Below, one piece after another: positions 1-48,276 of a stretch of DNA of 48,276 bases (its first letter is position 1; each line of letters begins with the position of its first letter). The stretch lies in contig JBBIVL010000002.1 in assembly GCA_037439765.1 (NCBI GenBank), positions 1 to 48,276 on the forward strand, in the 5' to 3' direction. A program made the translations under genes and the position numbers. Under the pieces are notes generated by a model. The model searched no databases. It was not told the origin of the DNA and was given only the letters and a program-made list of their open reading frames with translations. The DNA is from Candidatus Bipolaricaulota bacterium. Its GTDB lineage: Bacteria; Bipolaricaulota; Bipolaricaulia; Bipolaricaulales; Bipolaricaulaceae.

Positions 1-2
1 TG

Positions 3-560
3 ATGGAAAACCTCGGACTTCTTGCGGTGGCGGGCGTGGTGGTTTTGGGGCTCATTTTCGGGGGATCGAAGGTCGAGCCGCCTGGGACCGTGGAAGCGCT
101 GGATCTTTCGCGATACATGGGCCGGTGGTATGCCCTCGCCCATATTCCCACAAGCTTTGAGCGCGGCTGCGCCAAAGGTACCACTGCGACCTATACTCTT
201 TTGCCCAACGGGCAAATCGAGGTCCTGAACGAATGTTTCGATGCAAAAGGCCAAAAGAAGATGGTCCGCGGCCGCGCGTGGATCCCCAACCCCAATGAAC
301 CGGCAAAACTCAAGGTCAGCTTTGTGAACCTCTTTGGGATCTGGCTTTTCGCCGGGGATTACTGGGTGATCGAGCTTGACCCGAACTATTCCTATGCAGT
401 TGTGGGCCATCCCCAGCGAAAATACGGCTGGATCCTTTCCCGCACACCCACCGTGGATGAGGCCACCTGGACAAAGATCAAGAACGCTCTAACGCGGGAG
501 GGCTACCGCTGGGAGCAGTTCGTGCGCATCGATCAATCGGTGCATGAGAAGGGCGACTGA
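3..560 (+). CDS. blc: Bacterial lipocalin (Blc-type outer-membrane lipoprotein)
   Basis: 185-aa ORF with ATG at 3 and a hydrophobic N-terminal signal/anchor. Lipocalin blocks 'YMGRWYALAHIPTSFE' and 'YWVIELDPNYSYAVVGHPQRKYGWILSRTP' are typical of the Blc family. Confidence 0.85.
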   Translation: MENLGLLAVAGVVVLGLIFGGSKVEPPGTVEALDLSRYMGRWYALAHIPTSFERGCAKGTTATYTLLPNGQIEVLNECFDAKGQKKMVRGRAWIPNPNEPAKLKVSFVNLFGIWLFAGDYWVIELDPNYSYAVVGHPQRKYGWILSRTPTVDEATWTKIKNALTREGYRWEQFVRIDQSVHEKGD

Positions 561-584
561 GGAGCGCCTTCTTCCCGAAAACCG

Positions 585-1187
585 CTAAAGGATCTCAGGA
601 TTTTCCGCAAGGGCTTTTAAAAGCGGCCGCAGGCCCTCCAAGGCTTTCCGGCGGTGGGAGATTTTGTTCTTCTCCTCCGGAGAGAGTTCCGCTAGCGTCC
701 GGGTTTCTCCTGCGGGGATGAACAGGGGATCGTAGCCGAAGCCCCCGGTTCCCCGCGGCCCTTGGGCGATCTCTCCCACCAAAACTCCTTCGCTTTTCCA
801 AAACCGGCCATCGGGAAGGGCCAACACGGCCACCGTGCGAAACCAGGCCCGCCGGTTCTTCACCCCCTTCAAGAGCTCCAGAAGCTTTTGGTTGTTGGCC
901 GCGTAGTCCTTCTCCCGGCCGGAGAAGCGGGAGGAAAGGACGCCCGGGGCGCCGCCCAGCGCCTCCACCTCCAGGCCCGTATCCTCGGCCACCGTTGGAA
1001 GCCCCGAGCGTTTGGCGTACATGACGGCTTTGATGATCGCGTTCTCCTCCAGGGTTTTTCCCTCTTCTTCGGGCTCAGGAAGGTTCAAATCGAGGGCGGT
1101 GAACCACTCGATTCCGGGGATATCTCCCAGGATAGCCCGAACTTCTGCAAGTTTGGCGGGGTTCCCTGTCCCTAACAGGACCTTCAC
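585..1187 (-). CDS. rdgB: RdgB/HAM1 non-canonical purine NTP pyrophosphatase (dITP/XTP pyrophosphatase)
   Basis: 200-aa ORF with '[11 protein letters not shown]' N-terminus, 'FGYDPLF' and '[11 protein letters not shown]' family blocks. The GTG start overlaps the upstream stop (GTGA). Confidence 0.9.
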
Positions 1188-2230
1188 GCCACTTTTACGC
1201 CCCGGAGGCTAAGCTGCGTGGCAAAGTGGCAGGCCACATAGTGCTTTTCCCCCAGGTCCACAAGCGGCGGAGTCTCGTGGGCACAAATGTCTTGCGCGTA
1301 GGAGCAGCGGGGGTGGAAGCGGCAGCCTTTGGGCGGGTTCACCGGGCTTGGCACATCACCTTGGAGAATGATGCGCTCCGCCTGGTAGTCGGGCTCAGGA
1401 ACGGGCACGGCGGAAAGAAGGGCCTCGGTGTAGGGGTGTTTAGGGCGAAGGAAAAGCTCTTCCGTTTCCGCAAGCTCCACGATTTTCCCAAGGTACATCA
1501 CGGCCACCCGGTCGGAGATGTGCTTCACCACGGAAAGATCGTGGGCCACGAAAAGGTAGGTGAGCCCGAATTGGTCTTGGAGGTCCTCAAGGAGGTTCAG
1601 GATCTGGGCCTGGATGGAGACGTCCAAGGCGGATACAGGCTCGTCGCACACGATGAGCTGAGGGTTGAGGGCCAAAGCGCGGGCGATTCCGATCCGTTGG
1701 CGCTGGCCGCCGGAGAACTCGTGGGGGTAGCGCCGCATGTGCTCGGGTTTCAGGCCCACCGCCTCCAGTAGCTCGGCGACCCGTTCCCGCAGGGCTTTCC
1801 CCCTGGCCAGGCCGTGCACCACCAAGGGTTCCCCAATGATGTCGCCCACGGTCATGCGGGGGTTCAGGGAGGAATAAGGGTCCTGGAAGATGATCTGCAT
1901 CTCCCGGCGTAGAAGTTTCATGGTCGCCTTGCCGGCGTGCACCACATCCACTTCTCGACCGAATTTCTTGGATTTGAACCACACCTCCCCGGAGGTGGGT
2001 TCGATGAGGCGAAGTATGGTGCGGGCGCACGTGGTCTTTCCGCAGCCGGACTCGCCCACCAACCCCAGGGTCTCTCCCTCGGGGATGAAGAAATCCACTT
2101 CGTCCACAGCTTTGACCCAGCCCACGACGCGGCGGAAGACCCCCCGGCGCACGGGAAAATACTTCTTCAGTCGATTCACCCGGAGCAGGATCTTTTCGCT
2201 TTCGGTGGTCATCGCTTCCCCCTCACGCAT
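1184..2230 (-). CDS. oppF: Oligopeptide/dipeptide-type ABC transporter ATP-binding protein (OppF/DppF-like)
   Basis: Walker A 'GESGCGKTT', signature '[15 protein letters not shown]', Walker B 'LIVCDEP', and the Opp/Dpp-type C-terminal extension '[10 protein letters not shown]'. The start could also be M7 (2212). Confidence 0.85.
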
Positions 2231-3203
2231 AGAGCCAACAGGCGGCCTGGTGATTTGTCGCCACTTCCTTCAAAGGCGGCATCTCCCGGGTACATACTTC
2301 CATCACATGGGGACAGCGGGGGTTGAACGGGCATCCAGGCGGCGCATCCAGCGGGTCCGGCACCACCCCCTTGATCGGGTCCAACCGCTTTTTCTTCGTG
2401 GCCAAAGAAGGGATGGAGTTGAGGAGGCCCTGGGTATAGGGGTGCTTGGGCTCGTGAAAGAGCGGGCGCACCAATGCATGTTCCACCACCTTCCCTAAGT
2501 ACATTACCACCACCTCTTGGCACATCTCCGCCACCACCCCCAGGTTGTGGGTGATGAACATGATGGCCATCTTAAAGCGTTGTTGGAGATCGCGCATGAG
2601 GTCCAAAACCTGCGCCTGGATGGTCACATCCAAGGCGGTGGTGGGCTCGTCGGCGATGAGGAGGGAGGGGTTGCAGGAGAGGGCCATGGCGATCATCGCC
2701 CGCTGGCGCATGCCTCCGGAAAGCTGATGGGGATACTCATCCACCCGTTGCTCGGGCTCAGGAATGCCCACCTGCCGCAGCATCTCAATGGCCTTCTTGC
2801 GCGCCTCTTTTTTGGAAACCTTCTGGTGGAGCATGATCGCTTCCATGATCTGATAGCCCACGGTGAACACGGGATTCAAAGAAGTCATGGGCTCCTGGAA
2901 GATCATGGCGATCTCTTTTCCTCGGATGGAGCGGTACTCCTTGCCCTTGGGGTGGAGGGTGGTGAGGTCCACAGTGCGGCCGTCGCGATGCAAGAAGATG
3001 TGGCCACCCGCGATCTTCCCGGGCGGCATGGGCACGAGCCCCATGACGGAGAGAGCGGTCACGGATTTCCCACAGCCGGACTCGCCCACGACTCCCAAAG
3101 TCTGTTGGGGCTCGATGCGGTAGCTCACGCCATCCACGGCTTTGACCACCCCATCCTCGGTGTAGAAGTGTGTCCGCAGGTCTTGCACCTCTAAGAGCGG
3201 CAC
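2223..3203 (-). CDS. oppD: Oligopeptide/dipeptide-type ABC transporter ATP-binding protein (OppD/DppD-like)
   Basis: Walker A 'GESGCGKSV', signature '[15 protein letters not shown]', Walker B '[12 protein letters not shown]', C-terminal '[11 protein letters not shown]'. GTG start with GGAGG 5-6 nt upstream. Confidence 0.85.
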
Positions 3204-3212
3204 GGCCCCTCC

Positions 3213-3443
3213 TTAAAGGACGGCGAGAAGGATCCCGAACACGAAAAACGCCCCACCCAAAGCAGCGATCAACAATTTTTTGGGGTCCTTGCGCACGTCC
3301 CGGCCGAAGACCGTGGCGGACATGCCGGCTCCGAACGCCCCGCCCAACGTGGCGTGCTCGGACATGTGCAAGAGAACAAGCACAGTGAGGGCAAAGCAAT
3401 CCAGGAAAAACAAAGCCAACAAGATATTGCGCAAGATGGCCAT
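3213..3443 (-). CDS. secG: Preprotein translocase subunit SecG
   Basis: 76-aa two-TM protein 'MAILRNILLALFF...HMSEHATLGGAFGAG...'. ATG at 3443 is preceded by AAGGAG 7 nt upstream. The 26 extra codons in the 3213..3521 track ORF lack any ribosome-binding site. Confidence 0.75.
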   Translation of the reverse strand: MAILRNILLALFFLDCFALTVLVLLHMSEHATLGGAFGAGMSATVFGRDVRKDPKKLLIAALGGAFFVFGILLAVL

Positions 3444-3472
3444 CTTTTCGCTCCTTTTCCCTTGGCGGGGTG

Positions 3473-3502
3473 AGTATACGGGACACCCTCGGTTTGGTGC
3501 AA
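3473..3502 (-). promoter_or_regulatory. Candidate sigma70 promoter for secG (TTGCAC-N18-TATACT)
   Basis: On the minus strand, -35 TTGCAC (3497-3502) and -10 TATACT (3473-3478) leave a leader of about 23 nt that carries the AAGGAG SD. Motif match only. Confidence 0.35.
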
Positions 3503-3522
3503 GAAACAAGGGTTCGTACAAT
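3494..3522 (+). promoter_or_regulatory. Candidate sigma70 promoter for pyrG (TTGGTG-N17-TACAAT), back-to-back with the secG promoter
   Basis: -35 TTGGTG (3494-3499), 17-nt spacer, -10 TACAAT (3517-3522). The -10 box overlaps ATG 3521, so it conflicts with that start choice (see rejected list). Motif match only. Confidence 0.35.
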
Positions 3523-5122
3523 GGCCATGTTGGCCAAGTACGTGTTTGTCACGGGCGGCGTGGTTTCGGGCCTGGGAAAGGGCGTGGTCACGGCTTCCCT
3601 GGGTTGCCTTTTGCAGGCCCGGGGAGTTCGGGTCACCCTGCAAAAAATTGACCCCTACCTGAACGTGGATGCCGGGACCATCAATCCCTACGAACATGGG
3701 GAGGTGTTCGTCACCCAGGATGGCCTGGAAACGGACCTGGATATCGGACACTACGAGCGTTTTCTTGGTCAGGACCTGAGCCGAGCCAATTACCTTACCA
3801 CAGGCCAAGTGTATTGGTCGGTGATCCAGAAGGAGCGCCGGGGCGATTACCTTGGTCGCACGGTGCAGGTGATCCCCCATGTGACCGAGGAGATCAAGGC
3901 CCGTATCCGCGGCGCTTTGGAAGCTACAAGAAGCGAACTCGTAGTGGTAGAGGTAGGGGGAACGGTAGGCGATATCGAGGGTCTGCCCTATCTTGAGGCC
4001 ATCCGCCAGATGCGCGACGAGCTCGCCCGGGAGGACGTGGCCGTGATCCACCTCGCCTACGTCCCCATCCTTTCCACCACCGGCGAGCTAAAAACTAAAC
4101 CCACTCAGCACTCCGTGAAGGAACTCCGGGCCGCCGGGATACAACCGGACTTCATCGTGGCCCGCTGCCCCATCCCCCTTCCCGATTCCCTGCGTCGGAA
4201 AATCGCGCTTTTCTGCGACGTTCCCGTGGATCACGTGATCGAGGACCGGGATCTACCCTCCCTTTATGAAGTTCCCCTCTGCTTGGCCGAAGAGGCACTG
4301 GATCGAAAGCTTCTCCAGCGGCTCGATGTGCCTTCCCAAGATGGGGACCTCCAGGCGTGGCGCGATTTCGTCCAGCGGCTGCAGAATCCCGAGACAACGG
4401 TGCGGATTGGGATCGTTGGGAAATACGTGGAGCTACACGACGCCTACTTGTCCATTGTCGAGGCCCTCCAGCATGCCGGGGCAGCGCTGCGGAGCCGCGT
4501 GGAGATCCAGTGGATTCCCGCCGAGCGGGTGGAGAAGGAGGGGGAGGGAGTGTTGGCCAGCGTGCAAGGGGTGCTTGTGCCCGGCGGGTTTGGCGAGCGG
4601 GGGATTGAAGGCAAAATCGTGGCTGCCGATTACGCGCGCCGCCGGGGTATCCCCTTCTTCGGCATCTGTTTGGGGATGCAGGTAGCGGCCATCGCCTTCG
4701 CTCGCTCAGTCCTGAACAGAAAAAATGCCAACTCCACGGAGTTCGATCCCCACACCCCGGATCCCGTGATCCACCTTCTGCCGGAACAGATGCAGATCCA
4801 GGAAAAAGGCGGAACCATGAGGTTGGGAGGCTATCCGGCAGATCTTCCGCCTGGGACGAAGACGCAGGCTGCCTACCAGGCTACCCGCGTCCATGAGCGC
4901 CATCGCCACCGGTACGAGTTCAACTCCCGTTATCTGGAGCCCTTTGCCCGGGCCGGGTTCGTAGCTTCGGCGTTGTCCCCGGACGGAAGGCTGGTGGAGG
5001 CCCTCGAGCTTCGGGATCACCCCTGGTACGTGGCCGTGCAATTCCATCCGGAGTTTCGCTCTCGACCGCTTCGTCCCCACCCCCTGTTTGTCGCGTTTGT
5101 GCGCGCATGTGGCTCCTCCTGA
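3521..5122 (+). CDS. pyrG: CTP synthase
   Basis: 'KYVFVTGGVVSGLGKG' N-terminus, glutamine amidotransferase 'FFGICLGMQ' and 'HRHRYEFN'. Full-length similarity pattern to PyrG. The start is ambiguous among ATG 3521, ATG 3527 and TTG 3530; the GTG 3470 extension was rejected. Confidence 0.93.
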   Translation: MAMLAKYVFVTGGVVSGLGKGVVTASLGCLLQARGVRVTLQKIDPYLNVDAGTINPYEHGEVFVTQDGLETDLDIGHYERFLGQDLSRANYLTTGQVYWSVIQKERRGDYLGRTVQVIPHVTEEIKARIRGALEATRSELVVVEVGGTVGDIEGLPYLEAIRQMRDELAREDVAVIHLAYVPILSTTGELKTKPTQHSVKELRAAGIQPDFIVARCPIPLPDSLRRKIALFCDVPVDHVIEDRDLPSLYEVPLCLAEEALDRKLLQRLDVPSQDGDLQAWRDFVQRLQNPETTVRIGIVGKYVELHDAYLSIVEALQHAGAALRSRVEIQWIPAERVEKEGEGVLASVQGVLVPGGFGERGIEGKIVAADYARRRGIPFFGICLGMQVAAIAFARSVLNRKNANSTEFDPHTPDPVIHLLPEQMQIQEKGGTMRLGGYPADLPPGTKTQAAYQATRVHERHRHRYEFNSRYLEPFARAGFVASALSPDGRLVEALELRDHPWYVAVQFHPEFRSRPLRPHPLFVAFVRACGSS

Positions 5123-5709
5123 TGCTCTTTTCGGCCCTGGCGGTGGCCCAGACCACCACGCTCACGGCTCCTTGGCTATTGGTCTATGATGTGGAGGGGC
5201 GGCCTCGCTGGGAAATCCGCATGGAGAAATTGACCCGCACCCAAACCGGCTGGGAGGGGGAAAACGTCGCGGTCACCCTGTTTTTTGAGGGCAAACCTAC
5301 CCTCACCCTCCAGGCTGCCCACCTCTCCGCCGATCCTCTGGGGCGCCGTTGGACCCTGACCGATGGGCTCTCCGGGGAAGGCCAGGGCTTCACTTTCACC
5401 GCTCGCGAGGCCCAATGGGCTGAACGCCTCGTGCTCCGGGGATTCTCCGCAAACGGACAGGACCTGGAGGTAGTGGCCGAGGAGACCCGGTGGGAATTGT
5501 CCGGAACTATGGAACTCTTTTCGGCAGAGGTACGGGCCTTGGGTTGGAACCTGCGGTTCACCTACGGGAAATATGGGGAGGGGCTGCTCACCGCTCAAGA
5601 AGTGGAGGCCGCGGGACACGGGCTCCTCGTGCAGGCCGAACACCTCGAGCTCGATTCGGAGCAAGCCCGGGCCAAGTTTCTAGGAGTTAAAGTTGTCCGC
5701 GGTTCTTGA
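5107..5709 (+). CDS. OstA-like (LptC/LptA-like) periplasmic LPS-transport protein, putative
   Basis: 200-aa ORF with N-terminal hydrophobic segment 'MWLLLMLFSALAVAQ' and a beta-rich repetitive body. It overlaps and immediately precedes lptB. The functional call is positional and compositional only. Confidence 0.5.
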   Translation: MWLLLMLFSALAVAQTTTLTAPWLLVYDVEGRPRWEIRMEKLTRTQTGWEGENVAVTLFFEGKPTLTLQAAHLSADPLGRRWTLTDGLSGEGQGFTFTAREAQWAERLVLRGFSANGQDLEVVAEETRWELSGTMELFSAEVRALGWNLRFTYGKYGEGLLTAQEVEAAGHGLLVQAEHLELDSEQARAKFLGVKVVRGS

Positions 5710-6409
5710 GGGGAGGAACCTGACCAAGCGGTTCCGCCACATCCGCGCGGTGGATGGGCTTTCCTTGCGTTTTCACAGCGGGGAAATCACCGGCCTTCTG
5801 GGGCCCAATGGCGCAGGAAAAACGACCACCCTCTACCTTTTGGCAGGGTTCTTGCGGCCCAATCGCGGGGAAATTTTCTTCTCCGGTCGACGGGTCACGC
5901 ACCTTCCCTTCTACCGCCGAGCGCGTCTGGGCATTCATTACCTTCCTCAGGAGCCCTCGGTGTTCCTGCGCACCACGGTGGCCGGGAACATTCGCCTGGC
6001 CCTGAGCGGCATGGGGCTACGTTGGGGGTCTCAGGTTCTGGGCGTGCTTGCTGACCTGGCCCTCGAGGAGCTCTTGGGACGCCGGGTCACGGAGCTCTCC
6101 GCGGGTGAGCGGCGAAAAGTGGAGGTGGCCCGGGCCCTCGTCACGCGGCCCGCCTTTTTGCTCCTGGATGAGCCGTTCCTAGGGGTGGACCCCCTTACTG
6201 TGGCCGAGCTCTCGACCTTGGTACGCAAGCTCGCTCAAAGCGGCATCGGCCTCGTCATCTGCGATCACAATGTGCGCGATACGCTGCGCCTGGTGGACCG
6301 GGCTCATCTCATCCAGGCGGGAAAAACCGTGGTGGAAGGCACTCCTGCGGAAATTGTGGCCAACCCCCAGGCCCGCGCCCTCTACCTCGGGGAAAATTTT
6401 TCTTTGTAG
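5693..6409 (+). CDS. lptB: LPS export ABC transporter ATP-binding protein LptB
   Basis: 238 aa with Walker A 'GLLGPNGAGKTT', signature 'LSAGERRKVEVARAL', Walker B 'LLLDEPFLGVDP' and C-terminal 'NPQARALYLGENF', typical of LptB. TTG start. Confidence 0.85.
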   Translation: MSAVLEGRNLTKRFRHIRAVDGLSLRFHSGEITGLLGPNGAGKTTTLYLLAGFLRPNRGEIFFSGRRVTHLPFYRRARLGIHYLPQEPSVFLRTTVAGNIRLALSGMGLRWGSQVLGVLADLALEELLGRRVTELSAGERRKVEVARALVTRPAFLLLDEPFLGVDPLTVAELSTLVRKLAQSGIGLVICDHNVRDTLRLVDRAHLIQAGKTVVEGTPAEIVANPQARALYLGENFSL

Positions 6410-6876
6410 TGGGCTTCCAGGGCTAGGAACCTCTCCTTCCAGCCGAGGCCCGGACCGTATCCGCCGAGCCCGTGCGTCCCCACCACCCGGTGGCACGGAA
6501 CGAGGATGGGCAGAGGGTTGCGCGCCAGGGCCTGGCCCACCGCACGGGTGGCCCGAGGGCTTCCTACCCCCTGGGCTACTTCCCCGTAGGTGCGGATCTC
6601 ACCATAGGGAATGCGCTGGAGCTCCTGCCAAACCCTTTGGAAAAAGGGCGGGCCTTGAAGAGAAAACGGCACGGTGAAGCTTTTCCGGTCTCCGCAGAAG
6701 TATTCGTTCAGCTCCTCTGTTAACTTCATCAGCAGGGAATTCTCCTCCCACGGACCCTCCGGAGGATCGGGGGGAAAACGAAGTGCCTTGATTTTTCTGC
6801 CGCGCCATTCCGCATAAAACGTACCCCAGACGGTGAGCACCTTTCCCCAGGGCATGCGGGAGCTTACGCCGCCCAC
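6382..6876 (-). CDS. ogt: Methylated-DNA--protein-cysteine methyltransferase (Ogt/MGMT)
   Basis: Active-site 'PCHRVV' and a helix-turn-wing block 'IPYGEIRTYGEVA...RAVGQALARNP'. The start is uncertain (GTG 6876 or ATG 6855). The 3' end overlaps convergent lptB by 28 nt. Confidence 0.88.
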   Translation of the reverse strand: MGGVSSRMPWGKVLTVWGTFYAEWRGRKIKALRFPPDPPEGPWEENSLLMKLTEELNEYFCGDRKSFTVPFSLQGPPFFQRVWQELQRIPYGEIRTYGEVAQGVGSPRATRAVGQALARNPLPILVPCHRVVGTHGLGGYGPGLGWKERFLALEAHYKEKFSPR

Positions 6877-6888
6877 CCCCTGGATACA

Positions 6889-8214
6889 ATGAGAGTCATG
6901 CGCGCGTTGGCTTTGGCTTGGCCGTTGGAGGGCCCCGAGCTCACCCGGGACGATTTCCCCACTGCGGAGTCCCTAGCCAGCTTTGACGTGGTCCTGATCG
7001 ATCCTGAGCCCTTGCCCTCCCTTTGGCAACCCTTTGCGGAATTGGCTCCCGATGGCACGCAGCGTCTCCATCCCAGCCGGGATCTTGGCCTCTCCCGTGC
7101 GTTGGAGAAGCTTTTTTCCTTGCGACAAAAAGAAGCAGAGGATCTACTTGCGGCCGGCGGTGTTTTGGTGGTGCGGGTCCGGGCAGCCGAGGAAGGCGTG
7201 GTGATCGAGGGAAATCCTCCCCGCAGGCTAACCACCTACAGCTTTCTTCCCAAGGCTTCCCTGGTTTCGGGACCGCATCATTTGGCGCTGCCCCAGGGGC
7301 TTCGGTTTGGGCTCCGCCGCGGCCACGATCTGCAGCTGGCAGATCCCTTGCATCCCCTGGCCCTCTATTTGGAACGCTTCGCCACCTTCGGCTACGAAGC
7401 CGTGGTCACCTCGGCCTTGGGCTCCCCCCTTTCTGCGTTCGGTCAGGTCCTTGCCCAAAACCGGGTGGGTGATGTGCTGGCCTTGGATCTTCCCGTGGGA
7501 CCAGGACGCCTCCTGTTCCTCCCCGCCTTCCCTGGGGCCGAAGGCCGGGAGGCCTGGGAGGTTTTCCGGCCGGGCATCTCCGCCCTGCTGGACCTCCCGC
7601 TCCCTGCCAACGCGCCCGATTGGCTGGGTAAATACAAGCTTCCCGGCGAGGAGGAACTGGAAAAAATTCGGACCGAACTCCTCCGGGAAAAGGAACGGCT
7701 GACGCGGCGGGAGGAGGAGCTGAACGCCGCGCAGCGGGAACTGGACACATTCAAAGCCCTCCTTTTCCCGCGGGGGAATGGGGTTTTTTCCCGCGCCGCC
7801 CGGGCTGCCTTTCAACGCCTAGGGTTTGCGGTAGCTGAGGTCCAACATGGAGCCGAGTTTGTGGCGCAAAGCCCGGAAGAGAACTTTCTGGTGCGCGTGG
7901 CCTTATCCCCGTTTGCCCCGGTGGGTCCGGAAGAGCATCGAGCTCTCCTCTTGTCCTTGGACAAGCTCCGTCACGAGGAAAGACAGGATGCGCAGGGGAT
8001 CCTGTTCTGTCTGGCTCAGCCTGATCTTGATCCCAAGCGGCGCGGGCCGCAATGGGATGAGACAGTGGAACGAGCCAGCCGCGACCATCGCTTTGTCCTC
8101 GTCTCCGCTTACGATTTTTTCCGGGCGGTGAGCCAAATCCTTGCAGGTGGGGATCCCCAAGAGGTGCGCAAATCCCTGGCCGAGGCGGAGGGCCCGTGGA
8201 GACCACGGTTCTGA
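6889..8214 (+). CDS. Hypothetical protein (N-terminal alpha/beta domain, central coiled coil, C-terminal nuclease-fold-like domain)
   Basis: 441-aa ORF with consistent codon and amino-acid usage. Heptad-rich 'EEELEKIRTELLREKERLTRREEELNAAQRELDTF' lies in the middle. No family recognised. ATG 6898 is an alternative start, 7 nt after a TACAAT box. Confidence 0.7.
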   Translation: MRVMRALALAWPLEGPELTRDDFPTAESLASFDVVLIDPEPLPSLWQPFAELAPDGTQRLHPSRDLGLSRALEKLFSLRQKEAEDLLAAGGVLVVRVRAAEEGVVIEGNPPRRLTTYSFLPKASLVSGPHHLALPQGLRFGLRRGHDLQLADPLHPLALYLERFATFGYEAVVTSALGSPLSAFGQVLAQNRVGDVLALDLPVGPGRLLFLPAFPGAEGREAWEVFRPGISALLDLPLPANAPDWLGKYKLPGEEELEKIRTELLREKERLTRREEELNAAQRELDTFKALLFPRGNGVFSRAARAAFQRLGFAVAEVQHGAEFVAQSPEENFLVRVALSPFAPVGPEEHRALLLSLDKLRHEERQDAQGILFCLAQPDLDPKRRGPQWDETVERASRDHRFVLVSAYDFFRAVSQILAGGDPQEVRKSLAEAEGPWRPRF

Positions 8215-9185
8215 AATTTTCCCTGGTCTTGAGCCTCCTGTTCGTTCCCCTCTCCGCCTGGACCAGTCCTCGGATGGCCCACTGGCTTCGGGCCCGCCAA
8301 CACATCCGCCCGGAGGGGCCTTTTACCCACGGAAGAAAAGCGGGCACGCCCACCATGGGCGGTCTGGTCCCTCTGGGCCTCCTCCTCGGGGGCGCGGGGA
8401 TCCTTTGGGCCTGGACTGGCCCTGATGGCCCCAGCATTTTCGCCGTGCTGGCCACGGTTTTGGCAGGCGGGGTGGGCCTCCTGGATGATCTTCGCTCCCA
8501 GCGGAGGCACCGCTCCACCGGGCTTTTCCCCCACCAGACCATCCTTGTTCAGCTCCTCGCCGCCACGATCCTCGTGTTCGTGGCCCTCCTTTTCCCTCCC
8601 CGCCTGCAGTTGCCCTTTTCCTCGCTCGTAGTGAGCCTCCCCACCTGGGGATGGATCCCGCTTTTGGTGTTGGGGTTTTTGGGTACCCTCAATGGCGTGA
8701 ACCTTGCCGACGGGTTGGACGGCCTGGCCTCCGGCCTGTTCCTCCTCGCCCTTCTTGGGCTTCTCCCTTGCCTCCTTGGAATGCCCAAACTGGGAGCCCT
8801 GGGCATTCTCGGGCTTGGGTCTGGCCTGGGATTCCTCTGGTCCAATGCCTTTCCGGCCCGGGTTTTCCTGGGAAACGTGGGTTCCATGGGCCTGGGCGGG
8901 TTTCTCTTCGGGTTAGCTTGGAGTTCCGAAAGCCTGTTGTTTCTTCCCTTGGCGGGCGGGGTGTTCGTGTTGGAGGCCCTTTCCGTGATCCTTCAGGTAG
9001 GGAGCTTCAAGCTCTGGGGAGTGCGGCTCTTCAAAATGAGCCCGTTTCACCATCACTTGGAGGATATGTCCGTCCCTTGGCCCCATCGTCTCCCCAGCCC
9101 GAATTGGCCGGAACCGCAAGTGGTGACGCGGCTTTGGGCTATGGGCGCGGGCTTTGCCCTGCTCAGCGTCCTGGCGGCCCTCTAG
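8196..9185 (+). CDS. mraY: Phospho-N-acetylmuramoyl-pentapeptide-transferase (MraY, GT4 polyprenyl-phosphate sugar-phosphate transferase family)
   Basis: Polytopic membrane protein with 'HGRKAGTPTMGG', 'LNGVNLADGLDGLA' and 'MSPFHHHLE' blocks. GTG start with GGAGG 5 nt upstream. Confidence 0.85.
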   Translation: METTVLKFSLVLSLLFVPLSAWTSPRMAHWLRARQHIRPEGPFTHGRKAGTPTMGGLVPLGLLLGGAGILWAWTGPDGPSIFAVLATVLAGGVGLLDDLRSQRRHRSTGLFPHQTILVQLLAATILVFVALLFPPRLQLPFSSLVVSLPTWGWIPLLVLGFLGTLNGVNLADGLDGLASGLFLLALLGLLPCLLGMPKLGALGILGLGSGLGFLWSNAFPARVFLGNVGSMGLGGFLFGLAWSSESLLFLPLAGGVFVLEALSVILQVGSFKLWGVRLFKMSPFHHHLEDMSVPWPHRLPSPNWPEPQVVTRLWAMGAGFALLSVLAAL

Positions 9186-9283
9186 CCCTTTGGTTCCAAG
9201 CTTCCCCCAAAAAGACAGGCTGGTCGTGGGATTTCGGCGCTCTGGTTTTGCGAAGGGACGTGTCCGCGGATAATGGGGACCCC

Positions 9284-10456
9284 ATGATCTGGATAGGGTT
9301 TGGGCTCTCCCTCGTCGTTCTTCTCGGGCTGGCCCGATTCAGCATTTGGGGCGCGATGTTCTTGGGGGCCCTGGTCTTGGGCATTTTTTCCCTTCCCTTG
9401 GCGGAAGTTTTGGGCGTTTTAGCCCAGGTATTCGGGGACCTCGGGGTGGTGGCTCTTGCCCTGGCGGTGGGCTTCATCCCCCTCATCGGGGCCGCCCTGG
9501 AGAAAGGCGGCTGGTTCGGGCCTCTTTTGGCCCTCATTCCTGGGGGGAGGCGGACAGTGTTCGCCGCGGTTCCCGCGCTGTTCGGGCTCCTTCCCATCCC
9601 CGGCGGAGCACTTCTTTCCGCCCCGATTCTGGAGCAGACCGGGGGTGGTACCCCCGAGGAGAGGGCTGCAGCAAATGTGTGGTTTCGCCACGTGCTCCTC
9701 TTTTTTTACCCCATGGCTTCGCCCCTTATGGTGGGAGCCAAGCTGGCCGGGCTTGACCTGTGGACGATCATCCCCTACCAGATCCCATGGGCCCTGCTCT
9801 CCGCGGGATTAGGCGGGATCTTCCTTTTGGGGCCGTTCCGCGGCCCCAAACCCACGCGCGGAACCAAACCGACCTGGCGCAGCTTGTTTCCGGTGGGTGT
9901 GCTCCTCTTAGCCCCCGTTCTTGATTTTCTCCTGAAAAAGTGGACTTCCCTCCCGGCACCGGAGGTGGCCACGTTCGCAGCATTGGGCGCAAGTTTCCTC
10001 CTCTCCGTTTATGGAGTGCGCCTTCGGGATCTTCCCTCCCTTCTGCGCGCGGCTGCGCCCTGGCGGTTTTCCCTTATTGTGGCCGGGATGTTCCTGTATC
10101 TCGGCGTATTCCAGGCCTCGGGGCTTCCCACGCGCCTGGCCGGGCTGGATCTACCCTTGCTTGGAGTCGTGGTGGGGTTGGGGATCCTGATGGGGGTGGC
10201 CACGGGCCGCCAGCAGGCCGCGGTTTCCGTGGTGATTCCCCTGTACCTCGCGGCCAAAGGCGGCCTCCACCCCCTGGGGTTTTCCGTGATCTACCAAACT
10301 TCCTACCTGGGCTACCTTCTTTCTCCCCTGCACCCCTGTTTGACGGTTTCCGCCCAGTACGCGGGCACTACCCTGGGAGCAGTGTGGCGGCGCCTACTTA
10401 GGCCCAGTTTGGTGCTCTTGGCCAGCGCCATTGTGGCCGGACTTTTCCTCCTGTAA
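9284..10456 (+). CDS. Polytopic membrane protein, DUF401-like putative permease
   Basis: 390 aa from ATG 9284, in frame within the 8651..10456 track ORF. About 10 hydrophobic segments. The upstream 211 codons overlap mraY and look like out-of-frame shadow. Family assignment is from memory of DUF401 proteins. Confidence 0.65.
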   Translation: MIWIGFGLSLVVLLGLARFSIWGAMFLGALVLGIFSLPLAEVLGVLAQVFGDLGVVALALAVGFIPLIGAALEKGGWFGPLLALIPGGRRTVFAAVPALFGLLPIPGGALLSAPILEQTGGGTPEERAAANVWFRHVLLFFYPMASPLMVGAKLAGLDLWTIIPYQIPWALLSAGLGGIFLLGPFRGPKPTRGTKPTWRSLFPVGVLLLAPVLDFLLKKWTSLPAPEVATFAALGASFLLSVYGVRLRDLPSLLRAAAPWRFSLIVAGMFLYLGVFQASGLPTRLAGLDLPLLGVVVGLGILMGVATGRQQAAVSVVIPLYLAAKGGLHPLGFSVIYQTSYLGYLLSPLHPCLTVSAQYAGTTLGAVWRRLLRPSLVLLASAIVAGLFLL

Positions 10457-10503
10457 GGATTGGTCTACGCTACTTCCTTCCGGGGTTTGCCCAAGGGCAA
10501 GGC

Positions 10504-10929
10504 TCATAGGGGGTCGCGAACCATGAGGATCCCGTCCTCGCCATCCGCGTAGTAGTTGGGCAAGACCTGGATTTCCCGGAATCCATATTTTTGGTAGAAG
10601 CTCCGTGCCGGCCAGTTGGAGGCCCGCACCTCCAGCCGTACCCGGCGCGCTCCCTTGGCCTCCTCCAAAAGTCGGCCCAGCAGCGCGCTTCCCACCCCCT
10701 TCCGGCGGTGCTCCGGCGCCACCGCGAGATCATGGATATGTACCTCTTCCCCCTCCCAAAAGGCTAGGAGGAAACCGACGATCCCGCCATCCTCGGCCAC
10801 GAAGGCCAGGGCGTCCCGATCCGTGAGGTAGGGGAAAAACGCCAGGAGGGGCCAGGGGTCGGAAAAACTCCCCTTTTCTACCCGGTAGATGCCGGGAAGA
10901 TCCAAGGGGCCGCCTCGCCGGATGCGCAT
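10504..10929 (-). CDS. rimI: GNAT N-acetyltransferase, RimI-like (ribosomal-protein-alanine acetyltransferase)
   Basis: 141 aa with acetyl-CoA motif 'VAPEHRRKGVGSALL' and C-terminal 'A..FYQKYGF......NYY' as in RimI. Confidence 0.75.
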   Translation of the reverse strand: MRIRRGGPLDLPGIYRVEKGSFSDPWPLLAFFPYLTDRDALAFVAEDGGIVGFLLAFWEGEEVHIHDLAVAPEHRRKGVGSALLGRLLEEAKGARRVRLEVRASNWPARSFYQKYGFREIQVLPNYYADGEDGILMVRDPL

Positions 10930-10976
10930 CTCCCCATTCTACGGAACCGGTTAGGATCTGGGGGAAAGGAGGAGGA

Positions 10977-11810
10977 ATGCGCCACATTCTTCTTGGGGTA
11001 GGCATGGCCCTGGTCTTTATGACCGGGGCCGGGGCGGACGCAGGAAGCCTCCTGGCCCAAGCCGAGGCCCTGTACGACCGCTGGCAGGGGGAGTTCGATT
11101 TCGCGGCTTACCAGGCTCGACTGGAGGAGGCCATTCAGCTTTGGGAGGAAGCGCTACCTCAGCTTGCGGGGCCTGTGGAAAGGCAGGCGGTTTTGGTGCG
11201 GCTCTCGCGGGCCTGGTTCGAGCTCGCTGAGGGGTATTTAGCGGAAAAAACCGAGCGGGAGAAGGCTTACGCTAAAGGGAAGGACTATGCGCTGGAGGCG
11301 TTGCGGATTGATCCCGCTTTCCGCGAGAAAGAAAGGCAAAGCTTTCGTTTAGCGCTGCGGGAAAGCTCGGATGTGGAGGCTCTTTTTTGGTACGGGAATA
11401 ACCTCGGTCGCTGGTTGGGTTTTCACTACTGGGAGGCGTTGACCGGGGGCACGCGGGATGTGTTGGCGGCATTCGAACGATGTGTGGAACTCGATGAGGC
11501 CTATTGGGGCGGGGGTCCCCGGCGGGCGTTGGCCAATTTCCTGGCCCAGACCCCCGGGTTTTTGGGCGGGGATTTTTCCCGGGCGGAAAGGGAGTTTCGC
11601 CGGGCCTTAGAGATTGCCCCGGAATTCCTCCAGAACTACGTGGATTATGCGGAGCACTGGGCCAAACCTGCGGGGAAGATGGAGCTGTTCTGCCAGCTTC
11701 TCCGGGAAGTTTGGGCCCGGGCCAAGGATCCGGAAGTTTTTCGGTCCTGGCCGTTGTACAACCTGTCGGCCCTGCGGCGAGCGGGGGAGTTGATGCGGGG
11801 TTGCGGGTGA
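10977..11810 (+). CDS. TPR-like secreted/lipoprotein, TatT-family-like
   Basis: 277 aa with a signal-like N-terminus and an all-helical repeat body. The block 'LANFLAQTPGFLGGDFSRAEREFRRALEIAP' resembles TRAP-T-associated TatT family proteins. GGAGGAGG SD upstream. Confidence 0.55.
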   Translation: MRHILLGVGMALVFMTGAGADAGSLLAQAEALYDRWQGEFDFAAYQARLEEAIQLWEEALPQLAGPVERQAVLVRLSRAWFELAEGYLAEKTEREKAYAKGKDYALEALRIDPAFREKERQSFRLALRESSDVEALFWYGNNLGRWLGFHYWEALTGGTRDVLAAFERCVELDEAYWGGGPRRALANFLAQTPGFLGGDFSRAEREFRRALEIAPEFLQNYVDYAEHWAKPAGKMELFCQLLREVWARAKDPEVFRSWPLYNLSALRRAGELMRGCG

Positions 11811-11830
11811 TTTCCACCGCTTTACCTCAC

Positions 11831-11858
11831 TTGACACCCTCTTCACCTAGGATATAGT
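11831..11858 (+). promoter_or_regulatory. Near-consensus sigma70 promoter (TTGACA-N16-TATAGT) for the riboswitch-controlled operon
   Basis: -35 TTGACA at 11831-11836 and -10 TATAGT at 11853-11858, 21 nt after the stop of the upstream gene. The predicted TSS near 11865 lies about 55 nt before aptamer 1. Confidence 0.6.
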
Positions 11859-11883
11859 GGAAGCGCTTGGGCGAGGTCCAGGC

Positions 11884-12005
11884 AAAGGGGGTGAAGGAGC
11901 AGCCTAAGTTCGGAAGACCGTCCTGGCCTTCCGATAAAGGCAAACCCGTCGCAAGGCGGGGGCGCAAAGCTGCAGGTCCCTCGGGGATGGCTGGGCTGCC
12001 GAAGA
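11884..12005 (+). repeat. Duplicated leader, copy A (paralogous to 12470-12590)
   Basis: Begins AAAGGGGGTGA, as does copy B. The 74-nt core 11931-12004 matches 12513-12586 at 69/74 positions by hand alignment. Confidence 0.85.
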
Positions 12006-12014
12006 ATGGCCAGG
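11922..12014 (+). promoter_or_regulatory. c-di-GMP-I (GEMM-I) riboswitch, copy 1
   Basis: Contains AAGGCAAACC, then hairpin CCCGUC[GCAA]GGCGGG, then GGCGCAAAGC, then a second hairpin (GCU-G-CAG-GUCCC[UCG]GGGAU-GG-CUG-GGC), then UGCCGAAG. This is the same block order as the V. cholerae Vc2 aptamer. The proposed closing helix CCUGGCC-UUC (11922-11931) / GAA (12001-12003) + GGCCAGG (12008-12014) spans the ATG at 12006. Confidence 0.8.
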
Positions 12015-12470
12015 AAGTGGGTAGTGGGAGTGATGATGGCTGCGGTAGGCCTCTCCGGGCCGGGGATGAGCGTATCCCGAAGCGTAAGTGTTTCCCTTTC
12101 CATCCCTGCGCTAAGTGTTCTTTCCCTGCCCGAGCAAGGCCTCACCGGGCGCGAGATCCCGGTGGAGGTGAACCTCCCGGATCTTTCGCCCCAGGGCCTT
12201 CTCATCCCCCTGGAGGTGAAGAGCAACGTTCCGTGGGCGGTTACGGCGCAGATCCTCGCTGAGGAACGCGCTGGACTCGTGGTTCAAGTTCTGGAGGGCC
12301 CGGAGGTTTTGGTGACCACAGAAGAAGTTCCCATCCTCACGGGCCGACCTGGGAAGTACGAGGTCCTCTTGCTTGTAAAATTGGCCGACCAGGCCCCCCT
12401 TACAGGGCAATGGACCCTTGTGCTTAGGGTGGCGGGCGGGGAAGGCGAAGGTGCCCGTCGCGCGGGGTGA
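12006..12470 (+). CDS. Secreted small subunit-like protein (paralog of the 12657 and 13238 subunit domains)
   Basis: 154 aa with signal peptide 'MARKWVVGVMMAAVGLSG'. 'LEVKSNVPWAVTAQI' and 'GQWTLVLRV' align with 'VSVWSNRTWTLSVAA' and 'GDYSLGFTYTL' of the next gene. It lies directly after riboswitch 1. Confidence 0.6.
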   Translation: MARKWVVGVMMAAVGLSGPGMSVSRSVSVSLSIPALSVLSLPEQGLTGREIPVEVNLPDLSPQGLLIPLEVKSNVPWAVTAQILAEERAGLVVQVLEGPEVLVTTEEVPILTGRPGKYEVLLLVKLADQAPLTGQWTLVLRVAGGEGEGARRAG

Positions 12471-12590
12471 AAGGGGGTGAGAGCCAAGCGAAAACGAGGA
12501 AATTCGGGGTGACCGATAAGGGCAAACCCGTCGTAAGGCGGGGGCGCAAAGCCACAGGTCCCTCAGGGATGGCTGGGCTGCCGAAGCACC
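12470..12590 (+). repeat. Duplicated leader, copy B (paralogous to 11884-12005)
   Basis: Same AAAGGGGGTGA start and same aptamer core as copy A (69/74 identical in the core). Confidence 0.85.
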
Positions 12591-12592
12591 CC
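12506..12592 (+). promoter_or_regulatory. c-di-GMP-I (GEMM-I) riboswitch, copy 2
   Basis: Contains AGGGCAAACC, then CCCGUC[GUAA]GGCGGG, then GGCGCAAAGC, then GCC-A-CAG-GUCCC[UCA]GGGAU-GG-CUG-GGC, then UGCCGAAG. Proposed closing helix GGGGUG (12506-12511) / CACCCC (12587-12592). Confidence 0.8.
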
Positions 12593-12651
12593 AAGAGAAG
12601 CAAAAACTCCCGGGTAAGAGGCCCGGTAAACAAAAACTTCTCTTGGAGGTG
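12591..12651 (+). promoter_or_regulatory. Putative expression-platform hairpin overlapping the SD of the 12657 gene
   Basis: CCAAGAGAAG (12591-12600) pairs perfectly with CUUCUCUUGG (12637-12646). The 3' arm runs into the SD GGAGGUG (12645-12651), 7 nt before ATG 12657. There is an inner hairpin CCGGG/CCCGG (12610-12626). The 5' arm overlaps the aptamer's closing-helix 3' strand by 2 nt. Confidence 0.5.
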
Positions 12652-12656
12652 CACAA

Positions 12657-13175
12657 ATGCGGAGCTTGAAAGTTTTGGCGGTTTTGGTGGCTGGAGTTAT
12701 GGGCGTGGTGAGCGGGATGGCTCAAACGAGCGTGACGGCGAATTCTACGGCGGTTTTCACGGTGCCGACCCTAATTCGGCTCCAGGTCAACGTGGCCACC
12801 ATCGACTTTGGGGCTCTGACCATGAACGACTACGATCTGGGGTATAAGGACGCCCTTGGGGCTCAAATCGTCTCCGTGTGGAGCAACCGCACGTGGACCC
12901 TGTCCGTGGCCGCGGATAGTGCCACCTGGACGGGGCCGTGGGCGAAGCCCGCAAGCGATCTGCAGCTTCGTGTTGCGTCCGTGAACAAACCGGAGCGCGT
13001 TACGGACTACCTGGGGACCCTCACGGGCCTCACCACCGTTGGGTTCGTCATTGCTGAGGGTTTGCCGGCCGGGAACATCCAGCACACCATGGACTTCCGA
13101 GTCCTGGTGGACTGGGATAACGACGTGGCCGGCGACTATTCGCTCGGCTTCACCTACACCCTCACCGCGCCGTGA
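12657..13175 (+). CDS. Secreted beta-rich fibre/pilin-like subunit (probable major subunit; WxL-like motif layout)
   Basis: 172 aa with signal peptide 'MRSLKVLAVLVAGVMGVVSGMAQ' and a strong SD. Clear paralogy to the C-terminal domain of the next gene (IDFGALT..DYDLGY...AQIVSV.S..TWTLSVAA...FRVLVDWD...GDYSLGFTYTLTAP). Confidence 0.85.
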   Translation: MRSLKVLAVLVAGVMGVVSGMAQTSVTANSTAVFTVPTLIRLQVNVATIDFGALTMNDYDLGYKDALGAQIVSVWSNRTWTLSVAADSATWTGPWAKPASDLQLRVASVNKPERVTDYLGTLTGLTTVGFVIAEGLPAGNIQHTMDFRVLVDWDNDVAGDYSLGFTYTLTAP

Positions 13176-13188
13176 CCCAGTATAGGTT

Positions 13189-13234
13189 GGGCAGCCCGGT
13201 TCCCCAAAAGAGCCGGGCTGCCCCTAACTTTTCT
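13189..13234 (+). terminator. Intrinsic-terminator-like hairpin (possible partial terminator/attenuator) after the major subunit gene
   Basis: Perfect 11-bp GC-rich stem GGGCAGCCCGG (13189-13199) / CCGGGCUGCCC (13213-13223) with a 13-nt loop, followed by CUAACUUUUCU (weak U tract). It starts 14 nt after the stop at 13175. Confidence 0.55.
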
Positions 13235-13237
13235 CCC

Positions 13238-14170
13238 ATGGGGAAATTCATGGTTTCTGCTCTTTTGGGACTGGTCCTCCTGGCCCTCCCCCTTTGGGCC
13301 CAGGATACGGGCTGGCGTAACCCCTCCCAGGACTTCGGCGAATTCGCCTTCGGGTGGCGGGCTTATTCCGACGACAACCAAAGCGCGATCGTTTTGAACC
13401 TTTGGGAGGTGATCTTCCATGATTATTGGGGGTATGGAATTAATCTGCCCCCTGGGACACGTGTGACGGGGATTGAGGTTCGCCTGGATGCTTGGCATTG
13501 GCGGTTGGGATGGGAGTTAGAATCCTATTTGTGGACGGAACTTTCCTGGGATGGGGGCGCGACCTGGACGTCCACAGGCTACGGCACAGGCCGTCTGCCC
13601 CTCTCCCAAACCACTTTCATTTTGGGAGGCCCCTCCGATCTTTGGGGAAGGACGGAGTGGCGTCTGGAGGAGCTCAGCGACCCAAACTTTCGTGTGCGCG
13701 TGTTTGGGATTGGTTCAGCCCGGCTGGACTGGGTGGCTGTGCGCGTTTACTACAGCACCGGCCTTGCCCTGGAAATCGAGCCCAGGACCGTGAATTTGGG
13801 CACGCTGAGTTTTGCTGACTACGACCAAGGTTTCTCGGAAAGACTGGAAGCGCAAATTATAGGGGTCACAAGCCCTGCCACCTGGACTCTGTACGTGGCC
13901 GCCCTGCAGGCGAGCTGGAGCTACGCCGGGGACCTCCCCAATCCCCAAAAGCCGTGTTCTCACTTACTTTGGCGCGTAGAGTATGCCGACGGCGCAGTGA
14001 CCGATTCCGCGCAAACGTTCACCCCGCTTTCCACCCTGGATCGCCTGGTGGCCCGAGGCAGCATCGGCCAGGCCAAACTCACCCTGAGCTTTCGGCTCCT
14101 CGTGGACTACGAAACCACGGTCCCCGGCACCTACACCCTGGACTTCCGCTACACCCTGGTAACCCCCTAG
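13238..14170 (+). CDS. Two-domain secreted protein: N-terminal Trp-rich beta domain plus C-terminal subunit domain (adhesin-like)
   Basis: Signal peptide 'MGKFMVSALLGLVLLALPLWAQD' from ATG 13238. The C-terminal ~138 aa are paralogous to the 12657 product (VNLGTLSFADYDQGF...AQIIGVTSPATWTLYVAA...FRLLVDYE...GTYTLDFRYTLVTP). The N-domain (13304-13753) has no recognised family. Confidence 0.8.
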   Translation: MGKFMVSALLGLVLLALPLWAQDTGWRNPSQDFGEFAFGWRAYSDDNQSAIVLNLWEVIFHDYWGYGINLPPGTRVTGIEVRLDAWHWRLGWELESYLWTELSWDGGATWTSTGYGTGRLPLSQTTFILGGPSDLWGRTEWRLEELSDPNFRVRVFGIGSARLDWVAVRVYYSTGLALEIEPRTVNLGTLSFADYDQGFSERLEAQIIGVTSPATWTLYVAALQASWSYAGDLPNPQKPCSHLLWRVEYADGAVTDSAQTFTPLSTLDRLVARGSIGQAKLTLSFRLLVDYETTVPGTYTLDFRYTLVTP

Positions 14171-14211
14171 TCCTTGGGAAGCCCCGCTTCTTTCCGTAAC
14201 ATTCCCTGGCC

Positions 14212-15210
14212 ATGCGTCGCTTTTTCCTCTTAGGACTCGGAATCCTTGGCGTCTTTGGCGCGGCGTTTGAGGTGAACCTCCTTGAGGTGGACCTCCAGGC
14301 CCGGCCAGGCATAGCCCTCTCCTTCTCCTTCATCGTCCGCAATGAGCTAGCCAGGAGCGAGCAGATCACCCTCTATCTTGGGGACTGGGACCGGGATGAG
14401 TTCGGCGAGAACCGGTTTTACGAGCCTGGGACTCTGGCGCGCTCCGCGTCCCTTTGGACTACGGTGGCGCCCACGGCCTTCGTGTTGAACCCGGGGGAGG
14501 TCCGGGAAATCCAAGGTATTGTGCAAATCCCAGCGGACGTCGAACCTGGCTCGTACTGGACCATCGTGTTCGTGCAGGGCGAGCCCCGCCTGGTCCCTTA
14601 CCAAGGGGTGATGGTCACCGTCACCCGCCGGATTGGGATCAAGGTCTACGTTACGGTGGAGCCGACCGAAGCGGCCGGGGAGCTCCTGGATGTGGAGATC
14701 CGCGGCCAGAATCCCCTTTGGATTTGGGTGAAATTCGCCAACACTGGGACGAGAAACCTGCGGGAAATTAAGGCCACTCTCCGGGTGATCGACGTGCAAG
14801 GGAAGACGGTGGCGGAGGGAAGCGCTTCGCCCGTCCCTTGCCTTCCCGGTGGGGAGCGGTGGATCCGCGTGGACACGGATTTCCGGCCCACACCTGGGGT
14901 TTATCAGGTCCTGGCCACTGTAGATTACGGTGGGGAAGCGATTTTGGCCATGCCCGTGCGCCTGGTCCTCCGGCCTCTTTCCCTCTTCCCCCTCGAAGAG
15001 GGGCTGGCTGTTCCCCAAGACCTGGACGGCGATGGGTTCCACGAGGATCTCAACGGCGACGGGGTCTTTGACGAGGCCGATCTCGAAATTTTCGCCCGAA
15101 ACCTCGCTCACCCGGTGGTACGGGCCAACCTGCGGGCCTTCGATTTCAATAACGACGGCGCCCTCGACGAGGGGGATCTTGGCGTCCTCCGCGGGCTCCT
15201 CAGTGGGTAG
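14212..15210 (+). CDS. Secreted protein with two tandem Ig-like beta-sandwich domains (PapD-like/DUF916-DUF3324-like) and a C-terminal dockerin-like module
   Basis: Signal peptide 'MRRFFLLGLGILGVFGAA'. Two ~110-aa beta-rich domains. The C-terminus carries two Ca-binding-type repeats, 'DLNGDGVFDEADLEIFARNL' and 'DFNNDGALDEGDLGVLRGLL' (15013-15201). Confidence 0.8.
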   Translation: MRRFFLLGLGILGVFGAAFEVNLLEVDLQARPGIALSFSFIVRNELARSEQITLYLGDWDRDEFGENRFYEPGTLARSASLWTTVAPTAFVLNPGEVREIQGIVQIPADVEPGSYWTIVFVQGEPRLVPYQGVMVTVTRRIGIKVYVTVEPTEAAGELLDVEIRGQNPLWIWVKFANTGTRNLREIKATLRVIDVQGKTVAEGSASPVPCLPGGERWIRVDTDFRPTPGVYQVLATVDYGGEAILAMPVRLVLRPLSLFPLEEGLAVPQDLDGDGFHEDLNGDGVFDEADLEIFARNLAHPVVRANLRAFDFNNDGALDEGDLGVLRGLLSG

Positions 15211-15260
15211 GGGCCAAAGTTCCGTAATCTGGGTTACCAAACTCCCCTCCTTCGAAAGGC

Positions 15261-15296
15261 TGCGGCCGCAAAATTTGTGGGATGCGGCCGCTTTTT
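15261..15296 (+). promoter_or_regulatory. Hairpin formed by two GCGGCCGC palindromes that encloses the start codon of the 953-aa gene
   Basis: GCGGCCGCA (15262-15270) pairs with UGCGGCCGC (15283-15291) to give 9 bp, followed by UUUUU (15292-15296). ATG 15282-15284 sits at the loop/stem junction, and no SD is visible upstream. Confidence 0.45.
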
Positions 15297-18143
15297 GCCC
15301 TAGTTTTTTGGGGCGTCCTTGCCCTGAGCCAGGACCTCGAAATCGCCCGCCTTTCCCCACCCGTCAAAGTTCGCCCAGGCGATTTCGCGATCCAGGTTTT
15401 GGAAATCGCAAACCGCACCCCGGCCGCGATCCTGGCCCACCTGAGCGTGGGACTTCCCCAAGGTTGGGAAGCCTTGGGGCTTCCGGAAACACTCTCCCTT
15501 GAGGCAGGCCAAGTGGATTACGTTTTCCTCACCCTCTACGTGCCCCGCACGGCGCCCAGCGGCGTTCACCCGGTGCGCCTCGTTTTGCGCTGGAACGGAA
15601 AGGAGCTTGTTGCGGAAACCCTAGTAGAAGTGGAGACGGTAGCAGCTTTGGAACTCCTTGCCCCATCCCCTCAGGCAGCAGCCCCCGGGGAATCCGTGAC
15701 CTTTGTGCTGCGCGTGGGGAACCGGGGCAACGCCCTGGACCGCGTGGCCCTGGAAGTGCGCCCTCCTTCGGGCTGGAGGGTAAGCCTGAGTCCCACGGAG
15801 ATGCCCCTGTCCCCAGGTGAGGTCGGGGAAGCCCGGGCCAGTCTGGAGATCCCTGAGGATGCGCGGGTGGGCCGGGAGGTGGTCCTGGCCGTGGCCCGCT
15901 CCACCGTTTCCCCCGAGGTGGAAGCCCGCACGGCCTGGTACGTGGAAGTCTTGCCGCCGGGGCCGGAACAAGTGCCGGTGCAGAAATTTGCGGAGCTTTC
16001 CATGCAGGGTCTTGGTCGCCTGTCCCACGAGTTTTTGGCCAAAAGCGGGAGCTCCTTCCTCGGTTTTTCTGGCCGGGGCACGGTGTTTGAGGGAGCGTTG
16101 GAGCTTTCCGCGCGGTGGGCCGGCCCTTGGGCCCCCAAGCCCCTGCAATTCTTGGACTTCCAGGCCACCTACGTCACGGACTCCCTGGAGATGGAGGTCG
16201 GCCAGGTGGGGTTATCCTTCGACTCGCTCCTGTCCTCCCTGGGCTTTTGGGGCCTGGGAACGCAGCTCACCCTGGAACCCCTGAGGCTTTCTTTTGGCTC
16301 CGGCTGGGCCAGGACCGTGGGGCGCACCGGGGGAAAATGGCTTTTGCGTTCTTCCTGGGGTGAAGTGGGAGGGGCCTACCGCGAGGAGCGCGGGGACGAT
16401 TTTCACAGCCGTGGCGGCGTGAGTTGGCTTGGCCTGCAGCCCTTCGAGGGCCTGCGGTTTCGCCTGGAGGCGGGGGCAGCCCAGGTGCAAGGCCTCACCC
16501 GCTTCGCCGGGCAAATGAGCCTCACCTGGGAAATTCCCGAACTTTTCTTCCTGGAAGCCCGGACGTATGCCATCGATCCTGGTTTTCCCGCGTTGGTACG
16601 AGACCGGGCTGGCGCGCTCCTCTCCGGCCGCCTGGGTGCCGAGGAAGCGGGGTTCCGCTTTGTGTGCGACTGGCAGCGGGATAACCTGCGTGGCCTTGCC
16701 CTGTCCACCCGTGGCTGGTACGGAATCCAAGCGGGTTGGGACCTGTTCCCCACGGAATGGCCCCTGCGTTTCGGTTTTGCTCTGGCCCTGCGACGTACGG
16801 CGGACCTGGGCCTCCCGTCCGTTTGGGACGAACGGACGGCGCGAGCCGAGGCTCACGCCGTGTTTTCCCACCAGGGCTTTACTTTGGGCCTCCAAGAGGC
16901 CTACACGCGCTCCGAGGACGTGGCCTCGGAGCAAACCTGGACGCGCCAGGAATTTCGAGAATGGCTGGACCTTCGCGTTTCCCCCGCCGTTTCCTTAAGC
17001 GGGGAATTTCGCCAAACGTTGCTTGTTTCCCCAGAGGAAACCCTTACCCAAAGCGAGGCCACTTTTTCTTTAGCCGTAGTGGACCGATTACGGCTGACTT
17101 GGGAATACAGCCGGGAGGGCGGGCTTGCCCGCGGGGAATTTTCGTTTTCCCCGGCGCTTCCTCTTACCTTGAAGCTTGGGGCCGAGATCCGCTGGGGCGA
17201 GGAGGGCACCCCTACTCGGTTCTCGGGAACCTTGGAGTTCCTCTACTCTTTTTCCTGGGCTCCCCCGTTTTTGCCCGTGTATGGCCTCCTTTCCGGAGAA
17301 GTTTTTGCTGATCTGGACGGTGATGGTCTGCGGGGACCCCACGAGCCCGGCGTCGCCGGGGCTACCCTTGTCCTCGACGATCTCCTCGTCTCCTCCGGGA
17401 AAACTGGGGAATTCCGCTTCCCTGGCCAGCCCCCCGGGGATTACACGTTGCGCCTCGTTCGCCTTCCGCCCAAGTACGGTACGCCGATTCAGGAGTTTCC
17501 TGTGGCCCTAGAGCTCGGGAAAACCACGAAAATACTCATTCCGGTGTTGCCCTTGGCGGAGATTCGGGGAGTGGTGTTCCTCGATGCTGACGCAGATGGG
17601 AATTGGGGAGCTGGGGAGCTGGGCTTGGGCCGAGTCTACGTGCGTCTGGTCTCAGAAACTGGCCAATTGGTGGAGGTATTTTCTGATCCGGCGGGGCGGT
17701 TCGGGTGGGCCGAATTCCTGCCCGGCAAGTATCGAGCGGAGCTCATCTTGGAATCCCTGCCACCGCGACATGACCCTACTACGCCCACGTCCCTGGAACT
17801 TGTGTTGGCGCCGGGCGAGAGGCGGGACGTGATTTTTGGGGTGCGGGAGCGGCCAAGACCGGTGGTGGTGATCCAACCTCCCTTGGCGGAGTTCGTCTGG
17901 ACACCCAGCAGGCCCAAAGCCGGCGAGGCGGTCCTCTTCGATGGTACACTTTCCCAGGCGTTTGACACGGCGGAAATCGTGCGCTACGCCTGGGACTTCA
18001 ACGATGATGGGCGGATCGATGTTGAAGGCCCCCGCGCCACCTGGAGCTTCCCCGAGCCCGGTTTTTACCTGGTGACCTTGATCGTCACCGATTCGGCCGG
18101 CCTCACCGGCCAAACCCAGTACCTCCTGCAAGTCCAGCCCTGA
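15282..18143 (+). CDS. Large multidomain secreted/outer-membrane protein (2x NEW3/CARDB-like, central beta-barrel-like region, 2x SdrD-B/CarboxypepD_reg-like, PKD)
   Basis: 953 aa with signal peptide 'MRPLFALVFWGVLALSQ'. 'GESVTFVLRVGNRGN...PPSGWRV...PGEVGEARASLEIPEDARVG' is NEW3-like. Residues ~235-660 show amphipathic beta-strand periodicity and end in 'LEFLYSFSW'. 'GEVFADLDGDG...GEFRFPGQPPGDYTL' and 'GVVFLDADADGNWG...GRFGWAEFLPGKY' are SdrD-B-like. 'YAWDFNDDG...FYLVTLIVTDSAGL' is PKD. Confidence 0.85.
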   Translation: MRPLFALVFWGVLALSQDLEIARLSPPVKVRPGDFAIQVLEIANRTPAAILAHLSVGLPQGWEALGLPETLSLEAGQVDYVFLTLYVPRTAPSGVHPVRLVLRWNGKELVAETLVEVETVAALELLAPSPQAAAPGESVTFVLRVGNRGNALDRVALEVRPPSGWRVSLSPTEMPLSPGEVGEARASLEIPEDARVGREVVLAVARSTVSPEVEARTAWYVEVLPPGPEQVPVQKFAELSMQGLGRLSHEFLAKSGSSFLGFSGRGTVFEGALELSARWAGPWAPKPLQFLDFQATYVTDSLEMEVGQVGLSFDSLLSSLGFWGLGTQLTLEPLRLSFGSGWARTVGRTGGKWLLRSSWGEVGGAYREERGDDFHSRGGVSWLGLQPFEGLRFRLEAGAAQVQGLTRFAGQMSLTWEIPELFFLEARTYAIDPGFPALVRDRAGALLSGRLGAEEAGFRFVCDWQRDNLRGLALSTRGWYGIQAGWDLFPTEWPLRFGFALALRRTADLGLPSVWDERTARAEAHAVFSHQGFTLGLQEAYTRSEDVASEQTWTRQEFREWLDLRVSPAVSLSGEFRQTLLVSPEETLTQSEATFSLAVVDRLRLTWEYSREGGLARGEFSFSPALPLTLKLGAEIRWGEEGTPTRFSGTLEFLYSFSWAPPFLPVYGLLSGEVFADLDGDGLRGPHEPGVAGATLVLDDLLVSSGKTGEFRFPGQPPGDYTLRLVRLPPKYGTPIQEFPVALELGKTTKILIPVLPLAEIRGVVFLDADADGNWGAGELGLGRVYVRLVSETGQLVEVFSDPAGRFGWAEFLPGKYRAELILESLPPRHDPTTPTSLELVLAPGERRDVIFGVRERPRPVVVIQPPLAEFVWTPSRPKAGEAVLFDGTLSQAFDTAEIVRYAWDFNDDGRIDVEGPRATWSFPEPGFYLVTLIVTDSAGLTGQTQYLLQVQP

Positions 18144-18154
18144 ATTAGCCAGGG

Positions 18155-19075
18155 CTATCCGTGGCCGCCCAACAGGCGTACCAACAGGCCTTTTTGGGCG
18201 TGAAGACGATTCTCCGCCTGATCAAAAATGACGGAGTTCTTGCTCCGTGCAGCCTCGTAGGTGATCTCCTCCCCATAATGAGCGGGAAGGCAGTGCATAA
18301 CCAGGACATCGGGCTTGGCCCGGGAAAGAAGGGCAAGATCCACGGTGTAGCCCTGGAATTTCTTGCGCCGAAGCTCGGCCTCGGCCTCCTGGCCCATGCT
18401 CGTCCAAACGTCGGTGTAAATCACGTCCGCGTCCTTGGCCGCCTCCTTGGGATCGCGAAGAATTTCCACCTTGGCTCCCAAGGCCCGCGCTTCCGCGACG
18501 ATGCGGGCATCGGGCTCATGGCCCTCCGGGCAGGCGATGCGAAAATGCATCCCAAATTTCCCGGAAGCCTCGATGAGGGAGTTTGCCACGTTGTTTCCGT
18601 CCCCAATGAACACCAGGGTTAGACCCTCAAGCTTCCTTTTCTTCTCCCAAATGGTGAGCACATCGGCCAGGGCTTGGCAGGGGTGGAGGAGGTCGGAAAG
18701 GCCGTTGATCACGGGGACAGTGGCGAAGCGGGCCAACTCCTCCACCACCTCGTGGCCGAACACGCGGGCCATGATGCCGTCCACGTAGCGGGAGAGGTTC
18801 AAGGCCACATCTTCCACGCTTTCCCGGTGGCCAAGCTTGATGTCCTCGGGGCCAAGATAGAGGGCGTACCCGCCGAGCTGCCACATCCCCACCTCAAACG
18901 ACACCCGCGTCCGAAGGGAAGGTTTTTGAAAAATCAGGCCCAGGGTTTTGCCGCGCAGGAGATGATCGGGGCGAAGGCCAGCACGGTGTTCCCGCTTGAG
19001 GTGTACGGAAAGCTCCAGGACTTCCCAGAGCTCCTCCCTCGACCAATCGGCAAAGCTTACGAAATCGCGTTTCAT
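18155..19075 (-). CDS. argF: Ornithine carbamoyltransferase
   Basis: 306 aa with 'SLRTRVSFE', 'HPCQALAD', 'DVWTSMGQE' and '[10 protein letters not shown]' OTCase motifs. GGAGG SD upstream. Confidence 0.92.
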
Positions 19076-19139
19076 CGGACCTCCTTGGGGGAATAGCGTG
19101 GGTCATGATAACCACACGGGGTGAGCCAACACAAAAGCG

Positions 19140-19168
19140 TTGGGCAAGATAGGGCCATCCGCTACAAT
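19140..19168 (+). promoter_or_regulatory. Candidate sigma70 promoter for gltX (TTGGGC-N17-TACAAT), likely giving a leaderless mRNA
   Basis: -35 at 19140-19145 and -10 at 19163-19168. ATG 19177 begins 8 nt after the -10 box and has no SD. Confidence 0.5.
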
Positions 19169-19176
19169 TGGTGTCT

Positions 19177-20487
19177 ATGAACACGGTAAGGGTGAGGTTT
19201 GCGCCGAGCCCCACAGGGTACCTCCACGTGGGTGGGGCTCGGACTGCGCTCTTCAACTGGTTGTACGCTCGCCACCACGGGGGAACGTTCATCCTGCGCA
19301 TCGAGGACACGGATCGCACCCGCTCCACTGACGAGGCCATTGAGCAGATCATTGCCTCCCTGCGCTGGCTGGGGTTGGATTGGGATGAGTTCTATCGACA
19401 GACCGAGCGGTTTCATCGACACAAGAGCTATGCCGAGGAGCTTTTGCGGCGAGGAGCAGCCTACGAGGCCGAGGGAGCGGTGTGGTTCCGGATTCCCAAG
19501 GAGGGCGAGATCGTCGTAGACGACCTCATCGCCGGGCCGGTGAGGTTTCAAAACCGGGAATTCAAGGATCTCGTGATCCTCCGTTCCGACGGCACCCCCA
19601 CCTACAACTTTGCCTGCGTGGTGGACGATACGGAGATGGGCATCACCCATGTGATCCGTGGGGATGAGCATCTCCCCAACACCCCTAAGCAGCTCCATAT
19701 TTATCGGGCCCTCGAGCTTACTCCTCCGAAGTTCGCCCACATTCCCCTCATTCTGGGTCCGGACCGCACCAAGCTCTCCAAACGTCACGGCGCCGTGTCC
19801 GTTCTGGAATATGGCCGGACGGGCATCCTGCCTGAGGCCATGGTGAATTTCTTGGCCCGCCTGGGCTGGTCCCACGGCGATCAGGAGATTTTCTCCCGGG
19901 AGGAACTCGTGCGGTACTTTGACCTTCCGGGGGTGGGACAGTCCCCGGCTGTGTTCGATGAGCAGAAGCTGCTCTGGCTCAACCGGGAGTGGATGCGCCG
20001 CATCCCCGTGGCGGAGCTCGCGGAAAAGGTCAAGGAATTCGTGGTCGTGGAGGGCGTGGCCTCAAAAGATGCGGTGGCAGCCTTGCCCCGCGGGCGTTTC
20101 TTGCGTGCGGTGGAGCTCTTGCGGGATCGCACCCACACGTTGGTCGATCTCGCCCACACCACCTGCTTCTTGTTCCCTGGCGAGCTTCCGCTGCCCGCGG
20201 ATGCCCGCGAGCTCCTTCAGCCGGAGCTGGCCGGGCCCTTTTTGACCCTGGCTCAAGCCCTCGAGGACCTCGAGGACCCGGATCCAGCGGAATTCGAGGC
20301 GGCGGTGAGGGCAGTTCTGGAACGGTTGGGCCTTCCGCTTAAGGCGGTGGCCTTGCCCATGCGGGTGGTCATCACCGGTTCCCGCGTGGGCCCCGGACTG
20401 TTTGAGATGCTGGCTTTGGCCGGACCGCGGCTTGTGGCCGAGCGCTTGCGCCGGGCTGCGGTCCAACTGTGTGCGCAGAAAGGATGA
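19177..20487 (+). CDS. gltX: Glutamate--tRNA ligase
   Basis: 'RVRFAPSPTGYLHVGGARTALFNW' (HIGH region) and 'KLSKRHG' (KMSKS). The track ORF starts at TTG 19168; ATG 19177 is preferred. Confidence 0.92.
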   Translation: MNTVRVRFAPSPTGYLHVGGARTALFNWLYARHHGGTFILRIEDTDRTRSTDEAIEQIIASLRWLGLDWDEFYRQTERFHRHKSYAEELLRRGAAYEAEGAVWFRIPKEGEIVVDDLIAGPVRFQNREFKDLVILRSDGTPTYNFACVVDDTEMGITHVIRGDEHLPNTPKQLHIYRALELTPPKFAHIPLILGPDRTKLSKRHGAVSVLEYGRTGILPEAMVNFLARLGWSHGDQEIFSREELVRYFDLPGVGQSPAVFDEQKLLWLNREWMRRIPVAELAEKVKEFVVVEGVASKDAVAALPRGRFLRAVELLRDRTHTLVDLAHTTCFLFPGELPLPADARELLQPELAGPFLTLAQALEDLEDPDPAEFEAAVRAVLERLGLPLKAVALPMRVVITGSRVGPGLFEMLALAGPRLVAERLRRAAVQLCAQKG

Positions 20488-20490
20488 GCG

Positions 20491-22167
20491 ATGCGTTATC
20501 TTGCCGTTGCGTCTTTGATTCTTGCGATGATGGGGATAGCGCAGGAGATCTCCCTTGTTCCCATGGATCCCGAGGCGCTGGGAGGCTGGGCCCAAGTAAG
20601 CCAAGCCTTGCGCCTGTACCCTAATCCCTCCAAACCCGTGACCTACGCCGGCCCGGCCTTGGTCACCCGCCTGTTTGGGGAGATCGCCCTGGGGGAAATG
20701 CGGTACACATTTCTTCTTGGGGTGAATGCCCAAAACGAGGTGGGGGTTTGGGTGGACGCGGACAGCGATGGTTACCTGCGGGAATATGAGCAGCTTGTGG
20801 AAACGCGACTAAATGGAGCCATGAGTTGGTCGGTGAGTCTGCGCGCAAGCCTAGGGGGAGGCGCGGCCTTTGATTATCCCCTGCAGATCCTCTGGCCGAT
20901 GGGCCGGGGCTACGTGTTCCTGTGGGGCGGTGCCCCCCGTGGGGGGCTCTTCCAAGGCCGACGGATAGCGGTGGTGGATGGGGATCTCGATGGGGTCTTC
21001 GGAACGAAAGGGGATTTTCTGGGTGTGGATGCAGACGGTGATGGGGAAATCCACGCTGAACCCGATGGACACGAGCATTTCGCCCTCTCCGAACCGTTCA
21101 CCCTGGGTTCGGAGAGCTTTCGGACCCAAGCGATCGCGCCCGACGGCCGAAAGCTTTGGCTGGAGCACGCCCCTTATGTGGCCCCCAAGGTTCCCCTCAT
21201 CCCTGGTTCCCCGGCCCCCAATTTTGTGTTCCGGGATTTCGCAACCGGGCAGGAGCTTTCGCTCCAAAGTTTCCGAGGCAAAGTGGTGCTCCTCGACTTT
21301 TGGGCCACGTGGTGCCCGCCCTGCATGGCCAGTTTGCCCGAAATCCGCGAACTCTACGAGACCTTCCACCCCCAAGGCTTTGAGATCGTGGCAGTGAGCC
21401 TCGACGAAAGCCGGGAAGAACTGGCCCGCGTGCTTCGCGAACATCGGATATCTTGGCCCGTCGCCTTCGAAGGGAAGCGGTGGGATAATTCCCTCGCTAA
21501 CCTCTACCGAGTGTACCAGATTCCTACCACCTACCTCCTCGACCGTAACGGCGTGATTCGCTACCGGGACGTGGAGGGCGAGGCTCTCAGGGAGGCGGTG
21601 GCGGAGCTCCTGCGGGAGGGGCAAGCGGAAATCCCGCCCCCCCCAATGGAGGTTTCCCTGGGGAGCGGGCCGCCCATTTTGTCTGTGCACGCCCCAGGGC
21701 AGGTCCTCCTTCGTCCCGGTAGCCCGCAGGTCTACGCCCTGAAAATTCTCAATCCTTCTGCTTATGTGGCGCGGGGGATACGGATTTCCGCGGAAGAGCT
21801 CCCCTCCGGAGTGCGCCTCGTGAGTCCTGACCCCTTTGACTTGCCGCCGCGCAGCGAACGCACCGTCCACTTCGAGTGTTTCACAGAGGAGACGGCCTCG
21901 CCAGGTTTCTCCCAGCCCCTCCTCCTTCATGTGGAGTATCGGTACTGTCCAGACGCTAGTTGTTTTGAGGCCCGCCAAAGCGTGCAAACCATTGTTTCGG
22001 TAGAGGAAAGTCGCGCGGGAGGCCCCTTCGCCGGCTCCTGGTGGATTCTGGCCCTTCTGGCCGTGGGCGCCCTGGTCGCTTTGTTGTTCTTTGGTAGCCA
22101 ATTCTTCGGCGTGGCTTCGCTCGTGTTCCTCCTGGGGTTGGCTACGAGGACGGTTTGGAAATTCTGA
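20491..22167 (+). CDS. Membrane-anchored multidomain TlpA/redoxin-like thiol-disulfide oxidoreductase
   Basis: 558 aa with an N-terminal signal. An Asp/Gly-rich segment 'VVDGDLDGVFGTKGDFLGVDADGDGEIH' precedes a thioredoxin-fold core 'VVLLDFWATWCPPCMASLPEI...YQIPTTYLLDRNG', then an Ig-like region and a C-terminal TM 'WWILALLAVGALVALLFF'. Confidence 0.8.
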   Translation: MRYLAVASLILAMMGIAQEISLVPMDPEALGGWAQVSQALRLYPNPSKPVTYAGPALVTRLFGEIALGEMRYTFLLGVNAQNEVGVWVDADSDGYLREYEQLVETRLNGAMSWSVSLRASLGGGAAFDYPLQILWPMGRGYVFLWGGAPRGGLFQGRRIAVVDGDLDGVFGTKGDFLGVDADGDGEIHAEPDGHEHFALSEPFTLGSESFRTQAIAPDGRKLWLEHAPYVAPKVPLIPGSPAPNFVFRDFATGQELSLQSFRGKVVLLDFWATWCPPCMASLPEIRELYETFHPQGFEIVAVSLDESREELARVLREHRISWPVAFEGKRWDNSLANLYRVYQIPTTYLLDRNGVIRYRDVEGEALREAVAELLREGQAEIPPPPMEVSLGSGPPILSVHAPGQVLLRPGSPQVYALKILNPSAYVARGIRISAEELPSGVRLVSPDPFDLPPRSERTVHFECFTEETASPGFSQPLLLHVEYRYCPDASCFEARQSVQTIVSVEESRAGGPFAGSWWILALLAVGALVALLFFGSQFFGVASLVFLLGLATRTVWKF

Positions 22168-22237
22168 GGCATAGGCTGTCGCTGCGGGTAGTTTTCCGCG
22201 GCAAGGTCGACCTAGATTTTTCTTGGGTTTCTTGCCC

Positions 22238-22996
22238 ATGCTCCGCTACGTGATCCTCGGCGTGGTGCAAGGCGTGACCGAATTCTTACCCGTGAGCAGT
22301 TCGGCCCATCTCCTGTTCCTCCGCCAATGGATGGGGATGGAGGAGCCGGGCCCGCTCCTCGTGGCGTTTTTGCATCTGGGGACCCTCTTGGCCCTGGGGG
22401 TGGCGTTTGGGCAGGACCTTTGGGGGCTCGCCGGCGCGCTCACGCCGGGCGGGCGCGAAGCCCGCGCCTATGTGGCCCGGCTGCTCCTGGGCCTCCTCCC
22501 CGTGGTCTTCCTTGCTCTTCTCTTTGGTGGCCAACTGGAAAGCGCGTTTTCTTCCCCAAAACTTGCTGCTGCTTTGCTTATCGCCACAGCCGGGCTGCTC
22601 ATGGCGACAAACTTGGCCCGGCCGGGGATTCAAAGGGTCCCTACCCTTGGCCAAGCCCTCCTCGTAGGGCTGGCCCAGGCCGCTGCAGTCCTCCCGGGAA
22701 TTTCCCGGTCCGGGGCCACCGTAGCCACCGGCCTCCTTCTTGGACTCGAGCGGGGCGAGGCGGTGCGCTTTTCCTTTCTTCTGGGGATGCCCACCTTCGT
22801 GGGTGCAGCCCTGTGGGCCCTGCGGGAAGGCGCACCGCCGGAATCCTGGCCTGGCCTCCTGGTGGGAGCCCTCGCGGCCTTCCTCGCTGGGCTTCTTGCC
22901 CTAAGGGTCTTTCGAACCGCGGTGAAGCGCCAAAAGCTTTGGCCCTTCGCCCTCTACTGCCTCTTGATGGGAATCGGTGGCCTGATCTGGGTTTAG
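22238..22996 (+). CDS. uppP: Undecaprenyl-diphosphate phosphatase (UppP/BacA)
   Basis: 'GVVQGVTEFLPVSSSAHL' and 'PGISRSGATV' motifs in a polytopic protein. ATG 22238 is preferred over the track's TTG 22223. Confidence 0.88.
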   Translation: MLRYVILGVVQGVTEFLPVSSSAHLLFLRQWMGMEEPGPLLVAFLHLGTLLALGVAFGQDLWGLAGALTPGGREARAYVARLLLGLLPVVFLALLFGGQLESAFSSPKLAAALLIATAGLLMATNLARPGIQRVPTLGQALLVGLAQAAAVLPGISRSGATVATGLLLGLERGEAVRFSFLLGMPTFVGAALWALREGAPPESWPGLLVGALAAFLAGLLALRVFRTAVKRQKLWPFALYCLLMGIGGLIWV

Positions 22997-23119
22997 CCTT
23001 TCTGGACATCTGTCCCAATTCGAGGGTCAAGGAAGGTCATGGGTGTTACCCTCACCTCCGCTGGCCAAGGCCCGGGTTGCCTTGGGTGAAGCACCCTTCT
23101 CTGTCACCCTTTTGTCGTC

Positions 23120-24055
23120 ATGCGGGCAGGTTTAGCTGTGCTTCTTGTGTGTGCCGCGGGAGTCAACCTTTTTTCCGCTGAATTCTTAGCCACGGGCAAA
23201 GTGGACGCCGCAGGCTGGGTTTGGTTGAGTGAAGGCTCGGGAAAAGCCCAGTGGCGGTTCTACGATTTGGCCTGGGAGGGGCAATACCTCAGCGTGGGGC
23301 TGCTCGTGCAGACTCGGGGCTGGCGCACTTCCCCACCTCCTTCCCTCGGGGTCACCCTGCGTTTTTTCACGTTCTGCGCTGCCCTTTCCCGAAAGATGGA
23401 ACTGAACCGTGTGGAGGAGCAGGGGGAGTTTGTGGCTTACTTTGGGCAGCTCATCCTCGCCCGTCGCGATCTGGACGTAGGAGGATTCTTAGGGGTGGAG
23501 GTTTACCTGGGCCCGGCGGGCCCGGAGTGCGCCGTCCACCCCTCCTCCTTGCGGGTGCAAGGGGAGCGCACGGTCTACGCCGCTCTGGCCGGCACAGGCG
23601 GTGCGGGGGGCCCACTGGTTCTTGCGCCCACCCAAGTTTCGCCCCCCACTGCCCAAGCTCCCTCTCCCCCGGCGGAGCGATCTGTGGTAGGTTTCCCCTC
23701 CTCTGGGCAGACCTTCCGCGAATGCATAGGCCGAGAAGACGCGCCGTTCCTCAGCCCTGGCCGATACTACGGGGAGCTGGGCTGGCCCGGGCCCGGCCAA
23801 GCTGTGGACGCTCAAGACTGGCTGTGCCTGAACCTCAACGCGGGGCATTTCGTGGAGCTTCGACTCTTCTCTCCGCAATCCGTGTCCCTGCGCCTTCTGG
23901 ATCCCGGGGGTAAGGAAGTAGGGCGAGTCAGCGGTTCCGGCCTAATTGGGATCACTTACCAAGCGAACACGCGAGGCATCTACTGGGTGTGCATTTCCAT
24001 CACCCAAGGATTGCCTTCTTTCACCTACACCCTCGACCTTTCCCTGCGCCGCTAA
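23120..24055 (+). CDS. Hypothetical secreted protein with C-terminal pre-peptidase-C-terminal (PPC)-like beta domain
   Basis: 311 aa with signal 'MRAGLAVLLVCAAGVNLFSA' and a Pro/Ala linker. The C-terminal pattern 'DAQDWLCLNLNAGHFVELRL....LRLLDPGGKEV......ITYQANTRGIYWVCI......YTLDLSL' resembles PPC/collagenase-type domains. Confidence 0.65.
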   Translation: MRAGLAVLLVCAAGVNLFSAEFLATGKVDAAGWVWLSEGSGKAQWRFYDLAWEGQYLSVGLLVQTRGWRTSPPPSLGVTLRFFTFCAALSRKMELNRVEEQGEFVAYFGQLILARRDLDVGGFLGVEVYLGPAGPECAVHPSSLRVQGERTVYAALAGTGGAGGPLVLAPTQVSPPTAQAPSPPAERSVVGFPSSGQTFRECIGREDAPFLSPGRYYGELGWPGPGQAVDAQDWLCLNLNAGHFVELRLFSPQSVSLRLLDPGGKEVGRVSGSGLIGITYQANTRGIYWVCISITQGLPSFTYTLDLSLRR

Positions 24056-24057
24056 AC

Positions 24058-25026
24058 TTGGGTGTGGAACAGGAGCTTCTTCTTTCCCTCCTTCCCGAGG
24101 GGCTGGCACCCTGGGAGGATCTCTGCCTGCGCGCCGGTAAAACTCGATCCGAACTGGAACAAGCCCTTTTAGAGCTGCAAAGCCACGGCATCCCGGTACA
24201 AGTGGAGGAAGGCGGAGCTGGTCTGGTTTCAGGGACTCCCGCACCCCACCTCCTCCTTCCCCGTCTCCGCGGAAAACTGGGCCGGCCCTATCGCTACGTG
24301 GGGACCGTTCCAAGCACGCAGGACGTGCTTAGGGGCTGGGCGGAGGCCCCGGTGGGCGCCGTAGTAGTGGCCGAGTGGCAGTCCCAGGGCCGGGGCCGCC
24401 GAGGAAGAACGTGGGAAAGCCCCCCAGGGAACCTTTACGTTTCGGTACTCCTGGGCGCGGACGCGGACGGGTGGCTGCCCCTGCGAGCTGGGGTGGCCCT
24501 CTCCGAAGTTGCCGGGGTGGGACACCTGAAATGGCCCAACGATCTCCTGGCCCCGGATGGAAGGAAACTGGCGGGCATCCTGGTGGAGTGGGCAGGAGAG
24601 CGGGTTTTTCTCGGAGTGGGACTCAACGTGAGAGTGGCCCCCCTTCCTGGAACGGCTGCCTTGGGCGAATTCCGGTCGGTTCACCGCGCCCAGTTTTTAG
24701 CCGATTTTCTTTGGACATTAGAGAGGTGGCTTGGGGAGGAGATTTCGGAGGTGCGCGCCGCGTGGAAAGAGCGCTCCGTCATGTTTGGCCGTACCGTTGT
24801 GGTCCAAGGCATATCCGAAACGGTGGTGGGCGTCGCTTGGGATCTGGGCTCCCAAGGCGAGCTTCTAGTGCGCACCTCGAGAGGAATGAGGCCCATCTTC
24901 GTTGGGGACGTGAGGTCACTGCGACCAACGGATGAGGTAGAAAATTCCAAAGTAGGCGAGGGTGAGGCGCACAGCGGAAGCTCCGGCCACAGCGAGAGCG
25001 AAGGCGCCGGGTCTGCGGCTGAATAG
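24058..25026 (+). CDS. birA: Biotin--[acetyl-CoA-carboxylase] ligase / BirA
   Basis: 'AEWQSQGRGRRGRTWESPPGNLYVSV' biotin-binding loop, an N-terminal wHTH-like ~55 aa, and C-terminal '...ELLVRTSRGMRPIFVGDVRSL'. The likely start is TTG 24058 or GTG 24064, just after the upstream stop. The last ~30 codons overlap the convergent gene. Confidence 0.85.
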   Translation: MGVEQELLLSLLPEGLAPWEDLCLRAGKTRSELEQALLELQSHGIPVQVEEGGAGLVSGTPAPHLLLPRLRGKLGRPYRYVGTVPSTQDVLRGWAEAPVGAVVVAEWQSQGRGRRGRTWESPPGNLYVSVLLGADADGWLPLRAGVALSEVAGVGHLKWPNDLLAPDGRKLAGILVEWAGERVFLGVGLNVRVAPLPGTAALGEFRSVHRAQFLADFLWTLERWLGEEISEVRAAWKERSVMFGRTVVVQGISETVVGVAWDLGSQGELLVRTSRGMRPIFVGDVRSLRPTDEVENSKVGEGEAHSGSSGHSESEGAGSAAE

Positions 25027-25368
25027 GGCCAAGACGTAACTCATCCCGGTGTCGGGGAATCCGGGGATGAGAAGAAGGAAGAACAGAGCGGGGGCGCCCA
25101 TGCGGTTGACCCATTTTTCCACGCGGGCGATCCAGAGCTGAACTCGGGCTTCTTTTTCTCGCCAGATTTGTATCCTCTGCCACCGTTTCAGCCGATCCCC
25201 GAGAAAGAACAGAACATAAGCTCCGGCTATGCGGCCCAGCACCGCCACCAAAATCACGGTCCAACCCGGCGCGGAGGCCACCGCTCCCAGCACCAATTCT
25301 TGCGGACTGGGAAGGACTAAGACCGTGCCCACGGCGTAGAGGAAGGATAGGCATAGGGTGAGGGCCAT
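24916..25368 (-). CDS. Small DedA/VTT-family-like (YqaA-like) membrane protein
   Basis: 150 aa with 4 hydrophobic segments and the pattern 'P.P.E..L.......G......V...GR..G.Y..FFLG' typical of small DedA-type proteins. It follows mutM by 3 nt. Confidence 0.6.
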   Translation of the reverse strand: MALTLCLSFLYAVGTVLVLPSPQELVLGAVASAPGWTVILVAVLGRIAGAYVLFFLGDRLKRWQRIQIWREKEARVQLWIARVEKWVNRMGAPALFFLLLIPGFPDTGMSYVLALFSRRPGAFALAVAGASAVRLTLAYFGIFYLIRWSQ

Positions 25369-25371
25369 GCC

Positions 25372-26196
25372 CTAGATCACAGGCTGGCTCACATTTTGAC
25401 AGCGGGGGCAAAAATTGGTGCGCTGGCCCCCGAACAGGACTTCGCCGATAGGAGTGCTGCACACCCGGCAAGGGGATCCAGCCCGGCCATGCACAAAAAG
25501 GAAATCCCGGATCTCCTTGTCGAACAAGTCTTCCCCCACTCGGGCTTCGATTTCTGCCACCGCCCAGCGGAGGGTTTCGGGAATGGCCTTCCAAAGCCGT
25601 TCTTGCTCGACTGGGGAAAGAGTATGTCCATAGCGGAAGGGAGAAAGACCGGCGCGAAAGAGGATCTCATCGGCGTAGGTGTTGCCGATTCCAGCGAGGA
25701 TGGCTTGATCCGTAAGAATTTTCTTGAGCGTGCGACGCCGGCCGCGCAGGGCCTGGGTCAGCGCGGCCAGAGTGAACTCCGGAGAAAAAGGCTCAGGGCC
25801 AAGTTTCTTGAGGGGCTCGACCTGGGAAAGATCCGGGACCAACCACACTGCAGCCATCTGGGGGGATCCCGGCTCGATGAGCCGCAGATCCGTGCCATTG
25901 TCGAAGGAAAGGACAAGGGTAGTGGCCTTGGTCACCTCATAACGGGAAGGCCCCTGCCAAAGCCACCCATAGCGCATGAGATGCACGAGCAGAAAGAGGT
26001 CCTCGCTGAAGCGAAAAATGAGGTATTTTCCACGCCGGATTATGTGCTCGAGGGTCTTTCCCTGAAGGGGTGCAAGTTCCGCTGGCCCCGCCTTGATCAA
26101 TCCCTGCCGGCGTACGGAAACACCAATGACCGCCCGGCCCACAAGCCGGGCGGTCAAAATCTCCCGAATTACCTCAAGGTCCGGAAGCTCCGGCAC
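25372..26196 (-). CDS. mutM: Formamidopyrimidine-DNA glycosylase (Fpg/MutM; Fpg/Nei family)
   Basis: N-terminal 'PELPDLEV' (catalytic Pro after Met removal, GTG start), H2TH region 'ILTDQAILAGIGNTYADEILF', and C-terminal zinc finger 'CRVCSTPI....GQRTNFCPRCQ'. Confidence 0.9.
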   Translation of the reverse strand: MPELPDLEVIREILTARLVGRAVIGVSVRRQGLIKAGPAELAPLQGKTLEHIIRRGKYLIFRFSEDLFLLVHLMRYGWLWQGPSRYEVTKATTLVLSFDNGTDLRLIEPGSPQMAAVWLVPDLSQVEPLKKLGPEPFSPEFTLAALTQALRGRRRTLKKILTDQAILAGIGNTYADEILFRAGLSPFRYGHTLSPVEQERLWKAIPETLRWAVAEIEARVGEDLFDKEIRDFLFVHGRAGSPCRVCSTPIGEVLFGGQRTNFCPRCQNVSQPVI

Positions 26197-26201
26197 TTCC
26201 C

Positions 26202-26777
26202 TTACGGATCACCCAGGCCCAGATAGATGGTCACCCCGCAGGGAGCCGCGCACGGCGCCACACAAGTAGGGCAGCGATAGAGCTTCACGTAGGGCGCGCA
26301 CCAGGAAATGGCGCAGGGTTTAGAGGAAATTCCCCAACAGCCGAAGAAGAAAAACGGGAAGAAACAGCACGATGAGCAACAATCGGTTTTAGCCACGATT
26401 TTCACGGTGTTCTCGTACTCGCCCGTGGTGGTGGCGATGATGATCTTGTAAAAGCCGGGCCCTACGGGGTTGCCCAGTGCATCCACCTGCTTCCACACCC
26501 ATTTCCCGGGAGCCACCGGGGCGGGGAAAGTCTCCTGGTACACAATGTTTCCGTCCAGGGTGGCCACGCGCCAGCCCGTTACCTGAATCTGGGGGCCAGG
26601 ACAACAACACCAAAAGAGGCCAAACGGAATAGCGAGCTCAAAGCAAACGTCCTCGCCTTGCCAGAACGCCGTGTAGCACGGGGGCTCCGTGGTGGTCTCG
26701 CAAGGCGCACACCATTGCCCTGCGCCCAGCACACCCAGGGCCGCTACGCCCAAAACCAACGCCCAAACCTTCTTCAT
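26202..26777 (-). CDS. Secreted cysteine-rich hypothetical protein (18 Cys)
   Basis: 191 aa from ATG 26777, with GGAGGTG 6 nt upstream. Signal peptide 'MKKVWALVLGVAALGVLGAG'. Two Cys-dense segments flank a Cys-free ~75-aa beta domain. The stop lies 5 nt before the mutM start. Confidence 0.75.
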   Translation of the reverse strand: MKKVWALVLGVAALGVLGAGQWCAPCETTTEPPCYTAFWQGEDVCFELAIPFGLFWCCCPGPQIQVTGWRVATLDGNIVYQETFPAPVAPGKWVWKQVDALGNPVGPGFYKIIIATTTGEYENTVKIVAKTDCCSSCCFFPFFFFGCWGISSKPCAISWCAPYVKLYRCPTCVAPCAAPCGVTIYLGLGDP

Positions 26778-26889
26778 GCCCAACACCTCCTCACGTTAAA
26801 TATACACCCCAGCACAAACGTAAGTTTCACAACACCCCCATGCTATGCGGAAGGGTGTCCAAGTCAAGTAATGGGTATCACCCTGGGAC

Positions 26890-27867
26890 TCAGGGGGCCG
26901 TCCAGGTCTCAAGGTTCACCAGGGTGGGAGGGCGTCGGCCTGCCAGAGCGGCAAGCACGTTGTCCACGGCCAGCGCAGCCATGCTTCGCCGGGTGGCCCA
27001 GGTGGCCGAGCCGATGTGAGGGGTCAATACCGCATTTCTCAGGCCAAGCAACTCCGGATGTACTTTCGGTTCGTCCTCAAACACATCCAACCCCACGCCC
27101 CGGATTTGCCCAGCCTTGAGGGCCCGCACCAAGGCCTCCTCGTCCACCACCGGTCCGCGGGCCACGTTCACCAGGATGGCCTCCGGCTTCATGAGGGAAA
27201 GCTCCCGCGCGCCGATGAGGTAGCGGGTTTCCGAGGTGAGGGGAACGCAAAGCACCACAAAATCGCTTTCCCTAAGGAGCTCGTGTAAAGGAACGTAGCG
27301 TGCGCCCAAAGCTTTTTCGGCCTCGGGTTTCTGTGTGCGGGCGTGGTAGAGGATGGTCATGCCAAAGCCGCAGCCACGGCGGGCCACAGCCTGACCGATG
27401 CGCCCAAACCCCACAATGCCCAGCGTTTTCCCGTATACATCCACGCCCAGATGCTTGGGCAAGAAGGTCCAGCCGGGGAAGCCCTCGCGGCGCAGATCTT
27501 CGTCAGCCTCGACGATGCGGCGGGCCGTGGCCAAAAGGAGAGCCCAAGCCAGATCCGCCGTGGCCTCCGTAAGCACATCGGGAGTGTTGGTGACGAGAAT
27601 CTTTCGCCGTGTGGCTGCCTCTAGATCGATGTTGTCCACCCCCACCCCCAAATTGGCCACGACGCGCAATTTAGGAAGCCCTTGCAGGACTTCGCCATCG
27701 ATGCGATCCGCCAACGGTACAATCAGGGCCTCCGCGTCCCTGGCAAAGGCCAGAAGTTCCGGCTTCCCCAAGGGTTGACCTTCGTGTACACGCACCTCAT
27801 GCCCGGCTTTTTCCAGTCGGGCCACTTCCTCTGCGAAAAACCTGGTGGTGATTACCACTTTGCCCAT
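26890..27867 (-). CDS. D-isomer-specific 2-hydroxyacid dehydrogenase (glyoxylate/hydroxypyruvate reductase-like)
   Basis: 325 aa with NAD-binding 'LGIVGFGRIGQAVARR', 'NVARGPVVDEEAL' and 'LTPHIGSAT' blocks. GGAGG SD upstream. Confidence 0.88.
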   Translation of the reverse strand: MGKVVITTRFFAEEVARLEKAGHEVRVHEGQPLGKPELLAFARDAEALIVPLADRIDGEVLQGLPKLRVVANLGVGVDNIDLEAATRRKILVTNTPDVLTEATADLAWALLLATARRIVEADEDLRREGFPGWTFLPKHLGVDVYGKTLGIVGFGRIGQAVARRGCGFGMTILYHARTQKPEAEKALGARYVPLHELLRESDFVVLCVPLTSETRYLIGARELSLMKPEAILVNVARGPVVDEEALVRALKAGQIRGVGLDVFEDEPKVHPELLGLRNAVLTPHIGSATWATRRSMAALAVDNVLAALAGRRPPTLVNLETWTAP

Positions 27868-27887
27868 CGCGCCTCCTTCCTCCGAGT

Positions 27888-28790
27888 CTATCCCAAACGA
27901 GCGAGGAAAAAGAGGGTGAGGGAAAGTGTTCCCAGGGAAAGGAGGGTGGAGAGAAGGAGGGCGGCAGCGGCGAGGTCCGGCCAGCGGCGGTATTGCCTGG
28001 CAAGGATATAAGCGTTCACGGCGCTGGGCACGCTCCCTTCAATGACGAGGCTGCGGCGGATGAGAAGGTCAGCGGCAAAGAGGGGGGCCAAGAGCCAGGA
28101 AAGAGCCGAAGCCAACACCAGACGGGCTATTGCGACAAGCACCGCGGGTTTAGCCAAGCGGCGCCACTCCACCGTGGCGAGTTCCAGACCCAGGAGAAGG
28201 AGGAACACGGGGATGGCCGCTTGGGAAAGAAGCCCTGTGGCCCGGGATAGGGTTTCTGGCCAACCGTCCGTGAGGCGCAGGATTACTGCCAGCCCTACGG
28301 CATAGGGCCAAGGCACCGCCAAAATGTTTCGGATCAGGGCCCGGGGATCCAACCGGCCCTCCCAACTGGCAATCCCTACGCCCAGGGCGGCCAAGAGCAC
28401 GGTGTTCGTGGCCAAAAAAATCACGCCCACATCTACGGCACGAGCTCCATAGGCAAAAAGCAGAATGGGCAGTCCAAGATTTCCGCAGTTCCCGAAGGTG
28501 AGGAGGAGGCTGGTGGCCCGCCGTGCCTGGTGATCCGTGGGGAAAAGTTTCCTCCCCAAAGGTAGGGAAAACAGGAAAAGCCCGGCGTACTGGACGAGCA
28601 CGAACAGAGCTACCAGTCCCGCTTCTCTGGCGGGAAGTTGGGCGGTGCGCAGCGTTTCAAAAATGAGAGCTGGGGAAAGTACCCAGAAACTCACGTCCGC
28701 AAATGGCTGGGCCGGGATCTTCCCCACGCGGCCGAGTCCATAGCCCACGGCCACAAGGAGGAAGGTGGGAGCAATGGCCTCGAGGATCAT
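27888..28790 (-). CDS. AEC (auxin efflux carrier) family membrane transporter
   Basis: 300 aa from ATG 28790: 'MILEAIAPTFLLVAVGYGLGR....' with ~10 TM segments. The 67-codon upstream extension in the track ORF is non-membrane junk that overlaps the divergent gene. Confidence 0.7.
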   Translation of the reverse strand: MILEAIAPTFLLVAVGYGLGRVGKIPAQPFADVSFWVLSPALIFETLRTAQLPAREAGLVALFVLVQYAGLFLFSLPLGRKLFPTDHQARRATSLLLTFGNCGNLGLPILLFAYGARAVDVGVIFLATNTVLLAALGVGIASWEGRLDPRALIRNILAVPWPYAVGLAVILRLTDGWPETLSRATGLLSQAAIPVFLLLLGLELATVEWRRLAKPAVLVAIARLVLASALSWLLAPLFAADLLIRRSLVIEGSVPSAVNAYILARQYRRWPDLAAAALLLSTLLSLGTLSLTLFFLARLG

Positions 28791-28836
28791 AGCCCTAAGC
28801 CTACGGTAAAGGGAGCAGCGTTTACAATCCGGACCG

Positions 28837-29349
28837 ATGAAGATCGGCGTGACGGGAAACCCGGGTGTGGGGAAAACCACGCTGGTGAAGTGGGTATTGG
28901 CTGCGGTTCCCTTGCGAGCTGGGGGAATGATCACCGAGGAGATCCGCAAGTGCGATCGCCGCGTGGGTTTTCTGGTGCGGGATGTGGCCACCGGCCGCGA
29001 GGGGTATCTCGCTCATCAGCACCTCTGTGATGGCCCGGAGTTTGGACGGTACCGCCTCTGCTTGCGAGACCTGGAGGAGATCGGAGCGGCAGCCATTCTA
29101 AGAGCTATCGAGGAGGCGGAGCTCATCGTGGTGGACGAAGTCGGTCCCATGGAGTTGCGCTCCCCGGCTTTCGTGGTCGCAGTGGAACGGGCTTTGGCCA
29201 GCGAAAAACATCTCCTGGTCACCGTCCACCGCGCCTCCAACCACCACTTGGCCTACCGCATCCGCCACGAGGTGGACCACTTGATTCGCCTTACCCAAAG
29301 CAACCGAGAGGAGAAGACCCAAGAGGCTATTCGGCTCTTTTCGGATTGA
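28837..29349 (+). CDS. THEP1-type nucleoside-triphosphatase
   Basis: 170 aa with Walker A 'VTGNPGVGKTTL' and Walker B 'LIVVDEVGPME'. Size and layout match Aquifex THEP1/NTPase family. A TACAAT box lies 8 nt upstream of the ATG. Confidence 0.72.
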   Translation: MKIGVTGNPGVGKTTLVKWVLAAVPLRAGGMITEEIRKCDRRVGFLVRDVATGREGYLAHQHLCDGPEFGRYRLCLRDLEEIGAAAILRAIEEAELIVVDEVGPMELRSPAFVVAVERALASEKHLLVTVHRASNHHLAYRIRHEVDHLIRLTQSNREEKTQEAIRLFSD

Positions 29350-30106
29350 CCCAGACTGGTCCAGGCATGTTATAAAACTCTCGGTAGAATCGGGCAAAGG
29401 CGCGCTCCAGTTCCCGCATCATCCGGTCCACGTCCTTTTCCTCGGGGAGTTGGGAGTCGGGAAAGATGGGTGGGGCAAAGTGCACGGCGATCCACCTTTT
29501 GCGCAGTGTTTGACCAAGGCCTTTGAGAAAACCGGCTACTACCGGCCTTTTTTCCGCATCCGGCTCATAGATGTAGGCGTTTTCCAAACCCACAGGAATG
29601 AGAGGGACCCTAGCTCGGCGGGCAAGAACCGCGGCGCCGGGGTAGAGCCTCCCCTCCCAGAAACGATCCCCCTGAGGGAAAACCATGATCCTTCCGCCTC
29701 GGCGAAGATGGGCCACCGCACGCTCTATGGTTTTGGTGTTCACGTAGTGTTTACGTGCAGGATCTTGGGTGACCCCGAACCGCCAAAAACATTGGCTAAG
29801 GAACCGGAGAAAACGGCCTGGCCGGTCGAGGGAATAGAGGGCCCGCAGGCGAAGATCCCGAGTGGCCCAAGTGACGAAAAGTGGGTCACAGAGGCCCACA
29901 TGCATGACCGCAAGCACACAAGGCGCACGAAGGGCCCGCCCTACACGCCTGATCTTCACCAAGGAAGCCAAAACCAATACGCTTAAGAGGTAAAGCCCCC
30001 AAAAGAATTCCCAAACGATCAATAAGAGGGCCCTCTTCCACTTCGCTGTACGTTGGGCCAAGGAAAACCCTTCAGGCAGCTTTTTTCTTCTTTCCTCCCA
30101 GCACAT
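29327..30106 (-). CDS. Lysophospholipid (PlsC-like) acyltransferase family protein
   Basis: N-terminal TM, HX4D motif 'HVGLCD' and 'VFPQGDR' block. The start is uncertain (TTG 30148, ATG 30106 or TTG 30061). The 3' end overlaps the convergent NTPase gene by 23 nt. Confidence 0.6.
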   Translation of the reverse strand: MCWEERRKKLPEGFSLAQRTAKWKRALLLIVWEFFWGLYLLSVLVLASLVKIRRVGRALRAPCVLAVMHVGLCDPLFVTWATRDLRLRALYSLDRPGRFLRFLSQCFWRFGVTQDPARKHYVNTKTIERAVAHLRRGGRIMVFPQGDRFWEGRLYPGAAVLARRARVPLIPVGLENAYIYEPDAEKRPVVAGFLKGLGQTLRKRWIAVHFAPPIFPDSQLPEEKDVDRMMRELERAFARFYREFYNMPGPVWVNPKRAE

Positions 30107-30794
30107 AGCCAAAGCGTTCGTAGGCGATATGGCCGAAGGGGCGGGCAAGCTCGGTGAACATGTAGAGCGCCAAGGTGCGTAGCGTGCCGTATTCCTTGAA
30201 ACGGCGGGAGGAAACCCAAATGGGTCCAGCCTTCAAGAACCCGATTTTCCCATAACGGCGAACGCGGCTCACGTAAACGTGGTCCTCCCGAAAAATTGGC
30301 TTCTCCTCAAATCCTCCCACCTTTTCGTGGATTTCCCGCTGCACCAGAATGGCCCAACCGGGAACATGGGGATCAAAGGCCCGGGTGAGGCGGAACACAA
30401 GGTTGCCTACACGAAAGACGAGGCGCTGCGCGAGATTTCCGTCCCAACTGCGCCCGTAAAAACCAGCGGCAGCGAGACTTTTCTTTTCGAATTCCTGGAC
30501 AGCTTCAGCCAAAAAATCCGGATGGGGAAGGCGGACATCGGCATCCAAGAAGAGGATAAGCTTCCCCTGAGCGTTCTTGGCCCCAAGATTCCGGCCGTAG
30601 CCGGGACCCAGCCGTGGGCCAACCACCACCTTGGCCCCGAACGTTTGCGCGATCTTAACCGTAGCGTCTTCAGAGCCTGCATCGGAAACAATGACCTCAA
30701 ACTCCCGCCAGCTCTGGGAAGCCAGATCCTGAAGGAGTCCAGGAAGATATTCCTCCTCGTTCAGTGTAGGGATCACCACGCTAAGCTTGGGCAT
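30072..30794 (-). CDS. Glycosyltransferase family 2 (soluble type)
   Basis: 'LSVVIPTLNEEEYLPGLLQDL' and 'LFLDADV' (DxD). ATG 30794 has a GGTGAGG SD and lies 5 nt after the upstream stop. Confidence 0.8.
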   Translation of the reverse strand: MPKLSVVIPTLNEEEYLPGLLQDLASQSWREFEVIVSDAGSEDATVKIAQTFGAKVVVGPRLGPGYGRNLGAKNAQGKLILFLDADVRLPHPDFLAEAVQEFEKKSLAAAGFYGRSWDGNLAQRLVFRVGNLVFRLTRAFDPHVPGWAILVQREIHEKVGGFEEKPIFREDHVYVSRVRRYGKIGFLKAGPIWVSSRRFKEYGTLRTLALYMFTELARPFGHIAYERFGYVLGGKKKKAA

Positions 30795-30798
30795 AACC

Positions 30799-31929
30799 TC
30801 ACCCCTTTTCCCGCCGGACCTTATACCAAGTTTGGCTCTTTGTGAAAGCATTGACAAAGCTCACGAGGACGAGAACCTCGATCCAAAGGTGCACAAAAAC
30901 AGGGCCAATGAGGGTGTTCACAAGAGCTTCCCGCCAGGGTGGACCGTCGAGATAGTAGGACAAAAGCACGCCCCAATATAACGCAGCGAGGTAACCCGGA
31001 AGAACGAAGGGGACAAGTAGCCACCTTCCCAGACCAAGATCCACCCACAAAAGCGCCCAAGGGAAATAGATGACCAAGGCCAAAAGAACCATGAGGAGGA
31101 GATAGTTAAGGTGCCCCTGGTGGATCTCCTGGATCATCTCCCGAATCCCTCCGGTGAACCACCGGAGAAACTGGCGGAAAAGGTCAGGAAAGCCCGGTGC
31201 ATACTGGATGAGACATTGTGGGCCACGCACGAATTTCCCCAAAATACCCAACGCGGCTAAACGTGTTCCCAAATCGAAATCGTCGACCAAAGAATGGGGA
31301 TCGAATTCTCCCGCTTTCTCCAAGACTTCGCGACGCACAAAAAGCCCGCATGTGGTAAATACTGGGCGCCAAAAAAGCCCGGAGAAGATGAAGGCCCGCG
31401 TCAGAGAAAAGAATAGCTCCTGAAGACCAACAGCCAGGGTTCGTCGAGCGTTGTAGGCCTTAGCATCCCCGAAGATCACGGGGTTCTTGGGATGGCTAGC
31501 CAGGGTGCGATAAAACCGAAGGGCCTCCGGAGTGAACCGGGCGTCCGCGTCCAAAAAGAGGATCACTTCGCCGGTGGCGTGTTGAAGGGCGTAGTTCAGG
31601 GCTGCGGGCTTCCCGCGCCGATAAGGGTCGGAAAGGACTAAAAGCTGCGGTATTTCTTGTTTTAAACGGGAAAGGATCTCAGGCGTGCGGTCACTGGAAG
31701 CATCTACTACAATTATTTCCGCATCGGGTGCGGCTTGAGATAAACTCCTCAGGGTGTTTTCGATCACGGCCTCTTCATTGCGGCTGGCAATGATCACCGA
31801 AAGCTTTCCTGGCGAAGCGCTGTGTTCCACCGCCTCCCGCAGCAATCGGAAGTTACGCCAGATGCCGAGAAAGGCGAGGACTACCCCGCCCGCCAGGCCG
31901 CACGCCAGGCTGATCAGGCTTGGGTTCAT
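30799..31929 (-). CDS. Membrane-embedded glycosyltransferase family 2 with a Q-x-x-R-W-like motif (processive-type)
   Basis: N-terminal TM, '[11 protein letters not shown]', 'VVDASSD', 'LFLDADARF' and '[10 protein letters not shown]', then 3-4 C-terminal TM segments. The ATG overlaps the leuS stop (ATGA). Confidence 0.8.
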
Positions 31930-34811
31930 CGGGCCACGATGGAAACGAGCTTCTCCGGCACGGCAATGATCCGCTCCACCTGCAGGCCCTGAAGACGGCT
32001 TTGGACCTCCCCGGAAGAAAGAACCATGTCCTGCAGGATTTTCGGATCGGCCGCCTTAGCCCGGGGGAGGCGCAGGCGCACCCGCACCTTCCCATTGATC
32101 TGCACGGGGATCTCCACCTCCGCCTCCTCCAGGGCCGTGGGATCGTAGATTGGCCAGGGTGTTTCCAACACAGCCTTGCCCTGACCAAGCCTGTGCCAAA
32201 GCTCTTCGCAGATGAACGGTGTGAACGGGGAAAGTATCAGGACAAGGTCCCGCAGTGCCCGGCGGAGAAGTTTTGGATCGGGCTCCGGATCCTCAGCATA
32301 AGCGGAAAGCTCGTTGGTGAACTCCATGATCGCGGCCACCGCGGTGTTGAGGGCCAGCCTTCCCTCAAACTCTTCCGTAACCTTCTTCACTGTGGTGTGG
32401 AGTTTGGCCCAAAGGGTCTGCTCCTGAGGGCCAAATTCTCGTGGATCGGGCTCCTCCCGAACCTCGCCCACTCTCTCCAGGATGGCCAGGGCCATGGTCC
32501 AAAAGCGGTTCAGGAAGCGCCAGGACCCCCTCACTCCTTCTTCGCTCCACTCGATTTCCCTCTCCGGCGGCCCCATGAATAACGTGTAGAGTCTTTCGGT
32601 ATCCGCGCCGTACCGAGCGATGAGGTCATCGGGAGAGACGACGTTCTTCTTGGACTTGGACATGGCCGCGACCGACACGACGAGCCCGGCCCCGCATTTA
32701 GGGCAACGGTCCCCCTCCGAAACCTCCTTCGGGGGGATCCAAAGATGGGTGGGACACCAGTAGGCCGGATAGGTGACCATCCCTTGCGTGAAAAGCTTTT
32801 TGAACGGCTCATCGAAGGAAAGAAGCCCTAAATCATGGAGGAATTTGGTGATGAACCGGGCGTAGAGAAGGTGAAGAATAGCGTGCTCCACCCCGCCCAC
32901 ATAAAGATCCACGGGAAGCCATTTATTCACGAGCTCCGGATCAAACGGTCGCTCCGTGTCCTTTGGGGAGACGAACCGCAGAAAATACCAGGAGGAGTCC
33001 ACGAAGGTGTCCATGGTGTCCGTGTCGCGCCGGGCGGGACCGCCGCAGCGAGGGCATTGGGTGGGGATGAACTCCGGAATATCCGCAAGCCCAAGTTTTC
33101 CAATGCGATTTACCTCGGGAAGGAGAACGGGAAGATCCTTCTCTGGCACGGGAACGACCCCACATTTCGGGCAATGGATCATGGGAATCGGTGCTCCCCA
33201 ATAGCGCTGCCGGGAGATGAGCCAGTCGCGTAGCTTATAGGTCACTGTTCCCTTACCCAAACCCTTTTCCGTAAGCCATTCCACGGTTTTCCTTATCGCT
33301 TCCGTGCCGGGGGTACCGGAAAGTGGGCCGGAGTTGATCATCTCCCCGTACTCCGCGTGGAAGAGAAGGTCTCGGTAGAACTCCACTCCCCACAGGATCT
33401 CTGCGACCGTTCCCTTATTCGCCAGTTTGGCCTCACGCTTTCGGCAAAGGTCGAGAACCGCGCGCTCCTCAGCAATGGATCCGACGTTCATGATCCCTTC
33501 AGGAAAAACGAACACCCACCTTGAGCCGATCACCTCGGTCCAGGAACCGGGAGCGATGAACCTCTGGACCAGATCAATGTATTCGCTCCGCCGTTCCTCC
33601 CTCAAGGTAACGTACAGGGAGCCATCCCGCTTCTCGAACGAAAAACTGGCCTGCGCCAGGGCCTCTTCCAGCCCAGGGCGATACGTCCCCTCCAACACAA
33701 AGCTCTTAGCCAGCCCCTCCGGACGCTGGATGACCGGGATCACTGAGAGCCTGTGGGTCAGGGCAAACTGAAAATCGCGCTCATCGTGGGCGGGAACACC
33801 CATGATGGCCCCGGTGCCATAGCCCATGAGGACGTAATCGGCAACCCAAATGGGGATGCGTTCACTGGTTGCAGGATTGATCGCGTAGGTCCCTAAAAAG
33901 ACACCGCTTTTCTCCTTTTCCGTGGAGGTGCGCTCTACCTCGGTCATGCGCTCCGCCGCCGCGCAATAGGCCTTCACCTCCTCCGCCTTCTCCGGCGCGG
34001 TTAATTCCGGCACAAGGGGATGCTCCGGAGCCAGCACCAGGAAGGTCGCGCCCCAGAGCGTGTCCGGCCGGGTGGTGAAGACCTTGATCTCCGGTCCCTT
34101 CTCCGTGGGGAAAAGGATCTCCGCTCCTTCTGAGCGGCCAATCCAGTTTTCCTGCATCTTCTTTACGTGTTCAGGCCAGTCGAGTTTTTCCAAGTCCCGC
34201 AAAAGCCGCTCGGCGTAGGCGGTGATGCGGAAATACCACTGCTCCAGTTCCCGTTTTTCCACAAGGGAATGACAACGCCAGCAGCGGCCGGCGATGACCT
34301 GTTCGTTGGCCAGGACCACCTCGCAGTGGGGGCACCAGTTCACCTTTCCTTTGGCTCGGTAAGCCAGGCCCTTTTCGTACAGTTTAAGAAAGAGCCACTG
34401 GGTCCACTTGTAGTAATCGGGCTTGCAGGTGGCGATTTCCCGGTCCCAGTCATACTCCACCCCCCACGCGCGAAATTGCCGCTTGAATTCGCGAATGTTC
34501 GTCCAAGTCCAATCTCGTGGATGGATGCCCTGCTCGATGGCCGCGTTCTCCGCGGGAAGCCCAAAGGCGTCCCACCCCATGGGGTTGAGGACGTTCCAGC
34601 CGCGCATGAGAAGGAAGCGCACGATGGCGTCGCCCAGGATGTAGTTGCGGCCATGCCCGGCGTGGAGCTTCCCCGAAGGGTAGGGGAACATGTTGAGGTA
34701 GTAGAATTTTTTCCCGGCCTCGTGGATCCTAGCCTTGAATAGACCTCGACCGTGCCAAAAATCGCGCCACTTTTTCTCCAGCGTTTGGGGATCGTAAGCC
34801 TCGCGGGTCAA
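31926..34811 (-). CDS. leuS: Leucine--tRNA ligase
   Basis: 961 aa with '[17 protein letters not shown]' (HIGH) and '[10 protein letters not shown]' (KMSKS). TTG start overlaps the upstream stop (TTGA). Confidence 0.95.
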
Positions 34812-36262
34812 AGCAGTCCTCCTTTCACCAAATCCACCGCTTCATCCAAGACTTTTTGCACCTCTTGAGCGTCGTCCATCTCGCAATACAGGCGCAGAAT
34901 GGGTTCGGTTCCAGAAGCCCGGAAGAGGAGCCATCCCCGGACGAATCGAAGTTTCAGGCCATCGAGATCCTCGATGCTCTTCACGCGGTGGCCGGCCAGG
35001 GCCTCGGGCGGGTTCTTCCTCAGTTTGTCGGCGATCTCCAGGCGGTGGGCGAGCTGGAGGTCCCGCCGCGCATAATGATGGGGACCTACCCGGGCAAAGA
35101 GGTCCCTCACCAAGGTGGACAAAGACTTTCCTGTGGTGGCCACAAGCTCCAGGAGGAGAAGGTTGGAGAGGATTCCGTCGCGCTCGGGAAGATGCCAAGA
35201 GAACCCGTAGCCACCGGATTCCTCAGCGGCGAACACGGCCTGGCCCCGCACCAAACCCTCCACTGCCCATTTGAACCCGATTTTGATCTCCTGGCACGGC
35301 ACCCCCGCTTCGTCCGCGAGTTTTTGGATCATGTCCGTGAGGGCAAAGGATTTCCACACCGGTCCCCGGATCCCCCGGTTTTGAAACAGGTGCCAGAGGA
35401 GGAGGGCCGCTGTCCGATGGGTATCGAGGAACTCACCGTGTTCGTCCATGCCCGCGCCGCGATCCCCGTCCCCGTCGGTTACAAGCCCCACAATAATGCG
35501 CTGGCGCACGCGACCGCGCAGCCCCCGAACCACCGCGCGCAGCGGCCAAAGGTTCTCCGCCAGGGGCTCCGGCTTCTTTCCCCCAAACAGAGGGTCCCGG
35601 TCGGAGCGGATGGCCACATGAGGAAGGCGAAGCTCCCGCAGAATCGTGGTTAGATACCCTTGGGCCGAGCCATACATGGGATCGACGACTGGGAACAGCG
35701 GTGCCCGCCGCAAAAGGGCGAGATCCACGGCGGTGCGGAGCCGGTCCAGGTAGGGTTCGCGAATGGCTTGGGTGGGAACGTCCGCCGGGTTCAGACGGGG
35801 TGGATGGCCCGGCAAGCGGGCCTCGATCTCCCGGGTGATTTCCTCCGTGGCCGACCCTCCGTACTCCGGCTTGAACTTGAGCCCGTTGTACTCCGGGGGA
35901 TTGTGGGAAGCGGTGATCATCACCCCGCCGGCCAGGCCACCCTCCCGCACGAAGAAGGACAGGGCTGGGGTGGGCACGGGGTCAGGGGTGATCCAGGCGG
36001 GAACACCGCCCTGGATGAGAGCCTGGGCCACTTCGGTGGCAAAATCCCGGGAGAGGAAGCGATTATCGTAGCCCACGAGAACCCCGGCTTCCGCGGGCCG
36101 CAGGGGCACCTCCCACTCCCGGTACACAGGCATCTCCCTTCGCTCAGGGGCGCGCAGGTACGAAGCCAAGGCCACGCCCACCCTAGCCACGTTGGCAAAC
36201 GTGAACTCCCGGGCGATCACCCCCCGCCACCCGTCCGTGCCAAACTTCACTTCCTCGCTCAT
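34808..36262 (-). CDS. Phosphoglucomutase/phosphomannomutase family protein (alpha-D-phosphohexomutase)
   Basis: 484 aa from ATG 36262: 'KFGTDGWRG', phosphoserine loop '[13 protein letters not shown]' and metal loop 'TDGDGDR'. The track ORF's 63-codon Cys/Arg-rich extension was rejected. Confidence 0.9.
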
Positions 36263-36495
36263 CTCCGACCCTTTCGCTTGGCTTTGCCAAAATCCACGCG
36301 TTCCACATGGGGCGGAATTTTCACCCCATCGCTTTCCAAAAGCTCCACAATGAGGTCCATGGGAATGGCGGTCTCCAGCCAGAGATCCTCGATGAACACA
36401 ACACCGTTGCGCACGGGAACACGCGCAAACGCCCTCTCCAGCGCCTGACAATACCCTTCCCGCACGCGGGCTAACTCCTCTTCCAGTTCCGCCAT
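36259..36495 (-). CDS. Small hypothetical protein (78 aa)
   Basis: ATG 36495 lies 1 nt after the upstream stop, and its own stop overlaps the downstream ATG (ATGA), a translational-coupling context. Composition is acidic and helical with a basic tail 'GKAKRKGRR'. No family recognised. Confidence 0.5.
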   Translation of the reverse strand: MAELEEELARVREGYCQALERAFARVPVRNGVVFIEDLWLETAIPMDLIVELLESDGVKIPPHVERVDFGKAKRKGRR

Positions 36496-36496
36496 C

Positions 36497-37708
36497 CTAG
36501 TAGCGCCACTCCACCGTGTACTCCAGAGAGGTTTCCCCTCCCGGAGCCACGGGGACCACGAATCTTACCCGCTGGGCGTCCAGGACTTCATAGGGGAGCG
36601 TGGAGGTGAGGATTTGCCAGTACCCAGAGAGGGACTCGATGACCTCCACTTCCGTTTCCTCCGCCTTGGTCGAGCGCAGGAGGACACGCCAGGTGTCGCG
36701 GAACAGGTTCTCCCCCATCCGCTCGCGCTTCACTTGCGCGCGAGTTCCCGTGAGGTCAAACGCGTAGCCCACAGGGAGTTCCGCGCTTTTCCCCTTGGGC
36801 AGAGAAGGGAGGGAACTTGCGCCCACGAAGATCCCCTCCGCATACGCGCGCAGCTCCCCTGCGGGGAGAATTTGATCCGTAGGGGTGAAGCGAATCCACA
36901 CCGCCACCGCCGCCCCGTCGAACCGGTAAAACTTGGTGGCCGGAAACGCCCCCCGCATTAAGGGAAGCACGGCCACGCCTGGGGCAAGATCCCAGGATCC
37001 TGGGAGGTCGTAGCGGTAGTACTCAAAGGTTTCGGTGGGCGGGGCCTCGGGAAAGGCGGCCAGCGCGCGCACGGCCACGTCCTTGGCCGGCGCGCGAACT
37101 TCCCCGGCGATCAGCGTGAGCGCCGCACCCGAAAATTCCACCCCGGTGTCATTTTGGATGACGGCTTTGCCCAAAACCTGCAACACATCGCTTTGAAATA
37201 GGGCCTCGTACACAATCTTCCAGGAGAGTCCCCAGGTAAGGTAGCGGAAGCGCAACTCCTTCACGCCAGGTTCCGGACTGCGGTAGGCGAGGAGGGCTTG
37301 AGCAGAGGAGGCCGGGGCATAACGAGGGCCTCGCAGCCACTCGTAGTCCCGCAACAAAACCACTCCCTCCCTGGTTTCCAGTACCAACCCCTCCGCCAAA
37401 ACCTCCCGGAGGATTCCCCGAAACACGGTGGTTCTCGTCTGCACCGTGACTTCCTGCCCCAAAAGCCGCTTGAGACTCCAGGGCTCCGGAGAAGCGGGCG
37501 AGAGGCGCAGGGTTTCCAAGCCGCCCACGGTGAGGGTCTCCCACAGCGTGCCCTCCGGGAAACCGGAGAGTTCCAGCACTCCTTCTTCAGAAACGGTCAG
37601 CCTTCTTGTCTCCTCCACCAAGGCTAAGCCGGAAGAGTAGAGGACGAGCTGCGTTTGGCCGAAGGCCAAAACCCCCGCGAACCCCAACACCAAAAGCACT
37701 CGGACCAT
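36497..37708 (-). CDS. DUF4139-domain secreted protein
   Basis: 403 aa with signal 'MVRVLLVLGFAGVLAFG'. 'LRFRYLTWGLSWKIVYEA' and the overall beta-rich layout are typical of DUF4139 (mucoidy-inhibitor-A-like) proteins. Confidence 0.7.
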   Translation of the reverse strand: MVRVLLVLGFAGVLAFGQTQLVLYSSGLALVEETRRLTVSEEGVLELSGFPEGTLWETLTVGGLETLRLSPASPEPWSLKRLLGQEVTVQTRTTVFRGILREVLAEGLVLETREGVVLLRDYEWLRGPRYAPASSAQALLAYRSPEPGVKELRFRYLTWGLSWKIVYEALFQSDVLQVLGKAVIQNDTGVEFSGAALTLIAGEVRAPAKDVAVRALAAFPEAPPTETFEYYRYDLPGSWDLAPGVAVLPLMRGAFPATKFYRFDGAAVAVWIRFTPTDQILPAGELRAYAEGIFVGASSLPSLPKGKSAELPVGYAFDLTGTRAQVKRERMGENLFRDTWRVLLRSTKAEETEVEVIESLSGYWQILTSTLPYEVLDAQRVRFVVPVAPGGETSLEYTVEWRY

Positions 37709-37749
37709 TGGGCATCACCCCGCGGCATCTTACCCGGTTTCTTCGCCCC

Positions 37750-37959
37750 TCACTCCCCGAGTTCCTCGAGTTCGCGCTTCACCGCAGCGATTTCCTCCTC
37801 CAGCTCCTTTTTGTAGTGTTCCAGGTCCTGCAGGTACTCCTGGAGGAGGCGGCGGTATTCCGCGCGGCTCCACCAGGGGCCGGGCCGGCCTGGGCCGAAC
37901 CGCAAGAAAAACAACGGGGGAAAGCCAAAACCAAAGGCACCGTAACGCCACCATCGCAT
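37750..37959 (-). CDS. Small hypothetical protein, DUF5320-like (aromatic/Gly-Pro N-terminus plus coiled coil)
   Basis: 69 aa from ATG 37959, with GAGGTGA SD 6 nt upstream, directly after the hflX stop. Sequence '...GFGFGFPP...GPGRPGPWW' is followed by 'LQEYLQDLEHYKKELEEEIAAVKRELEEL'. Confidence 0.45.
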   Translation of the reverse strand: MRWWRYGAFGFGFPPLFFLRFGPGRPGPWWSRAEYRRLLQEYLQDLEHYKKELEEEIAAVKRELEELGE

Positions 37960-37975
37960 GGAAATCACCTCAGGG

Positions 37976-39166
37976 TCAATGATACTGGGCAGCAGCAGGG
38001 TGGGGAGCCCCCTGGGGGAGAAGCTGGACCAACTTCCGGCGCAGCTCCGACAGGTTTTCCCCAGTCTTGGCGGAGACGAGCATCCCTGGCTGGGCCTCGC
38101 GCAACAGCCTCTCCGCGCGGGCCCAGGTCTCGGGGGAGGCGAGGAGGTCCAGCTTGTTCAGCACATACAACACCGGAGGCTTGGGCCCATCCGGACCGAA
38201 GATTTCGGTGAATATCACCTCGCGCACCACCTGAAGGTGCTCCTCAGCTGCGGGCGAGGCCGCATCGATTACAGCGAGGAGCACGGCCGCTTCACGCACG
38301 GCCTCCAATGTGGCGTGGAATGCGGGGATGAGCTGGGGTGGAAGATCCCGGATGAAGCCCACGGTGTCGGTCACCAACGCCATCTGTCCAGGCGCAAGGG
38401 AGGCCCGGCGCACCTTCGTGTCCAGGGTGGCGAAAAGCTGGTCCGCCACCAGGGCATCACCCCGGGTGAGGGCGTTGAACAGCGTGGATTTTCCGGAGTT
38501 GGTATAGCCGACGATAGCGATTTCAGGGGGGCCGAAGCGGCGGCGTCGGCTGCGCCGCACCTCGCGGGCGCGCTGGGCCTCTCGAAGTTCCCGCTCCAGG
38601 GCCAGGATGCGGCGGCGGATGGCCCGCCGGCTCTGCTCCAGACGGGTCTCGCCAGGGCCCATCGTCCCCACGATCCCGCCCGGATCAGAGAGGGCGTGGC
38701 CCCAGCCCCGCAGCCGGGGAAGGAGGTAACGAAGTTGGGCCAACTCCACCGCGAGCGCCGCCTCCTTCGTGCCCGCGTGCAGGGCGAAGATGTCCAAAAT
38801 GAGCTGGGAACGATCGATGATCTTAAGATGGGTGAACTCCTCGAGATTGCGGGCTTGGGCAGGGCTGAGCTCCACCCCGAAGATGAGGGTATCAGCGTGG
38901 GTTTCGCTGGCCAGGGCCTGTACTTCCAACACTTTGCCTTTGCCGATGTAGGTGGCCGGATCCGGGCGGTCCCGCCGCTGGAGGAGAGTGCCCACCACGA
39001 TCACCCCGGCGGTGTGGGCCAGGGCGGCCAGCTCCTGGAGCCGCTCCTGGGGGTCTTCCCCAGGGGGAGTGACCTCCACAAGGAGGGCGCGTTCGCCGCC
39101 GTAGATGCGGGCGCGCTGCCCCAGATAATCTTCGATGAGGCCTTTTTTCAGCCCTCTTCCTCCCAT
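37976..39166 (-). CDS. hflX: GTPase HflX
   Basis: 396 aa from ATG 39166: HflX N-domain 'IGKGKVLEVQAL....IFGVELSPAQARNLE', 'GETRLEQSRR', G1 'VGYTNSGKSTLFNAL' and G3 'TDTVGFI'. The 161-codon Arg/Gly-rich extension in the track overlaps murA and was rejected. Confidence 0.9.
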   Translation of the reverse strand: MGGRGLKKGLIEDYLGQRARIYGGERALLVEVTPPGEDPQERLQELAALAHTAGVIVVGTLLQRRDRPDPATYIGKGKVLEVQALASETHADTLIFGVELSPAQARNLEEFTHLKIIDRSQLILDIFALHAGTKEAALAVELAQLRYLLPRLRGWGHALSDPGGIVGTMGPGETRLEQSRRAIRRRILALERELREAQRAREVRRSRRRRFGPPEIAIVGYTNSGKSTLFNALTRGDALVADQLFATLDTKVRRASLAPGQMALVTDTVGFIRDLPPQLIPAFHATLEAVREAAVLLAVIDAASPAAEEHLQVVREVIFTEIFGPDGPKPPVLYVLNKLDLLASPETWARAERLLREAQPGMLVSAKTGENLSELRRKLVQLLPQGAPHPAAAQYH

Positions 39167-40392
39167 ACCTGGGCTCCCAGGGCCCGCAATTTGGTCACCA
39201 TATTCTCGTAGCCCCGACTGAGGTGCTGTTCTCCCCGGATGGAGCTTACCCCCTCGGCGGCCAGGGCGGCCACTACCAAGGCGGCGCCAGCGCGGATATC
39301 GGTGGCCTCCACGGTAGCCGGCCTGAGCCGCTCCACGCCCTCCACCACTTGGGTACTTCCTGTAACCTGGATCCTCGCGCCCATTTGCAGCAAAGGTTCC
39401 ACGTGGCCAAAACGCGCGGTGTACACGGTTTCCGTGAGGGTGGAGCGACCCTCCGCCAAGGCCAGAAACGCAGCCATGGGGGGCTGGAGATCCGTGGGAA
39501 AGCCGGGATAAGGCCAGGTCCGCAGATCCACAGGTTTGGGGCGCCGGGGGCCGTGCACGACGAGTTCCTCCTGGGCGGCCTCGATTTCGCAGCCTGCTAG
39601 GCTCAAACGGTCCACCACCGCGGCGAGGTGGCGGGGGTTGACCCCACAAAGACGGACCCGGCCCTGAGTGATGGCTCCAGCCAGGAGATAGGTGCCGGCC
39701 TCGATGCGGTCGGGGATGATCGTGTGATCAGCCCCTCCCAATTCCTGCCGGCCGCGGATCACTACCCGGTCCAACTCCCAGGCCACCGCAGCCCCCATCT
39801 GAATCAAGAGCTGCGCCAGATCCAAAACCTCTGGCTCGCGGGCCGGGTTGATCACCGTGGTCTCGCCCTCGGCCAATGCTCCAGCCAAAAGGAGCTGCTC
39901 CGTGGCTCCCACGGAGGGGAAATCCAAGTAGAGCAAGGCTCCGTGCAACCGGCCAGCCTCCGCCTCTACGGCTCCGTCCGAAAACGAGATGCGCGCACCA
40001 AGCCGGGAAAGACCGTAGAGGTGGAAATCCACGGGGCGGGGGCCCAGGGCGCAGCCTCCGGGAAGGGGCACCCGAGCCCGACCCATCCTGGCCAAAAGCG
40101 GCCCCAGTACCAGAAACGAGGCGCGCATCCGCTGGACCAACTCGGCAGGGGCCTCCCAGGCCAAAGTTTCCCCGCTCTTCAGGATCAGGGTTTCGCCCTC
40201 CCACCTCACCTCTTTTCCGAGGGCCTGCACCAGCTTCACCGCGGTTTCCACGTCGGCCAGGTGAGGAACGCGGCGGAGCACCACAGGCTCGGAAGTAAGG
40301 AGGCTGGCGATGATGGCGGGCAAGGCCGCGTTCTTGGCCCCCGAAGCGTGTACCTCCCCACAAAGCCGCTCTCCGCCAGCGATGCGGATCAC
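39148..40392 (-). CDS. murA: UDP-N-acetylglucosamine 1-carboxyvinyltransferase
   Basis: 414 aa with 'GEVHASGAKNAALP' and catalytic loop 'LPGGCALGPRPVDFH'. GTG start overlaps the upstream stop (GTGA). Confidence 0.93.
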   Translation of the reverse strand: MIRIAGGERLCGEVHASGAKNAALPAIIASLLTSEPVVLRRVPHLADVETAVKLVQALGKEVRWEGETLILKSGETLAWEAPAELVQRMRASFLVLGPLLARMGRARVPLPGGCALGPRPVDFHLYGLSRLGARISFSDGAVEAEAGRLHGALLYLDFPSVGATEQLLLAGALAEGETTVINPAREPEVLDLAQLLIQMGAAVAWELDRVVIRGRQELGGADHTIIPDRIEAGTYLLAGAITQGRVRLCGVNPRHLAAVVDRLSLAGCEIEAAQEELVVHGPRRPKPVDLRTWPYPGFPTDLQPPMAAFLALAEGRSTLTETVYTARFGHVEPLLQMGARIQVTGSTQVVEGVERLRPATVEATDIRAGAALVVAALAAEGVSSIRGEQHLSRGYENMVTKLRALGAQVWEEEG

Positions 40393-41210
40393 GGAAGAAG
40401 AGGTCGGGGATCCACCGGCGAGCCGTAGTAGCGCACCTCGAAGTGCAGATGGGGCCCGGTGGAAATCCCCGTGGTCCCGGAGAGGGCTACGGTTTCCCCG
40501 ACGGAGACGCGCTGTCCTGCGGTCACCAGAAGCTTGGAAAGGTGACCATAATAGGTTTCGTAACCATCCCCGTGGTCGATGACCACAAGGAGTCCGAAGC
40601 CGTCTTCCCAGCCGGAGAACGTGACGGTGCCGGCCCGGGCCGCGAGCACCGGGGTACCTTCAGAAACAGCCAAATCAATTCCGGTGTGGAATGAGGGCAC
40701 CCCATAGATGGGATGAATCCGGGGCCCAAACGGAGAAGAGAGCGTTCCCCGCACGGGCCAAACGAACCTTGGGTCGGTTCCCGAAGAGGGCAGCGGGACG
40801 GTGGTGGGATGGGGAATCCACAGGATCTGCCCCGGGGTGAGCTCCCCACGCAGGCCGTTGGCCTCCCGCACCGCCTCCTCCGCCACCCCATAGCGGGCGG
40901 AGATGGAGGCCACGGTTTCCCCTGATTTCACGGTATGAAACACCCCGTCTTTGGAGAGGAGAAGTTTCTGGCCGGGATAGATCGTGGTAGAGGTGAGGTT
41001 ATTGGAGGCCATGAGCCAGGCCACGGGGATTCCGTACCGGGAGGCGATGGAGCTCAAGGTATCGCCGATGCACACCTCGTACACGCTGGCTACATTCGGC
41101 CAGGAGCGAAGCGTCTGGGAGGGACCGCCCAATTCAGGGGAGAGAGCCAGAGAACCGAAAAGGAGGGGGAGACAGAGAGCCAGGATGGCCAGGATCCACA
41201 GGTTATTCAC
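40389..41210 (-). CDS. LysM-domain M23 family peptidoglycan metalloendopeptidase
   Basis: Signal/TM, two LysM repeats ('VCIGDTLSSIASRYGI', 'VKSGETVASISARYGV'), and M23 core 'HTGIDLAV', 'YYGHLS', 'TGPHLHFEV'. Confidence 0.9.
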   Translation of the reverse strand: MNNLWILAILALCLPLLFGSLALSPELGGPSQTLRSWPNVASVYEVCIGDTLSSIASRYGIPVAWLMASNNLTSTTIYPGQKLLLSKDGVFHTVKSGETVASISARYGVAEEAVREANGLRGELTPGQILWIPHPTTVPLPSSGTDPRFVWPVRGTLSSPFGPRIHPIYGVPSFHTGIDLAVSEGTPVLAARAGTVTFSGWEDGFGLLVVIDHGDGYETYYGHLSKLLVTAGQRVSVGETVALSGTTGISTGPHLHFEVRYYGSPVDPRPLLP

Positions 41211-42450
41211 TGTTCATCAGCTCCAAGAACTGCTTGTTGTTCTTTGTCCGCTCCATGCGCTGTTTAATGAACTCCAGGGCGACCCCTGGGTCCGGCATCT
41301 CGGAGATGAGCTTACGAAGGATCCACACCCGGCGAAGGACATCTGGCTCAAGGAGGAGTTCCTCTTTTCTTGTCCCGGACTGGATGAGATCGATGGCCGG
41401 AAAGATTCGGCGGTTCGCAAGATCGCGATTGAGCACAAGCTCCATGTTTCCCGTGCCCTTAAACTCCTCGAACACCACCTGGTCCAAGCGGGAGCCGGTG
41501 TCGATGAGGGCAGTGGCGATGATGGTGAGGGATCCGCCTTCCTCGATGTTGCGGGCCGCGCCGAAGAATTCCTTGGGCTTATAGAGGGCGGTAGGGTCGA
41601 TCCCGCCGGAGAGGAGTTTTCCCGAGGGGGTAATGGAGAGGTTGTAGGCCCGGGCAAGACGCGTGAGGGAGTCCATGAGGATCACCACATCGTAACCGAC
41701 CTCCACCAGGCGCTTGGCCTCGGAGGTCACGAGCTCCGCGAGCTTTGTGTGGTGGTGAGGTTCCATGTCAAACGTGGCGGCGATGACCTCTGCCTGCTTC
41801 ACCGAGCGCCGGAAATCCGTGACCTCCTCCGGCCGCTCGTCCACCAGGAGGATGAGGAGTTTTATGTCTGGGTAGTTGGCCTCTAGACCCTGGGCGATGT
41901 GTTTAAGAAGCGTGGTTTTCCCGGCCTTGGGCGGGGACACGATGAGCCCCCGTTGGCCTTTGCCGATGGGCGCAAAGAGGTCCATCATGCGGGTGGAGAG
42001 CTCCTCGGGGTCGTGCTCAAGAACGTAGTGCTGATCGGGATGGAGAGGGGTGAGCTGGGAGAAATCCTTGCGTTTGCGCACCACCTCAGGGTCGAGGCCG
42101 TTCACCTCCTCCACCCGCAGGAGGGCGAAGTAACGCTCGCCTTCCCGAGGAGGCCGCACCGGGCCGCGCACGTTGTCCCCATCCTTCAGCCCAAATTTGC
42201 GGATTTGCGAAGGGGAAACATACACGTCGTACCGGCTGGGAAGGCAGGATTTGTCCCGGAGGAACCCATACCCATCGGGCATGATCTCCAGCACCCCGCT
42301 GACCATGAGCTCCTGCCGGTCCGCCAGGACCCGCAGCACAGCCATCTCCAACTCCGCGGGGGAAAGCTCGCTCATCCCGTCAATGCCCAATTTTTCCGCA
42401 AGCGCCAAGATCTCCTCGTTTCCGAGGGCTCGGACTTCGCTGATCTCCAT
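41203..42450 (-). CDS. rho: Transcription termination factor Rho
   Basis: 415 aa with 'LEIMPDGYGFLR' RNA-binding domain, Walker A 'VSPPKAGKTTLL', and 'ALIDTGSRLDQVVFEEFKGTGNMEL'. Confidence 0.95.
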   Translation of the reverse strand: MEISEVRALGNEEILALAEKLGIDGMSELSPAELEMAVLRVLADRQELMVSGVLEIMPDGYGFLRDKSCLPSRYDVYVSPSQIRKFGLKDGDNVRGPVRPPREGERYFALLRVEEVNGLDPEVVRKRKDFSQLTPLHPDQHYVLEHDPEELSTRMMDLFAPIGKGQRGLIVSPPKAGKTTLLKHIAQGLEANYPDIKLLILLVDERPEEVTDFRRSVKQAEVIAATFDMEPHHHTKLAELVTSEAKRLVEVGYDVVILMDSLTRLARAYNLSITPSGKLLSGGIDPTALYKPKEFFGAARNIEEGGSLTIIATALIDTGSRLDQVVFEEFKGTGNMELVLNRDLANRRIFPAIDLIQSGTRKEELLLEPDVLRRVWILRKLISEMPDPGVALEFIKQRMERTKNNKQFLELMNSE

Positions 42451-42471
42451 CGTGGATCACCTCACCCCATG

Positions 42472-43107
42472 CTAAATCCGGGCGAACAGGGACCGCACCA
42501 CGTCGCCATACATTTTCAAGCGGTCCCATAGCCCCGGCCAAAACCCGCGCTTTTCCTCTTTGCGCACGTGGCTCACGCCTTCCCACACCACCGTTTTTTG
42601 TCGCCATCCTTCGCGAAAGGCCAACTTGGTCAGGGCTGTCTCGATCCCGAAATTTTGATTTTCCACAAGGCGCACGGCCTCCTCCCAAAGGCGCCGGGGC
42701 ATGATCCTCTGTCCGGAAAGAAAGGGCACGATCCGCTGGGAGAAGTCCGTGGCCGCCCGCCCCTTGCGAAACACAGCGATCACCATTTCGGCATTCCCAT
42801 CCTTATAGGCCCGGACCAGGTCCTCCACATGCTGGGCGGTGAGCCCGGTGAGATCGGCATCCAGGAAAAGGAGGGTATCCCCTTGCGCTTCCCGTACGCC
42901 AGCGGCCATGGCCGCCCCTTTGCCCTGGTTCTCCCCAAGCCGCACCACCTTAACCCCGTAGCGTTGGGCCACCTCAGCCGTGCCATCCGTGGAACCATCG
43001 TCCACCACGATCACCTCCGCCACCGAGGGTGCGGCGGCCAAGGACTTCAAAACGGCGCCGATGCGTTCCGCCTCGTTGTAAGCCGGGATGATGGCGGAGA
43101 TTCTCAT
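42472..43107 (-). CDS. Glycosyltransferase family 2 (small, soluble)
   Basis: 211 aa from ATG 43107: 'ISAIIPAYNEAERIGAVL', 'VVDDGSTDGT', 'LFLDADL'. The longer track ORF start lies upstream of the predicted promoter. Confidence 0.8.
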   Translation of the reverse strand: MRISAIIPAYNEAERIGAVLKSLAAAPSVAEVIVVDDGSTDGTAEVAQRYGVKVVRLGENQGKGAAMAAGVREAQGDTLLFLDADLTGLTAQHVEDLVRAYKDGNAEMVIAVFRKGRAATDFSQRIVPFLSGQRIMPRRLWEEAVRLVENQNFGIETALTKLAFREGWRQKTVVWEGVSHVRKEEKRGFWPGLWDRLKMYGDVVRSLFARI

Positions 43108-43140
43108 GAGGGAAAGATTGACTTCAAATTTTCGGAAATG

Positions 43141-43169
43141 ACTATAGCACCGAGGGCTGCGCCCGTCAA
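43141..43169 (-). promoter_or_regulatory. Near-consensus sigma70 promoter (TTGACG-N17-TATAGT) overlapping the proS stop codon
   Basis: On the minus strand, -35 TTGACG is at 43164-43169 and -10 TATAGT at 43141-43146. The A/T-rich leader of about 27 nt to ATG 43107 has no SD. Confidence 0.5.
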
Positions 43170-44893
43170 GCGGCCGCAGACCCAAGGAGCTCTTGGGTTT
43201 TCGCCGTCACCGTCTTTGGGTCCGCGGCTACACCCCATTTTTCCCCATCCCACCGGCGCTCCAGCTCCACCTGGTCTTGCTTGGCGGCCCGCGGCCCTAC
43301 CACCACCACCACGGGAATCCCCCACAGTTTCGCGTCGTGGAACTTCTCCCCGGCGCTTTGGTCCCGGTCGTCGAGGAGAACTTCCAAGCCCGCCTCGGCT
43401 AAAGCCTGGGCCAATTCCTCCCCGAGATGCGCAAGGGAAGGCTGTTTAGGATCCAATACGCTCACGACCACCTGAAACGGCGCAAGGTGGGCAGGCCACA
43501 CGATTCCCGCCTCGTCATGGTGAGCCTCGATCACCGCAGCCAGAAGCCTCCCCACCCCAATTCCGTAGCAGCCCATGATGAGGGGCCGGGATCTTCCCTC
43601 TCGATCGAGGAAGGTAGCGCCCATGGCCTCGGAATATTTCGTGCCGAGCTTGAAGATGTGGCCGAGCTCGATGGCCCGCTGAATGCGGAGGCGGCCGCCA
43701 CAGCGGGGGCAGCGGTCGCCTTCCCGAGCCACGGCCACATCGGCCACGATGTCCGCCTGAAAATCCCTCGGGAAATTCACGTTTTTAAGATGGAACCCCT
43801 CGCGGTTCGCGCCGGCCACAAGGTTCCGCGCCTTGGGAAGGGAATCGTCCACCACGACTTTGACCCCGTTCCGGCGGATCCCGATGGGCGAGGCATAACC
43901 GGGTACAGCCCCGCAGGTGGAGATCTCCTCCTCCGTGGCCGGCCAAATTTCCCCGGTGCCCAAGGCCCGAGCCAGCTTGGCCTCGTTTACCTCCAGATCC
44001 CCGCGGAGCACCACGAACACCAGCTCTTTAGGGGTTCGGTAGAACACGGCCTTGGCCGTCTTGCGCGTGGGAACCCCAAGGAAATCGGCCACGGCCTCGA
44101 TGGTGTAGTACCCGGGCGTGGCCACTTCCTCCAGAGGGAGAAGGGGTTCGGGCGGATCCTCGTCCTTCACGCTTACCGCGCCCTCAAGGTTCGCCGCGTA
44201 ATCGCCCCGCTCACACTGGATAAAGGAATCCTCGCCATAGGGGCTGGGAAGCATGAACTCATGGGACTCCGAGCCGCCCATGAGACCGGGATCGGCCTCC
44301 ACCACCGCGACCTCAAGCCCGCAGCGGTGGAAGATGTTGAGGTAAGCCTGGTAGATGTCCCGGTAGAACCGATCCAAGTCCTCCTTGGACTCGTGGAAGC
44401 TGTAGCCATCCTTCATGGTGAACTCGCGGGCCCGCACCAGTCCCCCCCGAGGGCGGGGCTCATCGCGAAACTTCGTCTGAATCTGATAGAACACAAGGGG
44501 AAGCTGTCGCCAGGACCGGATCTCCCGCCGGGCGAGATCGGTGATGACCTCCTCGTGGGTGGGACCCAGCACCATCTCCCTTCCCGCCCGATCGCGGAGC
44601 CGCCCGAGGATGGGCCCGAAATCTTGAAGCCTTCCGGTCTCCGCCCAGAGCTCCGCGGGATGGATCATGGGCATGGTGATCTCCATCCCGCCGATGGCGT
44701 CCATCTCCTCGCGAATGATCCCCTCGATCTTGTGGAGGACCCGCCGGGCCAACGGCAGGTACGTGTAGATCCCGGCAGCTAGCTTGCGGATCATCCCCGC
44801 CCGGAGCATCCATTTGTGGCTGGGAAGCTCCGCCTCCGCGGGATCCTCTTTCCAGGTGGGCAAAAAGTACCGGCTTGCACGAACCAAGGCCAT
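43166..44893 (-). CDS. proS: Proline--tRNA ligase (bacterial type with editing insertion)
   Basis: 575 aa from ATG 44893: 'RASRYFLPTWKEDPAEAELPSHKWMLRAGMIRKLAAGIYTYLPL' N-terminus. Class II core, INS domain and anticodon-binding C-terminus. Confidence 0.93.
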   Translation of the reverse strand: MALVRASRYFLPTWKEDPAEAELPSHKWMLRAGMIRKLAAGIYTYLPLARRVLHKIEGIIREEMDAIGGMEITMPMIHPAELWAETGRLQDFGPILGRLRDRAGREMVLGPTHEEVITDLARREIRSWRQLPLVFYQIQTKFRDEPRPRGGLVRAREFTMKDGYSFHESKEDLDRFYRDIYQAYLNIFHRCGLEVAVVEADPGLMGGSESHEFMLPSPYGEDSFIQCERGDYAANLEGAVSVKDEDPPEPLLPLEEVATPGYYTIEAVADFLGVPTRKTAKAVFYRTPKELVFVVLRGDLEVNEAKLARALGTGEIWPATEEEISTCGAVPGYASPIGIRRNGVKVVVDDSLPKARNLVAGANREGFHLKNVNFPRDFQADIVADVAVAREGDRCPRCGGRLRIQRAIELGHIFKLGTKYSEAMGATFLDREGRSRPLIMGCYGIGVGRLLAAVIEAHHDEAGIVWPAHLAPFQVVVSVLDPKQPSLAHLGEELAQALAEAGLEVLLDDRDQSAGEKFHDAKLWGIPVVVVVGPRAAKQDQVELERRWDGEKWGVAADPKTVTAKTQELLGSAAA

Positions 44894-44906
44894 CGCGGCT
44901 GGGAGA

Positions 44907-47168
44907 TTACCGAAAGACCTCGCGCAAAACAACGTCGAGGTCCTCGGGATGCTGGAGGATTCGCGGGGCCACCGGCAACGCCGCGAGGAACGCCCCTCGG
45001 TAGGAACGGGAGACAAGCCTGGGATCAGCGATGAGGATGAGCCCCCGATCCGTGGGCGTGCGCACCAGCCTCCCTAGCCCCTGCCGCAGTTTCAAAACCG
45101 CCAGGGGCAAAGAGAGCTCGCGGAAATCGTTTTTCCCTTGGGCCCGGAGCCTCTCCGCCTCCGCCTCGAGCACAGGCTCTGCCGGGTGTGGGAAGGGCAG
45201 CCTCGCCACCACCAGCACCTCGAGCTCGCTGCCCGGAAGGTCCACGCCCTCCCAGAAACTTTCTAGGCCGAGGAGGATGGCGGGCGGGGGGAGTGCGCGG
45301 AACCGGCGGAGCAGCTGATCCCGATCCCCATCCCATCCTTGGGCGAGATGGGGAACATCCCCAAGCAAGGTGTGCACAGCGGCCAGAGCCCGCCGGGCCG
45401 TGAACAGGACCATGATCTTCACGGACTCCTGGCGACACAGCCGGCGCAGGATTTCCGCCAGGCCCGGGGCATAAGCGGGATCGTCCGGCTCCGGAAGCCC
45501 CGCCAAAATGGCGACCCTTACCCGCTCGTAGGAAAACGGCGAGGGCCACGTTTGAAACGGAAGATCCAGGGGCAAGCCCAAGCGGGTGAGGAGGAACTCC
45601 GGGCTTCCCCCAACGGCCAGGGTGGCGGAGGTGAGGACCGCCGCTTTCAAATTGGGCCAGAGCTTTTCCCTGAGGGTCGCTGCCGGATCCAACGGGGTGA
45701 GCCCCAACGTGGGCTCCTCTTCCAGGCTGGACCACTGGACCCACTCTCCCGGCCCCGGGGCAAGGATCTTTTCCAGAGCGGCCTTATAACCCGCCAAGGA
45801 GAGGAGGAGCTCGGCCCCTTGGGTACCCTCAACCTCGGGCTTGACGGTGCGGAGGAGGGTTTCCAGGGCTTGGGTCAGGGGGCTGGTCAAGTAGGCCAGG
45901 TGGGCTGCGGTTTCTGCACTAAGCCGGGCCCGGCTTGGGGCGAGAAACGGCCGCACCGCGTCCCAGAATGCCCGATGGGCACGGTCCACATCTTCGCTGA
46001 GGGCTCGAATTTGCAGCTCAGGCCGCAGCTCCAGGCGGCGAAGTTCCGCAAGGAGCGGCGGCAGATCCCGTGGCCTCAGCTCCAGGCCCAACGCCTCCCG
46101 CAGCGCCTGGGGAAGCGCATGGGCCTCGTCCACCACGAGGTAGTCGTAGGGACCAAGGACCGCGTTGTCCGTGGCGAGATCCGCACCGAGGAGGGCGTGG
46201 TTCACCACCACCAGGTTCGCGGCGCGGGCGGCTTCCCGGGCCCGGCGGGAGGGGCAGCCCCGCCACTCCCGACAGTACTGCCCCGGGCAGCGCCAGGGAC
46301 GATCCCGCAACTCCTCCAGGAGCCAGGCCTCCTCCAGGAACCCGACTTCATCGAGGTCTCCACTGCGCAGGGCAAACACCCGGAGCGGGAAAAGCAAATC
46401 CTCCGGGATAAGGCGCCCCTCCATCTCCCCGAGGCGCCGCAGGCAGAGGTAGTTCTCCCGGCCCTTGAGAAGGGCCCGCGTCACCCGCAGCCCGAGCTGT
46501 TCCTCCAACCAGGGCAAATCCTTTTTCCAAAGCTGGTCCTGGAGGGTGCGGGTGCGGGTGGCCACCACAGCTCGCCCACCCCCCCGCAGGGCCAAGAGGA
46601 GGGGGATGAGGTAGCCAAAAGTTTTTCCTGTGCCCGGCCCGGCCTCGAGGAGCACGGTTTCGCCCCTTTCCAGGGCTTGGGCCACCCTGCGGGCATAGGC
46701 CCACTGGCTGGGTCGGCGTGCTAATCCCCGTTCGGTCAGGCGGCGGAAGGCGGCGGCGAGGTCGAGAGGCGGCCGGGGATGAAATCTCGGCTGGGGCTGA
46801 GGAAGCTTCCAGCCAGGGGGCAATGCCTCATGCACGGCCTTACGAGCCCCAGGAGGCCAACTGCTCACTTCCCTCCAGGCTCTCCGGAGGAGCTCGCCCA
46901 GGGCCTCGGCCCGTGCCCATGGGTCCACAGCGTCCACGGGGAGGTTCAGGCGCTGGGCGAGGGCCGGGAGGTCCGCGGCGTCCGGCCAAACGGCGCGGGC
47001 CAAAAGGCGCAGGTCCAACACCCCAGGCTGATTTTGGGGGCTCCAAGCGGCCCGAGGCAGATCGGGCCAAGGCTCCTCCGGTGGAAGACGGCGGCCTGGG
47101 CCGGCCCCGGAAAACACCACCCGTGCCGGTGCCTCTCCTCCGATTTCCTCAAAAACGAGGAACTCCAC
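44907..47168 (-). CDS. dinG: DinG/Rad3(XPD)-family ATP-dependent DNA helicase with 4-Cys (Fe-S) insertion
   Basis: Walker A 'EAGPGTGKTFGYL', 'VVDEAH' box, Cys cluster 'C-LRRL ... RCPGQYCREWRGC', and C-terminal helicase motifs 'LGLESFWEGVDLPG' and 'QGLGRLVRT'. GTG start. Confidence 0.85.
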   Translation of the reverse strand: MEFLVFEEIGGEAPARVVFSGAGPGRRLPPEEPWPDLPRAAWSPQNQPGVLDLRLLARAVWPDAADLPALAQRLNLPVDAVDPWARAEALGELLRRAWREVSSWPPGARKAVHEALPPGWKLPQPQPRFHPRPPLDLAAAFRRLTERGLARRPSQWAYARRVAQALERGETVLLEAGPGTGKTFGYLIPLLLALRGGGRAVVATRTRTLQDQLWKKDLPWLEEQLGLRVTRALLKGRENYLCLRRLGEMEGRLIPEDLLFPLRVFALRSGDLDEVGFLEEAWLLEELRDRPWRCPGQYCREWRGCPSRRAREAARAANLVVVNHALLGADLATDNAVLGPYDYLVVDEAHALPQALREALGLELRPRDLPPLLAELRRLELRPELQIRALSEDVDRAHRAFWDAVRPFLAPSRARLSAETAAHLAYLTSPLTQALETLLRTVKPEVEGTQGAELLLSLAGYKAALEKILAPGPGEWVQWSSLEEEPTLGLTPLDPAATLREKLWPNLKAAVLTSATLAVGGSPEFLLTRLGLPLDLPFQTWPSPFSYERVRVAILAGLPEPDDPAYAPGLAEILRRLCRQESVKIMVLFTARRALAAVHTLLGDVPHLAQGWDGDRDQLLRRFRALPPPAILLGLESFWEGVDLPGSELEVLVVARLPFPHPAEPVLEAEAERLRAQGKNDFRELSLPLAVLKLRQGLGRLVRTPTDRGLILIADPRLVSRSYRGAFLAALPVAPRILQHPEDLDVVLREVFR

Positions 47169-47599
47169 TAGAGATGAGAAAGGAGATCGATGCGGCGGAC
47201 CATCCCCACTAACCGGCCTTGGTCGTCCACGACCGGGACTTGCTTCAGGCCCTTGCGCAGCATGAGGTCAGCCGCGTGGAGGTCGGAGTGATCCGGCTTT
47301 ACGCTCACCACGTCCTTGGTCATGTACTGTTCCACCGGATGGTTGCCGATTTCCCGGAGGCGGCGGGCCAGCTGATCCAGACTGGGCAAGAACGAGGCGG
47401 AGCGCAACATGTCCATGTAGCCGGGGATGAGAGCTCGGATGAGGTCACGCTCGGAGATCACCCCCACCACCCTTCCCTCCTCATCCACCACGGGCAGGGA
47501 GGAAAGCCCGGAATTGTCCAAAAGTTTGATGGTTTGGCGCACCGAAGTTGTGCGCTCCACGGCGCTCAGATCCCGGCGCAGAAAATCTCGCACCTTCAT
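47168..47599 (-). CDS. CBS-pair domain protein
   Basis: 143 aa with two CBS repeats ('LSSLPVVDEEGRVVGVISERDLI' and 'LKQVPVVDDQGRLVGMVRRIDLL'). ATG overlaps the upstream stop (ATGA). Confidence 0.85.
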   Translation of the reverse strand: MKVRDFLRRDLSAVERTTSVRQTIKLLDNSGLSSLPVVDEEGRVVGVISERDLIRALIPGYMDMLRSASFLPSLDQLARRLREIGNHPVEQYMTKDVVSVKPDHSDLHAADLMLRKGLKQVPVVDDQGRLVGMVRRIDLLSHL

Positions 47600-48276
47600 G
47601 GCTCCCCCCGTTTGCGGACCTCCACACGTTCCATTTCCGCCAGGATTTTCCCTTGGTCGAGGCAGAGCTTTTCCTCCACTTCCGCAGAGGCCACGGCGGC
47701 GGCCATCCCGTACTTGACGCTTTCGATGAGATCTTTTCCTTGATGGAGCCCCACGAGGATCCCGCCCACCAGCGCGTCATCTGCGCCCACCAGGTTTCGG
47801 AAGGCGGAAAGAGGGGCTTTGGCCTCGAATTGCCAGACGCCGTCGGTGCTCACCAGAATGTCCCCCGTGAGGTGGTGGGAGAGGAGGCACAAAGTGGCGC
47901 CCATGGCCACGGCCCTTCGGCCGGCAGCAACGACCTCTTCCTCCGTGCACAGGGGCATATCCCCGAAGCACGAGATTTCCCGCACATCCGGCTTCACCAA
48001 GAACGGGTGTTCTGCCAAAGTCTTGAGCATGGCCTCACCCCCGGTATGGACCACCACCGGTACCCCCCGTTCCCGTGCCCGCCGCGTCAACTCCTGATAG
48101 AACTCCTGGGGAACCCCCGGGGGCAGGACTCCCCCCAACACCACATACTCAGCTCGCCGGAGCATCCGTTCGTACTTGCGCAGGAAAAGTTCCAGCGCTT
48201 CGGAGGGGATCCGCGGGCCAGCCTCGTGGATGTGAATGGGATGGTACTCGTGGCCCCGCACGATCAAGGCCACATT
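47596..48276 (-). CDS. PfkB/1-phosphofructokinase-family sugar kinase (5'-truncated by window edge)
   Basis: The reading frame is open to the window end. 'VVLGGVLPPGVP', 'VVVHTGGEAL'-type blocks and C-terminal 'LVGADDALVGGILVGL' resemble the FruK/LacC/PfkB family. The N-terminus lies outside the window. Confidence 0.75.
   Translation of the reverse strand, partial: NVALIVRGHEYHPIHIHEAGPRIPSEALELFLRKYERMLRRAEYVVLGGVLPPGVPQEFYQELTRRARERGVPVVVHTGGEAMLKTLAEHPFLVKPDVREISCFGDMPLCTEEEVVAAGRRAVAMGATLCLLSHHLTGDILVSTDGVWQFEAKAPLSAFRNLVGADDALVGGILVGLHQGKDLIESVKYGMAAAVASAEVEEKLCLDQGKILAEMERVEVRKRGEP

Follow-up and report, generated by a model that had tools for sequence, protein, structure and literature searches.

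A five-gene operon of a Bipolaricaulota bacterium proposed to encode a surface fibre of divergent chaperone-usher type

What is built by five consecutive genes for secreted proteins when two riboswitches of the c-di-GMP-I clan stand before the first two of them? The question is raised by positions 11,831 to 18,143 of the 48,276 bp stretch of Candidatus Bipolaricaulota DNA analysed here (the window). Bipolaricaulota are diderm bacteria with a toga-like outer membrane, and pili of unknown identity were seen in the first cultured strain. A first-pass annotation had arranged the five products as minor subunit, major subunit, tip-like subunit, chaperone-like protein and outer-membrane platform, a logic supported by the matches to TLP-1a/b fibrils, PapD-type chaperones and the ushers FimD and PapC that are reported below. 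We consider it probable, short of certain, that the region forms one operon whose product is a surface fibre held together by donor-strand exchange and made by a very divergent chaperone-usher-type machinery; fibre formation is inferred.

Operon organization and riboswitches

The layout of the region, a promoter followed by two c-di-GMP-I-clan aptamers and by five same-strand genes for secreted proteins, is kept across Bipolaricaulota. The sigma-70-type promoter TTGACA-N16-TATAGT (positions 11831–11858, + strand; 11 of 12 positions match) was found where it had been proposed, and in 12 of 15 related Bipolaricaulota loci the same box precedes the first aptamer by about 100 nt. At a looser threshold of the promoter scan, about one box per region is expected by chance. 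The five ORFs (12006–12470, 12657–13175, 13172 or 13238–14170, 14212–15210 and 15282–18143) have N-termini that agree with the signal peptides attributed to them: read by eye, each shows a short basic segment and a hydrophobic one, and no lipobox cysteine. The synteny of ORF2 to ORF5 is kept in relatives down to about 55% identity, also in different genomic contexts.

Two c-di-GMP riboswitches had been assigned to the first two cistrons. Their position and their clan (CL00126) stand, but the best Rfam model is RF03167 (c-di-GMP-I-GGC; gathering score 59, exceeded by both aptamers) and not RF01051. Riboswitch 1 (11922–12014, + strand; 70.9 bits) comprises the aptamer (11930–12004) and an extension of its P1 stem, in which the 5′ flank CCUGGCC (11922–11928) can pair with GGCCAGG (12008–12014), a segment that takes in the start-codon G of ORF1 together with the two codons that follow. 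All 14 related leaders keep this complementarity between 5′ flank and start-codon region, and the sequence variants are compensatory (CCUGGCC/GGCCAGG, CUGACC/GGUCAG and GGACG/UGUCC). Riboswitch 2 (12506–12649, + strand; 73.3 bits) is composed of a Shine-Dalgarno (SD) mimic GGGGUG (12506–12511), the aptamer (12512–12586), an anti-SD arm CACCCCAAGAGAAG (12587–12600) and its partner CUUCUCUUGGAGG (12637–12649), which includes the ORF2 SD sequence. In the minimum-free-energy fold the SD is paired with the anti-SD arm. Complementarity of the anti-SD arm to the 5′ flank and to the SD was found together in all 16 leaders compared, and the three segments co-vary (GAGGUG/CACCUC/GGAGGUG; in locus L075, where the SD itself is changed, GGGGUG/CACCCCC/GGGGGUG). 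The aptamer pair is conserved within Bipolaricaulota, in the loci whose sequence reaches the upstream region. Canonical c-di-GMP-I aptamers precede the subunit genes in loci L109 and L012.

This arrangement predicts that ligand binding switches translation of ORF2 on and that of ORF1 off, the ligand and the direction being inferred from pairing potential and covariation. With ligand on aptamer 2, P1 would extend onto the anti-SD arm and free the ORF2 SD; with ligand on aptamer 1, P1 would extend over the ORF1 start codon. It is possible, though in our view unlikely, that this reading is partly wrong: the two aptamers might act in the same direction, their target might be the stability or the transcription of the mRNA instead of its translation, or a related dinucleotide might take the place of c-di-GMP. 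The last option exists because the best-scoring model is a variant family. ORF1 is without an evident SD sequence, and the pairing arguments for both riboswitches rest on sequence alone. Against these doubts, all 33 aptamers with a readable motif have a G before the conserved GC pair and an A after CGC, which we take to be the canonical c-di-GMP-contacting set (G20 and A47 of the Vc2 structure; the RF03167 consensus has a G at the second position), a GGDEF protein adjoins the operon in locus L003, and the three-way complementarity of riboswitch 2 co-varies even where the SD has changed.

The subunit genes

ORF2 (12657–13175, + strand; 172 aa) was assigned as the major subunit from an alignment of 38 homologues, an AF2 model, Foldseek and profile searches. 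A signal peptide is followed by a conserved N-terminal strand (STAxFTVPTLIRL), among the most conserved parts of the protein, and the C-terminus bears the motif GxYxLxFTYTLTAP. The family comprises 588 cluster representatives in a whole-library profile search. In the AF2 model (pLDDT 82.8) the N-terminus of the monomer is placed with low confidence. The top Foldseek matches of this model are TLP-1a/b (E 2e-4 and 1e-3), and a profile of 127 diverse family members retrieved from the whole PDB only the same two structures (E 0.002–0.004), in a colinear alignment that takes in the TLP-1 N-terminal donor strand. These matches are modest (TM 0.45–0.49, E ~1e-3). Weaker Foldseek matches (E 0.02–0.12) include the donor-strand fibre proteins Sulfolobus 0406 thread, PapA, PapG pilin domain, CsuA/B and CanA, mixed with unrelated folds, and no profile homology to E. 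coli pilins was detected (hhalign 13%).

A GC-rich stem-loop with a 14 bp stem (13189–13223, + strand) directly follows the ORF2 stop codon. An equivalent hairpin of 13–16 bp (−35 to −44 kcal/mol) is found after the major-subunit gene in 12 of 12 Bipolaricaulota loci checked, some stem changes being compensated. Probably it serves as a partial terminator or stabilises the mRNA, and so keeps the major subunit well in excess of the minor ones, a function inferred only; the genes downstream would be held at lower levels.

The first gene had been described as coding for a small subunit-like protein. ORF1 (12006–12470, + strand; 154 aa, secreted) has no Pfam or NCBIfam match. Against the subunit HMM it reaches 16.6 bits (E 3e-7 when one sequence is searched), over a segment that spans the signal peptide, the N-terminal strand and a KSNxPW motif; its orthologues reach E 2e-5 to 1e-11. 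On these scores it is a divergent paralogue of ORF2 that belongs, if weakly, to the subunit family, putatively as a minor subunit.

ORF3 (13238–14170, + strand), the tip-adhesin-like subunit, had been recognized as a two-domain protein with the subunit domain at its C-terminus. Indeed, its residues 196–332 are 40% identical to residues 38–172 of ORF2 (E 8e-24), and the alignment begins after the ORF2 N-terminal strand. Behind its signal peptide, ORF3 consists of an N-terminal domain (about 150 aa, no Pfam or PDB match) and the C-terminal subunit domain, which has no free N-terminal strand of its own. Its start had to be revised: ATG 13238 (giving about 310 aa) or ATG 13250, after the strong hairpin, is probable and GTG 13172 is not. 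Orthologues are 307–346 aa long in all related loci.

The chaperone-like and usher-like proteins and the assembly pathway

ORF4 (14212–15210, + strand; 332 aa) consists of two beta-sandwich domains (residues ~18–255) and a dockerin-type calcium-binding tail (278–326; 27.8 bits against Dockerin_1, cut-off 22.9), in agreement with its earlier description as two Ig-like domains with a dockerin-like tail. A profile of 59 family members aligns with E. coli PapD-type chaperones over 208 columns covering both domains (hhalign 85%, E 6e-6) and also matches EfmWxLIP1 (E 1e-7) and EcpB (E 2e-4). Judged from these profiles, PapD-type chaperones, EcpB and the WxL-interacting proteins of Firmicutes are all remote homologues of the family; that ORF4 lends a strand is inferred. 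The dockerin tail is unexplained on a supposedly recycling chaperone.

ORF5 (15282–18143, + strand; 953 aa) had been described as a beta-barrel-like core flanked by Ig-like, SdrD-B-like and PKD domains. Following its signal peptide we distinguish two Ig-like domains (19–223), a predicted barrel of 26 strands (238–659), two SdrD_B/CarboxypepD_reg-like domains (668–856) and a PKD domain (866–946), with Pfam matches to NPCBM_assoc (twice), SdrD_B (twice) and PKD. The AF2 model (pLDDT 81, above 90 across most of the barrel) predicts the 26 strands confidently, without an inserted plug domain; ushers have 24 strands and a plug. The earlier statement that FimD/PapC hallmarks are absent holds at the sequence level, where no Pfam Usher match and no profile-level homology of the family to ushers were found (hhalign 0.4–1.4%). 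It must be qualified for the fold, eight FimD entries and then PapC being the top Foldseek matches of the model (E 3e-15 to 1e-10). Usher structures that comprise the barrel alone score no higher than ChuA or LptD (E ~1e-7), so the resemblance rests on overall architecture. ORF5 thus resembles ushers in its predicted structure, without detectable sequence homology, and its outer-membrane role is inferred by analogy. The homologues of other phyla terminate in OmpA or SPOR domains; because these bind peptidoglycan, the termini are assigned to the periplasm.

By analogy with the Fim and Pap systems, from which the subunit roles are likewise inferred, all five products would be exported by Sec. 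The two-domain ORF4 protein would cap fresh subunits in the periplasm by lending them a strand, and ORF5 would form a large outer-membrane barrel whose beta-sandwich domains, at the N- and the C-terminus, point into the periplasm. There, the conserved N-terminal strand of an incoming subunit would replace the chaperone strand. ORF3 lacks a free N-terminal strand and has an extra N-terminal domain, so that it could only be the first, distal subunit (the adhesin); ORF2 would form the shaft, and ORF1 would be a minor subunit, with a part as terminator or anchor a matter of speculation. The fibre would thus be assembled across the toga-like outer membrane. Fibre formation, secretion and ligand binding have not been observed for any member of the gene-cluster family.

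The same proteins could instead form a surface complex that does not polymerise, similar to those proposed for WxL/WxLIP (Csc) clusters of Firmicutes, in which ORF4 holds one or a few subunits displayed through or on ORF5 without a long fibre. This is improbable, yet it has support: among proteins of solved structure, EfmWxLIP1 is nearest to ORF4 in sequence, WxL clusters likewise combine a small subunit with a large one that has N-terminal domains and with a two-Ig partner (PMC10599100), and the dockerin tail hints that ORF4 remains attached somewhere and is not recycled. The only PDB relatives of the subunit family are, however, true donor-strand-exchange fibrils, and the N-terminal strand of the subunits is strongly conserved. 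The conserved hairpin behind ORF2 would make sense if one subunit were required in large excess, many loci carry 3–5 subunit paralogues, and simple anchoring would not require a large barrel of usher-like architecture.

There is only a slim chance that the operon is an ordinary member of a classified chaperone-usher clade (archaic/sigma or alternate/ECP-like) that has drifted beyond the Pfam models. The reach of the chaperone-like family to PapD-type proteins and EcpB and the proximity of the ORF5 model to FimD and PapC could be read in this way. But no tested member matches a Pfam Usher or fimbrial-subunit family, and PapD_N is touched by only 3 of the 59 ORF4-family members, all below threshold. 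Profile-profile comparisons with E. coli ushers and pilins were negative (archaic SCPU/Csu-type systems were compared only via Pfam models and Foldseek), the plug-less barrel of 26 predicted strands departs from known ushers, and the flanks found in the ORF5 family (NEW3-like, SdrD_B, PKD, OmpA, SPOR) differ from the usher NTD and CTD families.

The fibre reading also agrees with the distribution of the genes. Conservation of the gene set extends well beyond Bipolaricaulota: in a synteny search the order subunit(s), chaperone-like protein, usher-like protein recurs in most of 120 loci from about 10 bacterial phyla. That five unrelated secreted or outer-membrane proteins (for example a porin and miscellaneous adhesins) merely share an operon, as might be argued from the lack of a dedicated Pfam or NCBIfam family for ORF1–3, the Ig-like part of ORF4 and the ORF5 barrel (the ORF4 and ORF5 matches being generic flanking domains), can be set aside as very unlikely because synteny is conserved and because each of the three families has pilus components as its closest structural or profile relatives. 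Neither Pfam and NCBIfam nor the literature searched, where no paper on the gene cluster was found, contradicts the claim that the system was previously undescribed; this is absence of evidence, not proof. The operon belongs to a gene-cluster family without database annotation.

Comparison with known systems

Classical chaperone-usher pili (Fim, Pap, ECP) follow the same operon logic, with major and minor subunits, a two-domain tip subunit without a free N-terminal strand, a two-Ig periplasmic partner, to which the ORF4 family is remotely homologous, and a large barrel with periplasmic beta-sandwich domains, to which the ORF5 model is nearest. The stem-loop after the major-subunit gene recalls papA and fimA. 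They differ in that ORF5 and the subunits have no sequence-level homology to them, in the strand number, missing plug and flanking domain families of the ORF5 barrel, in the dockerin tail of ORF4, and in the host, an LPS-free, toga-type diderm. Invertible promoters or regulators control the classical pili, whereas riboswitches are found here.

In both the fold and the profile comparison, TLP-1a and TLP-1b (CryoSeek; PDB 9ikj, 9ikk) are the PDB entries closest to the subunit family and its only relatives there. They are donor-strand-exchange fibrils of unknown origin from pond water, proven by cryo-EM (PMC11494351). The colinearity with the subunit family includes the N-terminal donor strand and a C-terminal PGxYxL strand, but TLP-1 protomers are larger (236–237 aa), with additional loops. 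Neither the organism nor the genes nor the machinery that assembles TLP-1 is known, the closest predicted structure coming from a Flavobacteriales bacterium; the strand donor in TLP-1 is protomer n+4 (PMC11494351), while there are no geometry data for an ORF2 fibre.

The WxL/WxLIP clusters (DUF916-DUF3324, Csc) also have a large subunit with an N-terminal and a shared C-terminal domain, and 27 of the 59 ORF4-family members touch PF06030 below threshold. For WxLIP, AlphaFold2 predicts the insertion of a strand into the WxL partner (PMC10599100). The subunits described here have no WxL-domain match and no Trp-x-Leu motifs, and end in YTLTAP. WxLIP has a C-terminal transmembrane helix where ORF4 has a dockerin and ORF4 homologues of other phyla have neither. 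WxL clusters, unlike this operon, are without an outer-membrane barrel, and WxL proteins are described as peptidoglycan-bound and not as fibres (PMC10599100).

The Pam pili of the Candidate Phyla Radiation (CPR) are a recent case of donor-strand exchange outside Proteobacteria. Their operon likewise codes for chaperones of PapD/FimC type, for a tip pilin that has no linker strand and for a putative terminator or anchor, but Pam pilins are reported to be exclusive to CPR and have a two-domain architecture, the chaperones are membrane-anchored, and no riboswitch is reported (bioRxiv 10.64898/2026.03.03.709456). An outer-membrane platform is missing because the host is monoderm.

Control of surface adhesion genes by leader aptamers has precedents. 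In Clostridioides difficile a type IV pilin is under a c-di-GMP-II riboswitch. In B. thuringiensis a collagen adhesin is under the GEMM-I-clan aptamer Bc2 in its leader (PMC4933901). The Bipolaricaulota operon differs from such cases in having two aptamers, placed before two paralogous subunit genes, with opposite predicted outputs that both appear to act on translation initiation.

Operon organization and conservation in Bipolaricaulota

The transcriptional unit, within 11831-18143, has a near-consensus promoter (TTGACA-N16-TATAGT, + strand) and five + strand ORFs coding for proteins of 154, 172, 332, 332 and 953 aa (ORF1, 12006-12470; ORF2, 12657-13175; ORF3, 13172 or 13238-14170; ORF4, 14212-15210; ORF5, 15282-18143). 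It ends at 18143 because the gene following ORF5, which codes for ornithine carbamoyltransferase, is convergent. Direct reading of the N-termini of the five products identified a basic stretch followed by a hydrophobic one and no lipobox cysteine. Two aptamers of the c-di-GMP-I clan (CL00126) are found on the + strand, one preceding ORF1 (riboswitch 1; 11930-12004) and the other preceding ORF2 (riboswitch 2; 12512-12586). Both match model RF03167 at full length, with 70.9 and 73.3 bits, respectively, above the gathering score of 59. The promoter, the two c-di-GMP riboswitch aptamers and the five same-strand genes for secreted-type proteins claimed in the first-pass annotation are thus established by score, coordinates and direct reading of the N-termini.

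The listed initiation codon of ORF3 is a GTG overlapping the ORF2 stop codon. ORF2 is followed by a GC-rich hairpin of 14 bp (13189-13223), and an ATG located 3′ of it, at 13238 (or 13250), is the more likely start. In each of the 12 loci examined, the gene for the major subunit is followed by a hairpin of 13-16 bp (−35 to −44 kcal/mol), with compensated changes at some stem positions. In 12 of 15 loci the promoter box recurs ~100 nt 5′ of aptamer 1, and the aptamer pair is kept in those related Bipolaricaulota loci whose sequence extends upstream. The leader between promoter and aptamer 1 (11859-11929) also has a segment conserved across loci (aagggggtga...gcagcc).

The 172-aa ORF2 product has 73 homologues (53-88% identity), none with a Pfam domain; every named one is labelled Candidatus Bipolaricaulota (Acetothermia). 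The genes for ORF2, a ~305-aa protein, a ~335-aa dockerin protein and a ~950-aa protein remain linked in four related loci (L001-L004), with the same neighbours as in the window in L001 and L002 and different ones in L003 and L004. The gene set, whose absence from relatives would have refuted the initial proposal, is therefore conserved: synteny is present within the phylum and in other phyla. A phage or mobile origin of the operon was rejected, its neighbours being housekeeping genes.

Some further features of these loci are recorded here. A TAtT-family TPR protein (TRAP-transporter T-component-like) is encoded just upstream of the operon on the same strand (10977-11810); a gene of this family is also found in L001, close to the operon, and in L003, at the far end of the locus, which may be coincidental. 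Elsewhere in the window, ORFs at 6889-8214 (+, 441 aa) and 36497-37708 (−, 403 aa) have no Pfam family at E≤1e-5. Two contigs labelled Thermotoga sp. and Thermotogaceae (L111 and L123) code for subunits near-identical to the Bipolaricaulota type (HMM E ~1e-52) and carry the same riboswitch pair, which suggests mis-binning or lateral transfer.

Subunits, chaperone-like protein and predicted platform

Residues 196-332 of ORF3 align with residues 38-172 of ORF2 (40% identity, E 8e-24), as expected from its earlier description as a two-domain protein with the subunit domain at its C-terminus. The alignment starts just past the conserved N-terminal segment of mature ORF2 (STAxFTVPTLIRL). ORF3 is thus a subunit domain in which a domain of ~150 aa replaces the free N-terminal strand of ORF2. 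This is the architecture of tip adhesins (an N-terminal domain followed by a pilin domain without N-terminal extension); the binding function is only inferred. ORF1 does not match ORF2 by BLASTP. It scores 16.6 bits against the subunit-family HMM, across signal peptide, N-terminal strand and KSNxPW motif, and its orthologues reach 2e-5 to 1e-11.

An exhaustive profile search assigned 588 cluster representatives to the subunit family at E≤1e-3 and 120 at E≤1e-10, members having in common a GxYxLxxxYTLxAP-like C-terminal motif. No Pfam family, including Fimbrial (PF00419) and its relatives, was matched by ORF1-3 or by 127 members of the family. A word-index protein search with a diverse subunit alignment returned almost only Bipolaricaulota, and single-sequence searches of the PDB found nothing for ORF2 or the N-terminal domain of ORF3.

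AlphaFold2 (AF2) models were obtained for ORF2 and ORF5 only. The ORF2 model is a beta-sandwich (pLDDT 82.8) in which the signal peptide and N-terminal segment have low confidence; the N-terminal strand is conserved in sequence and poorly placed in the model (no multimer was modelled). Its best Foldseek matches in the PDB are TLP-1a and TLP-1b (9ikj, 9ikk; E 2e-4 and 1e-3, probability 1.00), with modest significance (TM 0.49 and 0.45, normalised to the query including its signal peptide). Weaker matches (E 0.02-0.12) to donor-strand fibres, namely the Sulfolobus 0406 thread, PapA, the PapG pilin domain, CsuA/B and CanA, stand among unrelated folds such as furin. TLP-1a/b are also the only meaningful matches of the 127-member subunit profile in the whole PDB (E 0.0019 and 0.0039), the alignment being colinear from the TLP-1 N-terminal donor strand through the C-terminal PGxYxL strand. 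Profile comparison of the subunit family with 11 E. coli type 1-like pilins is negative (hhalign 13%). We regard the relation of the ORF2 family to TLP-1 as demonstrated, in that the protomer fold is the same and a sequence relationship is detectable, both with modest significance. TLP-1 fibrils are donor-strand exchange polymers solved by cryo-EM from filtered pond water; each protomer of the helical tubule receives its strand from protomer n+4. Neither an organism nor a gene or assembly machinery is known for these fibrils, and their relatives among predicted structures carry no annotation (PMC11494351).

The dockerin-like tail reported after the Ig-like domains of ORF4 was located at residues 278-326 and is of the calcium-binding dockerin type. 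It is found in the Bipolaricaulota ORF4 proteins examined and is absent from the homologues aligned from other phyla, which have 260-300 aa and end after the second domain, without tail or transmembrane helix. The tail may tether ORF4 to the toga or to the platform. Single ORF4 sequences gave no PapD match, a PDB search with single ORF4 and ORF5 sequences retrieved only dockerin, PKD and SdrD matches, and a profile of 6 ORF4 sequences reached 6% against E. coli chaperones (hhalign). A profile of 59 homologues from many phyla aligned with six E. coli PapD-type chaperones over 208 columns that span both domains (hhalign 85%, E 6e-6) and with the ECP chaperone EcpB (5dfk; E 2e-4). PapD_N of Pfam is matched by only 3 of the 59 members, all below threshold. 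Judged by profile comparison alone, the ORF4 family is a remote homologue of the two-domain PapD/FimC chaperones, without being a member of that family by curated cut-off.

The same 59-sequence profile aligns with EfmWxLIP1 (9i25, 9i1y; E 1.2e-7), covering the first domain and some of the second, and 27 of the 59 members match PF06030 (WxLIP_PGBD, formerly DUF916), with a best E of 8.7e-5 and all below the curated cut-off. The ORF4 family profile is therefore also of the WxLIP type (DUF916 + DUF3324). WxLIP is the two-Ig-domain partner protein of Firmicute WxL clusters, a strand of which inserts into WxL according to an AlphaFold2 prediction; in these clusters WxLIP ends in a transmembrane helix, and the subunits contain a WxL domain in which the Trp-x-Leu motif occurs twice (PMC10599100). 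The main rival to a fibre, a WxL-like surface complex whose components do not polymerise, draws on this kinship. Neither of the two features is met by the cluster described here, as ORF4 ends in a dockerin and the subunits have no Trp-x-Leu WxL domain: none was matched in ORF1-3, and none figures in the list of 25 families for the 127 subunit members, whose C-terminal motif is YTLTAP.

The AF2 model of ORF5 (pLDDT 81, above 90 over most of the core) has two Ig-like domains (residues 19-223), 26 consecutive beta strands in the DSSP listing (238-659), two SdrD_B/CarboxypepD_reg-like domains (668-856) and, C-terminal to these, a poorly modelled PKD domain. Model and domain positions agree with the beta-barrel-like core flanked by Ig-like, SdrD-B-like and PKD domains that had been read from the sequence. 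Foldseek places eight FimD entries and then PapC first among PDB matches (E 3e-15 to 1e-10, ~730-770 columns). Usher structures that consist of the barrel alone (~2e-7) do not outscore ChuA or LptD, so the likeness to ushers resides in the overall architecture. A large barrel with N- and C-terminal periplasmic beta-sandwich domains, as in ushers, is thus supported as predicted structure, and as predicted structure only. Pfam Usher (PF00577) has no match at E≤1 in ORF5 or its homologues in other phyla, and hhalign of the ORF5-family profile with five E. coli ushers gave 1.4% with 23 sequences and 0.4% with 46; deeper profiles improved the chaperone comparison but not that with ushers. The first-pass annotation, which saw no FimD/PapC hallmarks, was hence right at the level of sequence and calls for qualification at that of fold.

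PapC and FimD ushers have a 24-strand barrel with a plug domain inserted between strands. The ORF5 model, with 26 strands and no inserted domain, does not conform to this arrangement; its inter-strand loops have roughly 1-9 residues, which leaves no room for one. ORF5 homologues elsewhere end in peptidoglycan-binding OmpA (Geomobilimonas luticola, L051 5076-7997) or SPOR domains (locus L005, 12334-14529) in place of the PKD domain found in the window, and the C-terminal module of the usher-like proteins appears exchangeable. From these ends and the even number of strands we infer that both ORF5 termini are periplasmic, as in ushers, the outer-membrane location itself being a prediction. Bipolaricaulota are described in published work as diderms that lack LPS genes and whose outer membrane resembles that of Thermotoga.

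The two riboswitches

RF03167 (c-di-GMP-I-GGC) is the best model for both window aptamers. The column with a conserved G in its consensus (GACGCGAAg) is occupied by A in both copies and in all 33 related aptamers with a readable motif, and the nucleotide set of the variant at ligand-contacting positions is absent. We take the name of RF03167 to refer to G20/G47/C92 and the contact set in the Vc2 structure to be G20, A47, C92; on this assumption, the A makes the set canonical. The binding site looks canonical from its sequence, in the absence of binding data, although the variant model scores best.

In riboswitch 2, the 6-7 nt just 5′ of the aptamer (GGGGUG/GAGGUG) are complementary to the 6-7 nt just 3′ of it (CACCCC, CACCUC, CGCCUC), and this 3′ segment doubles as the 5′ arm of a hairpin with the Shine-Dalgarno (SD) sequence in its opposite arm. 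The three-way complementarity was found in 16 of 16 leaders; in locus L075 a change of the SD to GGGGG is matched by CCCCC. In the simplest reading, ligand would stabilise P1, which would extend onto the anti-SD segment and release the SD (ON switch). In riboswitch 1 the ORF1 start codon lies one nucleotide past the aptamer, and in all 14 leaders a stretch of 5-11 nt in the 5′ flank is complementary to the beginning of the gene, from the G of AUG to within codon 3, with the compensatory variants CCUGGCC/GGCCAGG, CUGACC/GGUCAG (Ala to Val, codon 2) and GGACG/UGUCC. A ligand-stabilised P1 may here bury the start codon (OFF switch). Binding of c-di-GMP, the identity of the ligand, the change in expression and the direction of each switch are inferred; a neighbouring GGDEF protein and the covariation of the expression platforms provide context only. 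The GGDEF protein is a 1453-aa diguanylate cyclase-type product (PAS/GAF(x6)/GGDEF) whose gene adjoins the usher-like gene of L003 convergently (15452-19813, −).

Canonical c-di-GMP-I aptamers are also found 5′ of subunit genes in L109 (Hebobacteria), where a terminator-like hairpin follows, and in L012. The Chthonomonadaceae MAG locus L120 has RF03167 aptamers at 2556-2649 and 7408-7495, each followed by a gene whose product starts like a type IV prepilin (MKRYVKSARRARKGFTLVELLVV and MKRNAAPSRPVRKGFSLVELLAV); both genes flank a subunit-chaperone-usher-like cluster, and two fibre types may respond to a common second messenger in this locus. A third aptamer of the same clan is located in L003 ~3 kb 5′ of the pilus operon (6603-6677, equal to L025 7068-7142). 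It precedes a 107-aa ORF (6721-7044) with a weak ribbon-helix-helix match, which could be a riboswitch-controlled small regulator.

Distribution, proposed assembly and comparison with known systems

Two metagenomic relatives of the subunits are encoded in clusters that also code for ORF5-like proteins and for ORF4-like ones (E 1e-18 and 7e-14 to ORF4). The C-terminal motif, written as a degenerate DNA pattern, was matched in at least 120 loci in a survey of one genome per species, and the three family HMMs were run over all ORFs of the 120 loci listed. The pattern favours members ending in YTLTAP, so that the distribution, also in view of the listing, is a lower bound. The order subunit(s), chaperone-like (260-350 aa) and usher-like gene (650-1000 aa) is found in Acidobacteriota, Gemmatimonadota, Verrucomicrobiota, Burkholderiales, Lysobacterales, Armatimonadota, NC10, Eisenbacteria, Hebobacteria and Desulfobacterota (including Geobacter and Geomobilimonas luticola JCM 17780). 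Two Bacteroidota loci have subunit and chaperone-like genes and no usher-like gene within the 8-kb stretch analysed. A chaperone-like gene (E<1e-10) was identified in 101 of the 120 loci listed and an usher-like gene in 74; in many of the remaining loci the sequence stops at the 8-kb locus boundary. For representative proteins of four further phyla, neither Pfam nor NCBIfam has a dedicated family. The cluster is carried by cultured organisms (Geomobilimonas luticola, Arenimonas donghaensis, Variovorax, Flaviaesturariibacter), which makes it directly testable.

The best-supported reading is that the operon codes for a donor-strand-exchange fibre assembled by a deeply divergent chaperone-usher-type system, everything functional in it being prediction. 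ORF3 would be the distal adhesin, ORF2 the shaft and ORF1 a minor subunit, with ORF4 as periplasmic strand-donating partner and ORF5 as outer-membrane platform; polymerisation and the order of subunits are inferred. c-di-GMP would raise synthesis of the shaft subunit and lower that of ORF1. PapH is the terminator of P pili. If ORF1 were PapH-like, which is speculative, high c-di-GMP could give more and longer fibres.

A broader reading, which we put forward tentatively and with less than even confidence, unites TLP-1, this unannotated cluster and WxL/WxLIP, until now regarded as unrelated or orphan, in an ancient unnamed chaperone-usher-type class, with antagonistic riboswitches added in Bipolaricaulota. 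The cluster is found in ~10 diderm phyla (among them Bipolaricaulota, Acidobacteriota, Gemmatimonadota, Verrucomicrobiota, Pseudomonadota, Desulfobacterota, Bacteroidota and Armatimonadota). In this reading, the WxL/WxLIP clusters of Firmicutes may be a monoderm remnant that lost the outer-membrane platform, and the opposite outputs of the riboswitch pair may set the ratio of terminator-like to shaft subunit, and so fibre length or number.

If true, a gene cluster and a plausible assembly pathway become available for environmental fibrils of the TLP-1 class, solved without known genes. Chaperone-usher assembly has been studied mostly in Proteobacteria; it would reach LPS-free toga-type diderms and many poorly studied soil and sediment phyla. 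An evolutionary bridge from Gram-negative chaperone-usher pili to Gram-positive WxL/WxLIP complexes would bear on how envelope machines change upon loss of the outer membrane. The first Bipolaricaulota isolate has a few pili at the toga ends, for which the operon is a candidate despite one genome study that did not find pilus genes in Bipolaricaulota. Dual, apparently antagonistic riboswitches in one operon are a compact and testable regulatory design.

The claim that the system was previously undescribed is not contradicted so far, though not proven either: no description of the cluster was found in the literature searched, Pfam or NCBIfam. The non-polymerising WxL-like complex remains the main rival; WxL/WxLIP clusters share with this one the chaperone-like family and the logic of small plus large subunits, but the present cluster is without WxL motifs and WxLIP membrane anchor and has an added outer-membrane barrel. 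Type V (Bacteroidia) pili were rejected for the lack of a lipobox and of FimA-type matches. Sortase, type IV and TasA systems were rejected likewise, as none of their domains is present, in line with the hallmarks reported missing at first reading, and the fold matches point elsewhere.

A parallel case, judged from its published description, is the recently described Pam pilus, a donor-strand pilus reported as specific to CPR bacteria (bioRxiv 10.64898/2026.03.03.709456). It is built from PamA/PamB-type pilins with PapD-like, membrane-anchored PamC/D chaperones and has no outer-membrane platform. Chaperone-usher pili are alike in how the cluster would work, whereas by sequence it lies outside the usher and fimbrial-subunit families and its ORF4 is only a remote relative of PapD. 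With TLP-1 fibrils the cluster has its subunit family in common.

Follow-up and report, generated by a model that had tools for sequence, protein, structure and literature searches.

The operon and its two aptamers

The features described here lie on the forward strand of the window, by which we mean the whole stretch of 48,276 nucleotides of Candidatus Bipolaricaulota DNA that was analysed. Downstream of a sigma-70-like promoter (TTGACA-16 nt-TATAGT, positions 11831-11858, 11 of 12 consensus matches), a leader with a predicted 5'-proximal hairpin (11865-11883, ViennaRNA fold) and an SD-like block, AAAGGGGGUGA (11884-11894), leads to a first aptamer, RS1 (11930-12004), and then to orfA (12006-12470). 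The final base of the orfA stop codon is the first base of a second SD-like block of the same sequence (12470-12480), and a second aptamer, RS2 (12512-12586), lies between this gene and orfB (12657-13175). After orfB come a 14-bp GC-rich hairpin with a T-rich tail (13189-13223), predicted to be an attenuator or a 3' stabiliser, and the genes orfC (13238-14170), orfD (14212-15210), and orfE (15282-18143). The order RS1-orfA-RS2-orfB was found in all 19 related Bipolaricaulota loci for which upstream DNA was available, down to 55% orfB identity (counts on the RS2 side refer to 22 loci), and the synteny of orfA to orfE was kept in all loci. Also shared are a GC-rich hairpin at the equivalent leader position, an SD-like block before RS1 (19/19) and another upstream of RS2, and the sequence of the hairpin after orfB (GGGCAGCCCGG...CCGGGCUGCCC), which is kept in nearly all related loci.

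The product of orfA is a 154-aa secreted protein with a signal peptide (143-166 aa in the 19 loci) and a predicted beta-sandwich fold (AF2 pLDDT 73), and that of orfB has 172 aa. No family was found in Pfam or NCBIfam for orfA, orfB, or orfC. The orfB family comprises 73 proteins, and all those with a named source came from Bipolaricaulota/Acetothermia. Its structural model (AF2 pLDDT 81.5) is an Ig-like beta-sandwich in which the N-terminal strand that follows the signal peptide is disordered, the N-terminal 28 residues being of low confidence. The best PDB matches were the TLP-1a/b fibrils (E 3e-5, TM 0.54), followed by CfaB, PapA, Caf1, Csu, archaeal bundling pili, and cannulae, and many chaperone-usher pilins matched at E of about 3e-3 to 4e-2; the TM-scores to these fibre subunits are modest (0.54 or below), at a sequence identity of about 14%. 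TLP-1a/b are environmental fibrils (PDB 9ikk, 9ikj) built as donor-strand-exchange fibres (PMC11494351), and orfB is predicted to be a fibre subunit of this type. Among the genes of the operon, only orfB has a strong SD, and orfC, orfD, and orfE have no obvious one. The predicted fold, the strong SD, and the downstream hairpin together suggest that orfB is the probable major subunit, as the first-pass annotation had proposed. The same annotation had made orfA the minor subunit, and this is not established, given that no PDB structure matched orfA at E ≤ 1e-3 and that hhalign against orfB gave a probability of 9.8%. Paralogy of the two proteins was considered and not adopted: BLASTP gave no match, and the hhalign alignment covered only the N-terminal strand. 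As for the remaining genes, orfC is partly orfB-like (tblastn cross-matches in loci L015 and L022), orfD is dockerin-like, orfE carries NEW3/PKD/SdrD-B domains, and the operon has no recognisable gene for a chaperone or an usher.

A scan of the whole window against Rfam (cmscan) returned exactly two matches at or above the gathering score, both on the forward strand and both full-length to RF03167 (c-di-GMP-I-GGC; gathering score 59), with 70.9 bits and E 6.8e-15 for RS1 and 73.3 bits and E 1.3e-15 for RS2. This placed one aptamer of the GEMM-I, or c-di-GMP-I, class ahead of orfA and one ahead of orfB, the first two cistrons, as had been read from the letters alone. Two lower-scoring, overlapping matches from the same clan (CL00126) also reached their own gathering score in the window, and they are probably those of RF01051 (gathering score 35). 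The expected match was borne out at the level of the clan, with RF03167 and not RF01051 as the best model. No c-di-GMP-II aptamer (RF01786) was detected, in agreement with the earlier expectation, either in the window at the gathering threshold or in 11600-12900 at E ≤ 10.

The real evidence for the fold is the covariation across 42 aptamers from the related loci. Over 22 helix pairs (880 cells), 99.8% were paired, and compensatory changes were seen at 10 pairs; none of 500 shuffles scored as high, and slid controls were only 33-44% paired. The three-way junction of P1, P1b, and P1c is backed by this covariation, and the P1b tetraloop, GCAA in RS1 and GUAA in RS2, reads G[CUG][AG]A in 42/42 aptamers, that is, a GNRA loop as in type 1 GEMM-I. 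We have almost no doubt that RS1 and RS2 are genuine c-di-GMP-I-class aptamers. That they might be decaying duplicates or a dispersed repeat with no regulatory function can be set aside, since beyond the mere fact of repetition nothing speaks for it, and both copies are conserved with compensatory changes over 19-22 genomes, each tied to a conserved, covarying expression platform.

The two copies are identical at 69 of 74 positions, and the five differences, when mapped on the model structure, were of the nature first described: the junction purine 5' of the G20-equivalent (A in RS1 and G in RS2, at 11938/12520), the second position of the GNRA loop (C and U), a U.G against a C-G pair in a stem, a bulged purine in P1c (G and A), and one apical loop base (G and A). 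These structure-neutral differences had been offered as an argument for selection on the fold. They are weak evidence of it, because the near-identity of RS1 and RS2 in the sub-clade of the window is a product of concerted evolution; the likeness of the two copies falls to 62-79% in relatives that are more distant. The duplicated unit had also been drawn about 45 nt further 5', and of this extension, the block AAAGGGGGTGA is indeed present before both aptamers (11884-11894 and 12470-12480), with the stretch between block and aptamer otherwise unlike.

Expression platforms and the predicted direction of switching

The orfA start codon stands 1 nt past the aptamer in 19/19 loci. This conserved position, together with signal-peptide logic, points to 12006 as the start of orfA; it has no SD, and the gene caller picked a start 10 codons downstream in the window. 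The codon falls within a helix that extends the aptamer, with the outer P1 5' strand (CCUGGCCU, 11922-11929) pairing with 12005 and 12008-12014. Its 3' strand (12005-12014) holds the AUG (12006-12008) and the next two codons, so that the G of the start codon and the following 4-6 nt are paired. Compensatory changes were found at two of these pairs (U-A in 10 and G-C in 9; G-C in 9 and A-U in 9), and RNAalifold predicted the helix independently. Upstream in the leader, an anti-aptamer element, GCAGCCUA (11899-11906), is the complement of the aptamer 3' strand at 11992-11999 (UGGGCUGC). The motif GGCARC was kept in 19/19 RS1 leaders, an exact 6-nt complement was present in 15/19 loci, where chance would give 0.05 per locus, and one position covaried with the aptamer (G-C in 11, A-U in 6, and G.U in 2). 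The fold with this element paired was the MFE structure in 8 of the 19 leaders and lay within about 5 kcal/mol of it in 9 of the other 11. About half of the loci also have a complement to the element in orfA codons 5-7, so that the element may play a more complex role.

These elements suggest how RS1 could work. In the ligand-bound state, outer P1 would hold the orfA start codon, and the stabilised fold would block initiation; in the unbound state, 11899-11906 would pair with 11992-11999, breaking the aptamer and P1 and freeing the start codon. On this basis, an OFF switch for orfA is the slightly favoured reading of RS1. The SD-like block upstream of the element is followed by no start codon; indeed, neither of the two blocks has a suitably placed start codon from which a leader peptide could begin, and that the first one might serve as a ribosome standby site, or as a stabiliser of the STAB-SD kind, is conjecture. 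A split ribosome-binding site, with the SD-like block brought beside the orfA AUG across the anti-aptamer helix in the ligand-free fold, was also considered and not adopted, because block and AUG would stand 11 nt or more apart in addition to the helix end, and orfC, orfD, and orfE lack an SD too.

The platform of RS2 is built from other parts. Here the outer P1 5' strand is an SD mimic, GGGGUG (12506-12511), that pairs with 12587-12592 (-12.7 kcal/mol), and the 3' strand is an anti-SD sequence, CACCCCAAGAGAAG (12587-12600), which can pair either with the mimic, through its CACCCC, or, alternatively, with 12637-12651 (-22.4 kcal/mol). This latter strand, CUUCUCUUGGAGGUG, contains the orfB SD, GGAGGUG (12645-12651), and ends 5 nt upstream of the orfB AUG. 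The three-part arrangement of SD mimic, anti-SD, and SD was present in 22/22 loci, with energies of -9 to -13 kcal/mol for the first helix and -18 to -24 kcal/mol for the second. The mimic:anti-SD helix covaried (G-C in 10 and A-U in 11 of the 22 loci) with the SD constant, and the anti-SD:SD-strand helix was found in 22/22, its distal part covarying. In the absence of ligand, CACCCCAAGAGAAG would pair with CUUCUCUUGGAGGUG and bury the orfB SD; with c-di-GMP bound, GGGGUG would hold CACCCC in outer P1, leaving the SD free and orfB translated. RS2 is therefore read, with good confidence, as a probable translational ON switch for orfB.

Equilibrium folding did not reproduce the switching. The unconstrained MFE fold had the orfB SD sequestered, the sequestering hairpin stayed even when the inner P1 pairs of RS2 were enforced, and outer P1 of RS1 formed with its inner P1 pairs allowed or disallowed. 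In line with this, the computed accessibility of the orfA AUG and of the orfB SD showed no ligand-dependent difference whether inner P1 was enforced or forbidden, and these calculations are uninformative, because the constraint omits the ligand-stabilised outer P1. Folding without switching at equilibrium implies that any switch would be kinetic or would rely on ligand energy and tertiary contacts outside the model.

Taken together, the best overall explanation, which we hold at slightly better than even confidence, is a pair of functional c-di-GMP-I riboswitches on one mRNA, RS1 OFF and RS2 ON, so that high c-di-GMP would shift output from orfA to orfB; both directions are read from the platforms. 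The earlier proposal of separate ligand-gated control for the two cistrons holds in so far as each aptamer has its own expression platform, and the platforms go beyond it by predicting opposite directions. The main competitor, which the first-pass annotation implied, has both riboswitches ON and gating each cistron separately, with RS1 activating orfA in a way unseen in the sequence, e.g., by ligand-dependent mRNA stabilisation or by ribosome delivery from the upstream SD-like block. The near-identity of the aptamers fits this, and in the most distant relatives the same promoter and SD-like leader module precedes both, which hints that a unit was duplicated and that both copies at first did the same job; moreover, the simplest expectation from biology is that c-di-GMP induces all fibre components together, and equilibrium folding showed no ligand-dependent change at the orfA start. 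Nevertheless, the platforms differ in all loci, the P1 3' strand being the start codon in RS1 and an anti-SD in RS2; the anti-aptamer element of RS1 is absent from RS2, and no structure was found that sequesters the orfA start only without ligand. We consider this same-sign alternative unlikely, while giving it real weight.

Transcript and ligand

Opposite switching on a single transcript also supposes that orfA and orfB are co-transcribed. Both riboswitches would lie on one mRNA starting from 11831-11858, upstream of RS1, each with its own translational expression platform; boxes of the TTGACA/TATAAT type occur at the equivalent place in related loci. No other promoter-like site was found in 11500-18400, and no terminator-like hairpin between orfA and RS2. 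RS2 might instead stand at the 5' end of an orfB transcript separate from that of orfA, arising from its own promoter or by processing, and the pair would then be ordinary 5'-UTR riboswitches of neighbouring transcription units. In the loci L010 and L014, promoter-like sequences (TTGACG-17-TATAAT and TGTATAAT, respectively) stand just upstream of the SD-like block before RS2, so that co-transcription is not universal; in addition, the RS1 leader carries its SD-like block close to the 5' end predicted for it, and RS2 has a matching block ahead of it. Against this, the orfA stop codon adjoins the SD-like block in the window and its sub-clade, which leaves no intergenic room for a promoter, and the scan of 11500-18400 gave no second promoter-like site and no terminator-like hairpin between orfA and RS2. 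A separate transcript appears quite unlikely here; it is compatible with the proposed mechanisms and disputes only that there is one mRNA.

The nature of the ligand was judged from the contact nucleotides. The key ligand-contact positions of the Vc2 aptamer are G20, A47, and C92 (PMC11218506), and we located their equivalents as the G before the GC of GGCAAACC, the A directly after (G/A)CGC, and the C in UGCCGAA. All three were canonical in both copies and in 42/42 aptamers. The only core difference between the consensus of RF01051 (GACGCAAAgCc) and that of RF03167 (GACGC-G-AA) is the A or G right after GACGC. Both window copies have A at this A47-equivalent (GGCGC-A-AA), as have 42/42 aptamers, and the distinguishing G of RF03167 is absent from all of them. 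From a comparison of the two consensus sequences, we take the 'GGC' in the name of RF03167, a variant reportedly defined by Weinberg et al. 2017 (PNAS), to denote the nucleotides at G20, A47, and C92. Because an A stands where RF03167 has its distinguishing G, the ligand-contact nucleotides of RS1 and RS2 are, by sequence, canonical c-di-GMP-I despite the better RF03167 score, and c-di-GMP is the likely ligand.

This bears on another explanation, that the aptamers bind a ligand other than c-di-GMP, being in function either members of the RF03167 variant class or GEMM-Ib aptamers, the type that senses cGAMP. In its favour, both copies and most orthologues score highest with RF03167 among the Rfam families, and the window copies differ at a junction purine beside the ligand pocket. 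The A/G difference at 11938/12520 was suspected to be a G20A conversion to cGAMP; mapping on the Rfam structure placed it at the neighbouring position, 5' of an intact G20, and the G20-equivalent is G in 42/42 aptamers, not the A20 of the cGAMP type. The canonical A47-equivalent argues against the variant class in the same way, and for two orthologous RS2 copies, in L014 and L016, RF01051 was itself the best family (65 and 62 bits). We regard a different ligand as very improbable.

Known systems and meaning for the phylum

The aptamers resemble Vibrio cholerae Vc2 (RF01051) in the three-helix junction of P1, a GNRA-capped P1b, and P1c, and in the core blocks GGCAAACC, GACGCAAAGC, and UGCCGAA. 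Their overall architecture and length match RF03167, and owing to the short P1c, its model of 80 positions gives a slightly closer fit than that of RF01051 with 87. Searches of the literature on Bipolaricaulota/Acetothermia returned no work on c-di-GMP or riboswitches. Tandem (pseudo-cooperative) c-di-GMP-I riboswitches are well documented, with 347 doublets and 12 triplets, including one in Bacillus thuringiensis (PMC9481103), and share with our operon the presence of several same-class aptamers on one transcript for the same, here predicted, ligand. In the published tandems, however, all aptamers stand in one 5' UTR and act on the same ORF in the same direction, whereas here a 154-codon ORF (a signal-peptide ORF of 143-166 codons in 19/19 loci) separates them, each precedes a different cistron, and opposite signs are predicted. 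A per-cistron layout would escape that survey, because pairs more than 300 nt apart were discarded (PMC9481103). The same source describes seven riboswitches in 7 kb of Desulfobacca acetoxidans, in groups separated by ORFs (PMC9481103). The likeness is in c-di-GMP-I-class aptamers before successive genes of one possibly pili-linked cluster; those switches are of the transcription-terminator type, combined with AdoCbl riboswitches, and the prediction for c-di-GMP is ON throughout, with one sensing cGAMP.

In Clostridioides difficile, control is reciprocal, Cd1 being OFF for flagella and a c-di-GMP-II riboswitch ON for pilA1. As is proposed here, riboswitches of opposite sign there let a single messenger turn one surface structure down and another up, but the two belong to different classes and operons and control transcription; ours would both be of class I, share one mRNA, and control translation. 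The SD-like block in the RS1 leader, far from any start codon, bears a resemblance and no more to STAB-SD elements (Agaisse and Lereclus 1996, pmid 8736542), which are reportedly strong SD-like sequences in long 5' leaders, distant from start codons, and here such a block also precedes the internal RS2.

Riboswitches of this class, also as tandem copies, are well known, and the aptamers themselves are ordinary; what is noteworthy is the per-cistron layout, together with the possibly opposite sign read from the platforms. One riboswitch per cistron on an apparent single mRNA, in 19/19 related loci, deserves attention. Scanning 30 ORFs of the window revealed no GGDEF, EAL, or PilZ genes, a point against the proposed control by c-di-GMP. 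Since c-di-GMP is usually linked to adhesion or pili, the predicted fibre role of orfB fits such a signal, and we infer the biological role of the two-switch operon from these features. Our reading, put forward tentatively and at somewhat less than even confidence, is that the stoichiometry of two secreted proteins on one mRNA is set by one messenger through riboswitch copies of opposite sign, with the orfA start codon in P1 (OFF) and an SD-mimic/anti-SD P1 for orfB (ON). The layout is kept across the sampled Bipolaricaulota; the aptamers of one sub-clade would be held 92-99% identical by gene conversion with the platforms staying different, and the product of the operon would be a donor-strand-exchange fibre of the phylum that has so far gone undescribed. 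Concerted aptamers with divergent platforms would amount to a natural experiment on interchangeable riboswitch parts, and opposite directions, if true, would provide a compact switch between two secreted proteins, or control of their ratio, by one signal. For this uncultured candidate phylum, the operon may offer an initial handle on regulation as well as a clue to function, towards a surface fibre and c-di-GMP signalling.

Aptamer detection and the ligand pocket

Scanning all 48 kb of the window against Rfam returned exactly two matches at or above the gathering score, both full-length and on the + strand, and these corresponded to RS1, before orfA (11930-12004; 70.9 bits, E 6.8e-15), and RS2, before orfB (12512-12586; 73.3 bits, E 1.3e-15). 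This confirmed, far beyond chance, the two c-di-GMP-I-class aptamers put forward in the first-pass annotation. Its figure of 69/74 identities was also correct: the 74-nt segments differ at five positions, which on the model structure fall where it had placed them, i.e., a junction purine, GNRA loop position 2, a U.G versus C-G pair, a bulged purine, and the apical loop. As anticipated there, c-di-GMP-II gave no match, even in a permissive scan of 11600-12900, where the extra matches were only noise. The proposed check with RF01051 held in part: the top-scoring model for both copies was the variant RF03167 (c-di-GMP-I-GGC), but another two matches from the clan passed their own gathering thresholds, their figures not being given because only the best Rfam family per clan is shown. 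In two RS2 orthologues, RF01051 itself ranked first (65 and 62 bits; gathering score 35).

The consensus sequences of RF01051 (...GACGCAAAgCc...GcUgCCgaa) and RF03167 (...GACGCGAAgCc...GcUGCcgaag) have a sole core difference, the base right after GACGC: the parent class has A there and the variant has G. This base is equivalent to A47 of Vc2, the Vibrio cholerae archetype. For ligand recognition by Vc2, three nucleotides have been singled out, G20, A47, and C92 (PMC11218506). The window copies both have GGCGC-A-AAGC, and the A47 equivalent was A in all 42 related aptamers collected; likewise, the G20 and C92 equivalents were G and C, respectively, in both window copies and all 42 related aptamers. 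Both window copies passed the RF03167 score threshold and lacked its distinguishing G. Since the three equivalents are all kept, the pocket is, as read from the sequence, the canonical c-di-GMP-I one. The class itself is known, and the window aptamers are additions to it. The higher score of RF03167 probably reflects its shorter P1c (80 model positions, against 87 in RF01051), which suits compact aptamers. The G20A change, which gives cGAMP specificity, was rejected as the identity of the A/G difference between RS1 and RS2, because the site lies one base 5' of G20.

The operon and its encoded proteins

The stretch 11500-18400 has a single promoter-like site, a near-consensus TTGACA-16-TATAGT at 11831-11858. 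It precedes orfA (12006-12470; 154 aa) and orfB (12657-13175; 172 aa), both with a signal peptide, a 14-bp GC hairpin with a T-rich tail (13189-13223), and orfC (13238-14170), also with a signal peptide, whose true start is the ATG at 13238, after the hairpin, and not the GTG at 13172. The dockerin-like orfD (14212-15210) has a dockerin/EF-hand-like calcium-binding segment at its C-terminal end, and orfE (15282-18143; 953 aa) has NEW3, PKD, and SdrD-B-like domains and a weak 'choice-of-anchor T' match; both are predicted adhesin-like fibre partners. No c-di-GMP turnover or effector genes were found among 30 window ORFs scanned.

We collected 73 orfB homologues, and all those with a source name were from Candidatus Bipolaricaulota/Acetothermia. 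The best match of the orfB AlphaFold model (pLDDT 81.5) was to the TLP-1a/b environmental fibrils (E 3e-5), followed by chaperone-usher pilins, archaeal bundling pili, and cannulae, all of which polymerise by donor-strand exchange (PMC11494351). A strong SD (GGAGGUG) was found in orfB alone, and this, with the conserved hairpin after orfB, fits its predicted role as the major subunit. The suggestion that orfA is the minor subunit is unproven, as hhalign gave only a weak resemblance to orfB, confined to the N-terminal strand (probability 9.8%); for orfA, a predicted beta-sandwich, no informative structural match was found. The starts of orfA, orfC, orfD, and orfE (12006, 13238, 14212, and 15282) follow pyrimidine-rich or neutral leaders. 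Because only orfB (12657) has an SD, this suggests that all but the major subunit would be translated at a low level, SD-independently. We also observed that orfC is partly homologous to orfB, with tblastn of orfC finding the orfB gene in L015 and orfB finding the orfC gene in L022, so the operon encodes at least two related fibre-type proteins.

Predicted expression platforms

Three elements flank RS2 in 22/22 loci: an SD-mimic directly 5' (element a, 12506-12511; GGGGUG, or GAGGUG in the deeper clade), an anti-SD directly 3' (element b, 12587-12592; CACCCC, then AAGAGAAG; CRCCUC elsewhere), and element c (CUUCUCUUGGAGGUG, 12637-12651), which includes the orfB SD, 5 nt before the AUG. P1 gains six pairs from a:b (-9 to -13 kcal/mol). 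Pairing of b with c forms a hairpin of 11-15 bp (-18 to -24 kcal/mol), which sequesters the SD and is the minimum-free-energy (MFE) fold. The a:b helix covaries (G-C in 10, A-U in 11, and G.U in 1) while the SD is unchanged, which points to selection acting on the a:b pairing itself. In b:c, too, the distal part shows covariation. Without ligand, the anti-SD would pair with element c and keep the orfB SD buried, and a c-di-GMP-stabilised P1 would take up the anti-SD and free it. Given these mutually exclusive, covarying helices, we predict that RS2 would act as a translational ON switch.

In 19/19 loci, orfA starts (AUG or GUG) 2 nt beyond the 3' end of the aptamer, and only this aptamer-adjacent start gives the predicted proteins a proper signal peptide at the N-terminus (MARKW..., MVRK..., MFRI...). 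In the outer P1 of RS1, the 5' flank CCUGGCCU (11922-11929) pairs with A 12005, the G of AUG, and the following six nt (12008-14); this helix was predicted unguided by RNAalifold, with compensatory changes at two pairs (U-A x10 / G-C x9 and G-C x9 / A-U x9). Upstream, a conserved anti-aptamer element, GGCARC (11899-11906; GCAGCCUA in the window), is complementary to the aptamer 3' strand, including the C92 equivalent and the first P1 pair. One position of this pairing covaries (G-C x11, A-U x6, G.U x2), and the exact 6-mer complement was present in 15/19 leaders, with 0.05 expected per leader. The anti-aptamer fold, topologically exclusive with the outer P1, was the MFE in 8/19 leaders; of the 11 remaining leaders, 9 had it within ~5 kcal/mol. 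Ligand would stabilise the aptamer and P1 and occlude the orfA start codon, which would be free when the anti-aptamer forms without ligand; OFF is the simplest reading of the RS1 direction, and one we favour only slightly. As caveats, orfA shares the lack of an SD with orfC, orfD, and orfE, the gene caller picked a downstream start in the window, and the upstream element is also complementary to orfA codons 5-7 in about half of the loci. Equilibrium folding of RS1 showed no switching.

A repeat of the aptamer's GGCUGC / GGUUG(U) motif often lies in orfA codons 5-7 (12036-12041 in the window; +14 to +20 after the aptamer in L001-L003, L007, L011, L012, and L015-L018), and its pairing with the anti-aptamer element could clamp the start region while the aptamer is in its folded state. 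The hairpin at 13189-13223 is conserved in sequence as well as structure (GGGCAGCCCGG...CCGGGCUGCCC, just after orfB in L001-L021). GGCAGCC, the RS1 anti-aptamer sequence, recurs in its 5' arm, and this arm can be matched by complementarity with CUGGGCUGCC, the 3' strand of both aptamers; this may be a coincidence or a long-range interaction.

Conservation, concerted evolution, and known tandem systems

Species-representative genomes were scanned, giving 22 related loci (L001-L022), with the orfA-orfE order conserved throughout. Both aptamers were at the same positions in 19/19 loci with upstream DNA retained, and RS2 was present in all three truncated contigs still carrying orfB (L006, L019, and L020); L022, with an orfC homologue only, gave no aptamer match. 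In the 42-aptamer alignment, 22 helix pairs were 99.8% paired, against only 33-44% for control structures slid 1-3 columns, and compensatory double changes were found at 10 pairs, with 0/500 shuffles as high.

Within a genome, RS1 and RS2 were 92-98.7% identical in the window and L001-L005, 62-67% in L007 and L008, and 67-79% in the deeper clade L009-L021, so near-identity belongs to one sub-clade and is not a general rule. In that sub-clade, lineage-specific substitutions are common to both copies of a genome (alignment A3, columns 33, 34, 39, 40, and 94), e.g., GGAGCAAUCC in P1b of both L002 copies, GCCGCAAGGC in both L001 copies, and U at column 94 in both window copies. On this pattern of substitutions, the pair is an old duplication under concerted evolution (gene conversion), and the five 'neutral' differences, earlier taken as evidence for selection, therefore say little alone. 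The RS1 and RS2 expression platforms stay different in these genomes despite the aptamers evolving in concert.

In every locus (L001-L021 and the window), each aptamer is preceded at a distance of 25-60 nt by a strong SD-like block (AAAGGGGGUGA / GGAGGUG), with no start codon after it in any; by analogy, it resembles a ribosome standby site or a STAB-SD mRNA stabiliser, reportedly described by Agaisse and Lereclus in 1996. The claim that the duplicated unit runs further 5' stood for the block itself, as AAAGGGGGTGA is present at both 11884-11894 and 12470-12480, the latter overlapping the orfA stop codon by one base, but the 30-odd nt from block to aptamer are otherwise dissimilar. Promoter-like sequences precede the block upstream of RS2 in L010 (TTGACG-17-TATAAT, ~4870-4905) and L014 (TGTATAAT, ~5795-5810), suggesting that promoter, leader, aptamer, and gene were ancestrally duplicated as one unit; orfB may be on its own transcript in some genomes. 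L021 has a third c-di-GMP-I-class aptamer (2600-2674, 64.1 bits) before a 107-aa protein (2718-3041) that weakly matches ribbon-helix-helix proteins. Two LGEILV-type repeats in this protein presumably resemble the MshE/GspE ATPase N-terminal domain, and it is possibly a c-di-GMP-regulated regulator. The operon in L002, L008, and L019 is of Bipolaricaulota type, and the Thermotogaceae or Thermotoga sp. labels of these MAGs are probably bin misclassifications.

Literature searches on Bipolaricaulota turned up nothing on riboswitches or c-di-GMP. Among tandem riboswitches, the c-di-GMP-I class is the commonest, with 347 doublets and 12 triplets in a survey that dropped aptamer pairs >300 nt apart (PMC9481103). 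The surveyed tandems serve one ORF from one UTR, whereas here each of the first two cistrons has its own aptamer. In the nearest published layout, c-di-GMP-I aptamers recur between ORFs of one Desulfobacca acetoxidans region, but those switches are terminator-type and combined with AdoCbl riboswitches (PMC9481103). RS1 and RS2 would probably control one cistron each with opposite sign, and the interest lies in this per-cistron layout, which all the related loci examined share and on which gene conversion is superimposed.
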